This document shows, piece by piece, positions 1 through 64,000 of a stretch of 64,000 nucleotides of DNA. The stretch lies in contig CM060733.1 of the NCBI GenBank assembly GCA_030704615.1, positions 51,894,001 through 51,958,000 on the forward strand. The letters are read 5' to 3'. Each line of letters starts with the position of its first letter. Within the stretch, counting starts at the first letter, position 1. The notes below the pieces were generated by a model. The model worked only from the letters and a program-made list of their open reading frames with translations, was not told the origin of the DNA and made no database searches. The position numbers were made by a program, and so were the translations under genes. The DNA comes from Takakia lepidozioides (lineage: Eukaryota; Plantae; Bryophyta).

Positions 1-890
1 GGCTTCACCTTTACTTCCTTTTCTTATCCTTTCCTCCCTTCCATCTGCTGTCCAAACTGCTGTCCGAACTGGTTGTCACAGGGTTAGGGCAAATTCTACT
101 GAATTTCTCTCTGTTTCCCTTTCATTATTGATAATCTGGAGGGTGGCCAGCAATTTCATTCGGTGTGCCGATTACGAGAAGACTGTAGCTGGTTTAGGGA
201 TATGTAAACTGTGATTGTGGGTCCTTCAATCCTGAAGGCATGTTTTGTGAAGGTCTTTTGATGGGCATTAATGATAGAAGTTGCAACATCATACAGTGAT
301 GATTCATTCTCTCTGTAGCTCGGTCGTGTAAGTATTGGTCTCTGTCAAAATTCCTCTTCTCATCACCTGCAGGCGTACATTTATGATTAGGTGGATGACT
401 GCTTTGTTGTGGGCCGGTGATATGTTTTGGCCGTCGGAGCAGTTCCTGCAGGCATTTATGGTAAGCTTTGTCTAACTCATTACTGAATGTGAGGTGCCAA
501 TCCCTTGTTTGACTTTACTGTCATGGTGTGTTCTGCAAGGAAGTCAAACCTCATTGGAGTTTTTAATGTTTGTTCTCAAGAGGTTTTGTCTCTAGCCCTG
601 TCTGCTTGCAATGGTTGCAAGGCGCATACTAATGATTATAGTTGATGTTGTCTGACAGCTGGTCGCTGACATGTTAGGCTGCAGAAAAGGTCCACTATGG
701 AACGTCATTATCAAACGTGGACTGGCTGCATGGAGGAGCAGAGTCCTTGTTGACTATTAATCTCTTCATTGTGTTTGGATTGCGGAAAGCATTGCGTGAG
801 ATGGAGGACAGGTCTGTGCACAAGATGAAAAGAATGTGCCTCTTTCCAAGTGATGTATGGCAGGTGCTCATACCCAGGCCACACATGCCA

Positions 891-1113
891 CGTTAAAAGC
901 AGGTGTGGCGGATTCTGCCACTTTTTCGGCCTACTTCTCAGGCCGAACCGGCAACCAAGGGCAGAATGGGCAGGGATGGCCGATTACGCACAGAGGACGG
1001 CAGACCTACCACCAAGACCCATGTCATTTCGCCCGTTTATATGTTATCTGGGGCTCTGAATCTATCATATTGCGCCACGTAGCGGAAAGAATCTGCCACA
1101 CCTGCTTTTAACG
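891..1113. mobile_element. Small MITE-like element with ~25-bp terminal inverted repeats
   Basis: CGTTAAAAGCAGGTGTGGCGGATTC (891-) and GAATCTGCCACACCTGCTTTTAACG (-1113) are inverted copies with one mismatch. CCA flanks both sides (888-890, 1114-1116), a possible 3-bp TSD. Another inverted pair follows at about 1119-1222. Confidence 0.5.
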
Positions 1114-1775
1114 CCAGTGAACGGGCCGCATTGGCCGACTCTGCCCTGACTCTGCCCTGTGCGTGGCCATAGGGCTCACCCAAAGGCCGCTTACAGGGCA
1201 GAATCAGCCAACGCGGCCCGTTCTCTAGTACGGATGTCCGTTGGCAGGACGCACTTCTGTGAACGCAGTTGCCGAATGTTGGGAGTGGATTGGCCGCACC
1301 AGCCCCAGCTAGCCTCAACGTTTGCTGGTGGGGCCCGGTTTGAACGGCAGGGATGCGGTCTGGATCAACGGCCCAGATCGATGCAGGTAAAAATGGCTTC
1401 ACGGCAAGCATAGCACGTTCTCGACGCTCCTGCACACAAAGCAAGCTATGGCGTTCTTCTCATGTAATGCCCCACATACTCTATAGTTTTCAAGGTCTCC
1501 AGTCTTGCTCTAGGCAATTCACACGCAGGTCATCATTTTTGTTGTTAATTTTCAAGTGCATTTTCGGTCGGATCTTATCTATGGATCCCATAGAATTCTT
1601 GATGTTGTCGCCTATTTTCGCAGCAGATTCAGATTCCATTCAACAAATTTTCCTTCTCCTTTGTACGGTCGTGGTTACTGAGTATGTAAAGCAGAGAGGG
1701 CTTTAATCCTAGAGCTAGTTGTGAGTTACTACCATTCAGGATATGTGACCCCAAGTTTGCATATCACTTATCACT

Positions 1776-3505
1776 GAGAGAGGGACAGATAGAGGGAGTG
1801 AGAGGGAGACATCAGGGGGCAACAAAGAAAAGAAAGAAGGTGGGGGGGGGGGAATGACTGAGCAACTACTGCTGCTCAGTCACTCCCCCCCCACATTTTT
1901 TTTTTCTTTGTTGCCCTCTCTCTTGGGGAAATAAAAGGGACAGATCCTACCTCTGTCAGGGGCTGACGTTGGTAGTAAGACTTACCTTCACATATAGAAT
2001 TAATCCGGGTTTTCCAGATATCCTCTAGAAATCCCTTCATATAAGCATCAATCTGCTATGTGTGATTTGCCCAAAAACTAGGCCTTAGAAGGGGCTGGGC
2101 TTTTGGCTCAGCCTCGAGACTTTCAAAGTTAGTAAACAGAGGTACATGCACAATTCCCTTGATAGATTTGAAGAGAGCGTCTCTTTGGTGAGAGAACCCC
2201 GGACAGTGTATCAGCAATGAATACTATCTTCAGGTTGCCCACACAACGGGCAATTGCACTCTCCCTTTCCTCTCTGCTTCTGTTTACTGTTCAAAGGTAG
2301 GCTTCCTACCCCGAGTTTAAATTTTAGTCTGGTACCAAGAGTGGGATAGACCCTTGAGCGCATCCATGATGTTCTCCCCCATGTCACAGATTGGAAACAG
2401 GTTCAGGGAGGTTTTCTTCCTAACATCATTTTCATCGGACAATTTTCTGGTAACAGACATGGCTTTGGACACTACACTCTCTAAGTCAGATTTATCCAGC
2501 AAGGCCAAGACTTGCGGGTCCAGATTCAGATCCTTGAGAATCTCTTCTACTCTCTTCTGCCAGGGCTTAGTCTGTTTTAACTTAGGATATCTGGTGTTGG
2601 ACATATATTGCAGCTGAACCCACCATCTGACCTTGAAATTATCTCATCGGGAGCTTAAAAGAGAGCAGCACAGAAGAGAAGGATAGAGGGAGAGGGAGAG
2701 AGGGATAGAGAGGGACATAGAGAGGGAGACATCAGGGGGCAACAAATAAAAGAAAAGAAGGTTGGCGGGGGGGGGTGACTGAGTAGCTACTGCTGCTCAG
2801 TCACTCTGCCCCCCCCACATTTTATTTTTCTTTGTTGCCCCCTCTTTTGGGGAAACAAAAGGGACAGATCCTACCTCTGTCAGGGGCTGATGTTGGTAGT
2901 AAGACTTACCTTCACATATAGAATTAATCCGGGTTTTCCAGATATCCTCTAGAAATCCCTTCACACAAGCATCAATATGTTGTGTGTGATTTGTCTAAAA
3001 ACTAGGCCTTAGAAGGGGCTGGGCTTTTGGCTCAACCTCGAGACTTTCAACGGGCAATTGCACTCTCTTTTTCCTCTCTGCTTCTGTTTGCTTATCAAAG
3101 GTAGACTTCCCGCCCTGAGTTTAATTTTCCGTCTAGTGCCGAGAGTGGGTAGACCCTTGAGGTCATCCAAGATGTCCTCCCCCATGTCATAGATTGGAAA
3201 CATGTTCAGGAAAGTTTTTTGCCTAACTTCATTTTCATCAGACAATCTCTTGGCAACAGACATGGTTGGACACTACAGCCTCTAAGTCAGATTTATCCAG
3301 CAGGGTGAAGACTTGCGGTTCTAGGTCTAGGTCCTTGAGAATCTCTTCTACTGTCTTCTTCCAGGACTTAGCCTATTTGACAGGGCGGTGGGCGGTCCTA
3401 TTTCCAAGATATAGAGTCAATTAACTTTAGATATCTGGTGTTGGACATATGCTGCAGCTGACCCCACCATCTGACCTTAAACTCATCTCGTCGGGAGCTT
3501 AAAAG
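1776..3505 (-). repeat. Tandem duplication (~0.85-0.9 kb units) of a LINE ORF2 3' fragment followed by a GA-rich hairpin
   Basis: Units at about 1776-2665 and 2670-3505 share GGGACAGATCCTACCTCTGTCAGGGGCTGA...TTAATCCGGGTTTTCCAGATATCC and both end at ATCTCRTCGGGAGCTTAAAAGAGAG. Minus-strand peptides (WW.QLQ.MSNTRYPK...VEEILKDL...TSLNLF...KLRAGSLPL...RGKGECNCPLC) resemble the post-RT/Zn-knuckle C-terminus of RTE/RTEX-type LINEs. Confidence 0.75.
1815..1925. repeat. Quasi-palindromic hairpin repeat, copy 1 of 4 (others at about 2735-2845, 3540-3690, 8480-8600)
   Basis: Arms GGCAACAAAGAAAA..G-run..TGACTGAG / CTCAGTCAC..C-run..TTTTCTTTGTTGCC, flanked by GA/TC microsatellite. Copies 3 and 4 appear inverted relative to copies 1 and 2. 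Confidence 0.75.
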
Positions 3506-3690
3506 AGAGGGAGAGAGAAGGACGGTGAGAGAGAGAGATCAGGAAACCAAAAAAAAAAAAAAAAAAAAAAAGGTAGGGGGGTGGGGGGGGGGGGGGGGGG
3601 GTGACTGAGCAGCTGCACAGTCACTCCCCCCCCCCACACATTTTCTTTTTCTTTTTTATTGCCCCCTCTCTCTATCTGTCTCCCTCTCTC

Positions 3691-6600
3691 CTGGGAACCG
3701 GCAGGTTATTATCAGTGCTGATTTCCTGTTTTTTCACCCATACCGGATGAAATTTTGATAGAGTTTCATCCATCCTCTATCGATTTTTCATCCATACCGA
3801 ATGAGCCACCAAGATGGACATTGAATTACTGTTGGGATGATTTTTTGGTTTTTTCATTCCTCTTTTATTGACTCTCATCCAGGATGAGTCACCAAGTAAT
3901 GAAAAATTACCTCTATGAGGGTTGCCAACAACATCATGTTTTTCATCCATACCGGATGAAAAACTACCAGGATAATAATTTTTCATTCCTCTTTCATTGA
4001 CTCTTTTTTATCCATACAGGGTGGTCTGGTGAGGAATGACGAATTACCTAGGTGGAGGTAAACCGCTGCCACGGATGATATTCCCTACTTTTCATCCTGA
4101 CAAATGATCTGTTTATGGATGACGAGTACAGATGATTATGGCCTGGAATTGATCTTAACTACCCCTAATTATGATTAATTACGGTGTGAAACCCTAACCC
4201 CTACCCTAAAACCTATTTTTAACTCTGCTACGGATGAAATCTGTCAGGGTAGAAGGATGTTTTTATTATTTTTCATCCTTCACGGATGAAAAATCGGGCC
4301 AAAAAACCCTATGCTGTTTCTTCCGCTGTCAGAGCACGAGATGTGCTTCTGAGCTCGCAGGGAGAGTGTTATGGCGGACGTGCTTTGGTGGTCGCCCCGT
4401 TTGTGGTGTCGTACCCATGCTGGGCGAGCGCCTTGTCTCTCTAGCAGTGGGAAACACTGCTGTGAATGCAGTGGCATCTTCCCTCCTCTGGCTTTTAATT
4501 TTAGCAGTGGCATTTGTGTTGGGAAGTCTCTCTCCCCCCCTTTTATTGCCTTGCAAGTTTGTCTGCTTTGCTTCATTGCTCATGTGCTTTGTGGAGGCGA
4601 CTTGCCGCGGGTGGTGATGGCGCATAACCCTCTTCCCCAATCGCTTAAGGTGCCTTTGGAGTTTAGGGATCCTTGTGTTCTTATCTTCTTCTCTTGCTTT
4701 TGAGATTCTTAGTTGACATCGATGACAAGTGTGAGGGTCTGTGATTCACATGGGGTTCCACAATCCTCACAAATCTATTGATTTTGTGGGGGCTTGTGAT
4801 GGGACCAGGTAAGGATCCTCATTTACTTTGAAATTTCTTGAGCATGCAGTTGGGGATATGGGCTGAGGAGACCTGTAAGTTATCGCGCCTTGAAGTGGCT
4901 GCTGCCTATAGCCCCGAATTCAACCCGACTGCTCCTGGTTTGGCATGCTACAGCCTATGTTTTGGCTATTGTTGTTCTGCCATCGATGGGGCAGCTCGAC
5001 CTGTCTGGCCTGTCTCTTGAGGCCTGCATACAGACCATACCCTATCTTTTGATCCTTGACAGTAGGGCCTGTGGATTAATGAGCTAGGTTCTAATTTCTT
5101 TGGGCCATAGAGGATCTGGTTTTATGGGGGCTGCCTCGGCGGATTTGGGACTCTAAGGACGTGGTAGCCTTGAATGTTATGGCGGTAGCCTGGTAAGGCA
5201 CCGACCTGCTCTTTTTCGGGTTTTTTTTTGGTGTGTAATGGATCATAGTGAGGTGTTCTTTGCAAGCTTTAGCATGGACCTCTTGAAATCCTACCTATAG
5301 TTTTGGCGTTGTCATGACATCAGGCCTATGACCTGCAATCTGAGTTTTTTATGTGCCAAAGAGGCTGGATCTTGGTTGTTCAAGTTGTTTGTGTATACAA
5401 ATCTTGAAGTTGCAATTTGATAGGCTGAATTCACATTCCCTTGACACCTTGTATGATTACATGTCTCGGGGTGAGTACAAATGGTATGGAATCTATTTCA
5501 TCATGCCCAAGTAGGATTGCTTGGAGGCATACTTTGATTCTAAAAAATTGCAGGCTGGTCCTTATGCCTTGGCTGATGCATGACCTGTTGTAATTAAAGG
5601 CTGATAAGGTAAGATGTTGCAACCTGTGTGTCATGCCCAAGATGTATGTTTGAAAACGTGTCTTGAAATGGTAATAGGCAAGCTGGACCATGGTACCTTG
5701 CCCTTTGCATGTGACCTCAACACTTTGTGCTCCTTCAATACATGACCTGCTGGTACGGCATGTGGGCGGGCTGAACCAAGATGCCTTGCAGCTTGCATAT
5801 AGGTGGAAATATCTTATCTTGTCCCACACAAGAACAAACCCCGCCCACCCACCCTGTTTTATATCATGAATGATTGGGTGATGTCAATTGGGAAGCTATG
5901 ACAAGAATGGAAATGTTAGATGGTGTCTTGTTTTGGGCTGTTTATGTCTTTAATTGACAATGACTCTAGTAGGGTCTTGTCCATGTCTTGACATGACATG
6001 CATATCTTCCCACTCTTTCCATCTCTTTTGTCTCTCTCCCTCTCCCTCTCTCTTTTTAACTTTTTCTGCACCCTCTCTCCCTTATGGTTTGTTTATTTTT
6101 GTGAGTAGCAAAAAAAAGAGGGAAGATATTTTTTGTCATGTCAAGACAAAGACAGGACCCCTAGGGTCATTGTCATGAAAGAATAGTCAGACATATCAGC
6201 CACTTAACAGTGGCACCGTCCATCAATCATCAAAGCTTAGAAAATCCAGAGTTACATCCATGCACAGTAATGTGTTCGTGTCAGTATTATTCATAACCCA
6301 AAAAGTATGCCACTGATGCTAATTGACCACCAGTCATGATCATGATACACATTCAGAGGTCTGGGTGGGATGGCGGGTACTTGGCCATATTTTGGCCTTG
6401 ATGTGTTGCAGGTCAAATGGTCATACAGATTTAGTGTCCGCAATCTGTAATCCAAGCATACTTACTCAAACCCCATGGGTGTCATGGAGGGTTTTTTTTA
6501 AGAAATCAGAGAAAACAAAAAAAAAACTTGAACATCACAGATTTTGAATACCTTGCCCTGCCAGTATTTGTTTAGATTGGTCTGCAGCACAGCTTGCCCC

Positions 6601-8458
6601 CACAGGGGAGGTGGATATGTCTGGTAAGTTTTCCAGAATACCCCTACACCTTTATTTCTTGCTACAGCTGAAAATCAAAGTTCATGACACCGCAAGGTAA
6701 AGATAAAGGACTGCATACACATCCTGTGACAGTATATGATACTGTCAGTACACCCTTCACATCATTCCATATTTGACCATGTCATTACACCATGTCCAGG
6801 GGGTATTTCCACTTGACCACCCTGGCTGCCTCAAAAACCAGTTACCATTTATATTGCTGTCATAGTTCAGTGTCAGCCGAATAGCCACAAGCAGAAACTT
6901 CACCATTCCCTGGCCTGAGCATCTAGCTAACAAAGCCATCTGGGTTGGAACATAACAGGGGCATTTTACCAACAGGGGTACCCAAGTAGCTGCAGCAAAC
7001 AGTTCCTTGTAGCCTCTCAATTTGTTTTCAACTACCATAAGGTAAACAAAGCAAACTAGGGCCTGGAAAACAGATGTGTGTCTCTCACACAAGCCATCAT
7101 AAACCCGGCTGTCACAACGAAACAGAGGTTTTCCACTGGCTGGGCCGAAATAGCCCATCGTAGAAAGCATTACACTTGTTCTTCAAAAATCAAGGAAGAA
7201 AAGAGGTAGGATCAAGAAAAACCATAGAGTAGTTTAGTTTTTCAACATTTTAAGATGAATCCTTGGCAAGCGATTCCTTCCCCTGCTCTGCAATCCCACT
7301 TGGCATCCAGCAGCACCTAGACATCATAATATTAAGTGGAAGCCCTCACCTGTGCCCGTCCCAAAACCAACCACAACGCATTGTGAGTTAGTGAGGATGC
7401 ACGAGGTGAGTAGCAGGCTTCCACACTTGCTATTGAGGTCAAATACACTTCAATCTAAGCGCAGAGAATGCCAAAGAAAGCAGGGAAGCAAAACCAACAG
7501 AAAAAGATTTTTTTTTACTGTTTGGGGGCGAGTCACCATCTCTCCACAAGCCTAACCGTGCAGGGAGGACTCCGCCAGCACCACATCACTGCTATCTTAA
7601 CCAAAGCAAAGTCTCGCCAAACACAAGAAAAAAGAGCTTGGTCTCAAAAGGTAGGGTTTATAAAGGGAGGGAGAGAGACTTCCTTGTTCTACCAAGACGC
7701 CGCCATTCATCAAAGATCCAGAGGAGGGCTCCTAGGGAAACGTCATAAGCATGCAGGTGGTACCTCCGCCATCACTGCCGCGGTTCCCTTGTGCAGCAAA
7801 AAAACAGACAACTGAGACAGTGAATCTCCCCTCATCTCTAAACCACCGCCATCGCCTTAAAGAGCCCGCCTAGGCGGCGCTCACAGGAGCCATAAACACT
7901 CAAGGATTGGCAGCTCAAGGTATCTGCAGCACGAACACCATCGCTCCTCCCAAGCCACCATCGCGCGCGCTCTCGCAGCGCAAAAAGAAAGACATTAGGG
8001 TTGCGCAGGGTTTTCCCCTGTCTGGCCCGTCATTCATCCTTCTCAGGATGAAAAACATCCGCCAGCCAGTACGCCCGACGGACGTTGTTCGTTTCTCATT
8101 CGCGGAAGATGAAAGACATTGTGCGTTCATCATGTTTTGAACTCGACGGATGCAGTCCGCATTTCATCTAGGTTAGATGAAAAACATCGGTGGTTTAAAA
8201 CAATTTTTTTATACCTGTCTTGCCCCGTATTTAGGTCCTGTCAGATGAAGTTTTTTTTTCATCCAGGTTGGATTGAAAAAATAAAAACTGACGGGAGTTT
8301 TGCAACTCACAGGTATTTAGTGAAGAAATGCTTCACCAGGGAAAATTTTGTATTTTGGATGAAAAACATCCAAAATTCCCTGCAACCCAATTTTTCAAAT
8401 TTTTGCAATTTTTTCAAAGATGGAAGTCGGGACAACAATTCCATAAACCCAGTTTCCA
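3691..8458. mobile_element. Probable non-autonomous DNA transposon with TTTCATCC/GGATGAAA subterminal arrays (ends not resolved)
   Basis: Dense, often palindromically paired TTTCATCC-N4/5-GGATGAAA motifs cluster at about 3740-4295 and 8030-8375. No convincing coding content. No clear TIR or TSD. Confidence 0.45.
5955..6176. mobile_element. MITE-like element with ~43-bp imperfect TIRs
   Basis: TGACAATGACTCTAGTAGGGTCTTGTCCATGTCTTGACATGACA versus TGTCATGTCAAGACAAAGACAGGACCCCTAGGGTCATTGTCA (inverted). No TSD identified. Confidence 0.55.
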
Positions 8459-9069
8459 GAGGGAGAGAGAGAGAGGGAGAGAGAGGGAAACCAAAAAAAA
8501 AAAAAAATGGGCCTGGGAGAGTGACTGAGCAGGTGGTGCTCAGCAGCTGCTCAGTCCCCCCCACCCCCCACCTTTTTCTTTTCTCTTTGTTGCCCCCTCT
8601 CGAGACCCCCAGCACTTGCTACTTTCACCCCCCGACATGCCTGGTTTTTTTTTTTTTTTTTTTTTTTGATCTGGATTGTGGAGGTTGTTTCCTAATGAGG
8701 CCAACTTGTGGGTTTGCATGAGAGGTGCCAACTTATGGGGAAAGAGAAGAAGTCCCTGCCCTAAAGACCCGGGGGGTGCACTCTTTATAAACTGTGCGTA
8801 TCACGTGCGTTCGTCGTCTAATAAAAAAACCCCCTGTATACGGGTCCTTGGATAATTTATACCCCCTCTGTACATATTTTTTGAAGATTATAAAACCCCC
8901 TCCTGTAAATATACAAAAATTACAATTTTTAAAAAAGTACCCCCTTCTGTTTGTATATTCTCATTTTCCATCATTAAAAATAACCCTCCAATATGTATAT
9001 GTATGTTTTTTATATTATATCGAATTTATTCATTTAAAACATAATAAAATATAACAATTAATTAAAAAA

Positions 9070-12000
9070 TTATTTGCCTTTGATAAAGTTGTCAAAGACT
9101 TTTCGGTCATTTGCATCAAGTACATATGTGTTTGACTTGACATTGTACTTTAAACATGCTAACGCGATAATGGAATCCAATCAACCATCATGTTATCCGT
9201 CAAATCGTACGTATAGACCTCTCCTCGAATTTTTTGGTACCATGCTAACCCAATCTCCATATGAGAAGGACGCTCCAATAAATCAACAGAATCCCTACAT
9301 TCTACAAACCGCTTATTGATTTTCTTCCGCATTCTTTGAACCCTGCCCAAATACCAAGTGCCTTTGGTTGCTCCTCTGTCAGGTTTTCCCTGGTCTGCCT
9401 TTTTTTGTTTGTAGTTTGGATCACAGTCTCCTCATCAACAAAAAAACAGCACAATCCGAACCCCATCCCAGCTCGTGGCTTTGTTGCTGGTAGTTGGTTT
9501 GTTTTCTCGGCAAAACAACATCGATGCACTTCTTACTCGTGTCAATCTATCCTTGGATAGAGTAGGGTTGCCATTGAGTTGGCTAACCAAAGTGCTTTTT
9601 GAATATGGTCTTCCCCTCTACTTTGACAAATGGAACCACCGCCTTCGGTCCATCTTTCTCTTGTTCAAACTCGTCAATGACAACATCCAGAGTATGTCTC
9701 AATTCACTCTGAATAAGTACCTCTTCCGCATGATCATCCAAAGATTGGCTCAAAACATCCTCCATTGAATTCGAAGGCCCGCACACCAATTCATCTTCCA
9801 CGACCTCATTTTGAATATGTGTGTCTGCATTAAGAGGACAAATAGAATCTATGGCATCGACATCATCACCCTCCCTCTCTATGCTTTTGAATAGCTCGGC
9901 CTCCATTTGTCTCTCAATTGTCCATGGCTCATTCCACCAATCCAAGTTTGTCGCTTTGTTTGGTTTCATCCCAAGTTTATGGCATAAAAGTTGCGCTTCT
10001 AGAAATCCAGTTTTCAAAGCCTCCACAATGCAATCATCCGATTGGACAGTAGAAAAGTCGGACAAATCAGCAAGGGGGATACCTGGCTTCTTCTCCAAAG
10101 AAAACCAAATGTGTTCTTGTTTCTTGTGAGCTCTTGAGAACTTGGGTCCTTTTGGATTTACCTCGAACTCGGATATGCGTGTTAATGCTCCCGCACTCTC
10201 AATCAAATCACACCCGTCATATGTCCTCTCATTCCGTAACATACCTCCCACTTTGCTGAAGAATATTTCACACACATCTGAACCAACAAGACTCAAAGGA
10301 ACTTGCACATGATTAAACTTATCCTTGAACAATTTGATAGTAGAACCACGTAGTGGCATGAAATTTGTAAATCCAAGTATGCTTCCCTGCTAATGAAGAA
10401 GGATTTCAGATTATACACCTCGTGGTGGAATAACCACAACTTCCACAATCTTAAAAAAAACGATACCTTCGCAGCAGATTGTACCCTCTCACACAATGAC
10501 ATGTGAGGAGACAAAAAATGTCGATGTAGCATGAAATGATGTATAGGTAAATTTCAGTACCTTTGGTCCTCTCCCTTCGATGATTCACAGTTGATTGTAA
10601 CTCCTCAAACAAGCTTGCACCTTCCGAGATGCCAGTCGTTGAGCTGCTGCCCAATTCTGTCGATCTTCTCTTTTGATATCACATTCCCGAAGTCCATGCT
10701 TGTCCACTGAAAATGAATGGTAGACCAATAACACATGATTCAATGTAGCAACCTCATCACCCAACACCAAAGTCCGTGATGCACTGTCCAAGGGATTTAC
10801 CAATTTTTTCCCATTGTGGATGAAGTCCTGATCATGGAGTCCGTATATATCTCCCTCGTTGCACACTCGACCTGTAAACAACCATCATTCCCAGGGATGC
10901 AAATCTACTTCCAGCCCCATTGGCATAATCTTCTAACATCACTTTTCTCCTCCTACTATCTCCGTCTGAAGCATGCCCAATTATAGGCCCAACCACGTCC
11001 CTCACATATTTGTCCCACAACTGTCTCACCACTTCCATTGTGATCTCACAAAATTGTTGTCAAATCTATTGCAAGTGAGCTGGATTACCAATACCAATCG
11101 AGGTAATCGTACATGTAGAGGATTTGCTATCAACACTCTGGCGTAATGGGCAACCACATTGTTTTTGAATGCCTCCACAATATGTTCGTACCCTGATTCC
11201 CCTTCTCTCACTTGCACCACAAAATTTGAAATACATACATGGTTGTCTTGAAGCCCACAGAACCCGAGAAGGGTGTCATCCCTAGCAATCCAACGTACCA
11301 ATCGTTTCACAACAGTTTCATCTTCGGCCACCATCACTGGGATGCTTCCCATTGGAATATTTGCATCTTCCATCACATCTTTGTAAATTCCAGCCACATG
11401 CTGAAATATATCATCCCTTTCTCCCGCTCTGTACTTCAAACCTTTCCTCAAAGACCGTCTTGTAGTATCAATAGAAGGACCCCCACATTTGAAGCCAAAA
11501 AATGATGCAATCTCGGACCCCCCCAAAGCTGCACAGTCTCAAACATTGTTTTTGTGCTAGTACCATACCTCTTCCCTTGTGGAGACCTGTCAATATTCTT
11601 GCCCATATCAACAAGAAAATCCCACAAACTTTCTTTTCCTTCAAAATCCCCCCCCTATGTGCATCAACATATCACGACAAAATTTGAGAACATCTCCTCT
11701 TTCAATTGCCTCAATCCCAGACTCCAAACTCCTACATCGCACAGACAAGGATGCCACTTTGGTCCTGGCCTCCCACAATTTGAACCTCAACTGTCTCACT
11801 CCTGTCTGTTTTTGTAAACTTGTTTGACAATCTCGACATTTCCAAGATATGACAACCTTCTTCCCTTGCCAGTATCTCTCTCCCCTCTACATTCCATGGC
11901 ACCTTTTCTCTATATACCCTCATTCTGAAGTCATTTTCCAAGGAATGAAAGAACATGCTGAACATCTCAAGTTTGGAAATGGCTCCCCATCCAATGACAC

Positions 12001-13499
12001 TCTAAAACAATCCGCGTGCCGAAACGTACCAACCCTTATGCTCTTGATTGGTTAGAGTGATGGTTGCATTTGTCAACGGCTCGACATACCACTTCTTTCC
12101 TCCCTTGCTATCTTGAAGGAATGGTTTCAGACTTATTCTCTGCTGGTTGTACTCCCACCATTCATCCCATAGGCCCCAACACAAACTGTCTCTTCCTTTG
12201 TTGCATTGGGACCTTTGCTGTAATTGTCAATCCTCGATCAGATCTGCCCGTTGGGCAGCGTCAACACAAGTGTATGGAGTTTGTGACGAGGATGCTCCCA
12301 TTGTTGATGCCACAATTGGATTGTCAAGTGGTGGGGACGGCAACACAGGTTGACTGACCAAGAAAGAGCTTAGATCCCGTTGCTTTACATCTTTGGCAAT
12401 CATAGGCTTTGGAGGCCTTCCTCTCTTTTTGCAAGGTCCTTCACTACTTCCAACCTTCTGGCAAATCTCTGCATCGACATGAGTTTTTCCTTTCACATGC
12501 TCTGTCAAAGAAGATTGCAAAGAACCTGTCCTTGGAAACAAGAGTAGCCACTTCGAATCAAGTGGGCACCTAATCCTTATGGAACCCAACTGCGAATAGT
12601 CTCCAATTGTGGCTTCCACAATCTCAAATCTGTTTCCAGGATTGTCCTCACAAAACTGAGCGACTTCCTCTAATGCCTCCTTCACCCTATTCTTCTTTGC
12701 ATCTAATGCTTCATCTGCATTTACAGGGCTGATGACACTTGTGATGAACCCGTCCCATGACGCCTCTCATAGGCTATGCGATGCCCCTCACTCCTCAAAT
12801 GAGATCTCATAAAGTTTGCACATGCATTATATGGTTGTTGTTTTCCCATACTGTGCATAAACATCCTCACACTCAACACACCATATGTGGAACATTGCTT
12901 GTCCTTGTTGATCCTTTGTCATCAGCTCAAACTTGTCACATCGTCCTTCTGCAGAGATTTTCCTTTCAACGGCTCTAATCTCTTTCTGCCATTTTTGAAT
13001 ATCGTTGGATGTAGCCAATGTGCTGCACAATCTACCAGATCTCTGCTGAAGTGCATGCTCATGTGCATGGTCTTCATTTCCACCATCGCCAGCAAAGGGT
13101 GTATCAGGGTCCATCCTCATCTTGGTAGACACTGGTGCCGGGTCCTCGCGTGGTCTGTCCTCATGCAAGATCGTAGAACCACTGGAAGATAGAGGTCTTT
13201 TTTCAATCCTTGGTCCCCATCATTTTGGTCTGAAATCTTAATGTGTACAGTATCCCTTTCAGAACCATCCTCTCTTCTTGTTTGGCTGAAAGGACACTAC
13301 CCCCCATGGAAAGGAAATGAAATTTTTCTGAGACAAGCTCATCACCTATAATTTCTGCTCGGATGCATTTTATGTGACACCTTGCATAGTGAACACAGAA
13401 CCAAGCATGTTTGGTGATGCCATCTCCTCCCACAAGCAGGACTTTTACTTCCAACTCTTCTTCCATGATGAGTTCACCTGCAAATGCAAATGAAAACAT
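9070..13499 (-). pseudogene. Frameshifted DDE transposase with P-element/THAP9-like core motifs and N-terminal Zn-finger-like motifs
   Basis: Consecutive minus-strand ORF pieces give AEDET..L.GFCG (D ~11321), GHASDGDS (D ~10965), DQDFIHNGKKLVNPL (DxxH..K..N ~10820), DRQNWAAAQRL and GSDVCEIFFSKVGG (E ~10268). Order and spacing match P-superfamily motifs. At least 5 frameshifts. N-terminal WCVEC...H and IRCP...EHVKGKTH. Possible further spliced 5' exons to about 13975. Confidence 0.75.
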
Positions 13500-14649
13500 T
13501 TCAAATCAGACCTTGATAGACCATAACAAAGCACCCGGGTTGGAAGGTTCCAAGTCTTGTTTTATACAACCCTAATGCTGTCCAAGCAGGACTACGTTGA
13601 AAAGAGATGAAATATACAGAAGCAAGTACCTGATTGATGAGTTTGACGTTGCTAATTTTTGCTACTGCTATTGACCAAATGCTGCTACTTCCACTACTGG
13701 TAGCCCTCTTTGGGTGATCCTGAACCCACAGTCCATCCTTGCATCAGCGGCTAGCCCTCCCTCCACACTAACATATTTAAATACAAAGTTCTGTCAAACT
13801 CCCTACGATGTTGCATGAAGAAAGCTCACCTTGTTGACAATATTGTCCCACCGCTGTGGATCAAATTTATAGAACTCCTGCCAGCGCTGTTCCTTGCTCC
13901 AAATCTGGCCCTCTTGGATGATTTTGCACCCACGATCCTCTCCCTGCATCAACAGCTACCCCTCCCTCCACACTAACAATGCGTACATCATGCCTCTACA
14001 GCTACTACTGTGGCTTCCAGTTGACCATCTACCCATGCAGGTTTCTTGTAGCTATCCTTCCACATGGAATCATAGGTAATCTGGAGCTTGGAATCCGCCA
14101 TCTAGAAATTTAGGGACGACTCTGATAACAGGGAAAAACAGGCTGAAATGTGTTGAAGAAGGTACCTTCATTAGCAATCCCTTGTTCTATCTATTGCGCT
14201 GCTGCCGCTGCTATTTCCAGTTGACCATCTACTCACACTGTCCCACCACTGACTGGGGTCAGAAAAGTATTAATTCCTTGAAAGCTTCTCTCCATCTCTA
14301 TTATCTTTTTTTAGGTACTGTCATGCTACCACCTCGGCAGTAACTTGCAAAGTCACTCCAGAGCACCGCAGATCCACCCAACGAGCTAACTTACAAAATT
14401 CAATACATATGCTTCAGGGCTGAGTCTGATGAGAGGGAAAACCAGGCTGAAACAGGTCAAACCAGAAGGTGCCCTCAGGCTGAAATACGTTGAAGAAGGT
14501 ACCTTTCATCAGCAGTGCCTTGCTCTATCAATTGCGCTGTTGCCACTGCTGTTTCCAGTTGACCATCCACCCACATTGTCCCACCATTGACTGGGGTCAG
14601 AAAAGTGTCTCATTCCAAAGCTTCTCTTCATCTTTGTGGTGCTATTGTA

Positions 14650-15290
14650 GGGTGACTTCAATGCCCAAGTGGGCAAAGGGCTCCATCAGGACGATATCAT
14701 TGGGTCTTCTGGTGAGGACGAGCTGAATTCTAATGGCAGACGGTTAATTAACTGTCTAGAAGAGCTTCAGCTTTTGACCTTGATTAACAAGACAAGAGGT
14801 GACCAAGTGCAGTGGACTCGTGAGAAATCCCAAACTGGGGAACGTTCCATTGTGGACTATATCATAATGGACAAAAATTTGTTCCCCCAGTGTGCCAATG
14901 TGTTGATCGACAGAACTGATATTGGTACCTCTGACCACTTCCTGGACTGAGATCAAAAGGTGTTTTCCCAAGGCTAGAGTAGAAGAGATTCTCAAGGACC
15001 TGGACCTGGATCCGCAAGTCTTGACCCTGCACCCTAAATCCAACTTAGAGGTTGTAGTGTCCAAAGCCATGTCTATTGCCATGAGATTGTCTGATGAAAA
15101 TGAAGTTAGGCAGAAAACTTCCCTGAACTTGTTTCTAGTCAGTGACATGGGGGGAGGACATCTTGGATGACCTCAAGGGTCCACCCACTCTCGGCACTAG
15201 ACTGAAATTTAAACTCAGGGAAGGAAGCCTACCTTTGAACATCAAACAGAAGCAGAGAGGAAAGGGGGAGTGCACTCTCCCAAGTGAACC
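14650..15290 (+). pseudogene. LINE ORF2 fragment: APE endonuclease C-part fused directly to the C-terminal region (RT missing)
   Basis: GDFNAQVG..NSNGRRL..SIVDYII..GTSDHF, then WTEIKRCFP|RVEEILKDLDL..TSLNLF..TRLKFKLREGSLPL. Confidence 0.8.
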
Positions 15291-16533
15291 TGCATCATTC
15301 AGTTGGCAAGCAAGTGTCTGAAAAATTGATCCATTTGAAGACACCACGGTGCAGCTGAGCACGGCCTGACATGACAACAATTAAACATCATACTGAGACA
15401 AGAGAAGCAGTCAAGGACACAGTCATGCATATGGCAGCAAGTGATCACCCTTCAAACATGATTGAAAACATACATGAGGTCAAAGGCAATTCGAAATCAG
15501 CGAAGGGTACTGCAGCTAAGAGTTGGAGTGTCTTTAAAGACAAAGGGAAGAGAAAGAAACACTTCACTGGCAATGAGGGGAGGCTGTGGAAACGCCAAGA
15601 TGATGACACAAATGATAGAAATAACAGGGTTGGGCAAAGGATCTTGCAGGAAGAAGAAAGGGTATGTCAGCATGGAAAGGACGTGCAGCTCATTCCAACG
15701 GAAAGGGGAACATTCGTGCAGTTAAGTACAACAACCAATTGCCCTTCAATTATGGCTGGAATTTTCCAAAAGGCGAGGGATGATAAGGAGGAGAATAGGC
15801 CTGATACAGTGAGTTGCTTAGGGGCAATGAAACAACTTTCTTTTGAAGAAATCAGCAATTACACAAGCAAGGGAAGGAAACTATAGTCCTTGTATGTGAA
15901 AGGAGGGTAATACGGTGCAAGTGCAAAAGGAAGGGAGGCACAAGGAGGTCACTTACTGCTAATTGGGATATGCTAGAGATCACAAGAAGGGAACATGGGT
16001 ACCCAGTAAGCAGAAGAGCAGCTGAGCAGGTGTGGGATGATGTTCGGGCTGCAAACACAACGGCGAACCAAGCAACTGTCACTACAACTAAAGATACGAG
16101 TAAGTGGAGCAACATGATGGCAGCATGGAATATCTGCCGAGGGATGCTGGTTGGCAAGGAGCTGCGACATATGGTGAATGAGGAGAGAGACCTGTCCCGA
16201 ATCAACATGGTTCAAACACGATCTGAAAGATGTAAAGAAAAGGTGCATTTGAAGGCAGAAGGGTATTATTTTCAGACTGGTGAAGAGCCTAATTACACAA
16301 GGGAAGAACGAGAAGGCAAGCAAGGAAAAATCTCACAAGCGGAAATGCAACCCTAAACGGCGAAAGTAGAACATACACGACGAGCACTGGAGAACATACC
16401 CATGAAACGTCGAGCATGAGCACCACGTGCAGTGAAGGGAAGAATGTATGGGGGGCAGCAGTTATAACTGAACTACAAATGCGTTTGCTGCACTCAGTGA
16501 CGGAAGAATACGGAGGAGCGGCGAAACTGCCAT

Positions 16534-16800
16534 ATGTGTTTATCTATGGACATTGGACACAAAAGAAAGGATGTTGGGCGCACCTGCGATTCATGGAAAA
16601 CCAAAAGACAACAGGTGTCGATAGATTGCGGAGTTAGTGGAGCTCAGGACATTCTGCCTGAGTATGTGAGACTTCCTACAGACAATAAGGGACATTTTTT
16701 CACAGTGCGTCTAATCGAAGACTGCTCTTCAGCAGTCTGCTTCAACTGCAGTCAAATGCTCCACATTAAGGTGGATTGCCCAACAAGAAAGAGAAAGCTT
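16534..16800 (+). pseudogene. Gag/LINE-ORF1-like CCHC zinc-knuckle fragment inside element 1
   Basis: CFNCSQMLHIKVDCP fits CX2CX4HX4C. Confidence 0.5.
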
Positions 16801-19544
16801 TCTCCAGCATCCAAGCTGCCACTGGGCAGCCAAACTAGAGGGTCAAATGGCAGGGTCTCCCTCCAGTGCAACAACAACAATCAAGTGCTCAATCCCAAGA
16901 TCTCCGTTCTTCGGCCCAAACTCTTCCCCCCAGTGATCACTTGCAAGTTGCGGGCAGTAGAGGTGCCTTCCAACGCCATATCAGCAATCAGGACCCTATG
17001 CAACTCGAAGCGGCATCCACCCCTCGCAGGCAGCCACTTGGCAAGAAAGATAGCAGCAGAGCTGCTGCACAAATCAAACCCTAAACTCCATCAGCACAAA
17101 AAGCTATGCCTTCTATGGTGGTCCACTCTCCAAAATTCTTACCAGTATTGCAAACAATCCATCTTTTGCAAAAACTTGCCTCAGGCAGGCTTCATTTCCA
17201 GGCCAGGACCTGAAAGGGTGCTCAGCCCTGGAATCCACGGAAGCGTCATTAGCAACATGTGTCACGCCAATCATTTATAAGAAAGGAAATAGGCCTAATG
17301 TGCTCATTACCTCTGATGACTAGGAATCTAGTGCCCTCACCACATTGTCCTACCATGCCCTGTGGAGAGGAGGGGAGAGGAGAGGAGGGAAAAGAGAAAG
17401 CCCGCGGAAGGGAAGGCGAACGCGGGAGAGGAGGAGAAAGAAAAGAGAAAGCCGCGGGAGATCAGGGGAGAAAGATCGTGGAGCGAAAAAAAAAAAAAAA
17501 CAAACAAACTAAACGACGATCCCACGATTTGATCCCGGGATGCATCGCGGCAAAATCGCCATTCTTACCACTACACTATCCCTTAAAACTCAACAACCCC
17601 CTCCTGTAAAATTATATTTAAGGTGTTTTAAACCCCCCTCTGTATGTATAATGTTGTACATGGGGGGGTTTAAAATACCCCCTCCTGTGCACGCACGTGG
17701 CTGGTACATTTAATGAGGAGTGCACCCCCCAGGCCTAAAGAAAAGGGCGGACAATCTGTTTGCTCTGCCAGCACGTGTGACGCGCCAGGGCGTCTCACGT
17801 TTACCAGCCCCGTCGACAACCGCAGCCGGAGGGCTCGTCTGCCCCCCCCGAGGCCAGTACCCCCCCTCTTGTCCCCATCTTGGATGCGCCAGGGGCCAGC
17901 TCAGCCAACTCTCTTATTCGGGAGGTTGTTGCAGAGCCGGATGCTCAGTTGAGCACACCCCCGGCCACCAAGATGGGTGAAATGTACCTTGGCAAGCACA
18001 TCGCCCGTTCGGGGGCCCGGTAATATGGGCAACTTTTGGATGTCACCGGGGGATAGCGACCCCTTCCTCCGTAGCGAAGGCTGCACTTGCCAAGGCCCAA
18101 CGTCAGGTTCAAGGGCCTTTGAAAGTGGTCGTTGCTAGCCCAATGTTGTCGATGAGGGAGGAGGAGACAATGAGGGCCAATGAAGTGGCCGAGATAGCGA
18201 AGCGCCTCAAAGTAGTCAAGCCGGGTGAGGGCTTCTACCCTGCTAAGCATTTGGCCTGGGGGGTGCACTCCTCATTAAATGTACCAGCCACGTGCGTGCA
18301 CAGGAGGGGGTATTTTAAACCCCCCCACGTACAACATTATACATAACAGAGGGGGGTTTAAAACACGATAAATATAATTTTACAAGAGGGGGTTGTTGAG
18401 TTTTAGGGGGTAGTGTAGTGGTAAGAGCGGCGTTTAGGCCGCGATGCACCGCGGGATCAAATCGCATAATCATTCTTTTGTTTGTTTGTTTGTTTTTTTC
18501 TCTCCGCGATCTTTCTCCCCTTCCCTCCTGCGGCTTTCTCTTTTCCCTTTCCTCCTCTCATCTCCTCTCCACTCCTCTCCCGCGTTCGCCTTCCCTTCCG
18601 CGGGCTTTCTCTTTTTCTTCCTCTCCTCTTCCCTCCTCTCCACAGGGCATGATATTCTTCTTGATGTTTACAAGGTTTAGGGGAGAGTGAGCTTGGTCTT
18701 AGCAGGCCATTTTGTGGTGGTTTCTCAAAGACCAATCCGACATTACCTGACTACAGACACCAGCAGCACACCAAAGCGATCCTTTTGGGTTGATGGGAGG
18801 GCAAATCCTCCATGGGTCATGACACAAGGTCAAGGACAATGTGGTGAGGGCACCTTCTCCTTCGACCTATTTCAGCCTGTCTTGCCCTCTCATCATAGTC
18901 GGCCCTGAATTTGCAGCACTGAGCAGACCTGACATGAGTTTTTAGAAGATTGACAATGGTGGGACAACTGCAATCGCAAGGTGTGGCGTTTTCTTAAGGT
19001 ACGATGTGAATTTTTTTCCATCCTACTATTGCGGGCTCTTGCCTCCTGTTAGTACCTGATTTGGTATTCTTCCAGATGTTTACAAGGTTCTTGGGAGAGT
19101 CAGCTTGGTCTTAGCAGGTCGTGCTCAGCTGCACCGTGGTGGTTCTCACTGACCAATCCGTCGTTACCTGACTACAGACACAAGTAGGCACACACAAGAG
19201 GTCCTCTTTTGATCTTAGTCCAAACCAGGAAGTGGTCAGAGGTACCAATATCAGTTCTGTCGATCAACACATTGGCACACTAGGGGAACAAATTTTTGTC
19301 CATTATGATATAGTCCACAATGGAACGTTCCCCAGTTTGGGATTTCTCACGAGTCCACTGCACTTGGTCACCTGCAGTTGAAGTCCTTGCCCTTGGTTGT
19401 CTTCCTAGAGCGCCCCATTGAATCACCAATGTCTAAGACCGCTCTCCAGCCAGTTAAGGGACGAACTTCTTTGAGATTGAATTGATGTGGGACTCTATTA
19501 GAATCACTTTTGGTCATTGCAACCTTCAACGTACACCTGTTATC

Positions 19545-20756
19545 AATGAGAGAACCCCAGACAGTGTATCAGAAAATGAATACTGTCTTCAGATTGCCCA
19601 CACAATGGGAAGTGCACTCTCCCTTTCCTCTCTGCTTCTGTTTGCTATTCAAAGGTAGGCTTCCTGCCTTGAGTTTAAATTTCAGTCTAGTGCCGAGAGT
19701 GGGTGGACCCTTGAGATCATCCAAGATGTCCTCCCCCATGTCACTGACTGGAAACAAGTTCAGGGAAGTTTTCTGCCTAACTTCATTTTCATCAGACAAT
19801 CTCATGGCAACAGACATGGCTTTGGATACTACAGCCTCTAAGTCGGATTTATCCAGCAGGGTCAAGACTTGCGGATTGAGAATCTCTTCTACTCTGGTGT
19901 TGGGAAAACACCTCTTGATCTCAGTCCAAACCAGGAAGTGGTCAGAGGTACCAATATCAGTTCTATTGATCAACACATTGGCACACTGGGGGAACAAATT
20001 TTTGTCCATTATGATATAGTCCACAATGGAACGTTCCCCAATTTGGGATTTCTCACGAGTCCACTGCACTTGGTCACCTCTTGTCCTGTTATTCAAGGTC
20101 AAAAGCTGAAGCTCTTTCAGACAGTTAATTAACCGTCTGCCATTAGAATTCAGCTTGTCCTCACCAGAAGGCCCAATGATATCATCCTAATGGAGCCCTT
20201 TGCCCACCCGGGCATTGAAGTCACCCAATAGCACCACCTGACCTTTGGCAAGGAACGAAGCACAATCCAGTTTTACATCTTCGAAGGCTTTGTCTGCATC
20301 AGCACTAAGGGTCCCCTCTGTGGGCATGTAAACACAACCCACAAAGAGGTCCTTCGTACTCATGCCGCCCTTCAGATTCAGTTTTAGCCATATACTATGC
20401 TCATACCTCAAACCCTTGTTGATAATTTCACAATTGTCAAACAAGAAATCACGGACAAAGAATCCAACCCCTTTTTGACCGCGTTTGGCAAAGGCTGCCT
20501 TGAGAGTACACATCTTACCTGCCCATTTATAACCATTGACATCTCCAACCAGTTTATCCGACATTTCCCATGTTTCTTGCCCAGCACAGATATGAATATC
20601 ATGAGTCCGAAGAACTTGTCCTACTTCGAGTTGTTTCCTTTGGTTGGTCAACCCTGAGAAGTTGAAAGTGGCCAGCCGCAAGCCAACCCTTTGCATGTGA
20701 ATTGTTTGTCGTCTAGGTAGCTTGTGATTGCTCCTGGACGGCCAACCGTTCTGCAA
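19545..20756 (-). pseudogene. LINE ORF2 derivative: APE endonuclease fused to C-terminal Zn-knuckle region, RT deleted
   Basis: RLATFNFSGL..QET..VYMPTEG..LLGDFNARVG..SIVDYII..SDH (endonuclease motifs), then the same junction to VEEIL..KLKAGSLPL..GECTSHC as in element 1. In-frame stop at about 20187. Confidence 0.8.
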
Positions 20757-21145
20757 AGGGGGGACAGTTACCCCATGGATTCAACCTCATCCAGAGCATC
20801 AAACCGATTAGAAACTCTCAAGTTGAAGTCCTTGCCCTTGGTTGTCTTCCTAGAGCGCCCCATCGAATCACCAATGTCTAAGACCGCTCTCCAGCCAGTC
20901 AAGGGACGAACTTCTTTGAGTTTGAATCGATGTGGGATTCAATTAGAAGCACTTTTGGTCATTGCAACCTTCAACGTACCCCTGTTATCAAGTCTCGAGA
21001 TAGAACCATTAGCCATGAAATCCAAGCCTAAGCTAGAGCATGTAGTTTTTAAAGATATAGAGTCGATGTTTCCAAGATATAGAGTCGATTAACTTAGGAT
21101 ATCTGGTGTTGGACATATGTTGCAGCTGACCCGACCATCCGACCT

Positions 21146-23323
21146 TTGAATTCATTTGTGTGCGTGTGCAAGCCTGCATCCATAAAAAAGGGCAAAGAGG
21201 TGCATGGTTGCATCACCAAAGCTGGACTTGTACCGGATGTGATTATGAACAATACCCTTGTGGACATGTATGCCATTGTGGGAGCATTGAGGATGCGGAG
21301 GGAGTGTTCAACACTATGGCTGAACGAGGTGGTGTCGAGGAACACGATTCATCCAACAGGTCGATTTTAAACACAAGATTACTTCTGATTCCCTGCGGAT
21401 CAATAGCTACAAGAAAGTTGCGTGGGTAGATGGTCAACTGGAAACAGCAGCCGCAGCAGTGCATTTGGTAGGACAAGGCGCTGCTAATGAAGGTACCTTC
21501 TTCAACACATTTCAGCCTGTTTTTCCCTGTTATCAGAGTTTTTCCCTGTTTTTTCCTGAATGATGGATAGAGAATGGGTCCAAATTTATCCAAGAGGGCT
21601 GGACTTCAAGCTCCAGATTACCTTGATTTCATGTGGGGGTCAGTAGCTACAAGAAACCTGCATAGGTAGATGGTCAACCAAAGGCAGCAGCTGCAGCGAC
21701 ACAGTTGATAAAATCAGGCACCTCAACCATGACCACAGCTTCTGAAAGAGGATCAAGAGAGGGAGTCCACAATGCCTCTTCTGGCACTTCTAGGCATGTG
21801 AAGATACTTTGTGCGACAGCCTGACAGAGGCTCTACAGACTCTAAACCAAGGAGGCAGTTCAACAGATTCAGATATGTATGTCTGTCTCTTGCTTAAGTG
21901 CATCAAGATGGAAGGTCTCGAAGCTGGAAAGCAGGTGCACACTCACATTATCCAAAGTGGATTCACGCCAAATGTTTTTCTACTCAACACCCTTGTCAAC
22001 CTAAGTGCCGGAACATCAGGGATGCTCACCAAGTGTTCAACGGAATGCCTCAATGATCTTTGATCACGTGGAATATTATGTTGAAAGGATTTACCAAGCA
22101 TAGGTGTGGTAGGATTGTTTTGGAGACATATGAGCAAATGATGTGCGAAGCGGTGAAGCCCAACCATATCACATTTGTTTGTGTTTGCAATGCGTGTGAA
22201 AGCCTGGGAGCAAGCTGGAATTGTACCAGATGTCATCTTGAACACTGCCCTTGTATGTTTGCCAAATGTGGGTGCGTTAAGGATGTGAGGGGAATTTTCA
22301 ACACTCTGGCTGAACGAGATGTGGTGTCGTGGAAGGTGATGCTTGCAGGGTATGCACAGCAGGGGCAAGGGATGGAGGCTTTGGAGACCTATGAGCAAAT
22401 GATGGGGGAAAGGGGTGAAGCCTAACCACATCACAAGGCATTTCACCAGATTCAGATATGCATGTTTGTCTCTTGCTTAAGTGCATCAAGATGGAAGGTC
22501 TGGAAGCTGGAAAACAGGTGCATACTCACATCATCCAAAGTGGATTCACGTCAAATGTTTTTCTACTCAACACCCTTGTCAACATGTATGTTATGTGTGG
22601 GAGCATCATTGATGCTCACCAAGTGTTCAACAGAATGCCTCAATGATCTTTAATCACGTGGAATATAATGTTGGCAGGATGCAATGCGTGTCCAAGCCTG
22701 CGAGCTCTGGAAAAGGGGAAAGAGGTCCATGGTGACATTGTCAAAGCTGGAATTGTACCAGATGTCATTCTGAACACTCCCCTGGTGGACATGTATGCCA
22801 AATGTGGGTGCATTAAGGATGCGAAGGGAGTTTCCATGGCTGAACGAGATGTGGTGTGGTGGAGTGCGATGCTTGCAGGGTATGCACAGCAGGGACGTGG
22901 TATGGAGGCTTTGGAGACCTATGATCAAATGATGGGGGAAAGGGTGAAGCCCGACCACATCACATTTGTGTACATTTGCAATGCGTGTACAAGCCTGTCA
23001 GCTCTGGAAAAGGGCAAAGAGGTCCATGCCGACATTGTCAGATTTGCAATTGTATCAAATGTCATTCTGAACAATACCCTCGTGGACATGTATGAAGGGA
23101 GTGTTCGACGGTATGACTGAACGAGATATGTTGTCGTGGAGTGCGATGATTGCAGGATATGCACAGCAAGGGCGCGGGATGGAGGCTTTGGCGAATGTGT
23201 GGTGATTGCCACACAGCCACCAAATTCATCTCAAAGATAGCTAAGCAAGAGATTGTTGTACGGGATGCAAACCGCTTTCACCACTTCCAAAATGGTGTTT
23301 GTTCTTGTGGGGAGTATTGGTGA
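21146..23323 (+). pseudogene. Scrambled PLS-class PPR gene fragments ending in a DYW-domain C-terminus
   Basis: PLS motifs (GKQVHTHII, NTLVDMYAKCG, ERDVVSW..ML.GYAQQG.GMEAL, PDHITFV) with frameshifts and internal duplication (~21860-22110 vs ~22445-22680). 23192-23323 encodes [44 protein letters not shown] domains and the HxE motif are missing. Confidence 0.9.
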
Positions 23324-26009
23324 AATGAAATGTTTGTCACCTCATTGAATGTATTGAACTCTGTCAGCTGCGAGTCAGGTTGGACTCCAACAGTGGCAGC
23401 AAAGGCGCACGAAATCTCTTTTTGGAGAGGAATTCTCAACAGTAGGTTTTGAACATAATTGGACCTTGCGAAGGTTGAAACTGTAGAACAAGTTCAGAAA
23501 CTGTCCTAGTTGATGAACAGAGGTGCAGTGACTAGGTCTTGATGGTCTTCAAGAGGGTCACTCTCTGATGAAAATACCCAGGACTGTATATCAGAAAATA
23601 GAAACTTTCTTCAGGCCTCTTGCACATCGGGCATTGACAATGTCCCTTTCCTCTCTGCATCTGATTATTGTTCAAAGTGAGATTCCACAGCAAGTTTTAT
23701 CGAGGGCAAACAAATTTTTTTATTAATTTATTAGATTTTATTCTATTTTTAATGAATAAAATGATATAATATAAAAACATACATATACATATTTGAGGGT
23801 ATTTTTTAATTATTGAAAAGGGAAATATACATATAGAAGGGGGTATTTTTTAAAAATTACAAATTTCTATATATTTACAGGAGGGGGTTTTATAGTCTTC
23901 AAAATGTATGTACAGAGGGGGTATAAATGATCCAAGGACCCGTATACAAGGGGTTTTTTTTATTAGGCGACGAACGCATGTGATACGGACATTTTATAAA
24001 GAGTGCACCCCCCAGGGCATTTGGGGGGGGGGGGGGGAGGAGGAGGTATGGGCCGGTTTGGAGCGGCCTAGTCGATCAGCGACGCCGCCCCCTGAGCCTG
24101 AGTAGTCAGCAAAGAAGGGCCTGGACTACGGGGCGCCGCCGCCGGCTATGCTCCACATCTGGAACCTACTTACAGTGGCGCTCCGGGAGGGGATAACGCG
24201 GGCATATCCGGCAACGGGGACTCCTGCAACATTGGGTGACACTGGGGCGAGTCAGACAAGCTTGCAAAGGTACCCCTGTCGCACCTTGTTCCATTTTTTG
24301 TCCTTTCATTTGCATGCATGATTTTCTTTGTTGTTTTTTTTTTTTTCTTGAATTTGGGGGGGTTATTTGTCTTCAGGAGGCAACAACATGGCTGGCCTCA
24401 TTGGTGCAGTCTAGTGGGGTTGCCAATGAGGGAGAGCACGTGGTGCTCATGAAAGACCCGAACACCAAAGGTAAGAAGAAGATGCCTCGACCTCCCGAGA
24501 TCCCTTTTAACATCAATGAAATTGCTGCCGAGGAGAGAGAGAAAAGGGAGAGGGAGAAGGAGAGAGAGGAAGTAGCGGGGAAGGGGAAGGAGATGGTCGG
24601 GAAGGAAAAGAAGAAGAAGAAAAAGAAGTCCCATGGAGAGGAAGGGATGAGTGTGCATGCGAGGGATGACAATGGGGTAACAAAGGAGCAGGGGAAGGAG
24701 GCTACAAAGAAGGGAGAGAGTGGGAAGAAGAACATGGCCTTGGCGATAGAAGACGTGGAGTTGGCAAAGATCGTGGTGCCACCGGTGGAGGTGAATCGCC
24801 ATGGTGACCCCTACGGTGCGTTCTGGGAGGCTATGAAGAAGCCAGCCTTCGAACTCACAATGAGGTGGTTCCTTTTGCACATTGAGTGGGCTGATCAGCA
24901 CTTTGGCGCGAAGCGGGCGTATGCCCGTGAGTTAGACCGCCGGTTTCAGACAATTGGAGTGACACAAGGGTGCTGGAGATGGTGGGGCGAAACTTGAAGG
25001 ACGGGAGGTACCGTGCCAGACAGATCATTCGGAGGGCAATGGAAAAGGGGGCCATACCCAAACCACCTTATGGAATTACACAGGTTGGTAAATCCTGAAT
25101 CATTTCACCTTCTGTTTGTCGCATGTGCATTAATGAGGTGGATTCGATGCAACGTATGTGTGTAATTCACTAATTGTTGGGGGGGGGGGGGGGGGGGGGG
25201 GGATAGGTATCGTGGGATGCACTCATTGCGGGAGAGAATGATGCGGCAAACATGGCCAAATTTGAGCGGGCACGCGAAGCAACAACAGTCCGCCTTGACA
25301 AGCACGAATCCACACACAAATGGGGTGCCGACGGATCCAAGGGTTTTATCTTGCGATTTGTAAGTCATACTTCCCTATGTATTTTGTTATGTCTTCTTTC
25401 TGGCTCCATCCCTGCTCTATCATCGTGAAGAACTGACTTTAATTTGTGGCATGTGTAGCAACGCGCATTTGAGAGGAAGCCATCTCCGACAGAGTACAAC
25501 TATGCCAATGAGCATGGTTGACAATCTTTCATGAAGAACATGGCCAACACGGAGGGGATGAGTGCACTACAGGGCAGTAGTATGGATGAGGGCGGGGGTC
25601 ATGGCCAGGGATTGGATGCGAGCTCTGTGGGACTTAGGGGAACGCCGCCTCCTTTAGGTGCTCTGGCAAAGGGCGCGGAGTCATCAGGCTCATCGGATAG
25701 CTCTGAGTCCTCCACTGAGGATAAGGATGAGGATGACTAGTCCTAGTCCATGTAGGTCCCAGGGTCAGCCTACTGAACCCTTGTAAGGTTTTCAGCTTAT
25801 TTCTTGTAAATATATTTCCATATTCCATCTTCCATCTTATTCATGTGTCACACCGTCCTCACCCTCGATTCATGCTTGCTCAATTGTGTACCTGCTAAAT
25901 CAGAGAAATGGAAGCTGTCAGGTCTCCCTCCCCCAAAACAAAACCAGGCAGAAAACAAAAACCACTCCCAATTCACCCCCAAAATCAACCCCAACCCTCC
26001 CCAGGCTAG

Positions 26010-27943
26010 CCTCGCGACTGTAGGGCGTCGGAATTGGCGACGTGTTTTTGGGCGGGGGTCGCTAGCCGCGATGGCTGGGCGTCGCAAATCTCTTTTGCAA
26101 CCAGCAATGCCCGACCCCCCCTTCGACTTGTTTTTTTGGTCCGGGGGTCGCAAGCCGCGACGCCCTGGCATCACGAATCCCACCACCCTGCCTGAGCCAC
26201 GTGTTTTCATTTTTTGATTGAATATAAAGAAAGCGACGCCAGAGCGTCGTGGAAACCCACCCGCAGGCGTCGTGGAGGCCGACTCCAGCTCCTCATGTTT
26301 TTTTTGTTTGTCATGCCCAATAGTCGCTTGCAGCGACGCACGGGCGTCGCTTGGCGTACCACCCGGCTTACGCCATGTATTTTTGGGTTTTAGGATGGGA
26401 CTCCCGGGCAGGTTACAAAAAAAAGGGATGCAACGCCGCGCCGTCGCCCCTACCAATGCCGTCGGTTGGAGGGCAGTGACGGCAAGTCGTCGTTCGCAGG
26501 AGGCCCGTCACTACAGCAAATGGGGGGGAGGGGTTTGTGATGCCAGCCGCGCCCCCACGCCCCGCGCAACACTGAGCCCGCGGCATTTTTTTGCAACGTC
26601 CCGGCGTCGCAATCCCCCGCTGCGACATCATTACGACGCCCAGCCGTCGTAAGGTGGCATGAAGGGGAAAGAGGGCCCTCGCTGCGACGGATTTTTTTTC
26701 TTACGACGCCCCGGCGTCGGAAATTCAAAATAAATAAATAAATAAATAAATAAATAAATATATTAGACGTTGCGACGCTTCGGCGTCGCAAAAGCGTCAC
26801 TAAGGGCGCAACAGCATCACCACAGTGGGAGTTTTTTTTTTTTTTTTTTTGGGCTTTGCGGCCCTCAACTTTACAAAAGCGTCGCTTGGGGCGCCCCGCG
26901 CTGGACGCCCAACGTTGCGACATCAGGGGGTCGCAACGGCATCGCCACATGGGGTCGCAATGGTGTTGTGGTTAGCTTAGGTCCACACAAGGACGTCGTT
27001 TGGGGTGCCTGGTAGTGGCGGGGTACAACAATGGCGACGATGCTGGAGCTGGGGCTGGGGCTGGGGCTGGGACTGGGCACTAAGGCTATGGAGGTTGCAA
27101 CTCCCCGGCGTCACAAGAAAGACCCCCTTAGAAGGAACTTGAAGGAACTTGAAGGAACTCTTTATATGTATATATATATGTATATATTTATATTGCTTTT
27201 GTGATACATAGATGTAGTGTAGGTGTGTTGGTAGTTTGTAGGGTCCTTGAAATGTTATAACGTGGAGGTCTTAGGTTCAAGTATACGTTACATGATATAT
27301 GTAGAACAATGAACATATCGCTTTTAGACAGAACCAGAGTCAATGGTCAACATTGAAATTCAAATTTTAAATTCAAATTTTCCCGCCTAAATTCAAATGT
27401 ACCCTCTTAAATTGTGACGTCAGGACGTTGCACTTTGCGACCCCCGAACGGTGCTAATTTTGCATTGCAGAAAAGGTTTTTTCTTTTTTCTTTTTTTTCT
27501 TTTCGTTTTTTCCGACGTCCGTGCGTCGCAAATCGCATCGGCGTCGCAAATCGCGGTTTCGCATATTTGCGACCCCCATTGGTCGCAAATTTGCGACGTT
27601 TTTTTGGCGACGCCCGGACGTCGCAAATTTGGCTTTTTTTTCCCGCCCAAAAAGGGCTGTTTTACGACGCCGCAGCGTCGAAACCCCCCCCCCCCCTTTC
27701 CTGTAGTGCCTGCCATCGGCGTGGACGGCCCGAAAAGCGATGTCCGGTAGTTGCGGGAGTTGGGGCGGGGGCTCGCGACCCCCATATGTCGCATTTTTGC
27801 GACGTCTTTTGGCGACGCCTATGCGACTGCTGGGCGACGGCCGGACGTCGCAAATACGACGCCTGCCCCATGCCCAAAATGGGTGTTTTCCCGACGCCGC
27901 GGCATGGCCCGGGCGTCGCAAAGGCCCCCCTTTTCCTGTAGTG
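26010..27943. mobile_element. CACTA (En/Spm)-like termini with GCGACG/CGTCGC subterminal repeat arrays
   Basis: CACTACAG at 26509, and CTGTAGTG ending at 27708 and 27943, each next to a G/C run. Dense GCGACG motifs at about 26010-26950 and 27415-27925. No matching 3-bp TSD found. Confidence 0.65.
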
Positions 27944-28186
27944 AATCAACAACACGACCAGTGTACGGTATCTTCTCACCTTCGTCGTTAGCCCCATGTA
28001 TTCCAGCTGCTTTGGGTGTGCAACCCCACAGCTTGTAACACTTTTCATAGAAGGCCCACGTAGATGGGACTCCTCCAGAAGTCTTCACGACTACATCTCG
28101 TTCTTTTTTGTAACGTTTCTATATGTTGTCATGTTTGGACCTCATCTGGTCCTTAGAAGCACTCTTGTGGGTTCGCTGGTTGAAGT

Positions 28187-28660
28187 CAGTGAGGGATGGT
28201 GGGACATGTTCATCTGAACATGCCCCATCCTCTATATTCATTATCAACACAAACAAAAGTTCTACACAAATTGTTTAGGTGGCCTGAGTACATTTTTGAA
28301 CTTTTTGGAGCCCCCTTCGGAAATCTGAGCACATCTCGGGGGTGCCCACTCAATTTGAGTGAGTGATGGTGGGATATGTTCATCTGAACATGCCCCACCC
28401 TCTTCAGGTCTAAACCAAACAAAAAATTTCAAATCACAAATTGTTTAGGGTGCCTAAGTGGCTTTATGTAGTTATGGGAGCCCTCTTTGTAAAAGTTGCC
28501 ATATCTCGGGGGTGCCTCACTGTATTTGAGTGAGGGGTGGTGGGGGCATGTTGATCTAAACGTGCCCCACCCTCTACAGGTGTGAAACAAACAAGCAAAA
28601 CCAAACCACTCAGTTTTCAGGGGGCCTAAGTGTCTCATGCCCCACCCTCTGGAAGTCTTA
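28187..28660. repeat. Degenerate ~171-bp tandem repeat (about 3 units)
   Basis: AGTGAG.GRTGGTGGG..ATGTT.ATCT.AAC.TGCCCCA.CCTCT recurs at about 28187, 28358 and 28528. Confidence 0.7.
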
Positions 28661-31658
28661 ACTACAAAAGAGAAAGCACAACCCAATATTTTTAGGGTAG
28701 TTGAATTGCTTAAGATGCATTTTTGAGTGACATTTTTTGCATGTGTTACTTTAAACTAGTTGTGCAATGTGAGTGCATACATACCTCCTACTCTCTATGT
28801 ACTTGTGAGTGATGATGTTATAAACATACAAGAGCCCTAGTGTGATTCATACGAGTGAAGTGGTTGCAGGCTTCGTCTTTCTTCCCGCTATTCTATCTTC
28901 TCTACAAGCTCGTCATTCTTTTTTACGTACTGGCATTTACAATGAAGTTTTGATCAACAGATAATTATATTCACATTGCATCTCGTGGCAGCCCCATATT
29001 GGCCGCGCAATACACGGGACGTCCCTCCATCTGCATAACGCAGCTTTTCGGACGTCCCAAAACTGCGTCGAGCAGACGTGCTGTCAGATGTATCGGAAGG
29101 CCCTGACAGTGCTGTGCGCCGAGGCCCCGCGTTATGGGAACGGTGTTCAGCGGGCACATCCGTCATGTGTGGCCCCCCTATCAATGTCCATCCCTTATAA
29201 CAAACGTCCACTGCCAACCTACACACTTGTGTGTCATGTTAGTGTTGTCAATCACACTTATGGGGGAAAGTCAAGCCTGAGTACAATATTTCCAAAATCA
29301 CCTTCCAGCTCACAGTAATATGAACTGTCTGATGCTTCATCTGATTCTTTGAGACATTCATTTGTGTCTTGATGAGTGCCTACTTCATCGACACACATTG
29401 TTGTAACTAGTGCTTTGCTACTAACAACACACTACAGAACGCACCCACCTAGTGGCTCGTTTGCGTTACCACTTTTACATGATTGAATGATTCGCCCACG
29501 AAATTGTTGGACAATGATATGACGCAATAATCACGTAAAATTTCTTTAGCAAAATAAATCAACCTGACGTTAAATGACACCTCGTCATCCAATTTTTTTT
29601 AATACAATATTGGAAAAATCTAGATTCTTTGATTAGTTTCCTTGGCGAAATCCATGGTGTGCTTAAATACTACATTAAGTTGTCGAATTAACTATTTTGA
29701 TTATTTTTGTGTTTTGGATGGTGTTGGTATTTTTTACTTTATTTTTACTATTGTGTTATCCTTTTGCAGAATACCAATTTGTAAATATATGAAACTTGAA
29801 ACTTATAAATATACAGTAAAAGAGCATATTCACATGTATAAACACTATGTCTATCCTTTATATTCTATTTTCAGTGGAAACATGCAATTTTTTGTGCTCA
29901 CATAGTATCTACCTCCCTTCAATGTTATTTGAAGTGTTCCAGAGGCCACTGTGAAATCCAATGTAAATGGCCAGCACTCCCAGCTCGTCTCAACTTTTGG
30001 AGCGTGATATATATGCTTCTTGTAGTTTTGTAGTTTTTTAGAGCATTTTGGGTAGTTAAAAGGATGGAGAAGATGACATTACTAGAATATAGTTTTGTCT
30101 TCTAGATGGATAGAGTCCATCATATTGATTATAGTTAAAATATAGATATATTCGATGGGCGATACTATCTTTGAGATGAGAGTGATGGAGAAAGAGGTGT
30201 TAGATAATGCTTTTATCATATTAATATTTGTATGTATGACTAGGTACTTTTTATAGGCATATATAAAGACTAAGGTCTCCAAGCCATTTTTAACGTTCAT
30301 GTAGTTATAGCCCAAGTGATATTTGTGGGTATAACTATATACCTTCTATATTAGGCATGGTCCAAGCTTATTTTAAAGTTAGGGTAGTTGTAGGCCTAAG
30401 TGATATTATTTGTCGGTATGACTAAGTACCTTCTATTTGCATGCTATATGAAGACAAAGATGTAAGCTACTTTTAACGTTAATGTAGTTGTAACTGAAGT
30501 GATATTTTTGCATATGAATACATAACTTTATAGGCATGTATGAGGAATTGTAAGGTCCAAGTTACTTTCAACATTAAGGTAAGAGTCAAGCCATATTACA
30601 TTAATGATGGTGTTGACATCCAATAGATTGCCTAATCACTTCTTTAAATTACTACATTGGATAGAAAACAATTGGAACAATGTAAGAACTTGATGCAAAC
30701 ATACAATCTGATAGTACATTCACTGATTTTTGACAACATTCAATGGCGTTTCCTCATTTTAGGGATAAACGTCTTCGAAGGCACCAATGAGCCCATGTCA
30801 TCCATCATTTGCAGATCTTCATGACGAGCCTCAGATTCCGGTTGTGCAAGAGACTAACTGCGCTTGTGAGCAGAGACATGTAAAATGCACCTCCGGTGAT
30901 TTTAATGTTCAAATATGTACTACGTTGCCACATGAGGCATGGAAAAGGCCTATGCAAAATTATGTTAAGCTTCTGTTTGTAAGAACAACAAATTTGGCTC
31001 CTCTGACAAGCCATGTCACATCCTTCCACCATCTTTTATCTGTATCCATGCCACTATTAAACATTTTAATATTTTAGTATATCATTAGTTGTTGTATAGC
31101 GTTGAGTAGTCTACTGGCTACAAGGCGATGGTGATGGTAACCATGAGATATAGGGTTTGAATCTTGTTGGATTGTTATGCCGCCTAGTCCATGTCATCCC
31201 TGTTCCGTATCACTAGATGGTGTTTGATATGTCACTGTGGCGTCCTAAGAAAAAAAACTTTACATACATAGTTAAATTAATTTTGTGATACCAAGTGTAA
31301 GTTTCACCAATTGAAGTGACACTCCCTTCCGTGTGCTTCAGTCTACAGAGCTTACTCATAGGACGGGCCACTGCCCCATTATGGTAGGGGGAGAAGATAA
31401 TATGATAATACCACACAAAACTAGGTAGTAGGATTTGAACCCAATATTATTTGGTGCTCTATCTAACTCAGCTTATACCGACTGGTTGGTAGTACTGCTA
31501 TTATGCTAGTCACGTATAGTGGAATATACTTTCATGCTGAAAATTCATCCATTTATTTATCAGAAGATGTTGAACAATAGTGGTGTCACCTAAATGAGAT
31601 TTTATCACATCGTAGAAGTAGTTTTCAGTAAAAGAGAGGAGGTGACACATGACATATT

Positions 31659-31818
31659 AACATGAGCTTAGCAGTTTTTGATGCTGATGCATAGACGCCT
31701 GGGGAAGGCACAACATGAGCTTTGCGGATGAGCTTTGCGGTTTTTTGACACTGATGCGTAGACATCTGGGAAAGGCACAACATGAGCTTAATTAGCAGTT
31801 TGTGACACTGATGCGTAG
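31659..31818. repeat. Short degenerate tandem repeat (~55-70 bp, about 3 units)
   Basis: ACATGAGCTT...GACACTGATGCRTAG recurs three times. Confidence 0.6.
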
Positions 31819-32022
31819 TCTCTTTTTTAGAATAAAGAGGAGCTAATAAAAGTTACATTCCACTTCCGATTTTGTTTTGTCCGGGCATCATGCATGGGTA
31901 ATGATTCCGGCATTTGGCCCATCAAATCCCTCCAAATATATCCGTGGTATTACCCATCTTATACTGATTCATTCCATAATTTGCTTCACTTGAGAGGTTT
32001 TTTCAATGAATTAGCATTTTAA

Positions 32023-32848
32023 CCCTTAACTTCCTACATGGTTCATTTTTTGACACCTAAAAATTATTACCTATGCCCAGTAAAATGAGGCTAACTACCT
32101 ATCAAAAATCATCCAGAAAAATGGACCTTACACTTAGGTGTGCACCTGGCATGCACTCACCAAAAAATGAACTTGTTTCACCGTCAAATATTGGAGATTA
32201 TATGGTTTTAGAGAGGATGGATTATTTGTTTCTATTTATGAAAACTTGGTTTTTTTAGCCTTGACCAAAAAATTTGAGAGGCTTTTAGATTTTTGTGGAG
32301 TGTTTATTCCACACATTCCTAATCTGTGTAGGTATGCCATGTCCATGCAAATAATGAGGGGCAAAAATCAGGTTTAGCATGGGGGTTTGTATGTGTTTGG
32401 GGTTCAAACTACCTTCATCGCAAAGATTTGGAAATTGGGATATGGCCTCCACAAGATGCTATAAAATGTTGCTCAAATTCAAAATCCCTCTGGTGAGGGG
32501 GTGACTCTCTTCACACGTACACCTTGGTCCAAATTATGCCCACAAGAAGAAATTGTAAAAGTTGACCCTCTAGTGGCCTGAAGTGCTGTCCAATCAACGT
32601 TGGCCACGTAGAAGTCAACTTTGCGTGGCCTCCCTCCATGCTCTTGTATGGAGGACCCACTGGGTTTTGGAAATTTGTGGACATGGAAGACTTTCTCCAA
32701 ATGGCATGCTGCCAATTGGAGATGATCTACCATGTCGTCAGGTCATTTATTGCTGAAGAAACGACCTAAAAATATTAAGATATGCAAAAGTTACGTTAAT
32801 ATATCATGTTATATGAAACCTGAAACGGGTTCCATAGGAAGTTAAGGG
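32023..32848. mobile_element. piggyBac-like non-autonomous element (826 bp)
   Basis: TTAA|CCCTTAACTTCCTA ... TAGGAAGTTAAGGG|TTAA: perfect 14-bp TIR starting CCC, with TTAA on both sides (32019-32022, 32849-32852). Confidence 0.8.
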
Positions 32849-34234
32849 TTAAGGTACTGACTATCCTTGCTCTTGGGTCTGCTTTTCGATTGGGAGTTGT
32901 AGGTCAAAAGTTCTTGGCCCTTCTACCACTATGTTCCCTGACTTTCAAGGTTATATATTCTTTGTTAGTGCCGATCGGTCTCTGCTTTTGCTCAAGACCT
33001 CCTTGCCCTCGGCTCTGGGTTTCCGCTTAGCTTTGCCCGCTGGGCATGACAATCATGGGAACTGTCCCTCACTATTTTTAAAGTGTAAACTTTAAAGTGA
33101 TGTTTACACGATAGATGAAAAATGGCTGTGCGACAACCAGACTTGCAGTTGCGAGTTGCCATGAGACGAAGCTATTATAAACAGCTTGGAGTAGCAAGGT
33201 CAAACAAGTTATTTAATGTGTGGGGAGGTTGGGGAACATGTGTACAGACATCACTGAGTGCTCACGCGAATATACAAGGATATACCAGAAATACAAAGAA
33301 TATTCTTAGAGAGATACATAGGTGAAACTAAAATGTGCTCACGCCATATGAAATGCGAAACTTTTCGAAATGTTTGCTCGTTCACACAAGCCATAGCCAA
33401 GCCAGAAGTTGTGGCACAGGGAATTTTCTATTAGGGCCAATTCCTCAAACATGTCTGGTGATTAATTATTGGATTTTGTATCATGGGATGTTGTTGTTTG
33501 TAGCAGTCCCTAATATACAAAAGTAGTCACAATTCATTTTGTTTCGCCCACAAAGTCTAGGATAAATGACTCCTGTAAAAGTTTATTAGCAAAATAAATC
33601 AACCTGACGTCAAGTGACATCTTGTGAATGAGGATGTCATCCAATTTTCTTTAATATAATCATGAAAAATATAGATTCTTGATTTATTTCATTGGTGAAA
33701 CTCTTGGTACTCACGCCTCCATTTTTCTGTGCTCACGTGAGCTATGCTTACATGTTCCAACAACCAGTGTTGTTCTGGTATCACGTTCAGGACATACCAG
33801 ACGGGTCTTGGTACCAGACGTATCACAAATTTTTTGTACACGTCTGGTCTATATAAGGGTGGATGTATATTTTTCTAGATATTGGTATATTGAGTATGAG
33901 TATCATGACCATAACACCAGCTGGAACGAGATATCAATTCTGGTATCATTCCAAAGCGTCTTGAATTACAAGTTTATCACATAGCAAGTATCAAGTGAAA
34001 ACAAATACAATGAAATAAAGAAATAAATATACATGAGTACAAGTATGTAGATATATATACAGATAAATTAGTATAGTATACATACCAGAGTAAATGAGGA
34101 AGACGGCAGGGGAGAACTGGTATCGTGGCTGGTATGAAAAATCTGATACCAGCCAGGTCTGGTATATGACCAAGTATTCTCCCAAATGGACATATGGACC
34201 AGTCTGGTATGTCTGGACATATATGTCAACGTAA

Positions 34235-34753
34235 AGCACTGCCAAAAAAATTTGTTTGTATTTATCGTGCCGTTAAAAAGCAGAATTCATGGGGTGCATT
34301 CCGCCAGGTGGAATGCACCCCATCAGCTCCCTCGAGTGCATCCCGAAATGCAGAATGCACAGGCCATTAGATTTATAAAAAAAAAACATTTGGCATTCAT
34401 TTATGTATAGAATAATGCCCTAAGTGGAGGCATTCCCCTATACATACAGGATTTTGGGGGCAGATTATGCCTTTTTGGAGGCAAATTAGGAATCAGAAGA
34501 TTGTCGCTCCACGTTGCTGGCACTTTATATATAGGGTAACGCCGAGGTCGGTAGCCCCAGGGGAAGGCCCGAAAATCCGGGAATGCACATTACCCTGTAA
34601 AGAAATACCAATTTAAAAAAAAAATCTAACTGCCAGTGCATTCTGCATTTGGGGCTGCACTCGGGGGAGTTGATGGGGTGCAGGTGGAATGCACCCGGAT
34701 GAAGTCTGCCTTTTACCGGCACAGTAAATACAAACAATTTTTTTTGGCTGTGC
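34235..34753. mobile_element. Foldback/MITE-like element with ~170-bp imperfect TIRs
   Basis: AGCACTGCCAAAAAAATTTGTTTGTATTTA..ATGCAGAATGCAC (34235-34400) is mirrored by GTGCATTCTGCAT..TAAATACAAACAATTTTTTTTGGCTGTGCT (34600-34753). No TSD seen. Confidence 0.65.
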
Positions 34754-37386
34754 TGTGCGCATTCACAATCGGCAGTTTGACTCTCATAATCGGCTGTTTG
34801 ACTTTTAGCGGCTCATTACGGCCTGTAGGCCTCATAATCTAACGGCCTCGCCCTAGGGACTCCACTAGGAGCCAAAATGCGCCCAAATATACCCGGCCTA
34901 CACTGATAAATACCTTAAAAGAAACGTTACCGCGCAGTCCATAGAGGCAGCTTCCTCCCATTTCCTTTAAGGGAAAAAACAAGGCGCTCCGCCACAAGAG
35001 GCTGTCCTTGCTCTTTTTGGTGATTTTGGGGTTGTTGTTTTATACTTTTTCCACAGCTTCATGAATCATGCCCATCAACCCTCCGTAGACTAGGCTTAAT
35101 GGATAAGCCTAGTTCTCCCCAAGGCACCTCTATCCCTTGCGGGACAGAGCCAAAAAAAAGACAGAATCTTTGTTTTCATCAACCCTAAACCTACGGTATA
35201 GTGCAGCTTGGGTGTTTAGGGTTTGGCTGTTTCCATGTACATTGAGCGATCCTCAGTGTCACCGGATCAGTGCGAGATCCTCGTTCTGGATCAGAAGCTG
35301 CTGATTCAGGAAATGGGCACTACAGAGATTCAAGTAGTTGCAGTACCTACTCCGAATTCTCCAACCGATCATCACGCTCACAGCTGTGGTCAATCACAAG
35401 ATAGGGGCTTGCAAATTTGGAAAGCTCAAGCTGCTACAGCAGTTTGTCCCTTGTGCAGATGGCGGTGGCAGCAAAGCACACAGCGCTGTCGCCTACCTAC
35501 AGTCCACCACTCACTCTGGACAAAAATTGCGTATTCAATGGCTAAGTGTATTGGACTGTATCACACTAAAAACGAGGCTGCAGGCGTTGCACTTTGTCTC
35601 CTAGTTCTAACATCCCTTCAGTGCTGCTGAAAATCTCCTGGAACTTCATAAATTTTTGCATGCATACGTACAATAAGAGCAGTAAGATGGTCCAAGCTGC
35701 TATGAATTCACCGAGCATATAAATCTATCATTATCTGTCTGAGTGCCACATGGCTTTGAAATCAACAGTAATTTCATCCCGCACTACTAGGAGGAGCAAC
35801 TTCTAGCCTCCTTCTAGCCCTCCTTCGAGCCATTGTGGACAAATTGTTTTTGGAAAGATACTGTCCACAGATCTCTTTATTCAAGACAACTGCTGGCTAA
35901 ACGGCATATAGGATCTGTACATTGTAGAAATCTTAACGGAAGAATGTCAACAAATCTCCGAATGATAGTCACGGTGGGCTCCATGAAGTAACAAAGCTTG
36001 AACACGCTTGACCACTGGAGGACGTGGCTATAATACTGATCCACTAAGAATCCTCAGATGCTAGCACTTGTTTCGAACGACCCGCAGATTCAGTTTTGAA
36101 GAACATATATGGAAAATGAAGTGAAGCAGCCTGATTAGCAAACAAAACATATGATCTGAACGAGGTTAGAGTCAACACGACGGTGGAGAGTATGACGTTA
36201 TACTCGAGCGGAGATGGCAAACATTACCCACTTCAGGGCCTGGGAGTAATATTCTATCAACCAGGGCAGAGATGTGGGCGGTCTGCGTAAGGGAGGGCGC
36301 TGCCGGCTAACCAGAAAGGCCTGCACTGCTTTCAGTTATCGGTACAGATCACAGGATGATGTGCCGAGGTGGGACTGTATCCCGAAGCGGTCAGTTGTAC
36401 AGTCTTAACATCACCTTCTGGATTCTATGATCATGTGTTTGTACGTGTACTGTGTAATTGTGGCACTGCACGAGTCCAAGTCTCCAAGATCAGTACTCAT
36501 GGGGTCTGTGTTATTAGCTTACGCTGCGCTTTACTGGTGGTAGCTGAGAGATGGAGTAGAGGTGCAAGCGCCGCTCTTGTTCTCTGCTTTGATAATTATC
36601 ACAAGTGTAGTTACCGTCTCTAGACGTTTTCAAGAGTGTTGAAGTTTTAGTCTAGATACGTTGAAAACTGTACAGCAGTTACAGCTCCTGATCTTCTCCT
36701 GACAAGTTTTGGACGGGATTTGTTTGCTGTTCCCAGTTGTCAAAGTACCTCCTACACGTTCATCACTAAGACTAGGTAGTCTGATCTCTCTATGATAGAA
36801 TTTCATGTGCGCTTCTCGAATTTCACAATTGAAAGTAGTGCGCACTTGGTTTGGAGTGGTCAGCTTGACCAGCAGTTCGTAAACCACATTAATCGTGTCC
36901 AGGTGTTGGAAGCGATTTAGTTTCAATCTAGCAATATGTCTATTCTCGGTACTCCATGGAATTGATCAGTGGCCGACAATCTCCTCCAGTATGCTGTTTC
37001 ATTTTGTACTTCAACCGCTCAGGTTTCATGATTCATCAACCTAAGTTTAAGCTTTGAAGTTGGTTTGTAAATGAGGGAGCCTGTGAGGATTTGGATGTCC
37101 AGTTATATTATACTGCAGTCGGGGCATGCAGCTCAGGTGTTTTAGATTGACCTCCGACCGGTTTGAACAATGTTATATAGTGAGGGCCTCATCTCGGCAT
37201 GATGATTGCTCGTTTGTGGAGAGCAAAGACTTGGTGAGAGAAGCTAAGATTTTTGAGAATGGGTGAGCGGTGAAACCTGAAGGGGGTACCGTTGTGCTGT
37301 GTGTCTGACCAGTTATCCCATACACCGGAGAAGGGCTTGGAGAGGGTAGCATTGCCGGATTGCAGGGACATGGCAAGGAGAATGAG

Positions 37387-40300
37387 ATGCAACTTATAAA
37401 CAACCACAAGCTTAAGGAGAGAGTTAACAACCGGCTGCCACTCAAGCAAAAGCCAAGTGAGAGTGAGAGAGATGACAAGCTGGAGGTGGCGATTGTAGAG
37501 GAAGAACAAGATCGAGACTCAGATCATGAGACACCGGAAAGTATGCAGGGTAGCGGAACAGATCAACAACGTATGGAATTGAGATCGGGAAATACCCTGG
37601 GTGATATACTGCTCCAATTGAAGAAGGAGAAGGATTCAAAGGTCTTGCAGTCTAGACAATATAAGTACAAGAGACCAGCATCACCACGCGGTTCCTCCAG
37701 TGGGTCCCGTCGCTGGGGCACCAAGGTTCGGGGGCACCCACTCTCACCACAGCATACGGCCCAGCAGAAGCCGAACATTAAACAACGGCAACAACAACCA
37801 GTACCTCAATCACGAACTAGATTGCCACACGAAAAGAAGAAATCCAGTGAAAGGGCCATTTGGCTCGAGCCCTCAGAGGCCCAGAAGCATGACCTACATC
37901 AAGAGCGGCTGAAACAATATTCTGCGTCCAAGAGGTTACAAAGAAAGGCCTTGGAACTGCAACCTAGTAAACTTGAAACCCAGAATGATCCATCCCCGCG
38001 AGCCCCGACTCTTGCTCAGTTTCTAGATCCATCATCAGCACAGCAGCAACAATCAAAGCACCATGAGAAAGAGAAAATTAAGCCCAAAACATACGAAACT
38101 AGGTCTCCCAGCTCTGACGGCAATAAGAGCATCTTGAAAGCACCCTTGGCGCATTTTCAGCTCGAGCAACAACTTCAACAGCGGCCACCAAGTGCAGATG
38201 AGGGGGCCAGCTCAGAGCTCATCTCTCACCAACCCTCGGGATCCGTCCAACACATTGAGACATCCTCTCGATTGGAGACCTTTCGGGAAATCTCAGCAAC
38301 ATTCCAGAAGCCATGGCAGGAATCGCAGCACCAACAGCAACAGGACGAGGGGTCTACCCTAGAGGAAGGTAATGTACGAAATTGGCTAAACCAGCAACCA
38401 CAATGGAGGGAAAATCAGCATAGAGATTCACTGGGCCCCATCGTTACACCTCCCAAGCTAAAGCTAAAGCAAGAGAGTCGACATCAATACGAGGGACCGG
38501 CTTCCACCATCCCAGAGATCTCAAGGGCATCCTTGATAATGCTAAAACAACAACAACAAAGAGAGGCAAAACAACAGTCAATTAACACGGGTGGCAAGCA
38601 ACCGCAGCCAGAGCACGACTACAGAGAATCACGTCGGTTTCTGAATATCCTTAAGGAATTGGCGTCTCTCAGGGCAAACAACGAGAATGAGCTACTTGAG
38701 GACGAAGATGAGGTGCCCATCGCTGCAGGTGTTGAGCTCTTATCTAAAAACCAGCAGCAGCAGGAACCCGACAAGAAGGGCTCCCAACCTTGGAACAACA
38801 CTCTAGCAGGGATCTCAGGATCATCGCCTCGTGCACCGCACGAAGCAAAGCAACACGATCATTCACAGGAGCTGTCTGCTCAGGGAAATGACAGTTCACA
38901 GACGACTAAGTTGTATCATGAGCAACCGAAGATCCAGCTGCAACAGCAGAAATTGCCAACCCTTCGGCTTCGCCAGACTTCACCGGTCACCGCTCCAACT
39001 GCACCATCTACGGCACAAGAAGGGCAAGCAGGGACAACGCAGGCTAGCATTTGTCCACAGATTTCAGAAGCAACATTGCAGCGAAAACATCAACAAAACA
39101 AACGTCAACCGCAACAATCTGAGTCACAACGGTGGAGCGGTGCCCCAAGGCTGCCAGCTGCAGAACCCTTGGCATCACGACAACAGCAGCAACATGGCGA
39201 AGAATTGGGAGAGCATACAAGCCGGGGAGCACAGACAAAAGTTGAGGAGGAATGGGAGGAAGAAATGGCTTCTGGCCAGAGAATGGCTGCAGGAGGGGGC
39301 GTTGATAGAGTGGTTGTAGCTGTGAGCAAGGACCAATCCAGCAAAGATGCCCTGAAGTGGACGCTGTTAAACTTGGTCCCATGCAACGGAGCTGTCAAGC
39401 TCCTGCATGTGCGTCCACCAGTGCAAACTATACCTACTCCTGGTAGATTCCCTCTTCCTCAAGCTGTGTCGTTGCTCATATTTGCCATTGGACTGTTGGA
39501 AAGGTTGATTCCCTTGGGGTTCCCGTCTCATTTTCGGTTTCAGAATTGAACTTGTTATGTTGGTATGATGTATGTAGAGTCCTTGGGCAGAGCCCTGTCC
39601 TCCAGGCTGCATGGCTGTATCGCATGTGCTTGTAGTGAAATATTTACAGTTTGCATGACGTTCATGCCAGGTTAAGGCTTTCCCTGGCTTGTGGGTTGAT
39701 TAGAATGCTGTCTCATCTGTACAGTTCCAGGTTGGACAGCTCTGTGTTTCTTCTTGAAAGTTCCTGTTATGCATAACACAACCACCAGAAAGTGCCCAAT
39801 TAGCTCTCATCTGCTGCTCAGAACCACAATCACATTGAGTTTGATGTCGCCCCTCACTAACTGGTACATGTCAACACCATTCGATTAAACTAGAGCAACG
39901 AGAGCAACTTTAAATTCAGGTATTGCGTAACCATTGAAAAGTTCTGCACCTCTAGAGTACTTCAGTCTATAGTAGCACAGGTTTTTGTGCAACCTCAATT
40001 GTCAAGGGATATTCAGGGTGTTGAAAGTTTTTGATTTGCCAGCCCCAGGTTTTTTAAAATCCTTATACACCAAGGCATATTGAGCTAAATTTGAAAGAGA
40101 ATGCTGATGTTCCCTCCTTCCTCATTCGACTTTGGCGAGGGGGATGATGTGGAAGTCGATGTGGTGTAAACAAGTTGGCGAGGCGCAGTATTTGCATTTG
40201 CATGTAGGTTCAAGCTCGATAGCATCTAGCATATTGTTGTCAGCCCTTTTGATTGGGATCATGGGTTTGTGCATGGCAGGAGGGAAAGTGGTGCCACTAG

Positions 40301-43300
40301 GACAAGTAAGTAGAAAGGTAGCGGCAGCTTACCTGCAGAAAGTCCAGCGTAAAACAGAAGAGCAGCTCCATGACCATCAAGTGTTGTGTGATATCAACAA
40401 GGTCTCATCTCTACTGTTTCCCAAATGCTCGTGCTTTTACATGACAGAATTCCTATGTTGTTATATTCACACATTCACAAGTATTGTTACTTCAGTCCGA
40501 GCTACTAATGCCCACCTGCTTGGGACGTCATCTCCGATCCAGTGTGGTGCCAGAATCCACAGGATGAACACCCATTAATGATCTTAATTGCTGAAATTGG
40601 GGTGCTCATGAGAACTCTTGATAGGTTCTTTACAGATTTGTCTATCATTCACGAACATTGGCATAGCGGTGCAACCACAGTATATTGGAAGAAGAATTAT
40701 CTGGCCACAATTGAAGAAATGGATATAACATTGTATGTCTTCTGTGGGAGAGCGCATCCTTTTTTATCCCCTTCACTGTCTGCAAAGTTTGCCCGTTGAT
40801 CGTGCTCCTGAAAGGATCAAACTCTATGTTCAAACATAAGAATGCTTAAAAACTGATGATGCACTGTATATGGTCAGGTGGAGGCAGAGTTTGTGATTGT
40901 GGAAAGCAGCAACCCTGTGCAGAAAGAGTTGGTGGAGCAGGTCGCCAGGCTCGGAATTAAGAAGTTGGTGCTTGGCACACCCCACCGTAACCTTATCACC
41001 CGGTGAGCACAATCGCACTCATCTTCAAGTATGTTTTCACTGTATTGGAGGCTAGCTATAGAGTGGGTTCGCTGATGCTGGCATGGATGGTGCTGAACAG
41101 GAAGATTATGGGGCCGGTCATAGCAGCATATGTGGCAAGGAATTCTCCCATGCACTGCACAGTCATGGTTATCAGCAAATGCAAGCTGATATCTGTGAGG
41201 GAAGGCCTGCTTCATTCAATTTTGCCTCACTCCTCTAGGTCAACCCTGAATGGCTTTAGTATGGCTAATGGATGTGACAATTTCAGTGGGGCATCAAGGA
41301 TACGTTCTTCCAAAGGTACTAGTCAACTTGTTTGTGTCCTGATTGTTTGTGTACCTGTGTTTGCTTGGGAGCATGAGGGAACCTTTCATTCATGGTTATA
41401 ACTATACAAAGAATGGGGATCCTCTGTTGAAAGGCTCCATGGATTGTTCTGTTGTGCAGACGAGATTGTGGAGCTTGAGGAGGAATACTCGCTGACTGCA
41501 TTGCCATCCATTCAAGTGATGAGTTTACCATTGGGACTTGGGCGTGTATCGCAGCCCTTACCTTTAGAGGGACAATCTTCCACGAGTCACCACTGTACAA
41601 GCAGAGGCACCATTTCCGCTCCTGTATCATGGTCATCCGAGGCTCTTGTTTCTTCAGAGGAAAGCCAACATTTACGGTCCCCATTTTTAGATGCAAATTA
41701 TCAGGTCCCCAAAGATGACAACTCTTTCAGCTTTGACATGACTGGGGTGCCAATGAGCAAAGCTCAAGCAGACCGATTGGATAGAATTTTAAGCCCTACC
41801 CCAGGGTTTGAGGCTCAAACAGGAATCTTGAGCCAACCAACACGCAATTCAGGAAGCTCATCTAGACGCCTCACGATAGTGTCAGCACCAACTGACGGTG
41901 CAGGACAATTCAATCAGGATGATTTGGACACACCAGGGGAAGAGTTGAAGGATGCCAAAGATCATACGATTATTAGAGAGCCTTTGGATAATGGTTTGAG
42001 GGTAAAAGCTGCCAGGGCTACAGTGGCTTCAATTATTCCTCCACTCTCTCTTACAAGTAATTGGTCCGCTACTAGTACTGGCACCGTTGCAATAGCGGCC
42101 GATGAATTGATCGCTTCTATCACCCCTCCTGGGTCTCCTAGGAAGGAGCTTTCTGGTAGTCCAGTGAAGGTGGCAGTTGTGGAAATTGACAAGCAGAAGG
42201 GGATCAATGTTGAGGAGCCAGGAGTTGAAGTATCAACAAGTAATATTGTAGGCTTCACCTTTGATTTTCAAAATGAAGTCAACCCTCACTCTACCGAAGG
42301 GCAACAAAGCCTTATTCCCATGCAGCTTGACTTGGATGAGAAGGTAAGCATACAAGTTGCTCCATATCACATACTGCTATTTGGTTTTTCAAATGATATA
42401 GCCTGAGAGACTGCCACGAGGAGTTTTCCATGGGCTGACCCTGTGCTTGAGTGCAAGTTACAAGCTCTACTGCTGTTTGGTTTTTCAAATAATATAGCCT
42501 GAGACTGCCACGAGGAGTTTTCTATGGGCTGACCCTGTGCTTGAGTGCAAGTTACAAGCTCTACTGCTGTTTGGTTTTTCAAATAATATAGCCTGAGAGA
42601 CTGCCACGAGGAGTTTTCTATGGGCTGACCCTGTGCTTGAGTGCAAGTTACAAGCTCAAATAACAATTCAAATGCTGCTGGGGCCTGAGGGCAACTAAGC
42701 AGAAAAGAATGCATGGGATTAGATATCTCTGTAACTAGGGACAAATCGCACCACAAGCTGGTCACTAATTGGGGAAATACTTGGGTGCACCAGAACACAG
42801 CCCATCAAAGGAAGCCTGGCTCTCTAGTCTTGTGAGCCTTGTAATAATTATCCAACAGTAATAAAAGACTTGACATGGTAGGAGTGCGTGCAGCCGAACT
42901 TGGTGAACAGTGAGGTGGAGAGGCTCAGGATGCAATTGGAGCAGGCGTGTTTGTCTATGGAGAAAGCACAACGAGAGGCAGAAATTCAAGCCCATCGATG
43001 TCAGGAAGCTGAAAGAGCCGCTGACAATGCTCATCGTAAGGTGGGAATCTTGCCAATTAGACTGCTAACTTTTGACTGGTGGCTGCTGCGTCTTAACTGG
43101 AATGTATTATGCATATAAGATCACTTCTACCTTAATGAATTTTGAAATGTGGAAGCAGGTGGAGGAGTACGCTGCGATGCAGGAACAAGAGGCAAAGATG
43201 AAAATGGAGGCCCTGAAGGCTGTCGAGATTGCAAGCCAAAGTGCTGAAGAGGAAGCCAAGAAACGAGATGAAGCACTGGCGGCTGTGGTGGAGGCCCAAC

Positions 43301-45705
43301 ATGCTGTGGAAGAGGAGTCTCGACGTCGCATGGAGGCAGAGGACAAAGCATGCCAAGAAGCAGAAGCAAGAAAAATGGCTATGGCGGCCTTGCAAAAGAT
43401 CCATTGCCAATACCGGGAGTACAATTTTGAGGAGCTTGAAACAGCCTGCAAGAATTTTGCAGCAGATTTGAGGATTGGGGAGGGTGGTTACGGTATTGTT
43501 TACCAGGGCAAACTGCACCACACCACCGTGGCTGTTAAAGTTCTCAATCCTGATGGGCTTCAAGGTCCCCTCGAGTTCCAGCGCGAGGTTGGTTTCTATA
43601 ATAGGTTGTTCTAGCATTATTAATATCATATTTATACTTTAGTATTCTACGTTTGCAGTAGGAAAAAATGTTTCTTGTGTTGGGTTCTGGATCAAATATT
43701 CAGAGCACTTGTTCCTTCCTGCACTTACTGAGCCTAGCTTTGAACCATGCTCTGGCTGAATGTGATGTGTGAGGACCTTTGACGCTGTTTTGACATGAGA
43801 TTGATTAAAAACAAATGTAAAAAATCACCCATTTCCTACTAGTGCCTGTTTCTTTGGAGCGTCAGGAGAAAGAGGCAGTCACCTTGAGGATGACCAATTG
43901 GATTGGGTCTTGGAAGGCTGATCATGGCGCCGGAAGTGAGCTGGTGAATGAATGCAGCTTACACCTCTTTCCTTCCCCTTGAAAAGTATGCATGCTCACA
44001 ACAATGATGGGAATTACTGCAGGTGGAGCTGCTTGGACGTATCCACCACCCTCACATGGTTATGCTGCTAGGATGTTGCCCTGACAAAGGTTGTCTGGTA
44101 TATGAGTTCATGGCTAATGGCAGCCTGGAGGACCGATTGGTTTGCAAGGGCGGGTCTCCACCCTTACCATGGCAGACTCGCATCCGCATAGCTGCAGAGG
44201 TGGCAACTGCATTGCTTTTCCTTCACAGTACTCGGCCTGAGCCCATTGTTCACCGGGATTTAAAACCAGGCAACATTCTGCTGGACAAAAATTTTGTGAG
44301 CAAACTTGGGGATGTGGGGCTTGCAAAACTTGTGCCTGCGAGATCCCCAGGGAGTGCTGCCTTCAAGAGTGTCTACTTCCGTGACAATACACCTGTGGGT
44401 ACTTTTGCATACATCGATCCAGAATATCAAAGAACGGGTACATTTGGGCCAAAATCAGATGTCTATGCTCTGGGCATTGTGATGCTGCAACTTCTAACAG
44501 GAAAGCCTCCTGTTGGAGTGTTCGAGCTGGTGGAGGATGCTCTTGAGAATGGATACCTTGAGAGTGTGTTGGATCCTACAGCGGGGGAGTGGCCCCATGA
44601 ACAGGCCGAGGAGGTGGCTTGCCTGGCACTGCAGTGTGCTGAGATGCGTCGCAAGAATCGACCTGATCTAGAGAAAATTATTCTTCCTAAATTGGATAAA
44701 ATCCGAGTTCGTTTTGAGGACTTTGAAGCAAAGAATGTTCAAAGGAGATTACTGGCCCCAGGTGGAGCGGCCCCTGTAAAGGAACGTGACTATGTCGTTC
44801 CCGCCATGTTTCTCTGCCCCATCTACCAGGTACAATGCATTACCTATTTGTTGGAAAACCACTGGCGTGTGGTCGGGCTAGGGATTGAACCTAGGACCTC
44901 CCCCATTCCGGTGGGGTGCTCTACCACTGAGCTACCCATCCCGTTCTGTTCTCAGAGCGCCGTGCAAGGGCTATAGCCTTGACACCTCCAACACTCCCCC
45001 TCAAGGCATAGCCCTTATGCTAATGCCCACACATTCTGACCACCGCCCCAACCTTGGCTCTGATACCATGTTGGAAAACCACTGGCGTGTGGTCGGGCTA
45101 GGGATTGAACCTAGGACCTCCCCCATTCCGGTGGGGTGCTCTACCACTGAGCTACCCGTCCCGTTCTGTTCTCAGAGTGCCGTGCAAGGGCTATAGCCTT
45201 GACACCTCCAACACTATTAACAACATACTCAGTGCTGAAAAACCAGTCTCTGCAAGCATTTCGTTTCTTTGTGGGCAGTTGAATCTCTCACATTATTCAT
45301 GAACTCTTATCATTTCGATTACTATCTGCTGTTTGAATACCAATTTTCTAAGCAATATGAATCTGCCTTTCTGCAGCTTACCTACACGATCTATCCTCTC
45401 CCAGTTCTGCTTGCATATGTTCCCTCATCTGATCCCTCACAACTTTGTTTTCTGGAGTTGAGCAGGAAGCCATGGACGACCCGGTTATTGCAGCTGACGG
45501 GCACACATATGACTACGAGGCAATCAAGGAGTGGCTAGAGAAGCACAACACCTCTCCAATGACAAATCTTAGACTCTCTCACAAACAACTGACTCCCAAT
45601 CATGCCCTGCGCTCTGCCATTTTGGAGTGGCAGGCCAAGGTCTGTGCACGAGTAGGTGATGGAACTTTTAATAGATTAAGGAACCAATTAGAAAGCCATG
45701 TATAA
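37387..45705 (+). CDS. Plant U-box protein kinase (USP-like domain, coiled coil, Ser/Thr kinase, U-box; PUB33/34/35-type) with long Q-rich N-terminus
   Basis: Phase-consistent GT-AG exons: ~37387-39442, 40280-40401, 40878-41002, 41101-41315, 41460-42343, 42894-43040, 43159-43587, 44023-44829, 45466-45705. Motifs: VVVAV..SKDALKW (USP), IGEGGYG.VY, VAVK, HRDLKPGN, DVG, GTFAYIDPEY, FLCPIYQEAMDDPVIAADGHTY..SPMTN (U-box). Start codon uncertain; an upstream exon is possible. Confidence 0.9.
42372..42657. repeat. Intronic tandem repeat, 3 x 94-96 bp, nearly identical
   Basis: Units start at 42372, 42468 and 42562 (TACTGCTRTTTGGTTTTTCAAAT...GTTACAAGCTC). Confidence 0.95.
44849..45213 (-). mobile_element. 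TRIM (miniature LTR retrotransposon) with tRNA-derived LTRs, Helenus-like
   Basis: Two 145-bp LTRs (44849-44993, 45069-45213; TGTTGGA...TCCAACA; 2 differences). 75-bp interior with minus-strand PBS TGGTATCAGAGCC and PPT GAGGGGGAG. 5-bp TSD CTATT (44844-44848, 45214-45218). Confidence 0.93.
44870..44941 (-). other. tRNA-like sequence inside LTR (second copy at 45090-45161)
   Basis: GGAYGGG TA GCTC AGTGGTA GAGC A CCCCA CCGGAAT GGGGG AGGTC CTAGG TTCAATC CCTAG CCCGACC A. Intact A/B boxes and D and T arms; imperfect anticodon arm. Confidence 0.85.
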
Positions 45706-46829
45706 CTGAGCACTGTAGATAGAACTAATCAAAATTCTCTGTTGCTAACCTTAAAAGAGCGCTGTACCATGGGAAGATCGACAAAGTGTGTCAGGGGCCA
45801 AAAAGGCCCCATCCGGCCAAGCATAATAATGGAAAATTTGGGTGTCCAAGATTTGTGATATGTGTGCGTTGTTGTCCCCGTGCTGGGACCATTGGGAACT
45901 TCTTTGATTCCTCCTTGCACAAATTTAAGATTCAATGTAGTTGATTCAAATAGACCTTCTCCATTGCCAACTAATTCTTGGGAATCCATGTCTAGGAAGG
46001 GCAGCACAGTAAGGGTACTGGATACTTGGACATAGCTTTGGTGAGGCAGCTGCTGCTGTGTTTTGGTGCACCTCTCTCTCTCTCCACTGGCAAGTCACTT
46101 GTCACTCCGAGCCTTGCATGCTCGTGAGATTTCCCCAGGGCTAAGATGACAGCAAAATCAGTGGTGGACAAAGCTGGAACTACTGCACAGAATGCTCCGT
46201 GCTAAATGCACTACATCTCAGGTCATGTGGGCTAAAATTGACACCCTTCCTTTTCGATGAGTCTATCCCCAAGATCATCCTCTTCATGTTCAGTTTCCAC
46301 CCGCTGTCCTCCAATTGGAAGCCAGCCAGGACCTTTTGCACTGCCCAATCAAGCAAGTTACTCAGCACACAGGTGGGTTAAGAGAGCGGGCAGGCGAGGA
46401 AGAGTCTACTTTGTTGAGATCCTTCATCTTACCCATCCAAGGTTCATCTAATCATTGTTAATAGAATTGGGAGCTAGAATCTCTATTTGTAGCAAAAGTA
46501 AATGAGCACTGTCTTATAGGCACTGCAAAATGCCCTGGTGAGGACAACAAGCTACTGATACCACCAGCCACAACCACTGTTGCCTGTTTGATAAAAAGGA
46601 GAAAATTTGTCATTCTTCAAGCAACTGACACACAATTCGGAAACACTACATTGCTTCCCTCAAAGCCATCTTGACAAAGCCTTGCATGTCCTACTTGTCA
46701 TGAGCTATCAATTATCCACCAACCTGTTGTGATTATTCAAACAAACCCGAGAGCAAATAGTGCAAAATTGAGGTCATATCAGCGACTACAACGTTGATCC
46801 TGAGTATAGGAAAACCCATAACACGGATG

Positions 46830-48062
46830 AAGCACACACCACTGGGGGTGATGGAAAGGCCACCAAAGAACAAAGACCCCTACCTGATCCAGAGGTAAGA
46901 GACTTGCGCCTGCGGCAGATGGTAATACTCTGCAGGGGTGTGTTTTCTTAGCCCGCCACGTCACCCGTGGTACCCGGCCTTACCAATCTCGCCTTTACTG
47001 GTCTGCCCCCTTTTGTTTGTCATTGACTTGAATGGATGAATCGAGTGGATGAATATTCAAACTATAAATGGACCTAGGGGACCATCTTGTCATTAATTTC
47101 TCACAAACTTTGGTGCAATGGCCTCTCTCGCGTCTCACAAGGAAGCGATGGAAGACAAAGTACTTGCTCAAGATCTTTAGTCGTCCAATGTGATGGAGTT
47201 TGAAAGGAAAAGTGAGTAGAGCCACATATAGATCCATTGTAGAGGAAGTACCTTCAATATCACAGTGCAAAGTGCTGATGTATAGCACATATTATATAAT
47301 GCACAGTGACGAAAAAATAGGGTGAACTGAACTTACCGATCATAAACTTTCTGCTCAAATAATACAACATCTCTTTGGACGACATCACCTGCGAGCAAAG
47401 TGTCCCATATCAATGCTTCGACCCATGTTTTGATGGAGGCTTTGATGAAGCTGACATCCATGCAGGGGGTAATTACCTGTGCAATTGATTGAGAATGTTG
47501 CCCTTCCGTATGAGGCTTCACCGCCTCCATCTTTATGCTACACAAATGAAAAATCATTATTTTAGCCACATCTTATAACTTGAATGGTGTAGAAATGTGG
47601 CAATGTCCCTAGTTCATCCGCCTCTCTCTCGCTCTCTCTCTCCGCAGACGTTATAAAGCACCATTTCATTTCATCTCTCTCTCTCTCTCTCCCCCACCCC
47701 CAAGCGCAGTTTAGCTTCCATCGCTTCCTTGTGAGACGCGAGAGAGGCCATTGCACCAAAGCTTGTGAGAAATTAATGACAAGATGGTCCCCTAGGTCCA
47801 TTTATAGTTTGAATATTCATCCACTCGATTCATCCATTCAAGTCAATGACAAACAAAAGGGGCAGACCAATAAAGGCGAGAGGGGTACCACGGGTGACGT
47901 GAGCATAGTGTGGCCCTTTAATTTGGCGGGCTAAGAAAACACACCCCTGCAGAGTATTACCCTCTACTGTAGGGGCGAGTCTCTTACCTCCGGATCAGGT
48001 GGGGGTCCTTCTTCTTTGGTGGCCTTTCCATCACCCCCAGTGGGGCACTTGTGTGTGTGCTT
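46830..48062. mobile_element. Long-TIR (~320 bp) Pack-MULE/foldback-like element with captured gene fragment
   Basis: 46830-47154 and 47715-48062 are highly similar inverted arms. The 560-bp spacer holds two spliced exons. TSD not found. Confidence 0.8.
47337..47537 (-). pseudogene. Captured two-exon fragment HKDGGGEASYGRATFSINCT/GDVVQRDVVLFEQKVYDR
   Basis: Exons 47537-47477 and 47388-47337 have canonical AG/GT boundaries and join in phase. From memory, the peptide resembles the 'SF.INC.GD.C.GDVVLF.Q.VY' block of plant SAP/CCCH-62-like proteins. Confidence 0.65.
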
Positions 48063-49149
48063 TTAGAAGAGGAATAGATCAGGACCCCATCTGCCTATGA
48101 AGGACAAAACAATGCCAGGTTGGAAATACTTCAAAACAAAATATGATAAAGAGAGAGAACTGGATGCAATGCGAGGAGCAGCCCTGCAGAATTGCCAAAC
48201 CTGCAACTCAATCACCGTGCCGGCCTTGCGGAATCTATCTACATCTCCCTGAACTGGATTTATGCCAATAAACATAAGCACCAGGAGATTGATAAGCATC
48301 TGGCTCATTGATTGACCTTTTAGTGAGTGCAAGCTCCACTATGTTGACAGCATGCGAAAGAGACTAAACCTTGACAGCTGTCAGATGCCTACATCAACCT
48401 GAAGGCCAAGACCAGCATATAATCCAGACAAACATGCTTTTTCATGCTCCATGACTTTATGGCACTTTCCACTTGAACTGGAGACAGTGCACAGACCATG
48501 CTGCACAACCGGGTCATATACACCAACATTTACCTGCACAAAAACTATCAACTATCATTTACCAGCAAGGAAGAGCTGTCTTGTGTGTACTCTCCTCTTT
48601 GCATGACCTACACCAACCAAGACGTCATGTGCTAAAAGCCCTGCTAATGACTTGACAGAAAAAGATGTTATGTTATACCAGATCCCAATCGCACCCAGAT
48701 AAAGCAGGTGCTTGATCAGCAGACAATTGAGCGCTTCAGTGAAGTAACCTTGCACACCATGAGAGAGCACCAAGACCTTCATGAGTTCCGGGAATGCCAA
48801 GTGCTTTTGACAGCCCGTCCCCAACCAGGTACCCTTCTGCGTTATAATGAGCATGGGACCAATCCCATTACTAAAGCTTCACTTCTCAAGCATACATGTG
48901 CCCTGCCCATGATGACCTTCCAATCTTTGCCCTTGGCTGAAGGTCTGAAAGCTCACTCATATGTACAGAATCCATAGCCGCCATCTTCAAGGGGCCGTCT
49001 GTGCTACACCTATGACACTAACAGTCGGAACCATATGTCCTGAAGGTGTTGAACACCTACTGATGCTGCAGACCCTGTTGTTGACGGAAAATAATGGGTG
49101 TTACAGTTCAGAAAATTGTCACTTCTATTTTGTCCTGATAGAAGTATTT

Positions 49150-52100
49150 TCAAAAATGACATCTGGGTTCCGAATCTGAGGATTGAGTGCTGCCTGCCCT
49201 CCAGTGCATGCCACGTGAAGAAATGCTCCACAATGACTCGCCCTTCTGCACCTTAGTCTTTCCAAGTGGTGCCTTGGATTTCAGAAACAGATGCTTGGGG
49301 GTCTTGCCCATTCCATTGGCCAGAAGCCACCTAGAGCCTGACTGTTGATGCTTTTGGTTGCCCCAACCTTCTTTCTTTTTATCAGAGACGCTCTCACTAG
49401 CTTTCAGTCCCGACATGGTCACCTCCACAATTTTGAACTGTGGGGGCAAGGGGGGAGCCTCAGGTTCCTCTTCCTCCTCACTGTTACCCTTTATTGAAAC
49501 TCGTCTCCCCAGTTTGGCAGGTGGAGGCATCATGACCCTTTCTGCCTGAACTAATGCCATCATGGGGGCACCCACGGGCTCGTAATTTCGAAGTGGGTCA
49601 CGGAGTTGCACCAGCATAGCCAGTGTTAGTGTATCACCCATGAATCCCCCTCTTACATTACTTGTCTTTGCACCACCTTTGCCATCTGTTTTTCCCCAGA
49701 CGGCCGTTTTGTTCTCTTTCTGCTTACTCGCAACCACAACATCCCTGTGGACAGCATTGTGAGCTGCCAAAATTGCCCGAGTGTTCTCTTTAGTCTCTGC
49801 TTCATCATACACACCTGCATCGAGCCTCATCCACTCATCTAGAGATATTGCCATAGACATGAACCCATCATCAGACCTGCTTGAAGCTTCCTCCTTCGTG
49901 TTTCCGCCTTCCAACAAGTGCAAAGCTGTAACACCCTTTAACATTCCTGTGCCCCTGTCACGTCTCTCCTTGGAGCCACCTTCTAGAGCTGCCATTTCTT
50001 GCCATGAAAGTGCATCCACACTGTAAGGTGCTTCCTCCTCCACCATATCTGACTGTATCTTCAACCCTTGCATAGCCAAAGCTTCAATTTTCTGCATGGC
50101 CATGGGAGCCAGATCCTCGAGTGACATGAAGTCATTAGAAGGTTCTGCGAAGCTCCTACTGTCCTTATTAGGTCTTCTGGAGCTTGCTGCCATGTCAGCA
50201 CCAGCTCTGTTGGCCAGAGAGCCTTCCCTTCCATCATACTCCAGACTGAGCCCTGCCTGTGCACTTCCGGCAGGGCCTAATGCTGCATACCTGAACATCA
50301 CCCAACTCTGGCAATTCAGAGCTGATTCCAAGTCTCTGCCACAAGCTTACGAGAGTGTGCTGCAAAAAGACACATTTCAATTTACCATGTCCTCTTATTC
50401 ACGCTTAAGAGCTGCCCTGTACAAATTAGTAGTTCCACACCAGATAACCAGAGAACACTAATTATCCAGGCCAACTGCATTTTCAATCTGTCAATCACTG
50501 AGTTGTTTCAGAATATTTGTGAAACTGGAACCATTGCAACCTACAGGGCTTGTGCATACCGATTCATATGCAGGTAGAGCACAGCAGACAAAATCAGGAG
50601 CTAAGAGCAGCCATTCCAAATATAGTTGAATATAACTGATTATGAACTACACTTTCTGAGGTGTTCTGTATGGATGGAATGGGAGAAGAACTCAGAACCC
50701 ACTCCTGAACCCTTGTGGGTGATAATAAAAACATGACCTACCAACCTTCTATGCAATCCACGACAAAGAAAATTACCCATTCCTGAAGTTGCCATACTGG
50801 TGGTGCCCTCCTTCCAAAGCATCCAAACCCTCGCTTGCAATTTGTTCCACTGTCTTACCCATTATGTCCTCCAAAGGCATTGCCATCATAGCTTGAATAG
50901 CCATGCCTTCCATGCCAGCAGCAGCCATACACCGCAAAACATCCACAGCATTTGATCCCATCTCTGCAGGCACCACCAGGGGCTTGGATACTTGCATAAC
51001 CAGCCGCCCACTTGTGTCACTTGCCTGGAAGTTTACAGGACTCATAGACCTCAATGATCCACCATCTCGAATTTGAACAGCGGAGCCAAATCCCTTTTCC
51101 AAAGCTGGTAGATTGGGTGTCTGAACCAGCGCTGAGCTGTAAGAGCTCTCAAAGTCTTGGAGGGTTTGAGGCTCAGGCAGGGAGTCCTCGAAAACTCTTT
51201 TGTTCAAGCCCCATTCTTGCATAAGAGCCTCATTCTCAGCATCTTCCAACAATTTGGCACGTGACTTGCTGCGCATAGTTTGTGTCGCTTTCTCCAGCTC
51301 TGATTCAGCAGCCTCCATGATGGACGACAGCTCTACATCCTCTTCACTGCCCCAACCTGCAAATCAAAATCACAGAATCTTACACTTTTGTGGCAATCAG
51401 CCCACATCATACAGTGACCAACCTGGATTTGGTTGTTTTCTAGATCTACATTGCTTTCCACAAGTTTTCGTTCCCTGATACACTCCTAGAAGTGTTGTTT
51501 CTTGCATGTAAGGGTATCCATTCCAAGGGTTAGAAAGGCAGGAAATACTATTAGCAGTATAATTCCCTTTCAGATGTGGTCCCCTTGTCGGCTGCCGGGG
51601 TAATCCACTTTTCTCAGGCATCAACCATCAATAGACAAGACACTAACCTAGAATGCTGAGCTCATCCGAAAGAGAAGATTTGTGAATGGTGGACGGTTCT
51701 CGATCGTCTATAGGCCCTCCTTGGAACTGCATGGGTGCATCGTCTAGATTGAGTTGAGGAATCTCAGGCAAGTTCAAGCCCAGGTCAATGCCACCTTCGA
51801 GCAAAGCCTCTTGCTCAAATTGCTTGAGCAGCAATGCACGAGGAGAATTGGGCTCACTGTCAGAGGCAGCTATAGGGCCCCCCTCAGTTTCCAACAAATC
51901 CAGAAATTCACCCGCCACAGAGTCAATCTCATCATCAGATTCTCCAGTTTTCCTTTTTCTTCCATCCTGCTCAGTTGCTAGAAATGTTTGTGTTTCTGCC
52001 ATAAATGCAAGTTTCCCATCTTCCTCTGCCATGTCCAACCCTTGCTTCCCCCCCTCTTTATCCTCGTCGCGTGTGTCTTGACCCACCATGCAGAAGAGAG

Positions 52101-54647
52101 AATCTGCAGTCCAAGCCCTGGAATCTTCTTCCTCCTTTCCTTCATGCCGGCCCCCTTTAAGTTGCTCGGACTCCTCCAACTTTTCTTCTGTTTCTAGCTC
52201 ACCTGCACCCTCACTTATGGAATCCAAAAGGTCCTGCAAATTCGACGCATCGTCCATTGGCACCTCAGTCGTCATATCCTCTTCTTCATGTATGACCTCC
52301 TGTGCTACAACCTCTTCTTGCCCCTCTTCCTCAAGCGAGATCACTTCCAGTTGCTTTGCCTCCTCCAACATTTCCTCTCTTTCTAAGTCACCTCCTCCTT
52401 CACTTATAGCATCCAAGAGGTCCTGCAACTCAGACTGTGCCTCCATTGGCACATCAGTTGGCATTTCCACTTCATCATGTTTCAGCTGCTGGTTTACAAC
52501 CACTATTTGTGTTGGTTCTTCTTTCTCTGAAGCTCCCTCCTTGTGCCATAACTCTTCCTTGACTTCCACATCAAGTTCAGCTGTATCTGCAGATATTACT
52601 CCAAAGACCCCAAACAAAAGAATGTGCTTAAAGTTCTGAAAATTAATTTGTGCTAACACAAACAAAAATGCTCCCCTGACAGGTTGATATTAACGTGTCC
52701 TCACAAACTTTCGTTAACTATGATGATGCTTACCAAAATTCGCAAACATTGCATTCCAGTAAACAAACCAGGAATACAAATGAAATGAACTTCCCAACAT
52801 AAACCTGCAATGGCCAGTAACTCTGATCAGGGCAAGCATTCTGGACAGGTTTGAACTCTAGTTCAGTCAGCAATTTTAGATACGGTAGGGGAGATTGCCA
52901 AGTGCAGTTAGCTACAGAGATCCCCTGGCTTAGACACCACCTTGAGTTTTTCGTTATCATACCCAACTAGCAGCTATTCTGTATGATGCAGTAAAGTAAT
53001 TTAAGAATGTTCAATTATGATACTGGGTACTGAGTTCTCACCTGCCACCTCTTCTTCTTCCTGTACAAATGCAACATTCTCAGCTTCCACATCAGTTAAC
53101 CCTCGAATAGACACGGTGTCAGGTAGTGTGCCCATTTCAACTCCCTGCTCAACAACAGTAAATTCAGCCTCGTCTTCTGAGTTCCCATGATCTTCTGATT
53201 GAACCGCAGGATCAGAATCCTTTGTGACTTGACAGGGTTCCACTTCAAACTTCTGTGGGGTCTGTGGGGCCATCATGGACTCTGCTTGAGGAAACAACCT
53301 ACGCTTTGGGTCTTCTGCTGAGAATGCTTTAAAATCTCGCCACACATTTGGTCTTTGGGCATCTTTTCCAGGTTTGTTAGGGCTCTCAAGGGATGCATGC
53401 TCGTCTAAGCTTAGATGTTCCATGCCAAGATAGCCAGAGAAGTCTGCTAGAGGCTCTGACAATGCCGGGGAGAGGTGAGCATCTGAATGGCGCCCGCGCG
53501 GTGTTCCATGTGCCGAGTTGGGCAAGCTGTTGTAAGACCGCATCGATCTATGAATAGGCGACTCTCCAAAAGAACTTGTATGACTACTTACAGGTTGAAG
53601 GTCTTTTAGGACTTGATAACCAAATGTGACCACAAGGGTGCCGCCCTTAGCTTTCCCTGACAGCTTGAAACTCGTTGTCCAGGTATTCTCCTTCTCTTCA
53701 TCATCGGTATCCTCAAGATTGTCTGGTAGCAAACGGCTGAAGTCCAACCGATGCTTTCCAAGGACAAGCTCATCAACATCCAGGGCGATAACAGAGAGAT
53801 AGAAGCATTTTGGCATGTACTTGATGGAATGTGAGGCATTCTTGGATCCATAGACAGTGCATTTCAGCTTCAACGTCTCTTCAAACTCAGCTGAGCCTTG
53901 GAAGACTCGGGAGGGCATGGTCTGGGCCGAATTATCATCTTTGCGTCGCCAGTGGACAGTGAGACGGAGGCCATTCATTGTGGATGGAAGGCCCTCAATG
54001 CCATGGACACGTACTGTGAAAACACAGTTGAATCGCTGTTGTCCTATATGTGCAATTGCCCTGAATGGTTTCCAGTTCCATAGGCTCTTCTTCTCCTCCG
54101 GAACCTCAAGTTTCTGGCTGAAGTTCAGATTGTCTCCCAGCCATGAAGGAAAATTCGTCACTGCGGGCAAGTTCTTCTCGAATCCCTGAGAATGCCATGG
54201 TTTCAGGGGCCGTTGGAATCCCGGAAACTGTGGACTATTCTCAACATTCAATCTGTAAGTCGCAGTCTTCTTACCAGATTCAGTTGAAGGCGTCGGGCTA
54301 GGCCTGCTAGCAACGGGCGGCCTCGGGTACGCTGACTTGAGGGAAGATGCGGACACCGAAGGAGGAGTTACGCTTCCTGCTTTGATGTGTGTCTCGCTCA
54401 CCCCACGGGCAAGCATTCCCTCCCTCCTCCCAACATACGGAGATGTTCCACCTCGCCTTGGAGAAGGAGCATGCTGGCCAGCATTGTACAAAGCCTGGCT
54501 CAGAGCTTCAAGCTCCTGCAGCAGCTGCCCCCCTGTCTCCCCTCTCCGCGCGCCTCCCCCCATCGATGGGGAAGACGGCACTGAACTCACCATGGAATAA
54601 TCCCCCTCACCAATACATCCTCCCCCTCTCCCTCCACGCCGCTCCAC
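49150..54647 (-). CDS. PMIR1: PLASTID MOVEMENT IMPAIRED1-related protein (NT-C2 domain plus PMIR C-terminal domain)
   Basis: Phase-consistent exons 54647-53042, 52586-51648, 51356-50777, 50290-49150. Motifs: LLQELEALSQALY, WNWKPFRAIAHI..FNCVF, AEFEETL, LG.H.LDFSRLLP, SPRALLLKQFE, MPLEDI.GKT, SLDEWMRLDAG, LVQLRDPLRNYEPVGAPM. The conserved last ~20 aa lie in another frame, ending at 49125. Confidence 0.9.
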
Positions 54648-54761
54648 TCCCAGCGCCTATCATCACCATCACTCTCCATCCCCTTCTCTCCCATTCTCCC
54701 CCCCCTCCTCCATGCCCTGCCCCCGCTCTCCACACACATCCGCCACCCCTCCCCTCCTCCC

Positions 54762-54800
54762 TGTGTGTGTGTGTGTGTGTGTCTCTCTCTCTCTCTCTCT
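54762..54800. repeat. (TG)n(TC)n compound microsatellite upstream of PMIR start
   Basis: Direct reading of the sequence. Confidence 0.9.
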
Positions 54801-56435
54801 CGCTCAGCAAACCGAGAAAACGACCAATTCTTTGGCTTTATATTTACCGTGATTTTTATTTTATTATTTTATTTTCTAATAAAAGGAAAAAGTTCACAGT
54901 ACGACCGACCACGATTCGGCGCCGAATTCACATTATTTTCTTATGTTGCTTTTTCATTATATATGCATATATATATTTGTTTTTGGAAAAGGGAAACAAA
55001 TATGGCAGAATGTAGATAGAGAATGTGGGACAGAATCTCACTCACAGGTCGGGGATAATGGTTGACTGGGATTGATAGGCGTTACTTTATATTTCTTAAT
55101 CTTAAGTGCTCTGACTTCTCTTCCTTTCTTTGTGGATTTGAACCCGGGATTTAAGATTACGTTAGTAAGTAGTGCCAGGGAGGATGTAACCACGTGGGGC
55201 ACATGGTTACTCAACATTTAACACGGAAGGAGGTAGTATTTGGCTCCCGGGGCAGAAGGCAGAACGTATGAATTTCAGGTGCCGGACTTGTTTGAGGCCT
55301 GGTATGAAGACGGCCGGCGGGAAGCCGGCCGAGGGCGGTGAAATAGGTAGGCAGGGAACTTGTGTTCGCTATGCGATCCCAATCAGCTGGCAGTCGTGTG
55401 TTCAAACTTCAAATCACGGCTGCAGGGGTCAGAGTATATAGAGAATGTCAGCACAATGATGGCGCGATGGTTTTGAACCGGGGTTAAGTCTAACCAGGGT
55501 GATATCCCGACCCGAGGTGGGTGAAGGGTGAGGCAGCGAGAAGACGCAGGCGAGCGCTCAAGGAGCGCTTTGGTGCTGGAGAAAGAATCTGCCACGCGGT
55601 CTTCTCTGGCTGGCTGGGGTCTGTTTTGTTTTCGAGCAGCTTCAGTTATCGCCATTCGTTTCGCGCCACGTGTACGGAAGGGTTCCCCGGGGCATATACA
55701 CAACCAAGATGCTTGCGAGAAGGGGAAGCCGGCGTTGAGCCCCCCATCTCTCTCTGTCTCTCTCTCTGTCTCTCTCTTTGTCTCGCTCGCGCATGCGCTG
55801 TGTGTAATTGCTTTGCATGTGGCTCGAATTTTGGTGAAAATCCATGTGGGATCGTCAGTGTGAGCAAATGAATGTAACTTTGAGGGACCCCGTGCTCACT
55901 TCAGGAGGCGCTGCAAGTTGTATCACTGTGCTGGTGCTATTTCTCTTGTTGTCCCTCTGTTTGCCAGAAGGATGGACCGGTTTCCAATCTTTAGAGGAAA
56001 CTGAAAATTTCATTGACAGCGTGCGGCTTGTAATCCCGCTGGCAATGGATAGTTCTGTAAAATTAACGACCGAGTGATGCAAGTTCGCACTGAACAATAC
56101 AGAGTGGTCAGGATTCTACCTGCCAACGATGTTGCTGTTCACGTTTAGGCATTCTTGTAATACTCAAACCATGCCTTTGCATGGAAGGTGAATTTCGGAA
56201 TCGATTTTGCGAAAATTTTAGGGCTGTCATCGGCTCTCTCGGATTGCAAAATCTAGCGTCAATCAGTTTGCGACGGGGTTTTCGGGTTGTGATGGTAAGT
56301 TTTTCCTTAAGCAGCTTATATATTAAAATAATAGGTGCGTGTTTGCCGGTTAAAGAGCTGCTATAGGCATGTGAACCGATGTGAGCCGAGCAGCAGCAAG
56401 AGGGTTTATTAGTACCTGAGAGTACCTGAGATCCC

Positions 56436-59400
56436 ATGTCTTTGCCCATCACAGACCGGTGTGTGCCACGACTAGGCAAGATAGCGTCACCAAGTGGTGG
56501 CAAAATGGGGGTGGCATCGGACAAAGACAGGGTTAACTTGAGCGAGATTATGAAAGAGAAGCTGTTTTTTGCTCCTCTGCAACGCTCCGAGGACTCTGCT
56601 GTAATCCAGTGTCTCCCCAAGCCAGCTACAGGCTTCAGCATCGACAATGAGCTGGTGCGGCCTATTTCCTCCACCCAGACTTACAACCACCAATGTAGAC
56701 TCTGTTGTGCATGCAAAATTGACTGAGAGTTGCGATGTCGGGGTCGCTGCGTAAGAACAATATTCTGGAAAGATGGCATCATAAGAAAATGTACGGTTTT
56801 GAGATGCTTGGAGTGGATATCAGTACCATGTGACCACCATCCTAGTATCAAAAATGCTCCTCGCATTTATAATGTTAATAGCACCGCAACCAAGGAAGAA
56901 GTGAGAGGGACTCGTTGGATATAGTTAAATGATATGAGTAATATATTGTACCATCCTTATGCTGTTGACATCAAACGAATTGATTTGAATCTATTGTTTG
57001 AGGGCCCTTCGCATTTGTTTTTACGCCATTTTCTATCTGTACATATGAATTTGTAAATGGCAAGATGACAAGCTGAGGCAGAGACTGTTCCATCTGTTCT
57101 TTGCCTGTTGGCATTTGCCAAATTTAGTGTAAGGTATATGGGAGGTGTATCTTTGAGCCCCTCGTGGGGAATGGTTTATGTTCCAAGGGTTATTTTGTGG
57201 CCAGCAACCATGTGTGTCAAAATGGAATCACCATATTCAAATAAAAGGAATAAATGGAGAACTAGTGATATGAGTGTATTACTGACAAAATGTGATGTCC
57301 ACTCCATGCATTTATTTGGAAATCTTTGAAGCATCTTTAATCTTCTGTAAACATTTGCAGAGATACTCTAGATGCATTTCCATCTCATGAAGCTCCATAG
57401 TGCAGGATAGTAGGGCTTTGAGTTTTAGGAGAAGTCCTGATGGAGCTGATCTCTGCAAGCAGGTATATGAACCATTCTTTGCTGACTTCGGACCACTCAA
57501 TCTTGCATGCACCTACCGTTTCTGCTGGAAGCTTCATGGGCTTCTTAAGGTGAGTTCCTTTTATCTCACTCTTTTAATATGAATTGAAGAGTGCAGTGCA
57601 ACATGGAAGATAGGCAGTTTTATTTTTCCTGCTCATTGACGTGAATGTGAAGCTTCTATGAAGCCTATAACCCAGAAGAGAAGTTGCGAGCACCTTCACT
57701 TTACGACAGTGGACAGTTTTTTCAAATTGACATAATGACTCGACCAAAGTTTACACTTCGTAAGGAGCATTTGCTCACAGTTTGTGCAGTTTCTCCATGT
57801 AGATGTTTAACCTGTTCAAGGCCTCCAACCACTGATTGGAATGTTACACCCGGTAAATTGGAGTGCTTGAAGTGGGCCTATGTAGAGGGCTGCGTACGAT
57901 CATCTGCTGGCAGAAAAACTACAGCTATGACTCGTGACCTTGGATGGTCGAGTTGTTATAGATGGATGCAAATATCTGCTGCTGCAATAGAGTTGCAAGT
58001 ATCTTTTGTGGCACAGACCTAACAATAGTATGGATGGTTTGCCACTTATGATGGATCTGGTGCCTTGTTTGAGTGAGTCAGGAAGCAGATGAGCAGAACC
58101 AATGTGTTTTTTTCTGCTGTAGTGCCGACCCCAAGAAAAAGTCGAATGCTGCAGTTTTGGTATGTGATCAATGCCAGTGCCAGAATCTCTAACCTCTCCC
58201 TCACTTCACAAGTCACTTCCAGATTTTCACATTTCTTCCAAAAGAAGCTTCTGCATGCATGCCAAAACTCTATTTCCATGTTGTATTTCCTTGACAGATG
58301 TGGCTGTCTACAGCCACAAGAATGTCATGTGTTACCACTTACTGTCACACTCCTGCTGTTGATCAGGCATCCAGCTAATGAGAAGCAGTCTGTCAATCGT
58401 TCCCTTGACTTAAACAGACAGAATGAAACGAAAGAAAGTGATAACTTTCTGATGTCCCTAAAGAAGTAGGAGAGAAGCAGATGGAGAGTTGTGTACACAT
58501 TGATGGTCTCCCACAAAAGCTGGGTAGGCCCCATAGGATACTGACACTCTCAGGTGTCAGCTCTGGGGTTTAGCCCCTACAGGTTATATGCGTCTCATCT
58601 GAACTTGCCCTTGTGCTTGCACTGAACGGATGACAATCCTGCCATGTTGAACTCATCTAATGTGAAGCTGTAATGTACTTGCTGCATTGATCTCATACTA
58701 TGAAGCTCATTCCAGCACTGCTGATATAGCACTTTCTAGTTGGAAAGAAGGGTAGAAAATACCTTAATGTGGCTGTGTGAATGGTTGCACTACTTGTCAC
58801 CTTGTCAAAAAAGGATTGAAACTTTATAATGTCCAAAGGGGCCCCAAGGGAGAGCAACTCATAAGACTTTTGTTACTGTAGCTTTTTTGCTGTAGACTCG
58901 GCAGACTCCTTAGGGAGATATACGTAAAGGGAAACCATTATGAGTCCTTCTGTGGCTGCAGCTTGGGGCGTACCTGGTGCTGTTTGGCAGTGTGGAGGCA
59001 GACGCCGCCTATGGGCCTCTCTCCATGTTTGAGCCATACTTGGCATTTCGGGATCCCACCTGTGGAAGTTCCACCTATCATCTCACTGTGCTTGACTGCA
59101 TCCGGGTGCCATTTCTTCTCTTGCTCAAAGCATAGCCTTAACTGCAGTTTGTCTTGGTCAGTGGAGGAGGAGTGTTCTTGAATGTTAGTGCAGAGCTTCA
59201 GATAGTCCTCAATGCTGTCAGTATGCACCTTGTTGAATCATCACGTGGAAAGAGGATATAGTGTTCCATCCACACTGCAATAGCATACTCACAGGCAGCT
59301 ACTGCAAGGCTTAGCCACTGTAGTTTTTTACTGACTGTAATACTGCTTTGGTACATAATGTCAGGCTGTATCAAAAGCGCACAAGGTTGGCTGGGTTGAC

Positions 59401-62400
59401 TTCAATAATTTCAATCTAGAAGAGTACGAGTACTTTGAACAGGTTCCTCTTTTTCTCCCTATCCTCTATTCTGTGTCAGTTATGTGTATAATCTTTTTCT
59501 TTTGGGGAAGGGAGTGACCAATTTTCAAGATACTTTTGACGGTAATTGTAAGGAACTTGATGCTACCAATCTGCGGCCTTGGTTACGCTTCACAGAATAT
59601 ACAGAGAAAGAGAGTCTTGCAACATGTCCTGAACCTGACTAACATCACAAAAGCATATCTCCTAGCACCATTGTATGTGTGTGAAGGGGTTTAATGGAAG
59701 AAGTAAGGATTGCACTCGTCAGTTTTTGGAAGGCACAGACGCAGATGAATTGTGATGCTCATTGCCTACAGGTAGAAAATGGAGATTTGAATTGGGTAGT
59801 TCCCAATAAGCTCATGGCTTTCAGTGGACCATCAGCGAGGCGTTTGGAGGTTCCTTTGACATAACCTTATTGTTTTAAAGCTCTCAACTCCTTTCAGCAG
59901 CCTATCTATGTCTTGTCTCAGACTAAGGTGCATTCTTTCAGCCTCAGTGCTATTAGTATCAATGTCAACTGTTGGAAATTCCTTAATGAAAGAAATTATG
60001 ATTTTGCTAAGTTCCCTGCATGTCAGAGGTTCTGTGTTGATGTTGGATGTGGTGTCTGTAGATTTATGGATACAGAACCTTGGTGCCTGAGGATTATGTG
60101 GAGTATTTTCATCGGGTTTGTGCTCCTTTCCTTTGTAAGGGATAATTGGAGTAGTGCCAGATTGTTTCCTTTTGGACCATAATAAGTTTTATTTTGGCTG
60201 CTGGTTTTCATTCATGTTGTTGCTGGGTTTGTAGGGCTCCAAGATGAAGAGAAATGCAGCATTTACTTTTGACTAGGCCTTGTACAATTTTTGGCCCATT
60301 GTTGTTGGAATGCAGTTTCACAGTAGGTGCGACTTTAGGGTGCTTTCTCTTGACATGTTGATCTAAGAGCATCCCCACCCTTAAGCCCGAAAGACTCCCT
60401 GTAACGCCAAAATAAAGTGATCGATTCAGGGCCTGTTGGGTTCTGTGGCGAGGCAGCCCCTCCTCGCGCACACCCTTGCCCCTGAATCGCCCATGCTATT
60501 CCTGCGCAGCTCGGCTCCCATTGGCAGGAGGGGCCGTGCTCGTTGCCAAGCTGCTGACACGCACTATCCGACTTGGGCATGGTCATGTTGACTCGGATTC
60601 AGGTGCAGGTTCAGTGCCCTGTATATTGCGCTCGGGTTCAGGGGCCGGAGAGGTATTCAGTGCCCGCCTTTTACGGGATATAGGGTTCAGGGACAAGGGT
60701 GTGGACGTTTTCCCGCCCACCTCCACACTATATGCCGCCGTATTCCGTTGGTGTGCTGGGTGCAGTGCAGGGTGGGGATGCTCTAAGGTGGGCCAAATTT
60801 CTAACTCAAGAGTTGTCTGTGTGGCAGGTAGGAGTTGTTGGGGTAGTAAGACTAAACCGAAGAGCATATGATCGACGTCGGTTTACTGATCATGGTCTTG
60901 CTCACTACGATTTATATTTTCCTGATGGCAGGTGAGTGTCCAACTATGTAGCCATATACGTGCATCATAACACAGATTTGTCCCTCATTATGAAGACCCG
61001 AAAACCACTTTCTGTTTGTTTTTGTAACTTATTTCAGTCATGCTCTGGTGAAAACCTCCCAATGAGAATGATGGTTTCTGATGACAGTGTTCTAATTTTT
61101 CTTCCAAATCATCAACATTCTGAAAGCAGTACTATTTTATCTGCCATGGTAATGCTGCTTTGTAAGATAGTCGTATTTGGTGGTCTGTGCTCTCAGCTGC
61201 CCACCCGAGCGGATTGTCAAGCGTTTCTTAGAGATTGTAGAGGACACATCGGGAGCACTTGCAGTGCATTGTAAGGTAAGGTTCTCCTATTCCGTGGGTA
61301 AGCCTGGCCATCTCTTGCATGTTAGCTTCTCATTACAATCATGGGTTGATGAGAAATGTGTCTGTTGTTCTTGAGAGTGTTTGTGTGTTTAGCTTGTGTA
61401 TATCATCAGTCCCCTGATACAGCATGGCTTACATCCCACAACTTTCTGTGGTTGAAAATTAAGTAGAATACAAGTTTCTTTTCCTCCACAAGGGACGTTC
61501 TGTCCTTCATCTGTATAAGAAAATGACTTCAAGTCATCAACTGCGTGATGTTGAGGATTAGAAGTACAGACAGGATAGAGGCAATGCAGTTTTCACCATG
61601 CAGTTTGTGCTGGGGTGGCTGGTACAGGCAGGATTAGGACGCACTGGTGTGTTGATTGGTTGTTACATTATGAAGCACTATCGATTTACATGCAATGAGG
61701 TGCATCCTTTAGGTCCTGGACCCAGTCTTCTGTACTTCATTTGGAACCTCAATGGATTACTTGAAACATGGTATTTGCAATTGCCAACTGTTCCACTTTG
61801 TCTTTGTCCATAACTGGTTTGACATTCACAATTCCTCCAGGTGAGTGAATTGCCTCCACCATTTCTGTATGCATAGCACATCAGAATATGATTGTTTACA
61901 TTTGTGCCATTGTGGCTGTCCAGCGCATTATCTAATTATGTGTGGGCAGTAAACTCTATGAATAGCTGGAAGTGACAAAGTCAGTGCCAGATATTAATTC
62001 CTGTTGGAATATGTTTTGGCTGCCACAGACATTGGGCTACCTGCGGATTGTGAGACCTGGCAGTGTTATTGGACCCCAGCAACATTTTTTGCGGGATATG
62101 CAACCCCGCATGTGGAAAGCTGTAAGCACCTTCCTGTAATCCACAGATTCTTTATCATGCTTCAGTTTAAGTATCCTTCCATTCTCCTCTCGTCTACAGC
62201 TTTGTATGATGTCGATTCCTCGACACTTCACTAACTGGTCGCTAAGGATAACATATGTCTGCAATTGCTTGTTCCTTCAGACATGGATAGGTGGTCTTTA
62301 TCTCAAATTCGACTTGCAGCTAATTTGAATGGTCCGCGTGCCGATGCACCTTATTAACCCTGGATGCCTACAATGATAGGATCCGGACAAAACTACCATT

Positions 62401-64000
62401 CGCTGGATGTAAAATCTCCCACTTCAGGCGAGGTTCCTACTCGGTCTGCACGAAAAAGGAAAAATATACCTGTAGTTGGCAGGACAATATGTTGAGCTGA
62501 ACCAACTTGTATGTGCTCTCCAGCAACCTGGAGTTGTGATAACTAGTTGATAAGGCTGTGGTTCACAGTTAACGCGACCCTGGCATGTATAAATGTCAAG
62601 AAACTTTCATACTTAGTTGTTGACCTAGACCCGTTGAGTTAGGTGTAACGATGTGCAGACCCCATTCAACCACTATGGAAACTGCTCAGTGATATCTCAG
62701 GATGTGTGTGTCCAGGGTGATGCAATGCGGACTCAACAAGGGCAAGTGAACAGTAATAGCCGCCAATTTCTTCCAACATCGGCTCACGACAGTGTGCCAC
62801 CCTCCTTGTTGAATGACCCTGGGAATTTTGCACTTGTGTCACCTTTGTCTTCAGTGTCCACTGCTGGAGGGGCTGGCTGGAGTCAGGGAAACAATAGGTT
62901 GTTATCCTCCTCCAGAAAGTATTCAGCAAATCCTGTTCTACGAAGGGACAGCCTAAGAGAACGGGTGAGTTTTGGGCGTCCCGACTCTCTGCCTTGACAG
63001 TCTGAAGATTGGCTTGATTTTTTGTGACTATCAGCTGGCATGAAGTATAAAGATGTTTACTCGTACACAAGGTAGAAGGATTTCAGATGAACCACTGCTT
63101 CTTGTTGCTTCTAATGTTAGTTTCAGCTTCTTGCTTTAAGTTCACTGTTATGAGGACATGTTTGTGGGAGTCACAAGATGCACCTTGCTGTCTCTTCATT
63201 TTGTAACTGGATTTGTAGCTGACGACCAGCTAACCAGCTAGAGAGCAGAAACGAATCCAAGAATTGTTTTGCCCAAAGCCTTGCAGCAGCTTGGGGCAAT
63301 CAGTTGATACATCCTAGGGGGTAGAGTTGGAAGCACTTGGACTAGTTGGGTAGAACACAAGATTTTGCATTTGTCTACTGCAAGGTTGTGCACATGCAAA
63401 TACACATTGACCTTAGCTAACTCCTGGCTGTTTTATTTTAGCCACGGATCCTCTAGTGTTGTGTCCTCATAATGTAGGAGAGGAGGTGAGCCAATCTGGA
63501 GAGTTTTGCCAGATACTCCTCATGGACAAGGAAAGCATCACATTAAAAACACAACCCTTTGCCATTCCTGAACTTGGCAGGGTGTGAGTCGCCATCATCT
63601 GGCTGAACTACTCCGTTTCACCAATATGGCTCCTCACAGCAATAATCTAGTTCCTCGTCTAGTCTGCAGCTGCATAAGATGAGTCTTGCTCCTCAAGTCA
63701 CTTTCTTGCCAAGGTACCACCTGCAAGACATGAGCAATATCAGTAGTCATAGCAATGAAGATTAACGAATTGTAGTTTGTTGTTTTGTAAGCTGTGTGCA
63801 AGAAATGATGAGGGTTTTGTTGTGTTCTGCCAGGATTGGACTGGTGGGGCAACAGGGAGGGTTCGGGACCGTACAAGTCAGAGGTCACGGCACATAAGTT
63901 GGTCAGATCCGATGCCACCATCACAACAGAGGTTGAAAAGAAACTCAGCTTCAACTGCACTTTCACCCAGTCCTCCCGTTCTGAGGGAAGAGAAATCTGA
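56436..64000 (+). CDS. CDC14: Dual-specificity phosphatase CDC14 (3' end beyond window)
   Basis: Phase-consistent exons: 56436-56654, 57463-57549, 58082-58159, 58962-59105, 59365-59442, 59772-59849, 60062-60115, 60828-60931, 61197-61275, 61628-61699, 62029-62121, 62716-62964, probably 63834-end. Motifs: [57 protein letters not shown]. Confidence 0.93.
60367..60783. mobile_element. PIF/Harbinger (Tourist-like) MITE in a CDC14 intron, 417 bp
   Basis: TAA|GAGCATCCCCACCCT ... AGGGTGGGGATGCTC|TAA: perfect 15-bp TIR and TAA TSD. Confidence 0.85.

Follow-up and report, generated by a model that had tools for sequence, protein, structure and literature searches.

P elements usually have 5'-CA termini. 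From a single gene, P produces both short repressor proteins and a long transposase, and the THAP domain of P transposases is restricted to animals (PMC7776569). An older compilation places P in all groups, land plants included (PMC4438587), and the presence of a P element in a land plant is therefore not unprecedented in itself. Seven plant TIR superfamilies are named in a 2023 review, P not among them (PMC10741241). A Pfam-based screen from 2025, covering 1,007 plant genomes, sought P but reported the same seven alone (PMC12973397). Gag-Pol readthrough at an in-frame TGA-CT stop is known in retroviruses and the LTR retrotransposons Tj1, Tosmo, and Tca2 (PMC10085805). These are all retroelements, and our literature search found no case of stop readthrough for a eukaryotic cut-and-paste transposase.

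The element and its ends

The window, a stretch of 64,000 nucleotides of Takakia lepidozioides DNA analysed as a whole, contained an element with the following features.

8768-17733: whole element, 8,966 bp, a decayed copy
8768..8783, plus strand: left-end TIR CCCGGGGGGTGCACTC, on the 3' side of the transposase gene
17718..17733, minus strand: right-end TIR CCTGGGGGGTGCACTC (read in reverse from 17733), on the 5' side of the transposase gene
8760..8767, no strand: left copy of the TSD CCTAAAGA, perfect 8 bp
17734..17741, no strand: right copy of the TSD CCTAAAGA, perfect 8 bp
8826..8907, plus strand: ACCCCT(C)CTGTA-like subterminal repeats, three copies (8830, 8862, 8897)
17594..17688, plus strand: three further subterminal copies of this motif (17598, 17634, 17679)
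13481..17351, minus strand: cargo of ~3.9 kb upstream of the transposase start codon
14636-15282: LINE endonuclease fragment in the cargo
16501-17277: zinc-knuckle ORF in the cargo

The 16-bp TIRs and the perfect 8-bp TSD described in an earlier note on this DNA were recovered, with one mismatch between the TIRs and CCTAAAGA on both flanks; an 8-bp flank match has a chance of 4^-8 = 1.5e-5. The only other exact TIR matches within the 64-kb window were both ends of a second element at 18255-24016. The same note had proposed a tally of TSD lengths, which gave 8 bp in 7/7 bounded elements (window and relatives), within the 7-8 bp of the P superfamily; one further relative (L125) had no matching TSD pair at its ends. 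The subterminal repeats also occurred near each end of the second element and were otherwise rare in the window, and they are candidate binding sites for the zinc fingers of the element's own protein. The cargo contained local repeats and may sit inside a 5'-UTR intron: a donor-like site lay near 17351, the point at which the element ceases to resemble the second one, and an acceptor lay just 5' of the start codon.

The transposase probably belongs to a THAP-less P-type clade

The transposase gene was read on the minus strand as an upstream and a downstream frame on either side of a stop codon.

12230..13466, minus strand: upstream reading frame, about 410 codons, frameshifted
12880-12781 and 12568-12479, minus strand: two C2H2 fingers, aligning with relatives
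12430-12407, minus strand: AT-hook-like KRGRP
12382-12359, minus strand: PIP-box-like QRDLSSFL
12221..12229, minus strand: in-frame TGA then CAATTA (CARYYA readthrough context), conserved in relatives
9070..12226, minus strand: downstream frame of about 1,050 codons with about 13 frameshifts
11314..11328, minus strand: AEDET, first catalytic Asp, 100% conserved
10943..10969, minus strand: SDGD, second catalytic Asp
10795..10833, minus strand: DQDFIHNGKKLVN, D(2)H motif of P transposases
10662, minus strand: RQNWAAAQ
10255..10284, minus strand: GSDVCEIFFS, third catalytic residue E, 98% conserved
9073..9599, minus strand: C-terminal domain, two helices and an SH3-like barrel, BAH/chromo/Tudor-like

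The downstream frame comprised a CxxC module, a coiled coil, an HTH, a split RNase H with a helical insertion, and the C-terminal domain, whose match to BAH/chromo/Tudor folds (Z 6.9) was below the tool's trust level. Compared to an intact relative, this frame carried about 13 frameshifts plus stops, and its pieces were 42-72% identical. The motif series that the earlier note had read in the frameshifted transposase stood in that order on the minus strand, from AEDET at 11328 to GSDVCEIFFS at 10284. Among 103 sequences, conservation was 100% for D269, 99% for D388, 95/97% for D434/H437, and 98% for E621. GSDVCEIFFS had a D three residues before the catalytic E, like D528/E531 of P, and the D528 equivalent (D618), the one feature identified here that bears on the GTP cofactor and 17-nt staggered end cleavage of the P superfamily, was 90% conserved in the 103 sequences. 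A Pfam search gave no hit to the THAP domain; instead two C2H2 fingers that align with relatives were found, as had been suggested for this copy, and animal-side loci had such fingers too. All clade members lacked THAP and had the two C2H2 fingers, the PIP-box-like motif, and the BAH/Tudor-like tail.

A fold was computed for a relative, P0209, 41% identical to the core of the window copy. It matched Drosophila P transposase 6p5a with Z 26.4 over 405 aligned residues (rmsd 4.2 A; 6p5a chain range 137-566), and the four modelled P domains all aligned over those 405 residues. Foldseek matched the fold to P transposase with E 9e-10. The same fold scored Z 11.6 against Transib, about 10 against RAG1, 8.8 against Hermes, and 8.3 against ISCth4 (MULE-like). 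Language-model features gave 0.95 to THAP9/P clusters, ESM Atlas neighbours graded into Pfam-positive P clusters, and weak Pfam matches were seen below cutoff (PF21787 E 0.0022 and PF12017 E 0.0078, each in 2/26 members). The P-superfamily call of the earlier note thus drew support from the fold, the language-model features, and the weak Pfam matches. The comparison with the Drosophila P structure that it proposed agreed with the call, whereas its comparison with the Pfam P families gave nothing at cutoff, either with window pieces or with full-length relatives. Because the fold matched P transposase at Z 26.4 versus 11.6 for the next family, the element's placement in the P superfamily, as a deep clade without THAP, is supported at the level of the modelled structure. 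Since THAP occurs only in animals (PMC7776569), its absence rules out the canonical P family but not the wider superfamily.

Other families were rejected. Against hAT stood Hermes at Z 8.8 (rmsd 8.2), DxxH instead of CxxH, and no hAT Pfam match, which bore out the earlier exclusion. MULE/IS256 was rejected on ISCth4 Z 8.3, no MULE Pfam match, and a TIR of only 16 bp; Transib/RAG (5-bp TSD, CAC ends) on the 8-bp TSD and Z 11.6; and Kolobok (TTAA TSD) on a TSD that here was 8 bp and variable. Kolobok and KDZ/Zisupton also gave no KDZ/CxC or other such Pfam match in 26 members.

The clade shares with Drosophila P/THAP9 (with Galileo and 1360) the HTH, split RNase H, and helical insertion fold, the DDE and D(2)H motifs with DxxE at the third catalytic residue, the preceding coiled coil, a TSD of 8 bp, a C as the first base of the ends (G at the 3' terminus), and internal repeated sites. 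It differs from P in a transposase of 1,400-1,500 aa versus 751, in a CCYGGGGGG 16-bp TIR versus a 31-bp TIR, and in fingers, PIP-like motif, and tail in place of THAP. The clade ends were CCY/CTC followed by a G-rich run, with only the first C in common with 5'-CA. Such differences could instead mark a separate, unnamed superfamily with a P-type fold. No Pfam P model reached cutoff, identity to P transposase was 14%, a profile search against PDB sequences gave no match, THAP was missing even in animal members, the ends differed, and extra domains were present; but the alignment of all four modelled P domains, the 8-bp TSD, the retained D(2)H and DxxE motifs, and the grading of atlas neighbours into Pfam-positive P clusters make a separate superfamily improbable. 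The closest predicted structures, compared by fold alone, were unnamed basidiomycete and rotifer P-like clusters in the ESM Atlas (TM 0.77 by target, residues 133-970 including the tail). Since the clade is invisible to Pfam P models, P-type elements of non-seed plants are being missed.

A stop codon is conserved in frame

The stop at 12229-12227 (TGA CAA TTA) recurred in frame at 8 related loci, giving 9 loci in total, 286-321 codons before the first catalytic Asp. It was TGA-C in 8/9 loci (followed by CAA x4, CTA x3, CAC x1) and TAG-G in L129. The contexts were CARYYA in plants and CUA/CAA/CAC elsewhere; those of plants are identical to the hexamer of TMV and to TGACAATCA, the context tested for Arabidopsis eRF1-1 (PMC5397192), and that of L128 is UGA-CUAG (PMC4132726). 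With a TGA-C background of 10% of stop triplets, 7/8 independent loci corresponded to a post hoc p of about 1e-6, the loci having been picked from proteins starting near the stop and related loci not being independent. Four stop-bearing loci fetched after the idea arose were TGA-C in 3/4 and in frame in 4/4. The true terminal stops were TAA/TAG without +4 C. At least 7 relatives were open at the stop position, and one (L126) had an intron there. The window copy carried many other lesions besides the stop, and a frame-preserving GT-AG pair (141 nt) spanned it. A hairpin with a 13-bp stem lay about 9 nt 3' of the window stop (z -2.3); conserved RNA structure as a family feature was rejected, in that only the window folded well.

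Ordinary decay of dead copies, with a context shared by chance, would account for a stop in the window copy and in L001, both of which carry many other nonsense changes. However, the same position and TGA-C were kept in proteins 30-45% identical, the stop was the sole break in about 1,380-1,550 codons in five otherwise intact frames (L123, L125, L128, L129, and L130), and the other stops in the frame of L001 never had +4 C. In-frame conservation across loci already contradicts decay, which we regard as scarcely credible.

Coding sequence was conserved downstream of the stop. Upstream-protein relatives terminated at it, and about 55 gene-caller products began just 3' of it, among them close, intact relatives of the window copy. 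Conserved motifs lay between the stop and the first ATG, which was 96 (L123) and 171 (L125) codons away, and this stretch had a third-position bias of 26:11:10. Two separate proteins, made by reinitiation, a non-AUG start, or a second promoter, as in the two-ORF Harbinger, Kolobok, and IS3EU, would fit the two genes annotated by gene callers and the ATG found within 8-35 codons of the stop in some loci. We consider this very improbable: both parts were always in the same frame, conserved motifs ran up to 171 codons before the first ATG, and the open single-ORF relatives show that the product is one polypeptide.

Readthrough as the proposed control

Judged from sequence, programmed readthrough of the conserved stop probably controls the ratio of a short binder or repressor to full transposase in this THAP-less P clade. 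One mRNA would yield a 330-430-residue upstream protein with two C2H2 fingers, an AT-hook (in plants), and a PIP-box-like motif, ending at the conserved UGA in a leaky context where most ribosomes would stop. With the stop in such a context, the element probably makes mostly this short DNA-binding protein without a catalytic domain, and the full enzyme only by readthrough. The short protein is likely a repressor, or else an end-binding helper, by analogy with the 66-kDa and KP proteins of P. The few ribosomes reading through would make a transposase of roughly 1,400-1,500 residues, predicted to bind the subterminal repeats, excise the element, and insert it with an 8-bp stagger. Some sublineages lost the stop (open ORF), and in one an intron occupies its position. 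More tentatively, the protein may use GTP, bind PCNA, and read chromatin through its BAH-like tail.

The proposed short and long products of one gene resemble those of Drosophila P, where IVS3 takes the place of the leaky stop. The stop might likewise lie inside a regulated, retained intron whose splicing yields full transposase. P itself uses intron retention, L126 had an AT-rich GT-AG intron at the stop position whose retention gives a stop, GTCAGT...TTACAG formed an in-frame pair (141 nt) in the window, and CAG also stood 9 nt after the stop in L001. But the window candidate lacked a pyrimidine tract (0.41), and no good frame-preserving intron was found in L123, L124, L125, L127, L128, or L130; moreover, nothing about an intron requires the two sides to stay in frame (1/3 each) or TGA-C to be conserved. 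We therefore hold a retained intron to be unlikely and favour readthrough, in which, as in Gag-Pol, one in-frame stop would keep the enzyme rarer than the upstream protein. Such a stop offers a translation-level limit on a transposon's own enzyme, parallel to the splicing switch of P, and is more surprising than the presence of P in plants. It also explains the split or truncated proteins of this clade in databases.

Host range and a second copy

The earlier note saw a land-plant lineage with new termini. That restriction did not hold, since CCCGGGGGG ends and 8-bp TSDs also flanked relatives in animal-side loci, which grouped with Amphiura, Mytilus, and Clytia proteins. Marine invertebrate, liverwort, and fern relatives had the same fold, C-first G-rich ends, and 8-bp TSDs. 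Both the conserved stop and the animal-shared lineage were absent from that note. Window pieces were searched separately, the X-joined core being used in trees only, and a search for homologues of the upstream proteins yielded no more than 3. No relatives were found in the viral contigs, prokaryote genomes, or phages searched. The TIR pattern matched 119 metagenome stretches, and 80 examined were unlike element ends or transposase and were therefore chance matches. A similarly patchy range over non-seed plants, corals, and other aquatic animals is described for GingerRoot (PMC6839031), which has an unrelated, integrase-type transposase.

A wider reading seems to us about evenly balanced between right and wrong: an undescribed cross-kingdom P-type clade in bryophytes, ferns, cnidarians, molluscs, echinoderms, and probably fungi would be the first eukaryotic cut-and-paste transposon under programmed readthrough, with host-tuned leaky contexts (CARYYA in plants, UGA-CUA/CAA in animals). 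In this reading readthrough and intron retention would replace each other in the course of evolution, and modules for PCNA binding and BAH-like chromatin reading could guide where the transposon inserts. Intact copies (the open ORF of Calypogeia and single-stop animal-side loci) are candidate new transposase tools.

The second element lay in opposite orientation to the first.

18255..24016, plus strand: second element, perfect 16-bp TIRs
18247-18254 and 24017-24024: second-element TSD GCATTTGG, perfect 8 bp
about 21100-23200: PPR fragments
20780-19572: LINE endonuclease

Its ends were 86-87% identical to those of the first over 324 and 404 nt, and it had no transposase. Pack-MULE and Pack-CACTA are likewise non-autonomous TIR copies with host gene fragments (here PPR), whereas the ends of the second element were P-type. 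This Pack-type copy suggests a possible route for the shuffling of PPR repeats.

Anatomy of the two elements

Two elements with common ends lie 521 bp apart.

Transposon features in the window
8768-17733: first element; 16-bp inverted repeats with one mismatch, CCTAAAGA flanking both sides
about 13466 to 9070, minus strand: transposase, motifs in order
18255-24016: second element; non-autonomous, perfect inverted repeats, orientation opposite to the first, own perfect 8-bp target site duplication (TSD)

The common ends span 324 and 404 nt at 86-87% identity. An ACCCCT(C)CTGTA-like motif, scarce in the rest of the window, occurs two or three times at each element end. All transposase motifs listed in the earlier note were present on the minus strand, in the order it gave. 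The downstream part of the gene carries about 13 frameshifts compared with an intact relative, and the window copy is therefore dead.

Relatives and superfamily placement

Window pieces, used as separate queries and never as one joined or spliced model, retrieved 467 proteins at E below 0.001, and a profile search retrieved 131. Named relatives came from the liverwort Calypogeia fissa, the fern Adiantum nelumboides, Amphiura, Mytilus, and Clytia; most others came from metagenome or read assemblies, their hosts being inferred from the tree. Viruses, phages and prokaryotes yielded no relatives. The window copy, the Calypogeia protein and further relatives formed a fully supported clade, adjoined by clades with animal proteins under a midpoint root used for drawing only.

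The fetched loci resembled the window element in anatomy. Elements in L123, L124, and L127 had CCCGGGGGGG(G) ends and 8-bp duplications, and in Calypogeia, CCCTGGGCCC/CTCTAGGCCC ends bordered by an 8-bp duplication enclose an intact 1,529-codon ORF; no matching pair was found in L125. The 8-bp TSD held in 7 of 7 bounded elements (two in the window, L123, L124, L127, the L127 MITE, and Calypogeia). This MITE is 330 bp long (L127:5408-5738), shares the CCCGGGGGG termini of the family, has an 8-bp TSD and adjoins an autonomous-type copy. In L002, the relative's gene is followed directly by a CACTA-type transposase (13387-18730; PF02992, PF13960), which may be nested.

Canonical P elements have THAP, CA ends and a Pfam match, whereas this family lacks all three, Pfam giving no match at cutoff and only weak P-domain matches. 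The fold was compared using an AlphaFold model of the relative protein P0209 (pLDDT 84), which matched Drosophila P transposase with a Foldseek E of 9e-10 and a Z of 26.4 over 405 residues, versus Z values of 11.6 for Transib, about 10 for RAG1, 8.8 for Hermes, and 8.3 for ISCth4. Conservation was 90-100% for the triad (D269, D388, E621), for the D(2)H motif and for an Asp that precedes the Glu by three positions; this Asp is the counterpart of D528 of P transposase, which contacts GTP (PMC7776569). The modelled fold match and the conserved catalytic residues, which back the P-superfamily assignment made from the sequence earlier, argue that the family works like P and most likely belongs to its superfamily. 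Atlas neighbours were THAP9/P clusters together with unnamed basidiomycete and rotifer clusters. In fungi, P elements occur but are rare; plant TIR surveys omit P (PMC10741241, PMC12973397), and an older compilation gives P in land plants (PMC4438587). The animal members may already be catalogued in Repbase or Dfam.

In both plant and animal-side members, the upstream part of the gene encodes two CxxC...H.....H fingers, so the proposal of zinc fingers in place of THAP stood. Plant members also carry an RGRP AT-hook-like motif there, and the upstream part contains a QxxLxxFF-like motif, which we take to be PIP-box-like. The C-terminal 130 residues adopt a predicted SH3-like barrel fold, with best matches to BAH, then chromo and Tudor (Z 6.9 or less), a likeness that is suggestive only. 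Distant members (P0075, P0255, P0086) have an extra C-terminal Ulp1 SUMO protease (PF02902) or Tudor domain (PF21743).

A conserved in-frame stop

At 12229-12227, TGA CAA TTA interrupts the frame containing finger 2 and the PIP-like motif, and beyond it the same frame runs on into a conserved LCWG motif. Taken alone, in a decayed copy, this stop means little. An in-frame stop, however, occupies the same place in eight related loci.

In-frame stop at the same place, by locus
L001: TGA CAA TCA
L123 and L125: TGA CAA GAA
L124 and L127: TGA CTA T
L128: TGA CTA G
L130: TGA CAC
L129: TAG GGA

The distance from this stop to the first catalytic Asp was 286-321 codons across stop-bearing loci. In L123, L125, L128, L129, and L130 it was the sole break in 1,380-1,550 codons, and the real terminal stops were TAA or TAG with no C after. 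TGA-C made up 10% of stop triplets in the regions compared and stood at the conserved stop in 7 of 8 independent loci (p about 1e-6, calculated post hoc, with some shared ancestry remaining among the loci). Of the stop-bearing loci, four were fetched once the idea had arisen; all four had the stop in frame and three had TGA-C. On the tree, the TGA-C state required several gains or losses, and the position was open in the Calypogeia subclade and a few others. The window stop context is the TMV hexamer, that of L001 exactly matches the Arabidopsis eRF1-1 context with demonstrated readthrough (PMC5397192), and that of L128 corresponds to UGA-CUAG, an efficient readthrough context in animals (PMC4132726).

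About 55 predicted proteins start just past the stop; some of these are intact, 1,047 residues long and related to the window copy. Relatives of the upstream protein terminate at the stop's position. The first ATG after the stop lies 96 codons on in L123 and 171 in L125, and conserved motifs precede both; changes in the stretch from stop to first ATG were third-position biased (26:11:10).

We propose from these sequences that one transcript would most likely yield mainly a short finger protein without the catalytic domain, and that readthrough of the conserved stop would most likely supply full transposase in small amounts. The short protein may act as a repressor; binding to the subterminal repeats, use of GTP, contact with PCNA and reading of chromatin are further putative activities. 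A retained intron at the same position is the chief alternative. It is possible for the window copy, which has a 141-nt in-frame GT-AG pair, and real in L126, where an AT-rich intron (L126:180-300) replaces the leaky stop of relatives and its retention leads to an immediate stop; however, it leaves the conserved frame and stop context of the other loci unexplained. In P, short and long products are chosen by intron retention, a switch that gives a 66-kDa repressor (PMC7776569); the readthrough proposed here would be its translation-level counterpart, as it would be of the Gag-Pol readthrough that operates in retrotransposons (PMC10085805). The literature searched, with subscription journals mostly outside it, yielded no description of readthrough for a eukaryotic DNA transposase.

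Cargo and neighbouring DNA

The first element has about 3.9 kb, with LINE-derived pieces, between its 5' end and the start codon. An open frame of 259 codons (16501-17277, plus strand) encodes a CCHC zinc knuckle (E 0.004) and is probably LINE ORF1 debris. The second element is a Pack-type derivative, which has lost the transposase and contains several PPR fragments of the PLS type along with a LINE endonuclease; the latter is nearly whole with one stop, and no reverse transcriptase was seen in this element. One LINE-endonuclease-derived segment occurs at 14636-15282, 19606-20237, and 2189-3352 (copies 85-91% identical), thus in both elements and outside them, so it either was captured repeatedly or is a repeat in its own right. 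A 200-340-bp unit is repeated within both elements (13703-14633, 18845-18912, 21363-21678).

Host genes in the window
37360-45000, plus strand: USP-domain protein kinase
49150-54647, minus strand: PMI1/PMIR gene

These two genes, like the PPR repeats, are what a land-plant genome would be expected to contain. A 96-bp tandem repeat (42372-42657), a 147-bp direct-repeat pair (44849-45215), and a 330-bp inverted-repeat pair (46839-48043; 88%) were also observed.

Follow-up and report, generated by a model that had tools for sequence, protein, structure and literature searches.

Internally deleted P elements of Drosophila, such as KP, arise through interrupted gap repair. Most of these P derivatives are simple deletions, and their junctions can hold filler DNA. 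In plants, Pack-TYPE elements have been surveyed among MULE, CACTA, hAT, PIF and Mariner transposons of rice, maize and Arabidopsis (Gisby and Catoni 2022, PMC8903248). For the expansion of the very large PPR-DYW families in hornworts, lycophytes and early mosses, the explanation currently published is retroposition (PMC13386178). Here we describe a 5.76-kb transposable element carrying PPR-DYW sequence, element B, and its neighbor, element A, both located in a 64,000-nucleotide stretch of the Takakia lepidozioides genome (the window).

Boundaries of element B and its relation to element A

Element B occupies positions 18255-24016 and is flanked by a perfect 8-bp target duplication (TSD), GCATTTGG, with identical copies at 18247-18254 and 24017-24024. 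Element A belongs to the same family and lies in the opposite orientation at 8768-17733 (minus strand), between perfect 8-bp copies of CCTAAAGA at 8760-8767 and 17734-17741; 513 bp separate the two elements. An 18-nt terminal pattern was found four times in the window, against a chance expectation of 0.02, and its sites at 8766(+), 17735(-), 18253(+) and 24018(-) pair into these two elements. With the positions fixed in this way, the probability of an 8/8 TSD match arising by chance is about 1.5e-5 for each of A and B.

The original prediction of about 400 and 330 bp of family ends plus a TSD agrees well with the alignments. When the ends of A are reverse-complemented, the left terminal region of B (18255-18654, plus strand, 400 bp) matches the right end of A (17351-17733) at 86% identity, and the right terminal region of B (23696-24016, plus strand, 321 bp) matches the left end of A (8768-9087) at 87%. 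All four ends of the two elements can be aligned from the first base onward, and the terminal sequence of the family ends is CCYGGGGGGTGCACTC. In the four-end alignment the left terminus of B forms an imperfect TIR of about 45 nt starting with CCTGGGGGGTGCACTC, and a motif map places CCCC(C)TCYTGTA-type motifs in a subterminal position at this end. A tRNA-like appearance of the family end was also considered and was confirmed by neither ARAGORN nor Rfam. In all, these data support that B moved as a unit with its own perfect TSD and that it is a non-autonomous member of the family of A. They show the insertion of B as one 5.76-kb cut-and-paste unit that made an 8-bp target duplication.

Element A bears a transposase gene, which is broken, and the losses of B were read against it. 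Broken transposase and PPR genes were searched piecewise. Every transposase piece of A falls within 9088-14019, a region to which B has no similarity, and the ORFs of B match only PPR, DYW and endonuclease families in Pfam; no transposase gene is present in B. Homology to A stops at about position 21680 of B and resumes at about 23696, which indicates that the cargo replaces the transposase gene and does not interrupt it: about 2 kb of foreign DNA sits exactly where A has its transposase region of about 4.9 kb. The replacement of the transposase by PPR-DYW DNA had been proposed beforehand and is borne out by this comparison.

The PPR-DYW cargo and the sequences around it

Within the window, PPR similarity is confined to 21143-23193. 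It comprises an isolated piece with L/S-type motifs and a broken frame (21149-21350, plus strand) and a decayed PLS-type array (21809-23191, plus strand), recognized from Pfam PPR families and from the translations. The Pfam matches on the cargo are to PPR_2 (1e-14 and 1e-10) and PPR (3e-12). The array is followed by the end of a DYW domain (23192-23323, plus strand), of which the last 43-44 codons are present (CGDCH ... EYW, stop). This tail matches DYW_deaminase with an E-value of 2.8e-22 over profile positions 50-93 of 93 only, ends with CSCGEYW and a stop codon, and is 60-74% identical to the C-termini of full-length relatives. It is fused directly to a truncated S-type PPR motif, as anticipated by the original prediction that PLS-PPR pieces are joined directly to a DYW (EYW) end. 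The accompanying estimate of 2.2 kb of PPR sequence holds for the span as a whole (21146-23323), of which about 0.46 kb (21351-21808) is not PPR.

Compared with full-length relatives, the cargo lacks about 240 residues ahead of the DYW tail, including the HxE centre of the deaminase. The E1/E2 motifs are absent, as is the initial two thirds of the DYW domain, the part with the HxE zinc and catalytic site. The array at 21809-23191 is interrupted by two in-frame TGA stops, changes frame several times and has private deletions. It also holds a tandem duplication (21845-22435 and 22436-22964, 86-89% identical) with an out-of-frame junction, and the same TGA appears in both copies. Given these stops and frame changes, the out-of-frame duplication and the missing residues, the cargo is dead, unable to encode an editing factor, and this copy yields no working protein. 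The suggestion that the element expands, diversifies or silences editing factors finds no support in these data, since B carries a dead patchwork from which the deaminase centre is missing. A search for the parent PPR gene among public protein relatives did not find it. A word search with a 150-aa PPR ORF gave one match (37%), and a HMMER scan with a 156-aa stop-free piece returned 17,675 PPR proteins, the best of which are 45-51% identical and come from a lycophyte (Diphasiastrum).

Between the left terminal region and the first PPR piece lie a spacer and a patchwork of retrotransposon sequence. The left spacer (18655-19205) contains a direct repeat of 125-136 bp (18650-18774 and 19062-19197, 79% identical), a 21-nt stretch matching A 17331-17351, next to the end of A, and a 65-bp piece resembling the Y repeat described below that corresponds to A 14413-14477. 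It is followed by two abutting patch copies with sharp junctions (19206-19546), of which 19206-19373 is a copy of 19912-20079 (96%) and 19376-19546 a copy of 20821-20991 (95%). Copying of the first patch from A rather than from B was considered and dropped, all three copies being 96-99% alike. Next comes a fragment of a non-LTR retrotransposon (LINE) with an apurinic-endonuclease-like ORF (19547-21068, minus strand), which matches Exo_endo_phos in Pfam at 20187-20756(-) (E 1.8e-6, 28.3 bits) and of which the piece at 19606-20237 is 91% identical to A 14636-15282. Patches and fragment together span 19206-21068, or about 1.9 kb of debris from a LINE endonuclease region, partly common to A. Two candidate zf-RVT-like stretches, 19569-20102(-) and 23532-23693(-), had no Pfam support. 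An 80-bp segment (21069-21148) also occurs at 2577-2637 and 3401-3478 (92%), and this similarity ends abruptly at about 21148, the point at which PPR sequence starts. The Y repeat, present as two diverged copies (21363-21719), is common to A 14015-14574. On the other side of the cargo, the 3' spacer (23324-23695) includes a LINE-associated repeat (23561-23677) that is 77% identical to 19547-19663 and to 2181-2296. Neither the LINE debris nor the fact that part of the interior of B is common to A figured in the original prediction.

The pieces that B shares with A outside the terminal regions (the 21 nt adjoining the end of A, the Y repeat and the LINE endonuclease piece) keep the relative orientation that they have in A and differ in order, and part of the interior of B may be family backbone rather than captured sequence. 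These pieces bear on the idea that B is a composite or macro-transposon, in which two separate family ends mobilized the host DNA between them, a stretch that already contained a PPR pseudogene and LINE debris. Members of this family do insert near one another, as the short gap between A and B illustrates, and the interior of B mixes unrelated sequences. Retention of A-shared internal sequence is what would be expected if B derives by deletion from an A-like element, not if two solo ends surround host DNA, and we consider the composite origin very unlikely.

The borders of the cargo bear on another reading, that a plain, internally deleted B transposed and that the PPR-DYW block came later at the locus, either as a retrocopy made by a LINE or within another cargo-carrying element (Helitron2-like, MULE or CACTA). 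LINE-derived sequence is indeed found on either side of the PPR block, and this reading would fit the published view that PPR genes in such plants spread through retroposition (PMC13386178). The block, however, bears no sign of a secondary insertion: searches for a nested TIR pair, poly(A)/poly(T), a flanking direct repeat, a Helitron-like end (hairpin plus CTRR), tRNA and Rfam families at the cargo were all negative. The block borders are moreover the very points at which homology to A stops and restarts, so that a later insertion would need to have landed exactly in a deletion junction. In addition, the separate PPR piece 460 bp away, between the LINE and Y segments, fits a patchwork. A later arrival of the block is accordingly unlikely, and parsimony places the cargo aboard B at the time of insertion.

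Family of the transposase

The family had been called P-like, a label based on two kinds of evidence, the 8-bp TSD and protein-language-model look-alikes. The 8-bp TSDs of A and B agree with the P superfamily (P element/THAP9), in which the transposase combines a split RNase H-like domain with a GTP-binding insertion domain. An Atlas feature search with the C-terminal transposase piece pointed to the PF21789/PF22824/PF21788 clusters (0.95), and a search with the central piece of an intact homologue that is 50% identical pointed to the PF21787/PF12017/PF21788 clusters (0.94, recognition 3104). Two separate pieces of the transposase family thus fall into P/THAP9 clusters in N-to-C order, with N-terminal-domain families on the central piece and C-terminal-domain families on the C-terminal piece. 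Sequence-based searches, by contrast, gave no support for the label: no transposase-class match was obtained in Pfam with any piece or homologue, in the PDB with phmmer, or with PDB profiles for A3 and A7. A zf-C17orf113 match in L002 and L001 was weak (E 0.002) and below the cut-off. AlphaFold models built on shallow alignments had pLDDT values of 49 and 37, too low to be used, and a metagenome-contig scan for further homologues with a single protein yielded one locus.

Elements of the hAT superfamily likewise make 8-bp duplications, and B could be a Pack-type element whose family belongs to hAT, or to another superfamily with duplications of this length, rather than to P. The failure of every piece and profile to match P/THAP9 in Pfam or the PDB would be in keeping with such an assignment, as would the absence of a THAP domain from the A pieces and homologues in Pfam. 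The THAP domain is not universal in the P superfamily. Against hAT, neither a hAT dimerisation domain nor a BED domain was found, and the named Atlas look-alikes that have a family are all P/THAP9 and none hAT, on the matching N- and C-terminal pieces. We therefore regard membership of hAT or of another such superfamily as quite unlikely; judged from these look-alikes and the TSD, the most likely placement of the transposase family is on a very divergent branch of P/THAP9.

Origin of element B and comparison with known systems

Taken together, the data make it likely that B is a non-autonomous DNA transposon of the Pack type, belongs to the family of A and arose through interrupted gap repair with template switching. 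The progenitor would have been an A-like element with LINE debris already upstream of its transposase gene, as suggested by the pieces common to A, which have kept their relative orientation though their order has changed. With the loss of the transposase region, about 2 kb of ectopic DNA would then have been copied into its place, presumably from a PLS-PPR-DYW gene or pseudogene. The likeliest route appears to be interrupted synthesis-dependent gap repair with repeated switching of template, which would also account for the patchwork in which short LINE copies meet at sharp junctions. The cargo may have decayed afterwards or been dead from the start, and was probably reshuffled further. With its TIR of about 45 nt and repeated subterminal motifs, B appears to retain the cis-acting ends, and its movement would depend on an intact family member providing transposase in trans.

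If B originated in this way, cut-and-paste DNA transposons too can acquire PPR repeat units, duplicate them and recombine them, and gene capture extends to a transposon lineage outside the usual plant list. A far stronger claim, which we hold to be improbable, is that PPR-DYW sequences in Takakia are regularly copied, recombined and scattered by DNA transposons, this P-like family among them. If it were true, Pack-type shuffling and not retroposition would be the origin of some of the roughly 2,000 PPR genes or of small RNAs regulating them. The B copy described here is inert, and any role of such elements in making or silencing editing factors would be a genome-wide matter.

The cargo resembles PLS-class PPR-DYW editing factors in its P-, L- and S-type motifs and in a DYW end of the form CxDCH ... 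xYW, and differs from them in having no intact frame, no HxE and a series of out-of-frame duplications and deletions. Like the Drosophila P derivatives, B is a cut-and-paste element with an 8-bp TSD that has kept its ends and lost the transposase region. Unlike them, it has gained about 2 kb of host gene sequence, and neither the family termini (CCYGGGGGG...) nor the transposase has a sequence-level relation to Drosophila P. The resemblance to Pack-TYPE elements goes further. These are non-autonomous TIR elements with family ends, a TSD and no transposase, whose interior consists of fragments of host protein-coding genes, often several, rearranged and non-functional, and B likewise combines TIRs shared with its family, a TSD of the length typical of the family, the absence of a transposase and a gene-derived interior. 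It departs from the surveyed Pack-TYPE elements in that its ends belong to a P/THAP9-looking lineage, a superfamily outside that survey (PMC8903248), in that its host is a seed-free land plant, and in that much of its interior is retrotransposon debris. As a gene-capturing element B is of a kind already known, found here in an unusual transposon lineage.

Ends and target-site duplications of two neighbouring elements

Four sites in the window carry the terminal pattern GGCCTGGGGGGTGCACTC, where 0.02 would be expected by chance, and their positions and strands in the pattern search, 8766(+), 17735(-), 18253(+) and 24018(-), pair them up as two elements. Direct reading placed element B, a non-autonomous copy with PPR-DYW cargo, at 18255-24016, with GCATTTGG at 18247-18254 and again at 24017-24024, and element A, a transposase-bearing but broken copy of the same family, at 8768-17733, with CCTAAAGA at 8760-8767 and again at 17734-17741. 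All four ends can be aligned over about 45 nt from the first base as TIRs, beyond which the family's two ends are unlike each other. The left 400 bp of B are 86% identical to the reverse complement of the right end of A, and the right 321 bp are 87% identical to that of the left end. Because both ends match A in reverse complement, B belongs to A's family as a complete member with two ends, and it is oriented the other way round. The coordinates, end lengths and TSD given for B in the original prediction all proved correct in the sequence reading and end alignments.

A CCCC(C)TCYTGTA-type motif recurs several times in the subterminal regions of A and B, where our motif map shows it at 8830-8950, 17598-17680, 18345-18392 and 23876-23955, and it is nearly absent elsewhere in the window; its copies are candidate transposase-binding sites. 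A tRNA-like stretch in the family end (18405-18465 and 17525-17590), with D-arm-like and T-arm-like runs picked out by eye, was recognised by neither ARAGORN nor Rfam. In the region 17734-18254, only 513 bp separate A and B, which stand head to head in opposite orientation; the ends that face each other make up an inverted repeat of 400 bp (17351-17738 / 18250-18654). Local hopping, or a target region that the family prefers, could account for this arrangement. Long G runs are present at 24025-24037 and 25177-25205, one of them beginning directly after the right TSD of B.

Probable replacement of the transposase region in B

What is left of A's long transposase gene lies in pieces on the minus strand, between about 13500 and 9400, and is interrupted by stops and frameshifts; broken genes (transposase and PPR cargo) were searched as separate pieces. 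Comparison of the two elements found no similarity in B to A 9088-14019. Homology to A ends at about B 21680 (A about 14020) and resumes at about B 23696 (A 9087), so that about 2.0 kb of other DNA lies exactly at the site of the 4.9 kb of A that hold the whole transposase gene. The same comparison showed that B has kept non-terminal sequence from A, with relative orientation unchanged and order altered, namely 21 nt adjoining A's end region, the Y repeat common to both elements (A 14015-14574) and a piece of LINE endonuclease sequence (A 14636-15282, 91%). Retention of such pieces is the pattern expected if B derives from an A-like progenitor by deletion and replacement, and it does not fit two solo ends around host DNA. 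A is itself mosaic upstream of its transposase gene (13500-17350), where the LINE endonuclease piece lies at 14636-15282 and the Y repeat is internally duplicated (14139-14297 / 14476-14633). An ORF of A at 16534-17280 gave a weak zinc-knuckle match below the cut-off (E 0.004).

The interior of B is a patchwork. After an unassigned spacer with an internal direct repeat (18655-19205) come a patch copied from 19912-20079 (19206-19373, 96%) and, abutting it, a patch copied from 20821-20991 (19376-19546, 95%), both with sharp junctions of 0-2 extra bases. They are followed by a LINE fragment on the minus strand that contains an apurinic-endonuclease-like ORF (19547-21068; Pfam Exo_endo_phos, 1.8e-6) and an 80-bp segment (21069-21148), also found at 2577-2637 and 3401-3478, whose similarity to these copies breaks off abruptly where the PPR sequence starts. 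The remainder consists of an isolated PPR piece (21149-21350), the Y repeat (21363-21719), the main PPR array (21809-23191), the DYW tail (23192-23323) and a spacer including a further LINE-associated repeat (23324-23695). Within 1776-3478 about 920 bp are duplicated in tandem (1776-2126 / 2696-3050, 92%), and the units contain LINE-associated pieces common to B (19547-19874, 21069-21146) and A (14976-15274).

The perfect TSD shows that a unit with B's two ends inserted at this locus. The signs of secondary insertion that would speak against the original prediction, poly(A) and Helitron ends on the PPR segment, were looked for and not found: neither cargo border has poly(A) or poly(T), the cargo block has no hairpin-plus-CTRR end, inverted-repeat pairs around 20950-23760 do not exceed chance level, and the cargo surroundings gave no tRNA (ARAGORN) or Rfam match. 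These checks of the locus sequence thus gave no evidence of a later nested insertion. Deletion of the transposase followed by separate insertion of the cargo at the same point is the less parsimonious course, since the borders of the cargo block are those of the transposase deletion; judged from these borders, the cargo more parsimoniously replaced the transposase region. With family ends, a TSD, the transposase gene lost and PPR-DYW DNA in its place, the Pack-type reading of B is supported.

Stop-free pieces of the cargo match Pfam PPR_2, PPR, PPR_3 and PPR_1, and 23150-23323 matches DYW_deaminase (2.8e-22) over profile positions 50-93 of 93 only, its tail extending from CGDCH to CSCGEYW, followed by a stop. 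No PPR similarity was found in the rest of the window. Sequence reading and Pfam thereby confirm B as a transposon with PPR-DYW pieces, an EYW end and its own TSD. The array contains several frame changes, two in-frame TGA stops and a tandem duplication of about 590 bp, or about two PLS triplets (21845-22435 / 22436-22964, 86-89% identical). The duplication junction is out of frame, both copies share the same TGA at 'MPQ-stop-SLITWN' and each has private deletions, so the DNA had ceased to code by the time it was duplicated, or else came from a parent that was a pseudogene already. After 'GMEAL' at 23191 the last PPR motif breaks off and the DYW tail follows at once. Among eight full-length PPR-DYW relatives, the two points of this junction are about 240 residues apart in the seven whose tail alignment begins at the junction. 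The cargo lacks this stretch, which holds the rest of the repeats, E1, E2 and, from the DYW domain, the first two thirds including the HxE site. It is unable to make an editing factor.

Affiliation of the transposase

Two public contigs, L001 and L002, have ORFs 45-50% identical to the transposase of A; for the central piece of L002 the identity to A is 50% over 393 residues. Relatives of the transposase (L001, L002, L003 and P0009; 38-55% identical for the C-terminal piece) come from ENA and JGI metagenome contigs and the fern Adiantum nelumboides, and none of them carries a Pfam annotation. In an Atlas feature search the C-terminal piece of A fell with clusters of TNP-like_RNaseH_C, THAP9_C and TNP-like_GBD (0.95), and the central piece of L002 with clusters of TNP-like_RNaseH_N, Tnp_P_element and TNP-like_GBD (0.94, recognition 3104). 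This domain order fits the P type, as does the 8-bp TSD. However, no transposase piece, homologue or derived profile matched a Pfam family or PDB chain, a THAP, BED or hAT dimerisation domain was found in none, and the two AlphaFold models, built from shallow alignments, were too poor to use (pLDDT 49 and 37). The label 'P-like' is therefore probable and only partly tested.

Genomic context and probable origin of the mosaic

The window is from a land plant, with ordinary plant genes downstream of B: a protein-kinase exon (44023-44976) and a minus-strand PMI1-like gene with NT-C2 and PMI1 C-terminal domains (49150-54647), an exon of which is only 55% identical to its best relative in public protein collections; the genome's own proteins are absent from those searched. 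A 2026 survey gives 2,016 PPR genes for Takakia and puts their expansion down to dispersed duplication by retroposition (PMC13386178). The Pack-TYPE catalogue covers MULE, CACTA, hAT, PIF and Mariner elements in rice, maize and Arabidopsis (PMC8903248), and a 2026 review of gene capture mentions neither P elements nor mosses, bryophytes or PPR genes (PMC13317346). As a dead copy, B lends no support to the suggestion that such elements help to expand or silence editing factors.

B inserted by cut and paste with an 8-bp duplication, kept both ends, lost its transposase gene and is a mosaic inside, its segments meeting at sharp junctions. Since A is itself broken, B would rely on transposase from intact family members. 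The mosaic probably formed while the double-strand gap left by excision was repaired: synthesis would first have copied another copy of the element, then jumped to ectopic templates (a PPR-DYW locus and LINE copies) and finally rejoined. Gap repair of this kind is accepted as the way in which internally deleted P, Ac/Ds and Mu elements, and also Pack-type elements, originate.
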